Shown here: piece by piece, positions 1-32,000 of the stretch | How the letters are laid out: every line of letters begins with the position of its first letter | Position numbering within the stretch: position 1 is the stretch's first letter | Origin: Sedimentisphaera cyanobacteriorum | GTDB taxonomy: Bacteria > Planctomycetota > Phycisphaerae > Sedimentisphaerales > Sedimentisphaeraceae | Direction: 5' to 3' | NCBI RefSeq assembly: GCF_001997385.1 | Contig: NZ_CP019633.1 | Coordinates: 1,620,001 to 1,652,000 of the forward strand | DNA length: 32,000 bases | Made by a program: the position numbers and the translations under genes | Notes under the pieces: model-generated | What the model saw: the letters and a program-made list of their open reading frames with translations, nothing else | Databases searched by the model: none | What the model was told of the DNA's origin: nothing

Positions 1-30
1 TTATTTGAAGAAAGTTGAGATAGAGCTGGT

Positions 31-288
31 ATGAAAAAAATATTAGTTGAAATATGCACGGGTACAACCTGCCATGTAATGGGTTCAGAGGCGATTATGG
101 AAATACGGGATATGCTCGCAAGCCGCTTTAAAGATATTGTGGAAATAAAGGCCACAAGCTGCATCGGGCTATGCAGGGAAAGGAATGCTGAGCAGGCTCC
201 TTTTGTTAAGGTCAACGGGAGGGTCGTTCCCGAGGCGAACCTGCTGAGAGTAACTCAGATGATAAACGAAATAGAGAGGGGCGATTAG
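31..288 (+). CDS. thioredoxin-like [2Fe-2S] ferredoxin (NuoE/HndA-like small electron-transfer protein)
   Basis: 85-aa ORF with an ATG start. The Cys pattern is C-x4-C (CTGTTC) followed by C-x3-C (CIGLC), as in thioredoxin-fold 2Fe-2S ferredoxins. Its TAG stop directly abuts the ATG of the downstream hydrogenase gene (TAGATG). Confidence 0.65.
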   Translation: MKKILVEICTGTTCHVMGSEAIMEIRDMLASRFKDIVEIKATSCIGLCRERNAEQAPFVKVNGRVVPEANLLRVTQMINEIERGD

Positions 289-1710
289 ATGCTCTCAGAC
301 AACAACGCCAGCAGGATAGTAAAGAAGCTGCTCGTAGAGACTGCCCGCTTAAGCCTTGAGGAAAACCTCGAGGAGGAGATAGACCGGCTTGTTATCAATA
401 TGATTCCCAAAAACAGCGCCGCAAACCGGTGCTGCGTGCATAAAGACCGAGCAGTGATAAAATACCGTCTAATGGCAATCTTAGGCCGCAGCATTGAAGA
501 TGAACAAGACGAGCTCAAGCCCTTGAGCGAATACGCCAAGGAAACTCTCAATCGAGAGAAGATAACAGAGCCCGTGCTTACTGTCATAGATGAGGCCTGC
601 AGTGCGTGCCCTTCTGGGAGGCATTTTGTAACAAACGTATGCAGAGGCTGCGTTGCGAGGCCTTGTATGGTAAACTGCCCGAAAGATGCCATCGAAATTC
701 ACAACGGCAGAGCGGAAATCGATGAAGACAGATGCGTAAATTGCGGGATATGCCTGAAGGTATGCCCATACAACGCTATAGTTGAGATCCCCGTGCCCTG
801 CGAGAGTGCCTGCCCTGTAGGGGCGATAAGCAAAGACCAGAGCGGGAAGGAGAAGATCGACTATTCAAAATGCATCTTCTGCGGCAGATGTATGACCTCG
901 TGCCCGTTTGGAGCAATTATGGAACGCTCGCAGATTATTGATGTTGCCAAAAAGCTTGCGGAAGGGCGAAGGGTTGCTGCGCTTACAGCCCCCTCGGCTG
1001 CAGGCCAGTTCCCCTGCGATTTCAAACAGCTTAAAGGGGCGATCCTCAAGGCGGGATTCGGCGAGGTGCTGGAGGTGGCCGAAGGGGCAGATATAACAGC
1101 GAAAAAAGAAGCTGAGGAGTTCGAAGAAAAAATCAGAGAAGGACAGAAGTTTATGACATCAAGCTGCTGCCCTGTTTACAAAGAAGCTGCCAAAAAACAC
1201 ATCCCCGAACTGTGGGAGTTTATATCTGATACGCCAACTCCTATGGAATTTGCAGGACGCAGGGCAAAGGCAGACAGTCCCGACTGCATTACGGTATTTA
1301 TAGGCCCCTGCATCGCTAAAAGACAGGAGGCTCTAGAGGGCAGCTCTATCGACCACGTACTAACCTGCGAGGAGCTGGGGGCGATTTTGGTGGCCAAGGA
1401 TATATTCGTACGTGAAACAAACCACGCTGAAACGCTCGGGTCAGCCAGCATTGAGGCGAGAAAATTTGCAGTCTCAGGCGGGGTTACCAACGCCGTGAAA
1501 ACGCACCTTTCCGGCAGCACAGAAATAAAACCGGAGCTTATAGACGGGCTGGACAAAAAAAACATCAAAAAACTCTCTGATATGTGCAAAGCAAACACAG
1601 ATGCCAACTTTGTGGAAGTGATGAACTGCAAAGGCGGTTGTGTAGGCGGGCCGGGAAATCTCAGCTCACCTGCAAGGGCTGCAAAGAGGATTGAAAAATC
1701 ATTCGAATAA
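289..1710 (+). CDS. [FeFe]-hydrogenase catalytic protein, short monomeric (group B-like) form with N-terminal 4Fe-4S ferredoxin domains
   Basis: 473 aa. Two CxxCxxCxxxCP motifs (CVNCGICLKVCP, CIFCGRCMTSCP) plus further Cys clusters (CRGCVARPCMVNCP, CESACP). All three H-cluster motifs are present: TSSCCPVY (P1), GPCIAKRQE (P2) and EVMNCKGGCVGGPG (P3). There is no PAS domain. Confidence 0.8.
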   Translation: MLSDNNASRIVKKLLVETARLSLEENLEEEIDRLVINMIPKNSAANRCCVHKDRAVIKYRLMAILGRSIEDEQDELKPLSEYAKETLNREKITEPVLTVIDEACSACPSGRHFVTNVCRGCVARPCMVNCPKDAIEIHNGRAEIDEDRCVNCGICLKVCPYNAIVEIPVPCESACPVGAISKDQSGKEKIDYSKCIFCGRCMTSCPFGAIMERSQIIDVAKKLAEGRRVAALTAPSAAGQFPCDFKQLKGAILKAGFGEVLEVAEGADITAKKEAEEFEEKIREGQKFMTSSCCPVYKEAAKKHIPELWEFISDTPTPMEFAGRRAKADSPDCITVFIGPCIAKRQEALEGSSIDHVLTCEELGAILVAKDIFVRETNHAETLGSASIEARKFAVSGGVTNAVKTHLSGSTEIKPELIDGLDKKNIKKLSDMCKANTDANFVEVMNCKGGCVGGPGNLSSPARAAKRIEKSFE

Positions 1711-1748
1711 TAAAAACTCTTAACCTGCCCATTAACAGCAAAACAGCA

Positions 1749-1817
1749 CTGAGATATTTCAGCCGCTGAGCAGCGCTGAGATATTTCAGCCACTGAGAAA
1801 CGCTAAGATGCGCTAAG
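1749..1817. repeat. 27-bp tandem repeat, about 2.5 copies (CTGAGATATTTCAGCC[G/A]CTGAG[C/A]A[G/A]CG), followed by a T7 tract
   Basis: CTGAGATATTTCAGCC occurs at 1749-1764 and again at 1776-1791. A degenerate third copy (CTAAGATGCGCTAAG) lies at 1803-1817. The hexamer RCTRAG occurs six times. T7 lies at 1821-1827. Confidence 0.7.
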
Positions 1818-2113
1818 GATTTTTTTAGACAGGGCTTTATAGGTTCAAGGCAATGATAAGGCAGAAGTTTTTACTCCTGCAGCTGCCGCTGACCCGAGTC
1901 CACCTCGTCCACCTTGTCCGGCAGATAATCTTCCATGATTTTTCACTGATGATTTTGATTGCGCGAATTGCTAACATTTTATAACTCTTCTGTTTAAATT
2001 AGATATAATCACTAATTCCTCTATAATATTATTTGACTTAATAAGCATTTTATGTTACAAGTTATGCCGCTGAGAGGGGAGGAAGCCTTAATAGCGTTCG
2101 GGCAGGTAATTTT

Positions 2114-5100
2114 ATGGATGAGACTACAAAAAGAGTTCTTATTGTTGACGATAATGCCGGCAACTTAAGTGTTGTTGCTGGTCTTGTCAGCAAGATGGGC
2201 TATGAGATAATACTTGCCCAAAACGGCAAAGAAGGCCTCAAAAGCGCAAAGAAGTATTCCCCCGATGCGGTACTTCTGGATATTATGATGCCTGATATGG
2301 ACGGCTATGAAGTTTGCAGTGAGCTGCGCAGCCTGCCCCAGACAAAAGACATTCCGATTATATTCCTCACAGCCAAACTCCAGGAAGACGGTATAGACAA
2401 GGCTTTTGAGTGCGGCGGGACAGACTACGTTACAAAGCCCTACAGCTCGAATGTACTTCTGGCAAGGCTCAAAACACACATAGACAATTTCGTACTTGGT
2501 AAACAGACCCTCGAGCTCAAAGATAAGCTCAAGGTTCAAAATCAGTTTCTTGAAAGCATTTATGAAGATGTTCAGGTGGGTCTTTTTGTCCTTGAAGTTG
2601 AGGAAAACAGCAAGCTCAGATACCTCGGCGTAAACACCAAGTTTGAGGACATAATGGGGATAAGATCAAAAGACCTTATGTACAAAACCCTTGAAGAGCT
2701 CACAAAACATTTTTCGAAATTCACTATTGAAGAGCTTCTGAAAAATGCAGAAAAATGTATATCTGAAAGAAAAAAGATAAGCTTCAAGGGCCGTGTAATC
2801 ACCAACGAAAAAACAGTTCTTTGCATAACCACGCTCAGCCCGGTCGTAAACGAAAGCGGAGCGATTATAAGGATAATCGGTTCGAGCACAGACATAACAG
2901 AACTGGAGAGGGCCAAACATGAGCTCGAAAACCATAAAAACAACCTTGAAAAAGAAGTTAAAGAGCGTACAAGCGAGCTGAATAAAAGCAGAGAAGACCT
3001 TCTGCTTGCCCAGCAAATAGCGCGTATAGGGCACTGGCATTTCGAGCTTCACAACGACAACTTCACGTGCTCTAAAATTGTAGATAAGATTCTCGGTATG
3101 CCGATATCGCAAGGTGTGCCGATATCAAAATTCAGGAAGCTTATAGACCCGAGCTACATTGACAGATTCGACAAGGTGCTCAATAAGATCTTCACGGGCT
3201 ACCGGGAAGGTAAAAAAATTGAGCTTAGATTCATCTCTGCGGAAAAATACAAATACATAGAGATGAACATAAAGCCTGTGTTTAACGGAAACCGGTGCGA
3301 ATACATTTTCGGGACGATACAGGACATTACCTCCCGAAAGCATATGGAGATTGCCCTGACCAAAATCCAGTTTGCCGTAGATGAGTCTTCAGATGAAATA
3401 TATTTCCTCGATAAACAGGGACGGTTTATATATGCAAACCAGACTGCTCTTAGAAACTTCGGGATCCCGGCGGATAAACTCGGCAGCAAGGATATATTCG
3501 AATTCAACCCCGAAAAAACCAGGCAGTGGTGGAAAGAAACTTGGGAAACGCTCAAGAAAGACAAAAAAATATCCTTGCAAACCACCCACCGAACAAAAGA
3601 CGGCCTTGAATATCCGGTAGATATCCGCGGGCAGTACCTCAAGCTCGAAGAACAGGAGCTTTGCTGCATATTCTGCCGAGATATCTCGAGGATAAAACAA
3701 TACGAACAGGAGCTGGTAAAGGCAAGGGATGCAGCAAACAAGGCCAGCGAGGCAAAAAGCCAGTTCCTCGCCAATATGAGCCATGAGATTCGAACTCCTA
3801 TGAACTCCATCATAGGGTATTCACAGATGCTTAAAAAATCCGACAATCTCACAAACGAACAGAAAAAACAGATTGAAATTGTTGACTCAAGCAGCCATCA
3901 TCTGCTTAATCTGATTAACGATATCTTAGAGATGAGCAAGATGGATGCAGGGAAAGTAACACTTTCTCCAACTAACTTTGATTTCATCAACCTGCTGAAC
4001 ATTACCAAAAGCATATTCACCCTGAAGGCGGAAAATAAATCAATATTCCTCGAATACGATATACCATCGGATTTCCCCCGAGTGGTCTATGCAGATGACG
4101 GAAAGATAAGGCAGGTTATAATAAATCTTCTGGGCAATGCGGTGAAGTTTACAGACAGAGGAGGCGTGCGTGTTCGCGCTCGGCACGAGCAGCTCGATGA
4201 AAATATCCTGAAAATAACAGTGGAAGTGGAAGATACAGGGTACGGGATTTCCGAAGACGAAAAGGAGAAAGTGTTCAGCTACTTCGACCAGACAGAGTCT
4301 GGCACTAAGAGCGGCGGCAGCGGACTGGGGCTTGCAATCAGCAAAGGCTATGCAAGACAGATGGGCGGAGACATTACTTTTACAAGCCAAAAAGGCAGAG
4401 GAAGCACTTTCAGTTTCACTTTCACTGCAGAACTGCCTGAAGGAAACCAGCAGAATCAGCAGCTCAGCAAAAGAACAATAAAAAACCTTACCGAAGAACA
4501 TGAAGGCAAACTGGTGATAATCACGGACGACAACAGGGATAACAGAGAGGTTCTGGCGGCCATTTTAAATAACACCGGATTTCAAGTGATCTCTGCGGAA
4601 AGCGGAGGGGAAACCCTTGACCTGCTCGAGAGATTCCAGCCCGACATACTGCTTCTGGATAATATGATGCCTAATATGACCGGTGCGGAAGTTATAGAGA
4701 AGATCAAGAAAAATCAGAACATAAAGGATTTCCCCATAATAATAATTTCTGGCGATGTAATGGAAAAAAGCCATCAGCTCGCTGAAGAAGCCGGCGCTAC
4801 TGATTTTGTCAGCAAGCCTTACGAAATCGACCAGCTTTTAGAAAAAATCGCCCTGTACACTAATTCAGAATATGTTTATGAGGAACCTGACGCTGATGAG
4901 CAGAATCTTTCTTTCAAAGACATGGCTAAGTATCTCTCCGGAATCGAAAGCTCGCTATTCAATTCGCTCAAAGCAGACCTCGAAAACGGACGAATGAAGG
5001 AATTTACAGAGCAGACAGAAAAGCTGAAGAAAAAAGACAAAGCAGCAGGGGCAAAATTGTACCGCCTCGCAGAAAGCTATGAATATGAACAGCTCTACAA

Positions 5101-5137
5101 ACTATTTGGAATTGATTTAGATGACGAGAATCGATAA
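2114..5137 (+). CDS. hybrid sensor histidine kinase/response regulator (REC - coiled coil - 3 PAS-like - HisKA - HATPase_c - REC - C-terminal helical tail)
   Basis: 1007 aa. The N-terminal REC has LLDIMMPDMDGYE and TKPY. PAS-like segments are flanked by coiled coils. The H-box is SHEIRTPMN, the N-box NLLGNAVKFT, G1 EDTGYGI and G2 GGSGLGLAISKGY. A second REC has LLLDNMMPNMTG and SKPY. Confidence 0.9.
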   Translation: MDETTKRVLIVDDNAGNLSVVAGLVSKMGYEIILAQNGKEGLKSAKKYSPDAVLLDIMMPDMDGYEVCSELRSLPQTKDIPIIFLTAKLQEDGIDKAFECGGTDYVTKPYSSNVLLARLKTHIDNFVLGKQTLELKDKLKVQNQFLESIYEDVQVGLFVLEVEENSKLRYLGVNTKFEDIMGIRSKDLMYKTLEELTKHFSKFTIEELLKNAEKCISERKKISFKGRVITNEKTVLCITTLSPVVNESGAIIRIIGSSTDITELERAKHELENHKNNLEKEVKERTSELNKSREDLLLAQQIARIGHWHFELHNDNFTCSKIVDKILGMPISQGVPISKFRKLIDPSYIDRFDKVLNKIFTGYREGKKIELRFISAEKYKYIEMNIKPVFNGNRCEYIFGTIQDITSRKHMEIALTKIQFAVDESSDEIYFLDKQGRFIYANQTALRNFGIPADKLGSKDIFEFNPEKTRQWWKETWETLKKDKKISLQTTHRTKDGLEYPVDIRGQYLKLEEQELCCIFCRDISRIKQYEQELVKARDAANKASEAKSQFLANMSHEIRTPMNSIIGYSQMLKKSDNLTNEQKKQIEIVDSSSHHLLNLINDILEMSKMDAGKVTLSPTNFDFINLLNITKSIFTLKAENKSIFLEYDIPSDFPRVVYADDGKIRQVIINLLGNAVKFTDRGGVRVRARHEQLDENILKITVEVEDTGYGISEDEKEKVFSYFDQTESGTKSGGSGLGLAISKGYARQMGGDITFTSQKGRGSTFSFTFTAELPEGNQQNQQLSKRTIKNLTEEHEGKLVIITDDNRDNREVLAAILNNTGFQVISAESGGETLDLLERFQPDILLLDNMMPNMTGAEVIEKIKKNQNIKDFPIIIISGDVMEKSHQLAEEAGATDFVSKPYEIDQLLEKIALYTNSEYVYEEPDADEQNLSFKDMAKYLSGIESSLFNSLKADLENGRMKEFTEQTEKLKKKDKAAGAKLYRLAESYEYEQLYKLFGIDLDDENR

Positions 5138-6299
5138 CGCAAAAGTGATGGTTGTTGATGATATGCCCAACAACCTGCGGCTTCTCGACAAGATGCTCAC
5201 CGGCTCGGGATATGATGTTTCATGCTTCCCGAAAGGCGCGATTGCTATTAAATCAGCAAAAAAACACCCGCCTGAGCTGATACTTCTCGATATAAATATG
5301 CCGGAGATGAACGGATACGAAGTGTGCAAAAGGCTCAAGGCCGACCCTGAACTGGCAAAGATACCCATAATTTTCATAAGCGCGCTTAACAATACAGAAG
5401 ACAAGATAATGGCCTTCAAATCAGGAGGCGTGGACTATATTACAAAGCCTTTCAAATTTGAAGAGGTGGAAGCGAGAATTCAGACTCACCTGAAGATTGA
5501 GAAACTTACAGAGAAGCTTGAAAAACACAACGAAGACCTTGAGGACAGGTTAGACCAAAAATCAAGGGAGCTCAAGGAAGCAAACGAAAGGCTTATGATA
5601 CTCGACAAAGCCAAGTCGGATTTCCTTACGCAGATATCCCACGAACTGCGAACCCCGCTTAATTCCATACTCGGGGTTATGAAGATGCTTCTTGATAATG
5701 AATGCAAATCTGTTTCATCTGATATCGTAGATATGTTTGAGGGCTCGAAGGAAAAGCTCTTATCTATTATCAACGATGCGACCCTGCTTACTCAAATCAA
5801 AGTTTCTCAAAATTCCTTCAGCAGGGAGAACGTTGCGCTGAGGCCTGCTCTGCAAAGAGCCGTGCAAACAAGCAGCCTTAAAGAAAAAGGGCGATCGCTT
5901 GATTACAAGCAAATTCCTGAAGATATTTCCATATATGCAGACAGGACTCTGATAGACAAGGCCTTTGAATCTCTGTTAAGAACTGCCCTGCTTTTATCCA
6001 GCGAGAGCTGCTCTATGCAGTTCAGCTGCGAGGAAACCAAACACAAGAATTCAAAGCTTCTGCTCTTGAAGTTAAGCGTAAAAGGGCAGAACATACCTGA
6101 GGCCATCCTTCCAAACTTTTTCAGCGAATTCGGCCATGGCCAAACCATAAGCAGCGAGGGGGATTTTGGTCTTGACCCGGCGCTTACGAATAGAATATTC
6201 CAAATTAATGACGCACGCATCGAGGCAGAAAATACCAAGGACGGTGTGGATTTCATTATAACATTCAGCGAAAATTCTATCATTAAAGAAAATGGATGA
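5121..6299 (+). CDS. response-regulator receiver fused to a DHp (HisKA) domain and a degenerate, probably non-ATP-binding, CA-like domain
   Basis: 392 aa. REC has LLDINMPEMNGYE and ITKPF. A coiled coil follows, then an intact H-box SHELRTPLN. Where the N/G1/G2 boxes should be, the sequence reads SLLRTALLLS, SVKGQNIP and GDFGLDPAL. It overlaps the upstream kinase gene by 17 nt. Confidence 0.8.
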   Translation: MTRIDNAKVMVVDDMPNNLRLLDKMLTGSGYDVSCFPKGAIAIKSAKKHPPELILLDINMPEMNGYEVCKRLKADPELAKIPIIFISALNNTEDKIMAFKSGGVDYITKPFKFEEVEARIQTHLKIEKLTEKLEKHNEDLEDRLDQKSRELKEANERLMILDKAKSDFLTQISHELRTPLNSILGVMKMLLDNECKSVSSDIVDMFEGSKEKLLSIINDATLLTQIKVSQNSFSRENVALRPALQRAVQTSSLKEKGRSLDYKQIPEDISIYADRTLIDKAFESLLRTALLLSSESCSMQFSCEETKHKNSKLLLLKLSVKGQNIPEAILPNFFSEFGHGQTISSEGDFGLDPALTNRIFQINDARIEAENTKDGVDFIITFSENSIIKENG

Positions 6300-7410
6300 A
6301 GAGAAAACAAGGCTCTGGCTGAAGCTCTCTAAAGCTGATGGAGTTGGCCCTGCGGGAGTTGTAAGGCTGCTTGAAAGATTTGGGTGTATCGAATCGATAG
6401 CAGGCGCAGGCAAAGAGGGGCTCAAAGCAGTTAAAGGAATCGGGGATAAAACCGCTGATTCAATGCGCAAAGCCTTTGACAATCTCGATACTTCAAAAGA
6501 GCTGGAGCTGTGCGAGAACAGCGGGATAGGAATTCTCACTTTCGATTCGCCCTGCTATCCGGAACTGCTTAAAAGCACAAAATACGCGCCGGCAGTTTTG
6601 TATTATCTCGGAGATATAGAAAAACTGCAAAGGCTTGAGCCTTCAATCGCGATAGTCGGCTCGAGGCGATGCAGCTTCTACGGCAAAGAGCAGGCCAGAA
6701 TTCTCGCCTGCGGGCTCGGGGAAGCAGGATTCAGCGTTGTTAGCGGGATGGCAAGGGGGATTGATTCGGAGTCGCACTATGGAGCACTTACCGCAGGCGG
6801 AGATACGATAGCAGTTCTCGGCTGCGGGCTTATGCACATTTACCCGCCAGAAAACAAAGGCCTGTTCAAAGAGATTGCAGCAAGGGGAGTTTGCCTGAGC
6901 CAGTTTGCCCCTGACACAGAGCCGAGAATGGAGCATTTTGTTCCGAGAAACAAGATTATAGCCGGCCTCTCAGAGCAGGTTTTGGTTGTGGAGGCGGGGC
7001 CGAATTCGGGTGCTATAAAAACTGCCAGCTTCGCAAGAGAAATCAGCAGGCAGGTCTTCGCTGTACCGGGCAGGATAGACAGCAGGCTCAGCTTCGGCTC
7101 GAATAAGCTAATAAAAGAAGGAGCTGTGCTTTGCAGAGGTATTTCTGATATACTAAACGAGCCCATGGAGAAACACAAGCCGGCGACAAAAAAAGCAAAG
7201 CTCAAGGGTAAGCCCAAAACGCTTTTCGATAAGGGCAGCAGTGAAGAGCTGATCGCTGAAACTCTCAATTCAGGCGAGAAAAGCAGCGATGAGATAATAG
7301 AAGAAACCGGCCTAAACGCCGGCGAGGTGAATTCCGCCCTAACTTGGCTGCAAATAAAGGGGGCAATCGAGCGTTTGCCCGGGAATAAATATAAGCTTGC
7401 GAGGAGATAA
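6292..7410 (+). CDS. dprA: DNA-processing protein DprA (Smf)
   Basis: 372 aa. It has an N-terminal helical (SAM-like) region and a Rossmann core (IAIVGSRRCSFYGKEQA...VVSGMARGIDSESH). A C-terminal winged-helix-like segment follows. It overlaps the upstream gene by 8 nt (ATGGATGA). Confidence 0.9.
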   Translation: MDEEKTRLWLKLSKADGVGPAGVVRLLERFGCIESIAGAGKEGLKAVKGIGDKTADSMRKAFDNLDTSKELELCENSGIGILTFDSPCYPELLKSTKYAPAVLYYLGDIEKLQRLEPSIAIVGSRRCSFYGKEQARILACGLGEAGFSVVSGMARGIDSESHYGALTAGGDTIAVLGCGLMHIYPPENKGLFKEIAARGVCLSQFAPDTEPRMEHFVPRNKIIAGLSEQVLVVEAGPNSGAIKTASFAREISRQVFAVPGRIDSRLSFGSNKLIKEGAVLCRGISDILNEPMEKHKPATKKAKLKGKPKTLFDKGSSEELIAETLNSGEKSSDEIIEETGLNAGEVNSALTWLQIKGAIERLPGNKYKLARR

Positions 7411-7757
7411 AAAAATTTTTGTTTTTGTTCGGTTTTTGTTTGGAAGTTGAGCAAAATCTGCTAAAATGAAAACTGAATGGCCTACTGCTGCCGGCAAAAT
7501 GAGCCGTCAGAGTTAAGTTACGGAAGACTTAATCGGAGGCAAGGAAAATGAGAAAAAAACGCAAAAGCCCTTTATGCAGTTTCGGGCCTGGAGGCGAGTA
7601 CAAAACGGAATACTCGCCGGACCGTTATGATTCGGGAGTAGAACAGAGCTCTGCTTTGAAGGTTCTGTTTGAGAGTTTTTCCTGTGCTTTAGCGGAAAAA
7701 CTGATTTGGACTCTTAACACCGGCCCGCATACAGCAGAACTGCACAATTACTCGAGC

Positions 7758-7770
7758 CCATTTGAAATGG
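7758..7770. promoter_or_regulatory. 13-bp perfect palindrome CCATTTGAAATGG, flanked by direct repeats ACTGCA(C)AATTA; candidate operator upstream of lexA
   Basis: The palindrome is read directly from the sequence, 22-34 nt upstream of the preferred lexA ATG (7792). The flanking repeats lie at 7739-7750 and 7771-7780. A palindrome of this size is expected by chance several times in 32 kb, so only its position is suggestive. Confidence 0.2.
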
Positions 7771-7791
7771 ACTGCAATTATGGGGAGAACA

Positions 7792-8421
7792 ATGCAGCTG
7801 ACACCAGTAAAAATGAATATTCTCGAAATATTCGCAAATTTCCAGCGGGAAAAACATTATTCCCCGACGATGAAGGAACTCGCCGAACTGCTGGGAAAAA
7901 GCAGAACCACAGTGTTCGAACACTGCACCGCCCTTCGAAAAAAGGGGTATCTCTCGGCATCCCGGGGCAAGGTTCGCTCTTTGAAACTCACCGCTAAGGC
8001 AGAAGAACTTTTAGGTGATGATGCCGTAGAGGCAGTCCAGAGCGATAATGAAGGCATCCCAATGCTGGGCAGTGTGGCAGCGGGGTTTCCCGTAGAACCG
8101 CTGGAGTCAGACGAGAAACTGTCTATCCCAGCACAGTTCAGCACTAAAGGAACCCTTTTTGCACTTAAAGTTTCGGGGGAGAGTATGATTGGAGACAATA
8201 TTTTCCCGGGTGATTATGTAATCTGCCGGCATACAAACGAGGCAAAAAACGGCGATATTGTGGTTGCGTTAGTGGATGAGAACGAGGCAACCCTGAAAAG
8301 ATTCTACAAAGACAAAAACTGCATCCGACTTGAGCCGTCTAACGATGAATATGAAACGCTGCGGGTTACCAACTGCCTGATCAAAGGCGTTGTTACAGGG
8401 CTCTTGAGGAATATACACTAA
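7792..8421 (+). CDS. lexA: LexA repressor (S24 peptidase, SOS regulator)
   Basis: The N-terminal winged HTH (MQLTPVKMNILEIF...SPTMKELAELLGKSRTTVFEH) is followed by the Ala-Gly cleavage site (SVAAGFP). The catalytic Ser is in VSGESM and the Lys in ATLKRF. I chose ATG 7792 because GGGGAG lies just upstream. The ORF track's 7762 start is TTG, and another ATG lies at 7780. Confidence 0.9.
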   Translation: MQLTPVKMNILEIFANFQREKHYSPTMKELAELLGKSRTTVFEHCTALRKKGYLSASRGKVRSLKLTAKAEELLGDDAVEAVQSDNEGIPMLGSVAAGFPVEPLESDEKLSIPAQFSTKGTLFALKVSGESMIGDNIFPGDYVICRHTNEAKNGDIVVALVDENEATLKRFYKDKNCIRLEPSNDEYETLRVTNCLIKGVVTGLLRNIH

Positions 8422-8429
8422 GAGAGCTA

Positions 8430-9506
8430 ATGAACAGCAGCAAACCCGAAAGACGCAAAACCAGAGAAGTTCGAATAGGCTCGACTGCAATTGGCGCGGA
8501 AAATCCTGTGGCGGTGCAGTCTATGACGAAAACCCTCACCACAGACATCGAGGCGACCATTGCGCAGATCAGCCGGCTCGAAAACTGCGGCTGTAATATA
8601 GTGCGCGTTGCCGTACCAACGAAGAAAGATACCGAGGCCTTCGCCAAGATAGCCGCTCAGGTGAACGTGCCTCTTGTGGCGGATATACACTTCTCCGCTC
8701 AAAGGGCAATTGAGGCAATCGAGGCGGGAGCTTCTAAAATACGAATCAATCCCGGGAATATGAGGTCTTGGCAGGAGCTTGATGAGGTTATAGCCTGCGC
8801 TAAGGTAAATAAGATTTCAATGCGACTCGGCATAAACGAAGCAAGCATAAGGAATCTCAAGGAAGACACGCCTTCCCGTGAAAGGACAGGGCTTATGTTT
8901 GAAGAGATGAGCGAATATGTGCGGGAATTTGAGAAGCGAGGGTTTTGTGAGATAGTATTAAGCGCTAAGAGCGTGGATGTGAACAGGACAATCGAGATAA
9001 ACAGAAAATTCTCAGAGGGCTTTGATTACCCAATCCACATAGGCCTAACCCATTCCGGCCTGCCTGAAGACGGGATTGTGCCTTCCGCTGCGGCCGTGGG
9101 CAGTCTTCTTAGCGAAGGGATAGGCGATACAGTGCGAATCAGTCTCGCCGGCAAACCGGAGAATGAAATAATCACTGCGCAGGATATCCTCGCCTCTTTC
9201 GGGCTTTATGAGAAGAAAACGCCGAGAATCGTAGTATGCCCTACCTGCGGAAGATGTATGATAGATGTGCTCTCGCTTGCAAGAGAAATCAAACAAGCCG
9301 TCCAGGAGATTCAAAAACCGCTGAAAATTGCCGTAATGGGCTGTATTGTAAACGGCCCGGGCGAAGCGGCAGATGCCGACCTTGCTGTATGCGCAGGCAG
9401 CGGGAAGGGATATATCTACCGCGGCGGGAAAAAGCTTGCGGTTGTTCCGGAGGCTGAGCTTCTTGCAGAATTTTCAAAACAGATAAATCTGCTTGTGGCT
9501 GAGTAA
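8430..9506 (+). CDS. ispG: 4-hydroxy-3-methylbut-2-en-1-yl diphosphate synthase (MEP pathway)
   Basis: 358 aa. RRKTREVRIGSTAIGAENPVAVQSMTKT is a typical IspG N-terminus. The C-terminal cluster ligands are CPTCGRC and GCIVNGPGE. It starts 8 nt after the lexA stop. Confidence 0.93.
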   Translation: MNSSKPERRKTREVRIGSTAIGAENPVAVQSMTKTLTTDIEATIAQISRLENCGCNIVRVAVPTKKDTEAFAKIAAQVNVPLVADIHFSAQRAIEAIEAGASKIRINPGNMRSWQELDEVIACAKVNKISMRLGINEASIRNLKEDTPSRERTGLMFEEMSEYVREFEKRGFCEIVLSAKSVDVNRTIEINRKFSEGFDYPIHIGLTHSGLPEDGIVPSAAAVGSLLSEGIGDTVRISLAGKPENEIITAQDILASFGLYEKKTPRIVVCPTCGRCMIDVLSLAREIKQAVQEIQKPLKIAVMGCIVNGPGEAADADLAVCAGSGKGYIYRGGKKLAVVPEAELLAEFSKQINLLVAE

Positions 9507-9508
9507 TA

Positions 9509-12097
9509 CTACCACGTTCGTGATATGCCTTCCAGAGATGTTTTGAAATCGCCGGTTTTTACGTTGTATATAATTTCTTCAACCACATTATTATTCAATA
9601 CGCAAGGATTTTCTTCTGAACCGGTAATCTCTAAAAGCCCGCTCTCTGAGCTGTAAGAAAGGTCTTCTCCTATTAGGGTGAATCTGTCCGGCTCAAAGTA
9701 GCTTACGCCGCCGGAGGCTGAAACATCTGAAATTTTCAGCTTGCCCTCTTCAGACTGCTGGGAGTATTCAAGCCTGAGTCTGCCGGCATCAAGGAGCTTT
9801 TCTCTGCCCGCCTGCCCTTGCGAATCAACGGGTATATAACCTATCCTCAGCGGCTCGTCAGCGCGGCGTGCAGTAATAAACTGCCGGTTTCGGTTGATAG
9901 TAAGCCTGCTGAAATTATCCACCAGAGCAAAGCACCGCGCGGTAAGATCGAATGCTGAATCATCTTTATTTGATTCGTCCGGCTGAACGTTTTTATTGTT
10001 CACCTCAATCCTGCCCGGCCCGCTTACATCAATCTGCTTGTCAACAGCGCTGTAGTTAATATCTTTTCCTGTGAGTTTCATAGCGCTGATAAGCTTATCG
10101 CCTGTGAATTTGCGGTTTGAAGCAGTAACCTCCTCACCAGTAAGATAGATAGACTCAATAGAAGACGGAGAAATCCCGCCTTCCGGATTTTGCTCCTCGC
10201 GCGAGAGCTTAACAATCATCTCTTCGCAGGTAAACTTTGTAACTTCACTGATCGAATTATTTTCCGTGCTGCTCTTGCCTGCTACATTTCCGGAAAATTC
10301 AATTTTCTCAGATTCCGCGTTGTAAACCACATCATTATCACATTCTATATCAAGGGGAAGCGTTCTTCCTTGAGCAGGCAGGTTCAGCCTGAGATTTATA
10401 TCTCCGCTTGCCCTTGCCGCCTGCGAGGTGAAATCGTATTCCATCTGTTCGGAGCTGAAAACAGCAGAATTCTGCCCGCCCCCGCTGACTGAAGCGGAAA
10501 GGGTAGGATTCTGGGTGGCTAGAGCTTCGGCAGGCATCATGCGGCCGCTTTGCTCATCAAAACTGACATCAACACTGCCCGCTTTCAGAATGCCGGTGTT
10601 ATTAACAAGAGAAACGTTTTCACGCAGCTTCAATTCGCTTATGCCCTCTCCGTCGGGGGAGGCTTTCAAAAACGCCCTGTCCGCTGAAAGGCTTTGCGGT
10701 GAATCTGAAAGCAGCTCGGCAGTGAGCCCGCCTTCAATCTCGGCAGATTTCAGCTTATATTTTTCTGTAAGGGCAATATCAAGACTGCTTTTAAATTTCA
10801 AAACAGACCGGCTTCCCTGCTCGCCTGAGACAAGCCTTCCCGGACCTTCCACAAAAGCAGTAAAATCTTTTCGGCTAAGCCTCATACTGCTTGAAGACAG
10901 CAGCTGATAGCCCCCGGATTTTGAGCTCAGCTTTATCTCACTCTCACCAGCTTTCGAGGTAAGCTCAGCTGTCTGCTTTGCTGTATCGTAAAATATGCGG
11001 GGGGAATCTGCGTTCGCTTCTGGTGAGCTCAGCTTTGCAGGAGAACCGGCAATTTCCACGCTTATACTGCCTGCGGGGTTAGTTTTCTCAGAGGGGGCGA
11101 ATTCAAGGCCGTTTTTGCAGGAGGCAGCAAGCGAAGGTTTCCCTTTGGGCTGGTCTGTCTTTTCTGGCTGGGCATAGGCATCAACATCCCCGCTGCTTTT
11201 ATCTCCGTTTTCTTTTTCGCTTTCGCCTGCCTTCCAGAGTATATTGTTTATAACAAGTCTTTCGCAGCTGACGTTTTGCTGTTTATATTTCAGGTTCACA
11301 TCACCATTGAGGCTGAGGCTGTAATAATCACCCTTTTCAGCATCGCCGGTCTTTTCAGGCGAGGCCTGCCCTCCCGAAGCGATACCGCCCTCTTCGCCTT
11401 CGATATCTTCGAACACTTTTATACTGTTTACATAATCAATTTTCAGATAGCTTATCATATTCTCTTTTGATTCGTACCGGAGATTGAGCCCTTTGCCCTT
11501 GAGCTCGAGAAAATCGCTGAGGAGCTCAAGCGTACCATCGCTAGTGAGCTCGTTTCTTTCGATATGGTAAGAAAGCGAGGAAAGATCGATATCTACATCA
11601 CTTCGACCTTCCAAGATAAATTTGACATGCACATCTTCTTCAAACTCCGCAATAACCGGCTTGGGCTTGCCGGTCTGCATCTCTACGGTGATAGTTCCAG
11701 ATACAGAATTGAGCTTGCAGGTATAGCCGTCTCCGTAAACTGTGAGGCGGGGCTCACGGATAGTCCATCTCATACCGTCCTTATGCAGAAGCTTTTCGAA
11801 GCCGAATCTGCTGGCCACATTTCCATCTTTATCAAGAAGTTTGAATTCGGATTGTTCGGTTTGGCCGATCTCAGTATCTCCGATACTGCCAGCCTTTTTA
11901 TCTTCAGCAGGCTTTGCATCTCCATCACCATTACCAGCATCCTGCCCTTGCGAATCCTGCTCCACCTCGACAATAGTATAATCATCATCAACCTCGATAA
12001 CCACAGGCTCTTTGTAAAACCTTACGGCATAATACACGCCTGCGCAAACGAGGAGGGTGAAAGCGAATAATAAAAACTTCTTAAAGAATTCCATCAT
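9509..12097 (-). CDS. large membrane-anchored periplasmic protein with LptC-like N-terminal and LptA/OstA-like C-terminal segments (function hypothetical)
   Basis: 862 aa. An N-terminal hydrophobic anchor (FLLFAFTLLVCAGVYYAV) is followed by acidic low-complexity linkers. Beta-rich segments have patterns resembling LptC (LSSLSYHIERNELTSDGTLELLSDFLELKGKGLNLRY) and LptA (LIGEDLSYSSESGLLEITGSEENPCVL...IIYNVKTGDFK). It starts 4 nt downstream of kdsC, the position occupied by lptC-lptA in proteobacteria. Confidence 0.55.
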   Translation of the reverse strand: MMEFFKKFLLFAFTLLVCAGVYYAVRFYKEPVVIEVDDDYTIVEVEQDSQGQDAGNGDGDAKPAEDKKAGSIGDTEIGQTEQSEFKLLDKDGNVASRFGFEKLLHKDGMRWTIREPRLTVYGDGYTCKLNSVSGTITVEMQTGKPKPVIAEFEEDVHVKFILEGRSDVDIDLSSLSYHIERNELTSDGTLELLSDFLELKGKGLNLRYESKENMISYLKIDYVNSIKVFEDIEGEEGGIASGGQASPEKTGDAEKGDYYSLSLNGDVNLKYKQQNVSCERLVINNILWKAGESEKENGDKSSGDVDAYAQPEKTDQPKGKPSLAASCKNGLEFAPSEKTNPAGSISVEIAGSPAKLSSPEANADSPRIFYDTAKQTAELTSKAGESEIKLSSKSGGYQLLSSSSMRLSRKDFTAFVEGPGRLVSGEQGSRSVLKFKSSLDIALTEKYKLKSAEIEGGLTAELLSDSPQSLSADRAFLKASPDGEGISELKLRENVSLVNNTGILKAGSVDVSFDEQSGRMMPAEALATQNPTLSASVSGGGQNSAVFSSEQMEYDFTSQAARASGDINLRLNLPAQGRTLPLDIECDNDVVYNAESEKIEFSGNVAGKSSTENNSISEVTKFTCEEMIVKLSREEQNPEGGISPSSIESIYLTGEEVTASNRKFTGDKLISAMKLTGKDINYSAVDKQIDVSGPGRIEVNNKNVQPDESNKDDSAFDLTARCFALVDNFSRLTINRNRQFITARRADEPLRIGYIPVDSQGQAGREKLLDAGRLRLEYSQQSEEGKLKISDVSASGGVSYFEPDRFTLIGEDLSYSSESGLLEITGSEENPCVLNNNVVEEIIYNVKTGDFKTSLEGISRTW

Positions 12098-12101
12098 CTG
12101 A

Positions 12102-12635
12102 TCAGCCCAAATATCTGTTCATCAGTTCCTGCCATTTATCCTGATGCTCAAGAATCAGCTTCACTATTTCCCTTACCGCGCCGCCGCCGCCAGGGCGTTT
12201 AGAAACGTAATCCGAGCATAATTTCAGCTCGTCAACCGCATTGTCCACAGCAGCACTGAAGCCTGCCTGCCTTGCCACCGGCATATCAACCACATCATCG
12301 CCGATCCAAGCGGTTTGCTCAGGCTGAATTTGGAGCGTTTCGAGCATCTGTTGAAATACAGGCAGCTTTAGCTTGCAGCCCTGATAAACGTGCTGGATAT
12401 CGAGCTGGGCAGCCCTGAGGTTTGTAACATTAACCGCCCTTCCGCTCAATATTGCAGACTGATGCCCCGCTCTGTGCCAGAGCTTTATCCCATGGCCGTC
12501 GTGTACATTGAAAGCCTTGGACTCAACTCCGTAATCATTGAGTATGATGCTTCCGTCTGTAAGAACTCCGTCAACATCGAGCACGAGAAGGCGAATGTTT
12601 TTGAGTTTTTCTTTGTCGTATTCCTGCTTGAACAT
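12102..12635 (-). CDS. kdsC: 3-deoxy-D-manno-octulosonate 8-phosphate phosphatase (HAD family, KdsC)
   Basis: 177 aa. The HAD motif I is LLVLDVDGVLTDG. FNVHDGHGIKL and the C-terminal GDDVVDMP motif are present. It lies directly downstream of kdsD. Confidence 0.85.
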   Translation of the reverse strand: MFKQEYDKEKLKNIRLLVLDVDGVLTDGSIILNDYGVESKAFNVHDGHGIKLWHRAGHQSAILSGRAVNVTNLRAAQLDIQHVYQGCKLKLPVFQQMLETLQIQPEQTAWIGDDVVDMPVARQAGFSAAVDNAVDELKLCSDYVSKRPGGGGAVREIVKLILEHQDKWQELMNRYLG

Positions 12636-12637
12636 TT

Positions 12638-13621
12638 TTACCTCGAAAGCTTGATTGAAACAATATCCTGCACGTCAATCATTCCCACAGGTTTGAGGCC
12701 TTCATTAACAACGGGCAGTTCATCAATTCTGTATTTATGGAAGATTGCCATAGCCTCAGATGCGAGGGTGTTGGTTTTTACATACTTGCAGTTTGCTGTC
12801 ATCACTGATTCAACTTTGCGGGTGAATCCGTCCGATTTAGTATCCATAAACAGCCTGCGAAGGTCTGCATCTGTTATAATACCCTCAAGACTGCCTGTCT
12901 TACCTACGACCATAACCGCTCCTCTTCGTTTTGTGGAGCTGGTTTTATCGAGCATTTCAGCAATTGTAAGCTCCTTTTCCACAATCGGAAGCTTGTCGGT
13001 CTTCGTGAAGTCCATAGACTGCTCTACCGTAATAAGCTTCGCCCCGAGCGAACCGCCCGGGTGATACTTTACAAAATCCTCCTTTGTAAATTTTTTCGCC
13101 TTCATCACAGTAAGCGCAAGCGCATCGCCGAGAGCCAGCATACAGGTTGTAGAAACTGTGGGCGCCAGCCCCAGCGGACAGGCCTCTGTAAGCGAGCCGA
13201 AGGCCAGAGACACGTCGCAATTTTCTGCGAGGCTGCTGTCGGGTTTGCCGGTAAGAGCGATTGTCTTCACGCTCATCTGCTTGAGCACCTGCATAAGCCT
13301 GAGGATCTCAGCTGTTTTCCCGCCAAAGCTTATAAGCACGGCAAGGTCTTTCTCGCTAACCCTTCCGAGGTCGCCGTGGACGGCTTCGCTCGGATGCAGA
13401 AAGATGCTCGGTATGCCGACAGAGGCCATAGTAGCGGATATTTTTCTGCCGATAAGGCCGGCCTTCCCTATCCCGCTCACCACTACATTCGAGCGGCATT
13501 CGTAAATGCTTCTGCACGCTTGGATGAAGCTCTCCCCTGAAACCAGCTCAGAGAGAGAATCAACAGCCTGAGCTTCTTTTTTTATAACTTGCTGAGCATA
13601 CTTGGTGTCGAACTCTGTCAT
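12638..13621 (-). CDS. kdsD: arabinose-5-phosphate isomerase (SIS domain plus tandem CBS domains; KdsD/KpsF)
   Basis: 327 aa. The SIS region has VVVSGIGKAGLIGRKISATMASVGIPS and HPSEAVHGDLG. HPGGSLG follows, then two CBS-like repeats at the C-terminus. An ATGA overlap links it to the rng stop. Confidence 0.9.
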   Translation of the reverse strand: MTEFDTKYAQQVIKKEAQAVDSLSELVSGESFIQACRSIYECRSNVVVSGIGKAGLIGRKISATMASVGIPSIFLHPSEAVHGDLGRVSEKDLAVLISFGGKTAEILRLMQVLKQMSVKTIALTGKPDSSLAENCDVSLAFGSLTEACPLGLAPTVSTTCMLALGDALALTVMKAKKFTKEDFVKYHPGGSLGAKLITVEQSMDFTKTDKLPIVEKELTIAEMLDKTSSTKRRGAVMVVGKTGSLEGIITDADLRRLFMDTKSDGFTRKVESVMTANCKYVKTNTLASEAMAIFHKYRIDELPVVNEGLKPVGMIDVQDIVSIKLSR

Positions 13622-15135
13622 AGAACCATTCTTCCTCTTTCATCCAGGCAGGATACTGTGAATTCCTCGCCCTTCATTTCAGGCCTCTGCCTAATCTCAA
13701 TACCCTTCTCGCTTTCGCATTCGGCCTCGCATATCACCGCCCTTTTGCTGTTGAGCAGATGTTCAGCAATCTCAGCTGAAGTTTCCACAAGCACTTTAAC
13801 AGTTCTCTTGTTGGCAAGGGCAATCTGCACCTCTCGAAGAATCTCCACAGCTACAGACTCTGCGCATTTTATGAGCCCCGAGCCCCCGCACAGCGGACAT
13901 TCCCTGAAAAGACTTCTCTCCAGAGAAGGCCTCATTCGCTGCCTTGTCATCTCAACAAGGCAAAACTGGCTCATTCTGAGTATTCGATACTTTGCCCTGT
14001 CCGGCTTAACAGCATCTCTGAATTCTTTTTCCACTCTCCTGCGGTTTGGGGCTTTTTCCATATCTATGAAATCACATACGATTATCCCGCCCATATCTCT
14101 GAGCCTCAGCTGCCGGGCAATTTCTTTTGCCGCTTCGATATTTGTCTGAAGAGCGGTTTGCTCAATATCCTTGAACTTCTTCGCCCTTGCGCTGTTTACA
14201 TCTATTGCCACAAGAGCTTCGGTCTGTTCGATAACGATTGTTCCTCCGCCTCGAAGCTCTACCTTGCGCTGCTTAACCTTGTTCACCGCCTCCTCAATCC
14301 AGTACTTATGGAACAGCGGCTCTGAGGAATTATAAAAGCTAATTCTCTTCTTGTATCTGGGCTGGGTGATTTCGAAAAAATCTTTAATCTTGTTTGTAAC
14401 CGTCTCGGAATCACACACTACCCGCTTGACCGTGGTATTGAAAACATCTCTAACCGCTCTTATTGCAAGGTCTGATTCTCTGTACAGCTCTGCGGGAGGC
14501 TGTCTCTTGTTCATTCGCTTTTTGATAGATTCCCAAAGCCTCGTCAGGTATTTGAGATCCATCTGTATATCTCTTTTGTTGGCAAGCTCTCCTGCGGTTC
14601 TTATTATAAAACCCGCATCCTCAGGCCCCTCAAGCTCGGATATAATCCCCTTAAGCCTCTTCCTGCTCTCCTCATTCTCAATCCTCTGGGAAACCCCCAC
14701 CTTATTCATCCAGGGCATCAAAACCAAATATTTACCGGGCAAGGAGAGATACGTTGTTACTGCGGGGCCTTTAGTTCCCACGCCTTCCTTAATAACCTGC
14801 ACAACGATCTTCTGACCGGGTTTGATGCACTTTCTGATAGGAGGCCTTTTCTTCAGGCCTGTACGCTTGCCTATCTTCTCTTTAGCTCCTTCATTCACAT
14901 AGTACCTTGGATGTATATCGCTTATATGAAGGAAACCGTGGCGCTTCTCGCCGTAATCTACGAATGCCGCCTGAATACTCGACTCTACATTTATAACCTT
15001 ACCCAGATAGATATTGTTTACGCAGGAATTATCGTCTTCCCGCTCCATGTAAAGTTCTTCAAGAGCGCCATCCTTCAAAACTGCAACTCGGCATTCCTCG
15101 CCCTGAGTTACATTTATCAGCATTTCTCTGGACAT
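13618..15135 (-). CDS. rng: ribonuclease E/G family endoribonuclease (RNase G-sized)
   Basis: 505 aa. The N-terminus is MLINVTQGEECRVAVLKDGALEELYMER. The S1 domain has NIYLGKVINVESSIQAAFVDYG...GFLHISD, and the catalytic core has IDVNS. A CPxCxGxG zinc-link-like motif (CPLCGGSG) is present. Confidence 0.9.
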   Translation of the reverse strand: MSREMLINVTQGEECRVAVLKDGALEELYMEREDDNSCVNNIYLGKVINVESSIQAAFVDYGEKRHGFLHISDIHPRYYVNEGAKEKIGKRTGLKKRPPIRKCIKPGQKIVVQVIKEGVGTKGPAVTTYLSLPGKYLVLMPWMNKVGVSQRIENEESRKRLKGIISELEGPEDAGFIIRTAGELANKRDIQMDLKYLTRLWESIKKRMNKRQPPAELYRESDLAIRAVRDVFNTTVKRVVCDSETVTNKIKDFFEITQPRYKKRISFYNSSEPLFHKYWIEEAVNKVKQRKVELRGGGTIVIEQTEALVAIDVNSARAKKFKDIEQTALQTNIEAAKEIARQLRLRDMGGIIVCDFIDMEKAPNRRRVEKEFRDAVKPDRAKYRILRMSQFCLVEMTRQRMRPSLERSLFRECPLCGGSGLIKCAESVAVEILREVQIALANKRTVKVLVETSAEIAEHLLNSKRAVICEAECESEKGIEIRQRPEMKGEEFTVSCLDERGRMVL

Positions 15136-15268
15136 TGCTAAAACCCTTTATAATTAGGGGCTAAGCAGCTGAATTTTACTTTCAAACCTGATAAGCTTTT
15201 TCCAATAAACCGCTGAATACTTTTGTATTCCGCTGATTCATTAGAGAAAGCCTAATAAACTGCAGCTG

Positions 15269-15919
15269 CTATGCCCACCCTATATTTGTTCTTAATATTC
15301 TGCTCAAGTCGGTTTCTTCAAAACCGGCCAGCCTTAAAATTTCTCCGGCTTTTAACGTACCGGAGCTGGAGAAATTGACCTTCAGTTTAAGTCCGTTGTC
15401 TTCAAGCTCAAGCTTTTCAATAAGCTGAGCCAATGGAAGAACCTTTATTTTCCCTGTTTTGTGTTTCTTACGTGTAAACTGAAAATCTCTTGATTCTATT
15501 TTTTCTGTAATATCAGATTTAATCGCCTCAGCCTCTTCGCGGGTGCACCTGATAAGATAAGTAACATCGCCAACTTGGCAACCCTTTTTCCCTGAGAAGA
15601 CCTGGGCTGCTGAGACAAAAATTCCTTGAGGAAGCTGTTTATTAAGTTCTGCCTTTAATTGCTCAGGGTCAATCTGAGTGTTCGGGCGGTCGAGCTGGGC
15701 TGCGCAGAGCTCACAGAGAGAGTCCACGCCGACATTTTTCGGAAGCGGCAGGGAAAACCTCGGGTGCGGATTGAAGCCTTGGGAAAATCTCAGCGGGAGC
15801 TTCGCCCTGATGCAAGCCCTTATTAAAACCCTCATCACCTCCTGATGAGAAAGAAAGGCTGTACCTTCTGAAATCTGGTACACCATAAAAAGCGTTGAAA
15901 AATCTTCTCCGCCCTGCAT
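15269..15919 (-). CDS. DUF2344-like protein (TIGR03936-type, radical-SAM-associated family)
   Basis: About 216 aa. It contains FLSHQEVMRVLIRACIRAKLPLRFSQGFNPHPRFSLPLP, the signature I recall for this family. ATG 15919 overlaps the ptsP TGA stop (TGATG). The ORF track's 15922 start is GTG. Confidence 0.7.
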   Translation of the reverse strand: MQGGEDFSTLFMVYQISEGTAFLSHQEVMRVLIRACIRAKLPLRFSQGFNPHPRFSLPLPKNVGVDSLCELCAAQLDRPNTQIDPEQLKAELNKQLPQGIFVSAAQVFSGKKGCQVGDVTYLIRCTREEAEAIKSDITEKIESRDFQFTRKKHKTGKIKVLPLAQLIEKLELEDNGLKLKVNFSSSGTLKAGEILRLAGFEETDLSRILRTNIGWA

Positions 15920-17661
15920 CACTGAACCTCTGGAACTATTCCCATGAGAGTGTCCCTCAGATAGTTTATCACAGAACGCCTTGTTTCAAGGCAGCCAGCT
16001 CTTCTTGCCACCTCTTCACAAGTTGGTATGTCCAGAGCCCTTATAACGAGCTTAATCTCCGGTATTCTTGGAGCCGCCACCGAGAAACTGCGCACGCCCA
16101 GACCCAACAGAAGGGGCACAAACTCAGGTTCTGAGGCCATCTCGCCGCAGACACATACATCTGTACCGGCCTTCTTGGCATTCCGGACAACTTCCTTTAT
16201 CAGCTTTATCACTGCAGGCTGCCCGGGCGAATAGAGGCTGGCAAGCTTTTCGTTTGCCCTGTCAACCGCAAGGGTGTACTGAATGAGGTCGTTGGTGCCG
16301 ATGCTGAAAAAATCCACCTCTTTTGCGAGGAAGGCTGAAATAAGAGCAGAGCTTGGGGTTTCAATCATTATCCCAATCTTGATGTTGAAATCGTAATCAA
16401 ACCCGTCGTCTGCGAGGTCTTCCATTACATCCCTGACAACCATCTTGGCATGACGCACCTCTTCTACGGTGGTAATAAGCGGGAACATAATCTTTATATC
16501 TCCCTGAGCACTTGCCCTGAGAATTGCCCTGAGCTGGGTTCTGAAAAGAGGCAAATTTTTCGTAGTGAGACAGTACCTTATAGACCGCAGTCCGAGAACA
16601 GGGTTTGTTTCGACGGGAAATTTCCCGTCTGAGGGCATTTTGTCTGCCCCGAGGTCCATCGTTCTTATCACAAGCGGACGGCCGCCGAGCCTTCTGATTA
16701 CGTCCAGATATGCGTTGTAATGATCCTGCTCGGAAGGCATCTTATCATTTTGCAGATACAGAAATTCAGTTCTGTACAGCCCTACGCCTTCTCCGCCCTT
16801 CGATGCCACGATATCCGCCTCCTGAGGCAGCTCGATGTTTCCTCCAAGCGATACTTTTACGCCGTCGGTTGTTTCAGCAGGCAAATCGCACGTTTTCTGA
16901 AGCTTCTGTTCTACCGCAATTGTATCATCGCTGTATCTGCGGTATTCCTCAAGAGTCTCTGAATCCGGACGTATTAGAACCGTGCCTTTATAGCCGTCGA
17001 GGATTATAGTATCCCCGTCTTCAGCGGACGATGTAATATCCTCGAGGGCAACAATCGCCGGGATTCCGATAGATCTTGCTACAATAGCAGTATGGCTGGT
17101 TCTCCCGCCTGCGTTTGTGGCAAAACCTTTTACATAATCAAGATTAAGCGAGGCGGTTTGAGTGGGGCTGAGGTCGTTGGCTATAACAACGCATTCCTCA
17201 TTTATGCTTCCCAAATCATAGTATTCTCTTTTTGTAAGTACTCTAAGAAGCCTTTTCTCGATGTCGTATATATCGCTCACCCTCTCTCTTACATAGTTGT
17301 CCGACGAGCTTGATAGGGTTCCTGATATCTCCTTCAAAACATTCGACACTGCATACTCTGAGCAGACAGATTTTTCTCTGATTCTCTTAGAGACCCTTTT
17401 GATCAGAGATTCATCGCTCAAAAAGCCCACGTGAACAGCAAATATATCTCTTATTCCGCTGTCATCGCTTCCGTACTTCTTGCTGAGCTCGCGTACCTGC
17501 TCTGCGGCCTGCTGGAAAGCCTTTTCAACCCTCTTAACCTCATCCTCAATCTGCTCGGATTCAATCGCTTTGTGCTGAATCCTGAAATCTTCAGCCTCAA
17601 GCAGGCAGCATTTGGATATTATTATTCCCGGGGATACGGGTATTCCGTTTTTAATTTCCAT
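15919..17661 (-). CDS. ptsI: phosphoenolpyruvate-protein phosphotransferase (PTS Enzyme I), no N-terminal GAF domain
   Basis: About 580 aa. The active-site His region is GGRTSHTAIVARSIGIPAIV, the PEP-binding region has GGEGVGLYRTEFL, and the C-terminal region has CGEMASEP. I chose ATG 17661 because the track's 17664 start is TTG. Confidence 0.92.
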   Translation of the reverse strand: MEIKNGIPVSPGIIISKCCLLEAEDFRIQHKAIESEQIEDEVKRVEKAFQQAAEQVRELSKKYGSDDSGIRDIFAVHVGFLSDESLIKRVSKRIREKSVCSEYAVSNVLKEISGTLSSSSDNYVRERVSDIYDIEKRLLRVLTKREYYDLGSINEECVVIANDLSPTQTASLNLDYVKGFATNAGGRTSHTAIVARSIGIPAIVALEDITSSAEDGDTIILDGYKGTVLIRPDSETLEEYRRYSDDTIAVEQKLQKTCDLPAETTDGVKVSLGGNIELPQEADIVASKGGEGVGLYRTEFLYLQNDKMPSEQDHYNAYLDVIRRLGGRPLVIRTMDLGADKMPSDGKFPVETNPVLGLRSIRYCLTTKNLPLFRTQLRAILRASAQGDIKIMFPLITTVEEVRHAKMVVRDVMEDLADDGFDYDFNIKIGIMIETPSSALISAFLAKEVDFFSIGTNDLIQYTLAVDRANEKLASLYSPGQPAVIKLIKEVVRNAKKAGTDVCVCGEMASEPEFVPLLLGLGVRSFSVAAPRIPEIKLVIRALDIPTCEEVARRAGCLETRRSVINYLRDTLMGIVPEVQ

Positions 17662-17691
17662 CAATTTCCAACCTTTAGCGAGAATTACATA

Positions 17692-17979
17692 TCAGCTGTT
17701 CTCTGCATCAGATTCAGACTCTAACAATGTCTCTTCAATTAGCTCTCTAAGCGCTTCCAAAGCTTCGATGGCGTCTTCACCCTCTGCTGAAATAGTAATA
17801 TTTTCGCCGGAAGGCACCACGAGAGTCATTATTTCCATAATGCTCTTGCCGTTAACCCTATTCTCACCGTTAGCAATCGTAATCTCACTGCTGAAATTAC
17901 TTGCCATCTCGGAAATCTGCATTGCTGGCCTCATATGCAGTCCTTCCGGCATCATAATTTTGACCACTATTTCATTCAT
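17692..17979 (-). CDS. HPr-family phosphocarrier protein (HPr/NPr)
   Basis: 95 aa counted from ATG 17979. The His-15 motif is GLHMRPA and the Ser-46-type motif is NGKSIMEIM. It has an acidic C-terminal tail (LLESESDAENS). The track's 18027 start is TTG and would overlap ptsN. Confidence 0.85.
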   Translation of the reverse strand: MNEIVVKIMMPEGLHMRPAMQISEMASNFSSEITIANGENRVNGKSIMEIMTLVVPSGENITISAEGEDAIEALEALRELIEETLLESESDAENS

Positions 17980-17998
17980 ATTATGAAGACCTGTCTGG

Positions 17999-18469
17999 CT
18001 ATATTTCGTCTCTGTCTGCTTCCTCAAGCAAAGTAACCACGTCTTCAGTGCTTTTAGACTGTCTCAGGAAACTCCTAAAGTCATCTTTTTGAAGATTTTT
18101 GAAGATAATCTCCATAGCCAGTAGGTGCTGGTCGGGGTTTGCTTCGGGGCCTATCACCAAAAAAACTGAATAAACGAGCTGCTTGTCCAGAGATAAGAAG
18201 TCTATGCCTTCTGAGCTCAAACCGAAAGCGCCTATAGGAGTATCTGCGAGAGAAGATTTGACATGGGGCACGGCAACACCCTTGCCGATTCCCGTACTTG
18301 CCTCATTTTCTCTGTCTATTACGGCTTTTACCGCCTGATCCCTTTTATCCTTATCCAACTGACCTGATTCAACAAGACTGTCAACCAGCTCAGTTATAAC
18401 GCCGTCTCTATCGGTTGATTTAAGTTTAACTACTATCGCCTCTGGACAAACCAGCCCGTTCAGTTTCAT
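17999..18469 (-). CDS. ptsN: PTS EIIA (fructose/mannitol/Ntr type), PtsN-like regulatory EIIA
   Basis: 156 aa counted from ATG 18469, which has a GGAGAA Shine-Dalgarno 4 nt upstream. The track's 18487 start is TTG. The phospho-His motif is GIGKGVAVPHVKS. It sits between hpf and HPr, as in rpoN-operon PTS-Ntr loci. Confidence 0.85.
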   Translation of the reverse strand: MKLNGLVCPEAIVVKLKSTDRDGVITELVDSLVESGQLDKDKRDQAVKAVIDRENEASTGIGKGVAVPHVKSSLADTPIGAFGLSSEGIDFLSLDKQLVYSVFLVIGPEANPDQHLLAMEIIFKNLQKDDFRSFLRQSKSTEDVVTLLEEADRDEI

Positions 18470-18495
18470 ATTATTCTCCAAGTTCAATTCTTAAA

Positions 18496-18810
18496 TTACC
18501 CGGCGTGCATCGGGTTTCTTTCCTTTTCTTTTATTTTTTTCAGCTGCCTTTCGGCCTTTTCAAATGCTTCATCTATTATTTTAAAGAGATTGTCATCTTC
18601 TGAGCCCTGCTCTTTCACGACAAGCGGGGGATTATGACCGCCTTTTGTAATCACTTCCACTTTTGTAGTTTTACCCTCACCTCCATCTATTATTGTCTCA
18701 ATAGACTCAACTGAACTGTAAAATTTCGGGAGCTTGTTAGCCTTAAGCTCTACGTGCTCTTTGATCCCTCGAGTTACCTCGAAATGTCTTCCTGTCAGTT
18801 TAAGTTCCAT
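18496..18810 (-). CDS. hpf: ribosome hibernation-promoting factor, short form (HPF/RaiA family)
   Basis: 104 aa. MELKLTGRHFEVTRGIKEHVELKANKL is a typical HPF N-terminus. A GGAGAA Shine-Dalgarno lies upstream. It lacks the C-terminal dimerisation domain of long HPFs. Confidence 0.88.
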   Translation of the reverse strand: MELKLTGRHFEVTRGIKEHVELKANKLPKFYSSVESIETIIDGGEGKTTKVEVITKGGHNPPLVVKEQGSEDDNLFKIIDEAFEKAERQLKKIKEKERNPMHAG

Positions 18811-18858
18811 AATTTTCTCCTTTATAATTAATTAATTAACAGCTCAGTCAAAATACGC

Positions 18859-19554
18859 TCACTCACTGTCTTGTGTTTGCTCAAGCTGCAAGTCTTCCCA
18901 CTCGGAAGGCGTTATCACGCCTCCGCTTATCGTGAACCTAAGCGCTTCTTCTACAGTCATATCCAGATCTATCACACTTCCCGCAGGAACCATAATAACA
19001 TATCCGGTAAAAGGTGTAGGAGAGCTCGGGATAAAAATCGAAACCAGATCCATATCCAAACTCGCCGTAACCTGTTTTATACCCGAACCTGTTACCATAC
19101 CGACAGACCATATCCCCGCACGGGGATACTCAACCGCAACGACTTTCTTAAAAGCAATAGAATGCTGAGAAAAAACGCTGTCGGTTACCTGCTTGATATT
19201 CGGGTATATATTTCTGACTATCGGAGCCCTTGCCGCAAGATTTTCAAAATATTTCCATATCGTTTTCCCGACAACGCTGGCAAGAAAAGCACCGAGAAAA
19301 CATACGACAATAAAAATAACCAGAAAACCCGCTGTCTGGCCTTTTCCGTTTACCCAGAACTCAACAAGCTCTTCTCTGGGCTGGTCGCTGCCTGCCCAAA
19401 TTATAAGCTTCACTATGAAGCCGTTTATATGCCTGCTCAAATTCTCCTGAATGAACAGATAAAACTGAACAAACAGCCAGAAAGTCAGGATAGTCGGGAG
19501 TAGTGCTGCAACGCCTCGGAGAAAGTAGTTTCTTATATCCCTGAATACTCTCAT
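18859..19554 (-). CDS. DUF502 family membrane protein
   Basis: 231 aa. It has two or three TM helices (GVAALLPTILTFWLFVQFYLFI; GFLVIFIVVCFLGAFLASVV). The conserved C-terminal core reads VAVEYPRAGIWSVGMVTG...IFIPSSPTPFTGYVIMVP. Confidence 0.8.
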   Translation of the reverse strand: MRVFRDIRNYFLRGVAALLPTILTFWLFVQFYLFIQENLSRHINGFIVKLIIWAGSDQPREELVEFWVNGKGQTAGFLVIFIVVCFLGAFLASVVGKTIWKYFENLAARAPIVRNIYPNIKQVTDSVFSQHSIAFKKVVAVEYPRAGIWSVGMVTGSGIKQVTASLDMDLVSIFIPSSPTPFTGYVIMVPAGSVIDLDMTVEEALRFTISGGVITPSEWEDLQLEQTQDSE

Positions 19555-19742
19555 AAGTCTTTTGACTAACCTAATTAGCTTTTACATTTCTATAATAAAT
19601 TTTACTATTAAAATGGATTATAGTCAACAGAAAATGGATTTATCAACCCCTCCGATTAACCTAACAGAATAAAATGGCCTTCCAAAACAAAAATTCATAT
19701 CCCTGCTGAGGGCAATCTTTCAGTTTTGCCGGCGGGGAAACT

Positions 19743-19769
19743 AAAAAAGCTCCCCCGAAACGAGAGAGC
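19743..19769 (-). terminator. rho-independent terminator closing the LamG/sulfatase gene array
   Basis: The minus-strand RNA reads GCUCUCUCG-UUU-CGGGGGAGC. That is a 9-bp stem including two G-U pairs, followed by U6. On the plus strand the same positions give C-A mismatches, so the hairpin is strand-specific. It lies 31 nt downstream of the stop at 19800. Confidence 0.65.
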
Positions 19770-19799
19770 TTTTTTGTTTTGAAATGTTAATATAAGGCG

Positions 19800-21968
19800 T
19801 TAGTCGAGCTGAGGATAGAGATTGGATTCATTCCAGTCCAGAGCGAACATCGCCAAATCAGCCAGATTGACTTTGCAGTCTCCGTTGAAGTCGTACTTGA
19901 GGCTTTCAGAGTATGGGTCTGTACAGAAATCTTCGCCCATAATATCATAGTACTGCTGGGCAATCTGCTCGTTGGTGAGTGCGTAGTTGTACATCTTGAT
20001 TTCATCGAACACACCAAGCCCCGGATTGCCAAGCTGGCCGTCTGTCTCGCCTACACACATAATATATACGCGCTGCTCAAATTTACTGCGCATAAAGTCG
20101 TCGTTTGTCTGAACGAGCGATCCGTTTACATAAAGCCTGCCCGTCTGGTCTGCATCATTGACAAACGCAACATGCATCCACTCTCCCGGCGTAATGTAGT
20201 AGTCTTGCGGTACTCCCCACTGAACATAACCCGGAGTATTAACGGTTAGCTGTCCATCGGGCTGAATATCGAAGAACCAGTTGTTTTCTCCGCCGTCAGG
20301 ATCCGAGCTGCAAATCAGCCCTGCCAGACCCCCGCTCGGAACAATATCACCAGTCCACTTAACCCAAAGTGAAACAGTCAGCTCTTCGGTATAAGGAGCT
20401 GGAACAATAGGCTCGGTTGCTGCAGCTGCCAAAGGCTCGGGAACAGTGTCAAAGCCCTGCCCTGTCTTTGCCGGGTCAACTCCGTCAACCCACTGCTCGG
20501 GCAGAGGTGCAAGGTTCGGGTCTGCATCAAGGCCTTCGCCTGAAGCATCTGTATAATCTCCGTCGAGAGGCCAGTAGCCAATCATACGCTTAACACCGAG
20601 CATTGCAGAATCTGAGTCTGCGCTTCCCTCTGCATTGCTCGCACGACAGAAGTATTCGCCCTGATCTGCCTTTTCAAGATTAGCTACAGAGAGGCTTGAG
20701 GTGTAGCTGTCCCCGTGCTGGGAAACACCGATAGTTATATCAGCGTCTGAATCGTCAACTATTGTTTCCGGGTCGCCTGCCTTTACCCACTCAACAGAGG
20801 CGGCTGTTTTACTCGTGAAAGCAGCATTGAAAGTGATTTGCTCGCCCGAAAAGTCTGCCTGATCATCGGGCGAATCAGTAATAACAGGTATTGCAGGGAG
20901 AGCCTCGAAATGCCAGATCGGGCCTGCTATATTTTCCTCAGAACCCTCTGCTGCATTGTTTATCTGCTCTTCGACCTGCCAATATACCTCATCACCCAGT
21001 TCAAATGTAAAAGGCACCTGCACAGGATCGCTGCCTGCCGGCACGAATGCGCTGAGCGCCTCAACATTATTGTTGGGGTCTGCGGGGTCGAATGTGGAAT
21101 AGGCTGTAACGAAATGTCCTGTAACATCCGGGTTCGGATTTGCAGGGTCAGCAGGGTCGCCGGCAGTATCAAACTGAAGCGTGGTAACAGCTGCCGGGTC
21201 CACATTAATCTCTCCGTTTGCCGGCACAGGATTTCTCGGCCAAAGGTCGGGATTAACTGCATCTTCGAAAATTTGACCTCTTATAGGCGTTCCGGGAACC
21301 GCTTCCATTGCCACTACATTTGCCTGATCAACAAGTGCTGGAGGGTTGTTGGAATTATTCAGTCCTCCAAACACACCGTAACCGTCTTCAGGATCTGGAA
21401 CCCAGCCCAAAACGCTGACAGTACGGTTGCCTGCAAGGTTTGTAACCTGCACTGAACCGGTAATCGTTTCAGTGTAAAGCCGGCCGTTAATCATCGCTAT
21501 AAGCTCGCCTGTACCGGAATTGAACGAAACAAAGAGCCTGGTTTCAATGTTCGGATAAACCGGTCCGAGAGCCACTGCCACGCCGCCATCTCCGGAGGCA
21601 TCGGTATCATTAAGGCTTTCGACAACAGCATTGCCTCCGCCGCTTCCGTTGGCTCCTTTAGAACCAAACGTGAGCATACCGTCGCAAATGAATATGCCGG
21701 TTCCATAGTTAGACCCGCCTACTTCTGTTACGATTACAGGACCGTCTGTTTTGGTAGTATCCGCTTCAGTGGGCGTAAACTTGGCTGTTAAGGTAATAAG
21801 TCCGGAATCTGCAATTGCTGTCATATCATCTGAGTTCTGCAGCTGACGTTCTGAATAGTCAACAATCGCATCAGCATCATCAAATCCAGGTACAATATCA
21901 CCTGCAAAAGAAGCTGACGCAACTGAGAGACAAACGATTAGTATGAAAAATTTATATATCTTCATCAT
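19800..21968 (-). CDS. secreted multidomain protein, paralog C: conserved N-terminal beta-rich module, FN3-like module, Ig-like module, LamG domain, C-terminal dockerin-like Ca-binding motif
   Basis: 722 aa counted from ATG 21968, which has GGAGAA 6 nt upstream. The track's 21998 start is TTG. The signal peptide is MMKIYKFFILIVCLSVASASFA|GD. The Ig signature is ADQGEYFCRASN. The LamG entry is YWPLDGDYTDASG and its core is LTVSLWVKW...MHVAFV...LYVNG...FDEIKMYNYAL. The C-terminus reads DFNGDCKVNLADLAMFALDW. Confidence 0.8.
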   Translation of the reverse strand: MMKIYKFFILIVCLSVASASFAGDIVPGFDDADAIVDYSERQLQNSDDMTAIADSGLITLTAKFTPTEADTTKTDGPVIVTEVGGSNYGTGIFICDGMLTFGSKGANGSGGGNAVVESLNDTDASGDGGVAVALGPVYPNIETRLFVSFNSGTGELIAMINGRLYTETITGSVQVTNLAGNRTVSVLGWVPDPEDGYGVFGGLNNSNNPPALVDQANVVAMEAVPGTPIRGQIFEDAVNPDLWPRNPVPANGEINVDPAAVTTLQFDTAGDPADPANPNPDVTGHFVTAYSTFDPADPNNNVEALSAFVPAGSDPVQVPFTFELGDEVYWQVEEQINNAAEGSEENIAGPIWHFEALPAIPVITDSPDDQADFSGEQITFNAAFTSKTAASVEWVKAGDPETIVDDSDADITIGVSQHGDSYTSSLSVANLEKADQGEYFCRASNAEGSADSDSAMLGVKRMIGYWPLDGDYTDASGEGLDADPNLAPLPEQWVDGVDPAKTGQGFDTVPEPLAAAATEPIVPAPYTEELTVSLWVKWTGDIVPSGGLAGLICSSDPDGGENNWFFDIQPDGQLTVNTPGYVQWGVPQDYYITPGEWMHVAFVNDADQTGRLYVNGSLVQTNDDFMRSKFEQRVYIMCVGETDGQLGNPGLGVFDEIKMYNYALTNEQIAQQYYDIMGEDFCTDPYSESLKYDFNGDCKVNLADLAMFALDWNESNLYPQLD

Positions 21969-22005
21969 TTTATCTTCTCCATAAAATTTAATTAACAATT
22001 ACCAA

Positions 22006-24150
22006 CTACTCTAATGAGCTCAGATACAACTTATCATTGAGCCAGTCGATAGACAGAGCAGCAAGGTCATCGAAATCAACTGTACAGTCGCCGTTGAAAT
22101 CGTATTTGAGGTTGTCTGCATTCGGCTCAACGCAAATCTGCTCGCCGCTGACATCATAGTAGATACCTGCAATCTCTTCGGGGCTCATGGCATAGTTGTA
22201 GATCCTTACATCATCAAAAACAGCTTCCAGCACATTGTTAAGGTTTTCGCTGTCTTCAAAATCTGATGCGAAGAATATCGGCTTGGACACCTGATTTATG
22301 CTGTATCTTCCGGGTTCTGTAATATCATATTGAGATCCATTTACATAAACCGCTGCCACTTCATCTGCTGATGCTGTAAATGCGATATGAGTCCATTCAT
22401 TCCTTGCTATCTGGTAGAATGGATACGGGCTGTATCCCGGTGCATTTATCAGAATCCAGCCGTCTCTGTTGTCTATCTCGAGGAAGAAGCTGTTTTCGCT
22501 GTCATCCATAGAGCATACAATCTGGCGATAATTCAGAGTTGAGAAGCTGTCCGGCCCAGGCCATTTCAGCCATACAGACACGGTAATCTCATTGGTATAT
22601 TCAGCAACATTCAACGGGTCTGTCTCACCGGCAGATTCACGATTGCCAATAGTGCTGATGGCCTGTCCTGTTTTTGCAGGATCAACGCCGTCAACCCACT
22701 GCTCCGGAACAGGGTCTGCATAAGGGGTTATGTCGTTGCCTTCACCGGAATAATCAATATAGTCTCCGTCGAACGGCCAATATACAACCATACGTTTAAC
22801 AGCCATAGAAACTGATTCTGAATCTGCTGTCCCGAAGTCATTTTCTGCTGTGCAGTAGTAGTAGCCTTCGTCTGCAGCTTCCGGATTAGCTATGCTGAGG
22901 GTTGATGTGTATTCATCACCATTTTGAACAAGGTCAATCGTAACGTCCGGATCGGATTCGAGCAGTTCGGTGTCCGGGTCGCCTTCCTTAAACCAGGCAG
23001 CGCTTGCTGCGGATTTGCTGGTGAAGGTGAATTCGAATACGGCCTGCTGATCAGCAAATACGGCCTCATCCTCAGGCTGAATATCAGCCGCAGGCTTGGG
23101 CGGGAGTGTTTCGAAGCCCCAGAACGGGCCTGTAACATTGCCCGCATCACCTTCAGGTGCTCCGCTGATTTGCTCTTCCACTCTCCAGTAAATTGTCTGC
23201 CCGAGATCAAGCTCAAAAGTTTCTGGAGAATTTACCGTTACCGAAATCGGGTCTGTCCCGGCCGGTACAAATGTTCCGTAAAGCTCAGGAAGGCTGAGAT
23301 TCGGGTCTGCGCCAGTTCCCTCATAGAAAGTAACAAAGTGCCCTGTTACATCAGGGTTCTGTGAGCCGGCATTTTCAGGGTCTTCAGCGGTATTGAAGCT
23401 TACCTCTGAAATAACAGCAGGGTCAATATTCTCTTCATTAACTTGAGGAGAGGGGGTGTTTGCCATAACACTGGGATTAACCGCCTGATTAAAAATCTGA
23501 CCTCTCACAGGTGCGCCTGCTATCCCGCTGAACATCCAAGCATTAGAATCGCTAAGCAGAGGGTTTGTCCCGGCGAGTCCGCCCGTAGAACCTAATCCTG
23601 TATCGCCGAGAAAAGTAACAGCCTGATTACCGGTAAGGTTTGTAGAAGTTGGGGCGTTGTAAAGGTAGTTGATCTTTCTAACTCCGTTCACAGAGCTGAA
23701 TACCATTCCAGTGGTAAGGTCTAATGATGCATAAACTTTATTTTCCTGCCCTTCCAAGGCCTTGCCCATTGCAACGGAAGAAGAACCGTCGCTGCCGTCA
23801 AGGTCGGTCAATTCTCTATCCGAGCTGTTCCCGCTTGTCCTGAGGGCGTAAACAATCTCGCCATTGCAGATATACAGACCGCTTCCAAACTTTGACCCGC
23901 CTGTTTCTATCAGCAAAACTGGGCCTGTTTCTTCTGTTACGTCTAATTCTGCAGGCGTAAATTTGGCGGCAAAGGTTATTTTGCTTGCCGGGTTCAATGA
24001 TGTAATGTCGCTGCCGGTCTCATCGAAAGCAGCTGTATAGTCCACGAGGGCGTCCCCGTCATCAAACCAGGGGACAATTTCACCTGACCATGCCCCGGCA
24101 GCAATAAGAAACACAAATAAAAGGTTTAGAGATTTAATTTTTCTCTTCAT
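22006..24150 (-). CDS. secreted multidomain protein, paralog B: same architecture as 19800-21968
   Basis: 714 aa. A GGAGG Shine-Dalgarno lies 7 nt upstream of the ATG. The signal peptide ends AGAWS|GEIVPW. It shares blocks with paralog C (PEQWVDGVDPAKTGQ, DVTGHFVT, YWRVEEQI...GPFWGFE). The Ig signature is ADEGYYYCTAEN, the LamG region has VRIYNYAMSPEEI, and the C-terminus reads DFNGDCTVDFDDLAALSIDW. Confidence 0.8.
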   Translation of the reverse strand: MKRKIKSLNLLFVFLIAAGAWSGEIVPWFDDGDALVDYTAAFDETGSDITSLNPASKITFAAKFTPAELDVTEETGPVLLIETGGSKFGSGLYICNGEIVYALRTSGNSSDRELTDLDGSDGSSSVAMGKALEGQENKVYASLDLTTGMVFSSVNGVRKINYLYNAPTSTNLTGNQAVTFLGDTGLGSTGGLAGTNPLLSDSNAWMFSGIAGAPVRGQIFNQAVNPSVMANTPSPQVNEENIDPAVISEVSFNTAEDPENAGSQNPDVTGHFVTFYEGTGADPNLSLPELYGTFVPAGTDPISVTVNSPETFELDLGQTIYWRVEEQISGAPEGDAGNVTGPFWGFETLPPKPAADIQPEDEAVFADQQAVFEFTFTSKSAASAAWFKEGDPDTELLESDPDVTIDLVQNGDEYTSTLSIANPEAADEGYYYCTAENDFGTADSESVSMAVKRMVVYWPFDGDYIDYSGEGNDITPYADPVPEQWVDGVDPAKTGQAISTIGNRESAGETDPLNVAEYTNEITVSVWLKWPGPDSFSTLNYRQIVCSMDDSENSFFLEIDNRDGWILINAPGYSPYPFYQIARNEWTHIAFTASADEVAAVYVNGSQYDITEPGRYSINQVSKPIFFASDFEDSENLNNVLEAVFDDVRIYNYAMSPEEIAGIYYDVSGEQICVEPNADNLKYDFNGDCTVDFDDLAALSIDWLNDKLYLSSLE

Positions 24151-24372
24151 TGTAAAACCTCCGTAATAATAAAATATTAAAAAACTAGTATCACACTTTT
24201 ACGGGCGTGATAAACCAACTTGTGGCCGAAACAAACATTTTCTATTCAGCCAAAGGAAAAAAGATAATATCCCATACACATTCCTTTATTGAACTTTAAT
24301 TTTAACAATCTCTTAAACTTCATAACATATAAAAGGTTTAAAGCGATTAATCTTAAAAACCATTACAATTTA

Positions 24373-25788
24373 TTAAATCTGATGGTTGTAGGCATTAAGC
24401 TCAGTCTGAATACCTCTGTCTCCTTGGTCTTGCATCCATTCATCAAGTTTGGTTTTGAGTCTTTTGAAAACCTCTTCATAGCCGGGCTCATCGGCAAGGT
24501 TGTTAATATTTGCAGGATCCTCTTTGATGTTGTACAGCTCGAATTCCGGGCGGTGCTGATATTTATGCGTATATTTCTGTGCGTGCTCATCGCCGGCTGC
24601 GGCTAAATCAAGCATAGACTGAAATTCCGAGCTTGGGTTCTCGGTAGTTACATTTTGAAACTCATTATTTGGCATCAAATTCCAAATCAGCCTGTAGTTT
24701 TCATCCCTCACAGAGCGTATCGGGTATGGCTGCTTGTTTTTGAGTATTCCTGTTGATGTATGTATGCCGAATGTATAGTCTTTATGTTCTTTTGTTTTGC
24801 CGGTGAGCAGGCCGAGCATACTCTTGCCGTCGAGAACCTCGGGAGGATTTCCGCCTGCTGCTTCAATGAAAGTGGGCGTAACATCAACATATTCCACGAT
24901 CGCTTCGCTTATGCTGCCAGCTTCAACTTTCCCCGGCCAGCGGACAATCATAATCGACCCGAGACCGTCTTCATAGCATGTCCATTTGGCAAAGGGAAGA
25001 GCATTGCCCTGCTCAGAAACCACCATTACCATTGTATTATCTGAAAGGCCGTATTCATCAAGCAGATTAAGAAGCTGACCTACCTGATTGTCGAAATAAG
25101 TGATCTCAGCGAGATATTTCGTCATAGACTCCCTAACCACAGGAGTGTCGGGTATATACGGACGAAGCTCAACCTCATCAGCATCGTAAGCGGAAGGGTT
25201 GCCTTTATTCCAAGGAGTATGCGGCTCATTTGAGCATGCAAAGAGGCAGAACGGAGTTTGCGTATCTTTGCATTCTGAGAACAAGCTCTCAACAGCTCCC
25301 ATATCGGGATTCTTGCTGCCGCTGTATTCAAACGGAAAAACTTCATCCGGCGCAATGTGGGTTTTGCCTGAAAGAGCAACCCTATACCCCAGCGGCTTAA
25401 GATAATGAACGATGCTTTTAGTGCCTTCTTTTGCGAAAGCGTGGTTGGGATACGCCCCGCTCTTCACGGGATAAAGGCCTGTGTAGATATTATGTCTTGT
25501 GGGCGAGCACATCGGGGCAGCCTGAAAGCAGTTTGTAAATTTCATACCTTCAGGAACAAGCTTATCGATGTTGGGGGTATGAGCCTGACCGCCATAGCAG
25601 CCGATATCCCTGTAGGTGCAGTCGTCTGCCATTATAAAGAGGAAGTTAGGCTTATCACTGCCCGTATTGCTAATCTTCTTATTCAGCTTGAAATTTTCAG
25701 ATGCAAAAATGGACTCTGCCATACTGCTCGACTGAACAGCGGAAAATGCTGCAACGCCGGCTAATTTAATAAAATTTCTTCTTTCCAC
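24373..25788 (-). CDS. formylglycine-dependent sulfatase (arylsulfatase A family) with twin-arginine signal
   Basis: 471 aa with a GTG start. The Tat motif is ERRNFIKLAGVAAFS. PNFLFIMADDCTYRDIGCYGG is present. The active-site motif is CSPTRHNIYTG (C-x-P-x-R). Confidence 0.9.
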   Translation of the reverse strand: MERRNFIKLAGVAAFSAVQSSSMAESIFASENFKLNKKISNTGSDKPNFLFIMADDCTYRDIGCYGGQAHTPNIDKLVPEGMKFTNCFQAAPMCSPTRHNIYTGLYPVKSGAYPNHAFAKEGTKSIVHYLKPLGYRVALSGKTHIAPDEVFPFEYSGSKNPDMGAVESLFSECKDTQTPFCLFACSNEPHTPWNKGNPSAYDADEVELRPYIPDTPVVRESMTKYLAEITYFDNQVGQLLNLLDEYGLSDNTMVMVVSEQGNALPFAKWTCYEDGLGSIMIVRWPGKVEAGSISEAIVEYVDVTPTFIEAAGGNPPEVLDGKSMLGLLTGKTKEHKDYTFGIHTSTGILKNKQPYPIRSVRDENYRLIWNLMPNNEFQNVTTENPSSEFQSMLDLAAAGDEHAQKYTHKYQHRPEFELYNIKEDPANINNLADEPGYEEVFKRLKTKLDEWMQDQGDRGIQTELNAYNHQI

Positions 25789-25821
25789 TTTTAATTCCTG
25801 TAAAAAAACACGGTTTCATAT

Positions 25822-27244
25822 TTAGTATATGTGATTCTGGTTTTTTGCGGCCTTAAAGGCTTGCATTGTATCTATTGGAGCCCCGGGGTCGTTCTCCTGA
25901 GCCATCCATTTATCGAGCCTGTCGCTTAATTTATTCTTTATTTCGGCGTATTTAGGGTTATCAGCGAGGTTGTTCATTTCGTAAGGGTCTTCTGCTGTAT
26001 GATAAAGCTGCTCGGGCGGTCTTCGGGTAAACCTTTCTACCAACTCATACACGTCTTTTTGATTATAAGAACGCTTGACCCATGAATGCCAGAAGTCTGA
26101 ACCACCCATCACGTGTTTTTCAATGTAGATCCTATCCGGGCAGAGGTTTCGTATGTATCTATACTGCCCGTCAAAGACTGTCCGGATAGGGTACTGCGGT
26201 CCTTCGGGTACGTTATTGTGTATGCCGAACACGTAATCACGGTGTTTATGGGTATTGCCTTTAATCACGTCGAGAAAGCTTTTCCCGTCGAATTCAAACT
26301 GCTCCGGATCCCCGCCGGCAAGTTCAACAACCGTCGGCAGGAAATCGCAGTACTGAACTAAGGCATCCGTGCGTTTATTCACAGGCGAAATCCCGGGCCA
26401 GCGGGCAATCAATGCTGTATGCAGGCCGGTATCCCAATTTGTCCATTTATTTCCGGGAAACTTCGAGCCCTGCTCGGATGTGAAAAGCACAAGGGTGTTA
26501 TCCGCCTTTCCGGACTGCTCAAGGGCTTGTAAAATATCGCCTACCTGCGAATCCATATAGGTAATTTCTGCAAGATAGTCTGAAAAATTCTCGCGTGTTT
26601 CCTGAGTGTCTGCCATATTTGGAGGCAGCTTGAGCTGATTCGCCGGATATCTGCTTGCATCCCCCATAACCCAAGGCGCATGCGGCTCAACAAGGCACAC
26701 AGCAAGATAGAACGGGGCAGAATCATCTTCCATATACTGCCTGATGTATTGCGTATCGTGCGGGCTGGGTGGGGTTTCTCACACACTTTGAATCAAAGCC
26801 GTCCAAGTAGTCAAACGGGAATTCAGATTTCGGCCTTAAATGCCTCTTGCCAGTGAGCCCTGCCCTGTATCCCAGATTACTGAGATAATCAGGCGTGCTT
26901 TTAATGTCGTTTCTGCATTTGGAATGATTCCAGCTTGCCCCGTTGCTTATTGGGTGAAGCCCTGTCTGCAATTCCGAGCGGCAAGGCAGACACATAGCCT
27001 CTGAGAGGTAGGCTTTGTTGAAAACAAGCCCTTCAGATGCAAGCTGATTTATATTTGGTGTATAGGCGTTCCGGCCTCTGTAGAGGGGCAGGTCGCTGAA
27101 AGTACAGTCGTCTGCCATTATCACAAGCACGTTTGGTCGAGATGAATTCGTCTCGTTTGAGAAAGAATAATCCGCTGAGACATCCGGGAGCATCGAAGAA
27201 AATGCTGCAAAGCCTGCTAATTTTATAAAATTTCTTCTCTTCAT
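25822..27244 (-). pseudogene. sulfatase split by a +1 frameshift (N-terminal ORF 26723-27244, C-terminal ORF 25822-26733)
   Basis: The N-terminal part has MKRRNFIKLAGFAAFS, NVLVIMADDCTF and CLPCRSELQTG. The C-terminal part continues in the +1 frame (YIRQYMEDDSAPFYLAVCLVEPHAPW...). Both parts are colinear with the intact paralog at 24373-25788. The shift must fall within 26726-26778, which contains C-runs (AAACCCCACCCAGCCCG). Confidence 0.75.
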
Positions 27245-27268
27245 TTAATCAGCTCTGTTTAACAAATC

Positions 27269-29941
27269 TCACCGCTTAAAGTTTTCCTGCCACAAAATGG
27301 CTATTTGATTGAAATCATTAATATCTATAGCACCATCTGAAAGCGGGTCTTTGGGGCATAACGCCGGCGAAACCGGCTGCATAACAAGCTGGTAGGTACC
27401 GCCATAGACATACACAACTTCCTCGTGGCTCAGGCTTTTGTTGTAAATCCTGAATTCATCTATTTTCGCCTGAAGGAAGTGGCCTTCTCCTGAAGCGGAA
27501 GAACCTATACTGGAACCACCAGCCATTTGATAATCAGCAGAGGTAAGCGAGGTTTTGCCTTGAGATACTAAAACCCCGTCCTTATAAATCTTAGTTAATT
27601 CTCCAGCTTTATTCGTAATGCAGAGATGATGCCAGCCGGCCTGAACATCGGGATTAACGGGAAACTCATACTCTGCCTCGCTCTCAAGCTCTGTACTTGA
27701 GGCAGCGTTTAAGAATTCAATGGAATTTCTTGTTTCCCATACATCCGGCTGATCCAAAAACCAGAAACTGATTGTGAATCCATGGTTTACTGAATCAAAA
27801 ACGCCCTCAGGAAGGCTTATTCCGAAGCTTCCGTCCAGCTCTATACATCCGCCTTCAGCACCGGACGAATCCCAGACAGAGTCCGGATTATCCGCTTCTA
27901 CAGCTGCATCGTACGAATTGCCCGAATTGTCATGAGCAACGTCCCCGCTGGTTTCGTCGAATGGATAGTAAACCACCAGCCCATCGGGCTCTTGTGATGC
28001 AGCAAAAATCCAGTGGCTCTGCAAAAGCCAGTTTTCCGCTAAAAGCTGCAGGTCCTGAAGGTTTATAAGGCAGTCGCCATTGATATCGGCAGGCTGATTG
28101 CTGTTTTCAATGCAGCGTTTGATGTCCAGAGCTATAGAGTCTATTGAAATCACGCCTGCAGCGGGCTGAGAAGGAGAATTCTCAAGGCCGAATTCCAAAG
28201 AAGCAATTTCAGAAATATCAACGCCCCCGCTTGAGAATTCTTCAAGCTTAATCCTTACCCGAGACGCAGCAGGATAAATCAAATCTTCCTGCAAGTATGC
28301 CTTTCTGCTGTTTCCTGCGGAATCTTCCAATTCAACATAGAAATCTGAAGGCTGATTGTCAGGGTTTCCTCTTAAATAAAATTCTAAAATCTCAGTCCCG
28401 CTGGCAGAGAAATCTTTAGGGTTGTTGAAAATTCTTTTAACTTCCGACTTTTCTGTACCGCTTTGATTCTGATAGCTGATTTTCAAGGATTTTCCGTATG
28501 CGGGAAGGCCAAGTTCAATCGAGGAACCTGTGGAATTTGACGAGCCGTCCTGCCAATCAGCAAGCAGCTGAGTATCTGTGGAGTATTGGTCGAAATCCTC
28601 AATCATTCTCGGATTGTCGCAGGAAAGCTCCAGCACCTCACTGCCGGCCTGCACATCTGGCTGCGAGGGGACATAACAGTCAACTCGGCAATAGTATTGC
28701 TCGCCAACATACATTCCAGCTGTATCAACCTGCCAGGAAGTTTCGCTGATGCCCGTAACGGATGATACAATCTGATTGAAGCCTTCATCTGAGGCTATAA
28801 GAACATCGTAAAGGACTTCTGGATAGAGCTGTGGGAGAAGGTCATCCGGCCTTTCCCAGCTGAGAGATACAGAAGGCAGAATCCCGCTTGCGCTTAAATT
28901 CTTCGGTGAAGCGTCAAGTGGAGCGGTAGTTATAGACCATACCTGCCCTTCCCACGGACTTTCAGCGTAATTTGAATTTATCGCTTCGACTTTCCAGTGA
29001 TACGTTGTCTGCTCATCGAGGAAAAGCTGGTTTTCAGCGAGGTCAAGTTCAAAACGTCCCTGCAAATCAGGTCCGGAAATCTGAGGCTGCGAAATCAGCG
29101 TGCCAAAGTGGTTAGACTCCTGAGCATTCATAACGTCCTGATACGATGTGCCGAAATATACGTTGTAACTGCTGGCATACATCCCGCCTGCCCAAGACAG
29201 CGCAGGCAGTGAAACCGGTACAACAGCTTCGCTTTCAGGAGAAGGATTGCAGGCCTCAGGAGGGCTTACAGCCTGATCGAAAATCTGCCCTCTAACAGGC
29301 GCGCCTTGAACGCCCTGAAAAATCTGACGGTTTTTCTGATTAAGCAGAGGTTCTGTATAGTTGTCATTCAAGCCGCCCATATGGATAGAGAGCTGATTCT
29401 TGCCCAGAAATGCCGCGGTTCGATTGCCGGTAAGGTCTGTTGACTGCGGGGCATTGAGAAGGTATTTAACCTGCCTCTGGCCATTTACAGAAGAAAATAC
29501 CATACCCTTCTGAAGGTTTAGGGACACGTAAACCTTATTCTCCTGATTCGCATCCAGCTCACCCAGCACTACTGAGAGAGCCCCGTCAACATTGTCCAAA
29601 TCCATCAATTCACGAACCGGAGCATCGCCCCCAGTTCTAACGGCATAAACCAGCTGACCGCCGCAGATATACAGGCCGCTGCCGTGCAAAACGCCGCCTA
29701 CCTCAATTATAACTACCGGGCCGGTCTGCTCGCCCAAATCCGCCTGAGAAGGAGTGAATTTCGCAGCGAAAGTAATCTCGCTTTCAGGATCAAGCTCTGG
29801 AACATCATTAGAAGAGCCGTCTTTGGCTGCGGTATAGTCAACCAGAGCTTCTGAATCATTAAGCCAAGGGACAATCTCCCCCGCCCAAGCAGGAACAAAG
29901 GAAAAACTTATGAAAACTAAAAGATAAACGAATTTTAACAT
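27269..29941 (-). CDS. secreted multidomain protein, paralog A: conserved N-terminal module, two FN3-like modules, CBM-like beta-sandwich, internal dockerin-like motif, LamG domain, second dockerin-like motif
   Basis: 890 aa counted from ATG 29941. The track's 29962 start is GTG. The signal peptide is MLKFVYLLVFISFSFVPAWA|GEIVPW. The N-terminal roughly 200 aa closely parallel 22006-24150. FN3-like signatures are YHWKVEAI...GQVWSITT and SVSLSWERP...YYCRVD. The CBM-like pattern is IEDFDQY...LADW...LEFYLRG...ISIDSIAL. Dockerin-like motifs are DINGDCLINLQDLQLLAENW and DGAIDINDFNQIAILW. The LamG region has YYPFDETSGDVAHDNSG...IDEFRIYNKSLS. Confidence 0.8.
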   Translation of the reverse strand: MLKFVYLLVFISFSFVPAWAGEIVPWLNDSEALVDYTAAKDGSSNDVPELDPESEITFAAKFTPSQADLGEQTGPVVIIEVGGVLHGSGLYICGGQLVYAVRTGGDAPVRELMDLDNVDGALSVVLGELDANQENKVYVSLNLQKGMVFSSVNGQRQVKYLLNAPQSTDLTGNRTAAFLGKNQLSIHMGGLNDNYTEPLLNQKNRQIFQGVQGAPVRGQIFDQAVSPPEACNPSPESEAVVPVSLPALSWAGGMYASSYNVYFGTSYQDVMNAQESNHFGTLISQPQISGPDLQGRFELDLAENQLFLDEQTTYHWKVEAINSNYAESPWEGQVWSITTAPLDASPKNLSASGILPSVSLSWERPDDLLPQLYPEVLYDVLIASDEGFNQIVSSVTGISETSWQVDTAGMYVGEQYYCRVDCYVPSQPDVQAGSEVLELSCDNPRMIEDFDQYSTDTQLLADWQDGSSNSTGSSIELGLPAYGKSLKISYQNQSGTEKSEVKRIFNNPKDFSASGTEILEFYLRGNPDNQPSDFYVELEDSAGNSRKAYLQEDLIYPAASRVRIKLEEFSSGGVDISEIASLEFGLENSPSQPAAGVISIDSIALDIKRCIENSNQPADINGDCLINLQDLQLLAENWLLQSHWIFAASQEPDGLVVYYPFDETSGDVAHDNSGNSYDAAVEADNPDSVWDSSGAEGGCIELDGSFGISLPEGVFDSVNHGFTISFWFLDQPDVWETRNSIEFLNAASSTELESEAEYEFPVNPDVQAGWHHLCITNKAGELTKIYKDGVLVSQGKTSLTSADYQMAGGSSIGSSASGEGHFLQAKIDEFRIYNKSLSHEEVVYVYGGTYQLVMQPVSPALCPKDPLSDGAIDINDFNQIAILWQENFKR

Positions 29942-29976
29942 AGCTAAATCTCTTAAAAACACAAAAATACCAAAAT

Positions 29977-31689
29977 TTATTCGATCGGTTCAAAGTGAAG
30001 CTTCGGATTTACGAAGAGCGGCATTGCCAAACCGGCGTTGCCCTTGCCCTTGCCGACCGGAACAAAGGAGCAGATCGTAAGGAAACGGTCGTTCGGGTTT
30101 AGTTTTATATCAAAATCTACCGGCTTATCTACCGGCGTTTGATTATTCACCTCAAATCGAAGCTTGCCGTCCACTATAACCTGCATATCGCATACAATCG
30201 AAGAGAAGCTGGATTTGTCAGCCCATTTTTCAGGTTTCTCGAATATTTGATCATTAAAAATGCTGTCTGAAAGGCCGAATCTCGCAGTAAACCTGGATAT
30301 ACGAGAATACGGCGCAATTTCTCTAATCTTTTTAAGGTCAAAGGTAACACCCTGCTCGGGGTGCAAATATATAGCGGAGGTCTGCGGGTATGTTTGCCTG
30401 ACGCCTTTCAGAGTCATCACATGAGGCAAAACAGGGCCTACCCGCGGATGAAAGGCCCCGTTTATTACCCCTGTCCTGTACTTTACGTTAGTGTCGGGAA
30501 GTCCGTTGGATTTATGACCCTTGCTGGACACCTTAACAGGCCCCTTGCCTCCGTCCGGCATAAAGACACCATCGATAAGGGGAAGGGAATCCACTGTCTG
30601 ATAATCAGAGTACTCATGGAAAACTAATTCAAAGTCTTTTATATTATCCGAATATTTTCCTTTTATCGTCATTAATCCGCTTTTGTATTTGCCTGTTCCA
30701 AGGCCGTTTCCCCCGCCTACCATATCCGCAAGGTCAAGGGTTTTCTGCCCTCTCCAAACAGCCTTGAATTGAGATTCTATAGAGCGTGCAAATTTGTCGG
30801 TTTCCGAGTTTATCTCTACCGCATCGGAGTTTCCGCCTGAGATTCCGAGAGCTTTTCCCTTTGTCAGCTCTTTTTTAGTCTTTTTAAGCCAGGAATTACC
30901 GCTTATAAAGGCTGCCTTGCCCTTTATCATGTGCGCTTCAGTCCAGCCTTTTTTGTCTTTATAAATTCCGAATTCAGTACCGAGGTCTATAAGGCGCATA
31001 TTATCGGAATGAACGGTAAATCCGATTCCCTGTTCGCCTACGTTTGCATAAATGCTGCCGAAATTCAGCTGTATATCGCTCTGCTTGGTAAGTTCAAACT
31101 CTGCAGGAGCCTCAATCGTTATATGGACATCGCTGGGCGTTTTAAGCTCAAGGAAGCCCTCGGAAAGTTCTACCTTTTTATTCGCCCAGATTATATCACC
31201 GCTTGAGAGAGCGGCTGATGAATCGGAAAATTCTGCGTTTAATGAATCCTCAACATAACCCGCCTTAATCGACTGATCAGTTCTTTGTGCAAATGTAAGA
31301 ATCAATGCAATCGCAATCATTGCAGCAACAGAAACCGCAAATGCTGCCACTGAAGACTTGCTGTAATGCCGCTTGGGGATATCGTAGTGCACATCTTCAA
31401 TAAGACATGGCTGCTTCTTCTCATGCCTGCATTTTCTAATTGCAGGCGCACGCTTTTCAGCTTCGATAATTTTCTTGGCAAGCTCATCGTCTATGTTTGG
31501 AACAGAAGAGATGTTTACTTCTTTGAGGGTCCCGTAAACATTTATATATTTTTTGTAGAGTGCTCTGGCCTCAGGACTTTTTCTTAATAGCTCCTGAACT
31601 GAATCGAATTCCTCTCTGCTCGCAGTTCCTTCCAGGAGCTTTAATACTTTAAGGCCGAACTGTTTTTTTTCATTCTTAGAATTAAACAT
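29977..31689 (-). CDS. FecR-type transmembrane anti-sigma factor with a large extra C-terminal (possibly NPCBM-like) domain
   Basis: 570 aa. The ATG directly abuts the sigma-factor TAA. An N-terminal helical anti-sigma region precedes a single TM helix (VAAFAVSVAAMIAIALILTFA). The FecR-like region reads IWANKKVELSEGFLELKTPSDVHITIEAPAEFEL...FTVHSDNMRLIDLGTEFGI. A further 280 aa or so follow. Confidence 0.75.
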   Translation of the reverse strand: MFNSKNEKKQFGLKVLKLLEGTASREEFDSVQELLRKSPEARALYKKYINVYGTLKEVNISSVPNIDDELAKKIIEAEKRAPAIRKCRHEKKQPCLIEDVHYDIPKRHYSKSSVAAFAVSVAAMIAIALILTFAQRTDQSIKAGYVEDSLNAEFSDSSAALSSGDIIWANKKVELSEGFLELKTPSDVHITIEAPAEFELTKQSDIQLNFGSIYANVGEQGIGFTVHSDNMRLIDLGTEFGIYKDKKGWTEAHMIKGKAAFISGNSWLKKTKKELTKGKALGISGGNSDAVEINSETDKFARSIESQFKAVWRGQKTLDLADMVGGGNGLGTGKYKSGLMTIKGKYSDNIKDFELVFHEYSDYQTVDSLPLIDGVFMPDGGKGPVKVSSKGHKSNGLPDTNVKYRTGVINGAFHPRVGPVLPHVMTLKGVRQTYPQTSAIYLHPEQGVTFDLKKIREIAPYSRISRFTARFGLSDSIFNDQIFEKPEKWADKSSFSSIVCDMQVIVDGKLRFEVNNQTPVDKPVDFDIKLNPNDRFLTICSFVPVGKGKGNAGLAMPLFVNPKLHFEPIE

Positions 31690-32000
31690 TTACATCTTCC
31701 TCTCGATACAGCTCAGCAAAACAAGATGTATATTGTTCAGTCTTCGGTAAATGGTATGTATGCTTTTGTCGTAAAAGGTTGCGATTTTCTTTACTGTCCA
31801 TCCCTTTTGATATCTCATTTCTATTATTTGGGCAAAGCCGTACTGGAGCTGGTCTATACATTCTTTAAGTATTCCGTTTATCCTTACTAATTCAGGGCTG
31901 TCCTGCTCTCCGCTAAGCAGCTCTAATATATCATCATCAAAAACCATTTTCGATTCCCTGCTCTTCCTTATAAACTGAAGGGCCTTGTATTTTGCTGTTA
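31690..32000 (-). CDS. ECF-type sigma-70 family RNA polymerase sigma factor (partial; N-terminus lies beyond the window end)
   Basis: The reading frame stays open to position 32000 (…TAKYKALQFIRKSRESKMVFDD…). The region-4 HTH reads QIIEMRYQKGWTVKKIATFYDKSIHTIYRRL. It is immediately followed by the anti-sigma gene. Confidence 0.8.
   Translation of the reverse strand, partial: TAKYKALQFIRKSRESKMVFDDDILELLSGEQDSPELVRINGILKECIDQLQYGFAQIIEMRYQKGWTVKKIATFYDKSIHTIYRRLNNIHLVLLSCIERKM

What the first reader, a model, noticed from the sequence alone, without database searches (positions are those of the whole stretch)
19743..32000. ECF sigma / FecR anti-sigma-led 12-kb one-strand cluster: three paralogous secreted LamG/Ig/dockerin-like proteins plus two sulfatases
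Every gene from the partial ECF sigma gene down to 19800 is on the minus strand. The gaps between them are 0, 35, 24, 33, 222 and 37 nt. The array ends at a strand-specific intrinsic terminator (19743-19769).

The cluster encodes an ECF sigma and a FecR-type anti-sigma with an extra C-terminal domain. It also encodes three signal-peptide paralogs (890, 714 and 722 aa) and two Tat-signal formylglycine-type sulfatases, one of them frameshifted. I see no glycoside hydrolase, lyase, TonB-dependent receptor or SusD-like gene. So this is neither a FecIRA iron system nor a Bacteroidota-style PUL.

The LamG paralogs are the only candidate effector or ligand-capture components. The cluster could be a PVC-type sensing and surface-capture module for sulfated glycans, and the paralog family appears uncharacterised. 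The functional model is inference.
Basis: partly seen in the sequence, partly recalled or inferred. Interest (0 to 1): 0.7.

Follow-up and report, generated by a model that had tools for sequence, protein, structure and literature searches.

The report
Sigma/anti-sigma-led glycan-binding and sulfatase cluster
This is a real seven-gene cluster in an anaerobic planctomycete: a membrane sensor pair sits in front of three sugar-binding-type secreted proteins and two sulfate-removing enzymes, and the same sensor-plus-binder "front end" recurs in related bacteria ahead of different sugar-degrading enzymes.

Summary
The window is Sedimentisphaera cyanobacteriorum (Phycisphaerae).

Three things are new:
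- The anti-sigma's "extra C-terminal domain" belongs to a family in which 27 of 40 members match Pfam NPCBM/NEW2, a carbohydrate-binding module.
- The paralogs carry a second lectin domain at the N-terminus. It has no Pfam match and a ConA/LamG-like fold. The domain is rare, and stand-alone versions end in PEP-CTERM surface anchors.
- The cluster is fully syntenic in S. salicampi, and the sigma, anti-sigma, paralogs, sulfatase order recurs at about 35% identity in distant Sedimentisphaerales MAGs.

In six loci chosen through the anti-sigma alone, the sigma gene is always directly upstream. A LamG protein follows in five of them. The enzymes vary: sulfatase, GH43, GH2, GH92, GH78, GH106 or pectinases.

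So this is one instance of a lineage-wide PUL-like design without SusC/SusD or a TonB-dependent transducer. Regulation, ligand and the role of the paralogs remain inferred. I found no shared promoter motif, and a conserved hairpin with a U-run may split the array into two transcripts. I rate it a new variant of a known kind, of moderate interest.

The parts
31690..32000 (-). ECF sigma factor gene, 3' part only (102 codons, region 4). The window cuts off the 5' end.
   Evidence: One search gives the translation. One search gives sub-threshold Sigma70_r4 and ECF matches; the fragment matches TIGR02989 positions 60-158 at 57 bits. The full 170-aa S. salicampi orthologue is 94% identical and scores 131.1 bits against a cut-off of 124.55.
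29977..31689 (-). FecR-type single-pass anti-sigma factor, 570 aa. It has a cytoplasmic N-terminal part, one transmembrane helix at about residues 113-134, a periplasmic FecR domain (residues 197-259) with an invariant D-L-G-T-E-F motif, a Gly-rich conserved linker, and a C-terminal NPCBM/NEW2-like module at about residues 430-570.
   Evidence: FecR 22.6 bits; 148 homologues, many annotated PF04773 plus PF08305; 39 of 40 match FecR and 27 of 40 match NPCBM; the family profile hits the PDB 7js4 NPCBM-type region at E = 3.3e-6 and RsiW weakly at the N-terminus; invariant columns; hydropathy peak at 113-134. The start codon abuts the sigma stop codon (gap 0).
27269..29941 (-). Paralog A, 890 aa. 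In order: signal peptide, N-terminal ConA/LamG-like domain, an unassigned insert of about 430 aa that contains an internal dockerin/EF-hand-like loop, Laminin_G_3, and a C-terminal Ca-loop-like tail.
   Evidence: The internal loop scores 21.2 bits against Dockerin_1. The structure model of the insert failed (pLDDT 36). The S. salicampi orthologue is 76% identical.
25822..27244 (-). Tat-signal, Cys-type (CLPCR) S1 sulfatase, split into 173-aa and 303-aa ORFs by one extra C at 26762-26764. It is a pseudogene or a homopolymer sequencing error.
   Evidence: Sulfatase plus SGSH_C; 87-90% identity to the intact 473-aa S. salicampi orthologue, and a single-base insertion; the nearest solved structure of that intact orthologue is S1_8A sulfatase 9bb9, E = 3e-43.
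24373..25788 (-). Tat-signal, Cys-type (CSPTR) S1 sulfatase, 471 aa, intact. It is about 42% identical to the intact S. salicampi orthologue of the split sulfatase, its paralogue in the cluster.
   Evidence: Sulfatase 124 bits, SGSH_C 80.7 bits; nearest PDB entries are S1_8A 9bb9 (5e-39) and human SGSH 4mhx..
24189..24212 (-). Hairpin followed by a U-run inside the 222-nt gap, about 25 nt upstream of the paralog B start codon. It is a terminator- or attenuator-like element and is conserved in S. salicampi with base changes that keep the pairing.
   Evidence: terminator-like site; the gaps of the two species align and this block is conserved.: -9.6 kcal/mol, z = -1.8, which is modest.
22006..24150 (-). 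Paralog B, 714 aa. In order: signal peptide, N-terminal ConA/LamG-like domain (residues 23-235), an FN3-like spacer of about 115 aa, Ig I-set, Laminin_G_3, and a C-terminal D-x-N-x-D-C-x-V Ca-loop tail.
   Evidence: 100% match to an S. cyanobacteriorum protein; N-domain model with pLDDT 83 and lectin-fold matches.
19800..21968 (-). Paralog C, 722 aa, with the same architecture as B and about 42% identity to it.
   Evidence: 90% identical to the S. salicampi orthologue.
19743..19769 (-). Intrinsic terminator that closes the array. It is flanked by an A-run and a T-run, and it is stronger on the minus strand.
   Evidence: -21.2 kcal/mol and z = -6.0 on the minus strand, -14.4 kcal/mol on the plus strand. 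A sigma-70-like promoter for the next gene follows at 19646-19617.

Best explanation
The region is a polysaccharide-utilisation-type gene cluster of the anaerobic planctomycete Sedimentisphaera cyanobacteriorum.

**Shown by sequence and comparison:**
- an ECF sigma factor of the TIGR02989 family, with its gene abutting the anti-sigma gene;
- a single-pass FecR-type anti-sigma factor whose periplasmic end is an NPCBM/NEW2-like carbohydrate-binding module;
- three secreted paralogs with no detectable catalytic domain, each built from two ConA/LamG-type lectin domains held apart by FN3/Ig spacers and ending in one EF-hand/dockerin-like Ca-loop;
- two Tat-exported, Cys-type S1 sulfatases nearest to subfamily S1_8, one of them broken by a +1 frameshift.

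**Inferred mechanism:**
1. An oligosaccharide that reaches the periplasm binds the anti-sigma's NPCBM-like module directly. No TonB-dependent transducer is involved.
2. As in FecR-type systems, this makes the anti-sigma a substrate for regulated proteolysis and frees the sigma factor.
3. The sigma factor then raises transcription of its own cluster.
4. The LamG proteins bind and hold the glycan at the envelope. They would be functional analogues of the surface glycan-binding proteins of Bacteroidota PULs.
5. The sulfatases strip sulfate esters from chain ends or released sugars. The S1_8 resemblance suggests 2-O- or N-linked sulfate. Glycosidases encoded elsewhere then continue the breakdown.

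The sigma/anti-sigma/LamG trio is a reusable front end across Sedimentisphaerales. The enzyme cargo differs from cluster to cluster.
For: **Identity and anatomy.**
- establish the genes and the source organism.
- The sigma orthologue passes the TIGR02989 cut-off.
- Anti-sigma family: 39 of 40 members match FecR and 27 of 40 match NPCBM. The family profile hits an NPCBM-type region of PDB 7js4 at E = 3.3e-6. There is one hydrophobic helix at residues 113-134.
- An invariant D-L-G-T-E-F motif lies within the FecR match. FecR and FoxR self-cleave at a Gly-Thr bond and are then processed by Prc and RseP (PMC9249621).

**Paralogs.**
- The N-domain model has pLDDT 83. Its top matches are CBM40, laminin G, neurexin LNS and BoNT Hc.
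- Stand-alone forms of this domain end in PEP-CTERM anchors, so the domain family is displayed outside the cytoplasmic membrane.

**Sulfatases.**
- Pfam Sulfatase plus SGSH_C match.
- The nearest structures are S1_8A and SGSH. S1_8 enzymes are exo-acting 2-O-sulfohydrolases in the lambda-carrageenan cascade (PMC12549532).

**Conservation.**
- Full synteny in S. salicampi, with sigma as the first gene after a divergent ClpP gene, at 76-94% identity.
- The same order in MAG loci L001 and L002 at about 25-38% identity.
- In six loci picked through the anti-sigma alone (L013, L014, L015, L017, L018, L019), the sigma gene is always immediately upstream. LamG_3 proteins lie immediately or one gene downstream in five of the six. 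Cargo genes vary between loci.
- A second S. salicampi cluster reads sigma, anti-sigma, pseudopilin, two Ig-LamG proteins, GH43, GH2.
Against: - No expression, binding or enzyme data exist.
- The window's own anti-sigma C-terminal part gets no Pfam hit even at E = 10. Its FecR score is just under threshold. NPCBM identity therefore rests on homologues about 32% identical over the full length.
- No common -35/-10 word pair was found upstream of 13 related sigma genes beyond what shuffles give. The conserved block in the 222-nt gap does not resemble the sequence upstream of the S. salicampi sigma gene. Sigma-dependence of the downstream genes is therefore unsupported.
- A conserved hairpin plus U-run upstream of paralog B may end one transcript. 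In that case paralogs B and C could be under other control.
- The cluster has no glycosidase, so the sulfatases alone cannot make a glycan usable.
- Ig-LamG relatives also occur without a nearby sigma/anti-sigma pair (L003, L007, L010).
- About 430 residues of paralog A remain unassigned.
Confidence: 0.55

Rival explanations
1. The LamG/Ig paralogs are not only regulated cargo. They are the signal-input partners of the anti-sigma, taking the place of FecA or SusC. They would bind polymer outside or at the outer membrane and contact the anti-sigma's C-terminal module by protein-protein interaction. On this reading the NPCBM-like domain is a docking domain, not a sugar sensor.
For: - A LamG-type protein sits directly after the anti-sigma, or after one pseudopilin gene, in nearly all loci, whatever the enzymes are.
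- In FecR-type systems the C-terminal periplasmic domain binds a partner protein's signalling domain (PMC9249621).
- The anti-sigma (79%) and paralog A (76%) are the fastest-diverging pair between the two Sedimentisphaera species, which would fit co-evolution.
- The conserved C-terminal Ca-loop tail has no assigned partner.
Against: - No interaction has been tested.
- Locus L015 has PKD and PA14/CBM6 proteins instead of LamG.
- Ig-LamG relatives occur without the pair.
- The number of LamG genes per cluster varies from one to three, which is unlike a fixed 1:1 transducer.
- Adjacency is equally well explained by co-regulation.
Confidence: 0.2
2. The paralogs are the missing depolymerases. They would be a new glycoside-hydrolase or lyase family built on the ConA-like jelly-roll, as GH16, GH7, PL7 and the 3-keto-disaccharide hydrolases are. 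The cluster would then be enzymatically self-sufficient for a sulfated glycan.
For: - The cluster has sulfatases but no recognisable GH or PL.
- Each paralog has two ConA-like domains.
- Several acidic residues are invariant in the N-domain (D30, D31, E82, D116, D121 of paralog B).
- About 430 residues of paralog A are unassigned.
Against: - All top structural matches of the N-domain are non-catalytic lectin or LamG modules, and TM-scores are only about 0.45-0.58.
- No Pfam or NCBIfam enzyme model matches.
- In other clusters the same kind of protein sits beside ordinary GH43, GH2, GH78 and GH106 genes, so it is not replacing them.
- Stand-alone N-domains carry PEP-CTERM anchors, which is typical of surface binders.
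- The invariant acidic residues fit a LamG-type Ca2+ site equally well.
Confidence: 0.12
3. The cluster is not a nutrient-glycan system. The LamG/Ig proteins would be adhesins or envelope-matrix proteins, and the sigma/anti-sigma pair an envelope-stress or attachment switch. The sulfatases would remodel the cell's own sulfated exopolymer or scavenge sulfate.
For: - LamG and Ig domains are common in adhesins.
- There is a weak NCBIfam similarity to the TafC fimbrial protein (33 bits against a cut-off of 410).
- Pseudopilin genes and a T2SS/pilus-type cluster lie next to related loci.
Against: - Related clusters carry catabolic GH and PL genes, including GH92, GH125, GH43, GH2, GH28, GH88, GH78 and GH106.
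- The anti-sigma family carries a carbohydrate-binding module.
Confidence: 0.08

Closest known systems
FecI/FecR/FecA-type cell-surface signalling (E. coli Fec, Pseudomonas Fox/Fpv)
   Same: An ECF sigma gene is directly followed by a single-pass anti-sigma with a periplasmic FecR domain. An invariant Gly-Thr lies inside that domain. The likely output is release of the sigma factor by regulated proteolysis.
   Different: There is no TonB-dependent transducer and no iron-transport gene here or in any related locus. The C-terminal partner-binding part is replaced by an NPCBM-like carbohydrate-binding module. The sigma belongs to the planctomycete/verrucomicrobial TIGR02989 family. Its relation to the FecI-like ECF groups was not tested.
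Bacteroidota PULs regulated by ECF sigma/anti-sigma pairs (ECF240, former ECF10, with SusC/SusD)
   Same: A sigma/anti-sigma pair heads a one-strand cluster that combines non-catalytic glycan-binding proteins with variable degradative enzymes. Many paralogous copies per genome carry different cargo.
   Different: There is no SusC-like transporter or transducer and no SusD. The binders are LamG/Ig proteins with a signal peptide and a Ca-loop or PEP-CTERM tail, not lipoproteins. The sensor domain sits on the anti-sigma itself. A pseudopilin (N_methyl) gene is often included.
NPCBM/NEW2 (CBM51-type) modules of clostridial and other glycosidases
   Same: The C-terminal ~120 profile positions of the anti-sigma family align with this module (Pfam PF08305 in 27 of 40 members; PDB 7js4 at E = 3.3e-6).
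   Different: Here the module is fused to a transmembrane anti-sigma factor, not to an enzyme. The window's own copy is too diverged to match Pfam. No ligand is known.
S1_8 formylglycine sulfatases (Pseudoalteromonas S1_8A/B/C of the lambda-carrageenan cascade; human SGSH)
   Same: They share the Sulfatase plus SGSH_C architecture, a Cys-type C-x-P-x-R motif and the best PDB similarity (E = 5e-39 to 3e-43).
   Different: Similarity is at superfamily or subfamily distance, and no SulfAtlas assignment was made. The substrate is unknown. Export is by the Tat pathway in a strict anaerobe. No partner GH110, GH2 or GH150 gene is in the cluster.
Cellulosomal dockerin type I
   Same: The C-terminal D-x-N-x-D-x-x-V-x-x-x-D loop plus helix resembles one Ca-binding repeat of a dockerin.
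   Different: Only one repeat is present per site, with Cys where dockerins have Gly. All scores are below the Pfam cut-off. No cohesin is known in these organisms.

Membership tests
ECF sigma factor, TIGR02989 (Rhodopirellula/Verrucomicrobium family) | Whole-protein score at or above the NCBIfam curated cut-off of 124.55 bits | tested here: met
   the S. salicampi orthologue scores 131.1 bits and is 94% identical to the window fragment. The fragment alone covers model positions 60-158 at 57 bits, so it cannot pass by itself.
FecR-type anti-sigma factor | Pfam FecR (PF04773) domain at or above the gathering score | tested here: inconclusive
   the window copy scores 22.6 bits against a 24-bit cut-off; 39 of 40 full-length homologues match at E <= 1e-3.
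FecR-type anti-sigma factor | Single transmembrane helix between a cytoplasmic anti-sigma domain and a periplasmic sensor part, with the gene directly after an ECF sigma gene | tested here: met
   one hydropathy peak at residues 113-134; gap of 0 nt to the sigma gene; only weak similarity to the N-terminal anti-sigma domain (RsiW, E = 0.042).
FecIRA cell-surface signalling system | A cognate TonB-dependent outer-membrane transducer with an N-terminal signalling domain | tested here: not met
   there is no TonB-dependent receptor domain anywhere in the 32-kb window; none in eight annotated related loci.
Bacteroidota-type PUL | An adjacent SusC-like and SusD-like gene pair | tested here: not met
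   no SusC or SusD family hit in the window or in related loci.
NPCBM/NEW2 carbohydrate-binding module (PF08305) | Sequence match to the Pfam model, or to solved members | tested here: inconclusive
   the window copy has no hit at E <= 10; 27 of 40 family members match; the family profile matches PDB 7js4 at E = 3.3e-6 over profile positions 443-559. Sugar binding was not tested.
S1 formylglycine-dependent sulfatase | Sulfatase Pfam domain plus a C/S-x-P-x-R maturation motif | tested here: met
   124 bits for the intact gene, and 62 and 70 bits for the two halves of the split gene; the motifs CSPTR and CLPCR are read directly.
SulfAtlas subfamily S1_8 | Assignment by the SulfAtlas subfamily HMM or phylogeny | not testable with these tools
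   Only the nearest solved structures are known: S1_8A 9bb9 and SGSH 4mhx.
Tat-exported protein | Twin-arginine motif (S/T)-R-R-x-F-L-K before a hydrophobic stretch | tested here: met
   MKRRNFIKLAGFAAF and MERRNFIKLAGVAAF. The sulfatase of locus L001 also hits Pfam TAT_signal, below its cut-off (20.3 bits against 22.7).
LamG / ConA-like lectin domain (PF13385 Laminin_G_3) | Pfam match above the gathering score; for the N-terminal domain, a fold match | tested here: met
   53.2, 66.2 and 68.9 bits against 27.6; the N-domain model has pLDDT 83, and Foldseek gives probability 1.00 to CBM40 and laminin G, but TM-scores are only 0.45-0.58.
Dockerin type I (PF00404) | Duplicated Ca-binding repeat that matches the Pfam model above 22.9 bits | tested here: not met
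   the best score is 21.2 bits (paralog A, internal). The C-terminal tails score 14.7 bits or nothing. There is a single loop per site.
Intrinsic terminator | Stable GC-containing hairpin followed by a U-run, more stable than shuffles | tested here: met
   -21.2 kcal/mol, z = -6.0, and 0 of 200 shuffles fold as well.

The most novel reading that the evidence does not exclude
Anaerobic Phycisphaerae (Sedimentisphaerales) use a previously undescribed, TonB-independent glycan-sensing architecture. A FecR-type anti-sigma factor binds oligosaccharide directly through its own NPCBM-like module. It is genetically locked to LamG/Ig binding proteins, and often to a pseudopilin, which together replace SusC/SusD. 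This would be the planctomycete counterpart of the Bacteroidota PUL, and this cluster would be its sulfatase-loaded version.
Probability: 0.35. Interest if true: 0.7.

Novelty: new variant of a known kind. Interest (0 to 1): 0.55.

Why it matters
Planctomycetes degrade a wide range of marine and sediment polysaccharides, yet they lack the SusC/SusD machinery. It is still unclear how they sense and organise glycan use. This analysis defines a recurrent module that can be recognised from sequence: a TIGR02989 sigma, a FecR-NPCBM anti-sigma and LamG/Ig proteins. That gives three practical handles:
- a way to delimit PUL-like loci in these genomes;
- a candidate direct glycan sensor that could be expressed and screened;
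- a rare lectin-type domain family to test for ligands.

The cultured host, S. cyanobacteriorum from a cyanobacterial mat, makes induction experiments with sulfated exopolymers feasible.

Tried and rejected
- **Exact look-ups.** Paralog B, P0002, P0022 and P0077 were not on record. The source genome beyond the window could therefore not be read.
- **Genome scan.** The 12-sequence version worked but did not return the Sedimentisphaera genomes themselves.
- **Paralog A insert.** Pfam at E <= 10 gave nothing on the anti-sigma C-terminal part, the N-domain or the spacer, and only noise-level hits on the paralog A insert. A homologue search with part of the insert found nothing. Its AlphaFold model from two sequences was unusable (pLDDT 36). 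Those ~430 residues stay unassigned.
- **Rfam.** No hit in the whole window.
- **Promoter search.** I enumerated -35/-10-like word pairs upstream of 13 related sigma genes. Only AT-rich words appeared, at the level of shuffles. The idea of a shared ECF promoter upstream of sigma and in the 222-nt gap is therefore unsupported, not disproved.
- **Literature.** Searches for FecR with NPCBM, anti-sigma/LamG/sulfatase in Phycisphaerae, and TIGR02989 found no description of this module. The paper I recall as the Sedimentisphaera species and genome description (DOI 10.1111/1462-2920.14253) is not held, so prior mention there cannot be excluded.
- **Rejected readings.** FecIRA iron system and Bacteroidota PUL are rejected because their defining genes are absent. 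True dockerin is rejected because the motif is below threshold and is a single repeat.

Full report
**1. Source and context**

Paralog B is 100% identical to a protein of Sedimentisphaera cyanobacteriorum, on a 2.95-Mb contig. The anti-sigma is also 100% identical to a protein of that organism. The rest of the window encodes housekeeping genes of an anaerobe:
- an [FeFe]-hydrogenase-like protein;
- a hybrid histidine kinase and a response regulator;
- DprA, LexA and IspG;
- RNase G, PTS EI, HPr and EIIA;
- a ribosome hibernation factor and DUF502.

Every gene from 9509 to 32000 is on the minus strand.

**2. Checking the observation**

ORF coordinates, sizes and gaps match the finding once the ATG starts are used for paralogs A and C. 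The S. salicampi orthologues are 888, 714 and 722 aa, which agrees with those starts.

Pfam gives the following:

| Protein | Match |
|---|---|
| Sigma fragment | sigma region 4 / ECF, below threshold |
| Anti-sigma | FecR, 22.6 bits (cut-off 24) |
| Paralogs A, B, C | Laminin_G_3 |
| Paralogs B, C only | Ig I-set |
| Both sulfatases | Sulfatase, plus SGSH_C (in the C-terminal half of the split gene) |

- Both sulfatases begin with an RRNFIKLAG twin-arginine motif and carry C-x-P-x-R.
- The split sulfatase aligns at 87% and 90% identity to the two halves of an intact 473-aa S. salicampi gene.
- The lesion is one extra C in a C-run at 26762-26764. It could be a true pseudogene or a homopolymer read error.
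- The terminator at 19743-19769 folds at -21.2 kcal/mol (z = -6.0) on the minus strand and at -14.4 kcal/mol on the plus strand. A sigma-70-like promoter for the next gene follows it.
- No GH, PL, TonB-dependent receptor or SusD model matches any ORF.

**3. The anti-sigma factor**

A homologue search returned 148 proteins. Nearly all come from Sedimentisphaerales, Anaerohalosphaeraceae and other Phycisphaerae, are about 550-585 aa long and align over the full length. Many are annotated FecR plus NPCBM/NEW2.

- Scanning 40 of them individually, 39 match FecR and 27 match NPCBM.
- A profile of the family matches the NPCBM-type region of PDB 7js4 (E = 3.3e-6) with its last ~120 positions. Its N-terminus weakly matches the anti-sigma domain of RsiW.
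- There is one hydrophobic helix, at residues 113-134.
- Invariant residues include D235, G237, T238, E239 and F240, inside the FecR match. FecR and FoxR self-cleave at a Gly-Thr bond and are then cut by Prc and RseP (PMC9249621). I did not test whether the positions are equivalent.
- The window's own C-terminal part is too diverged for Pfam.

**4. The paralogs**

The three proteins share three regions:
- an N-terminal region of about 210 aa that has no Pfam hit;
- a Laminin_G_3 domain;
- a C-terminal D-F-N-G-D-C-x-V...D...W tail.

B and C also share a spacer of about 115 aa and an Ig domain. A instead has an unassigned insert of about 430 aa.

- The N-domain model is confident (pLDDT 83, pTM 0.86). 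It matches CBM40 sialic-acid-binding modules, laminin G, neurexin LNS and the botulinum toxin Hc lectin subdomain. This is a ConA/LamG-type jelly roll, so each paralog carries two lectin-type domains.
- A profile of the N-domain found only 103 representative clusters among 1.84 billion, 26 of them at E <= 1e-30.
- Those hits fall into three forms: ~720-aa full-length proteins, ~390-aa proteins with the same Ca-loop tail, and ~250-270-aa stand-alone proteins ending in VPEP...RRR PEP-CTERM motifs. The domain is therefore displayed beyond the cytoplasmic membrane.
- The tail is only dockerin-like. Scores are 21.2 bits or lower against a 22.9 cut-off, and each site has one loop.

**5. The sulfatases**

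- The window's intact sulfatase is about 42% identical to the intact S. salicampi orthologue of the split one.
- Their nearest solved structures are S1_8A from Pseudoalteromonas and human SGSH.
- S1_8 enzymes act as exo 2-O-sulfohydrolases in the lambda-carrageenan cascade, and S1_8A acts on the monosaccharide (PMC12549532).
- This is a resemblance only. Subfamily assignment was not possible with these tools.

**6. Conservation of the neighbourhood**

S. salicampi has the same seven genes in the same order. Sigma is the first gene after a divergently transcribed ClpP gene. Protein identities are in the table.

| Protein | Identity to S. salicampi orthologue |
|---|---|
| Sigma (fragment) | 94% |
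| Anti-sigma | 79% |
| Paralog A | 76% |
| Sulfatases | 87-90% |
| Paralog B | 88.5% |
| Paralog C | 90% |

- A genome scan with the paralog alignment gave 11 loci.
- By tblastn, L001 and L002 (Sedimentisphaerales MAGs) read: sigma, anti-sigma, one or two full-length paralogs (two in L001), an N-domain protein, a further protein that is LamG-like only in L001, then a Tat sulfatase with SGSH_C.
- L004, L006, L009 and L011 read sigma (not detected in L011), anti-sigma, Ig-LamG protein.
- L003, L007 and L010 have Ig-LamG relatives with no sigma/anti-sigma pair within the DNA held for them.

Loci chosen through the anti-sigma alone give an unbiased view. In all six the sigma gene abuts or overlaps the anti-sigma start.

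| Locus | Genes after the anti-sigma | Enzyme genes nearby |
|---|---|---|
| L013 | pseudopilin, three LamG proteins | GH92 and GH125 upstream |
| L014 | pseudopilin, sulfatase, Ig-LamG, two unknowns, PEP-CTERM proteins | (the sulfatase) |
| L015 | pseudopilin, PKD protein, PA14/CBM6 protein | GH28/GH88, pectate lyase, GH43 |
| L017 | LamG protein, pseudopilin | GH78, GH43 |
| L018 | LamG protein | GH106 |
| L019 | two Ig-LamG proteins, then LamG fused to a GH-like domain | (the fusion) |

A second S. salicampi cluster has sigma, anti-sigma, pseudopilin, two Ig-LamG proteins, GH43 and GH2. It lies next to a divergent T2SS/pilus-type cluster.

The constant part is therefore sigma, anti-sigma and LamG-type binders. 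The enzymes are interchangeable.

**7. Transcription units**

Most gaps are short enough for co-transcription. The 222-nt gap is different.
- It contains a hairpin plus U-run at 24189-24212, about 25 nt before the paralog B start codon.
- This block is conserved in S. salicampi, with changes that keep the pairing.
- Its stability is modest (-9.6 kcal/mol, z = -1.8).
- Rfam finds nothing in the window.
- A search for a shared bipartite promoter word upstream of 13 related sigma genes gave nothing above shuffles.

Whether the array is one sigma-dependent operon is open.

**8. Interpretation**

The best-supported reading is a PUL-like cluster. An NPCBM-bearing FecR-type anti-sigma senses a periplasmic glycan fragment and releases a TIGR02989 ECF sigma. 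The cluster supplies non-catalytic LamG/Ig binders and S1_8-like exo-sulfatases.

- Shown: the anatomy and the conservation.
- Inferred: ligand binding, proteolytic activation, sigma-dependence and the binder role.

Three rivals remain:
- the paralogs act as signalling partners of the anti-sigma;
- the paralogs are novel ConA-fold enzymes;
- the system is an adhesion or envelope system unrelated to nutrient glycans.

**9. Novelty**

The components are known kinds: an ECF sigma, a FecR-type anti-sigma, LamG domains and S1 sulfatases. The combination is not described in any paper I could search. That combination is:
- a FecR anti-sigma fused to an NPCBM-like module;
- tight linkage to LamG/Ig proteins;
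- no TonB-dependent partner;
- reuse in front of varied CAZyme sets.

The paper I recall as the Sedimentisphaera genome description is not held. I rate the finding a new variant of a known kind, with interest 0.55.

Noticed in passing
window 24189-24212 (minus strand), within the 222-nt gap 24151-24372: A hairpin plus U-run lies about 25 nt upstream of the paralog B start codon. It is conserved in S. salicampi with pairing-preserving changes. It could be a terminator between two transcription units, an attenuator, or a 5'-UTR element. A second conserved block (AAAGGAATGTGTATG..ATATTA) lies further upstream in the same gap.
   Followed up: partly
window 9509-12097 (minus strand): An 862-aa ORF with no Pfam family at E <= 0.001 sits among housekeeping genes, next to the HAD-type and SIS/CBS genes.
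   Followed up: no
L013, L014, L015, L016, L017 (gene after or near the anti-sigma); L016:1-9099: A prepilin-type N_methyl (pseudopilin-like) gene follows the anti-sigma directly in four of the eight Pfam-annotated related loci and lies one gene further on in a fifth. It is absent from the window cluster. In S. salicampi a whole T2SS/pilus-type gene set (secretin, PilM, T2SSF, T2SSE, pseudopilins) lies divergently next to a second sigma/anti-sigma/Ig-LamG/GH43/GH2 cluster.
   Followed up: partly
proteins P0144, P0149, P0157, P0161, P0164: Stand-alone versions of the paralog N-terminal domain (250-270 aa) end in PEP-CTERM sorting motifs. The ~390-aa versions (P0143, P0145) end in the same D-L-N-x-D-C-x-V-D-L Ca-loop tail as the paralogs. 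This suggests the tail may be an alternative C-terminal anchoring or sorting signal.
   Followed up: partly
window 26762-26764: The sulfatase frameshift is a single extra C in a short C-run, the kind of indel long-read assemblies produce. The 'pseudogene' may be an assembly error.
   Followed up: partly
window 289-1710 and 2114-6299 (plus strand): An [FeFe]-hydrogenase large-subunit-like gene with several 4Fe-4S domains is followed by a 1007-aa hybrid response-regulator/PAS/histidine-kinase gene. That gene overlaps a second receiver-HisKA gene.
   Followed up: no
window 7548-7997 versus 7762-8421 (plus strand): A 149-aa ORF with no Pfam hit overlaps the start of the LexA-like gene in another frame. 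It is probably a spurious ORF, or the LexA start lies downstream of the listed TTG.
   Followed up: no
L002:4772-7000: Between two sigma/anti-sigma modules of this MAG lies a 742-aa FAD-dependent oxidoreductase fused to a Golvesin C-terminal domain. This is unusual cargo for a glycan cluster.
   Followed up: no
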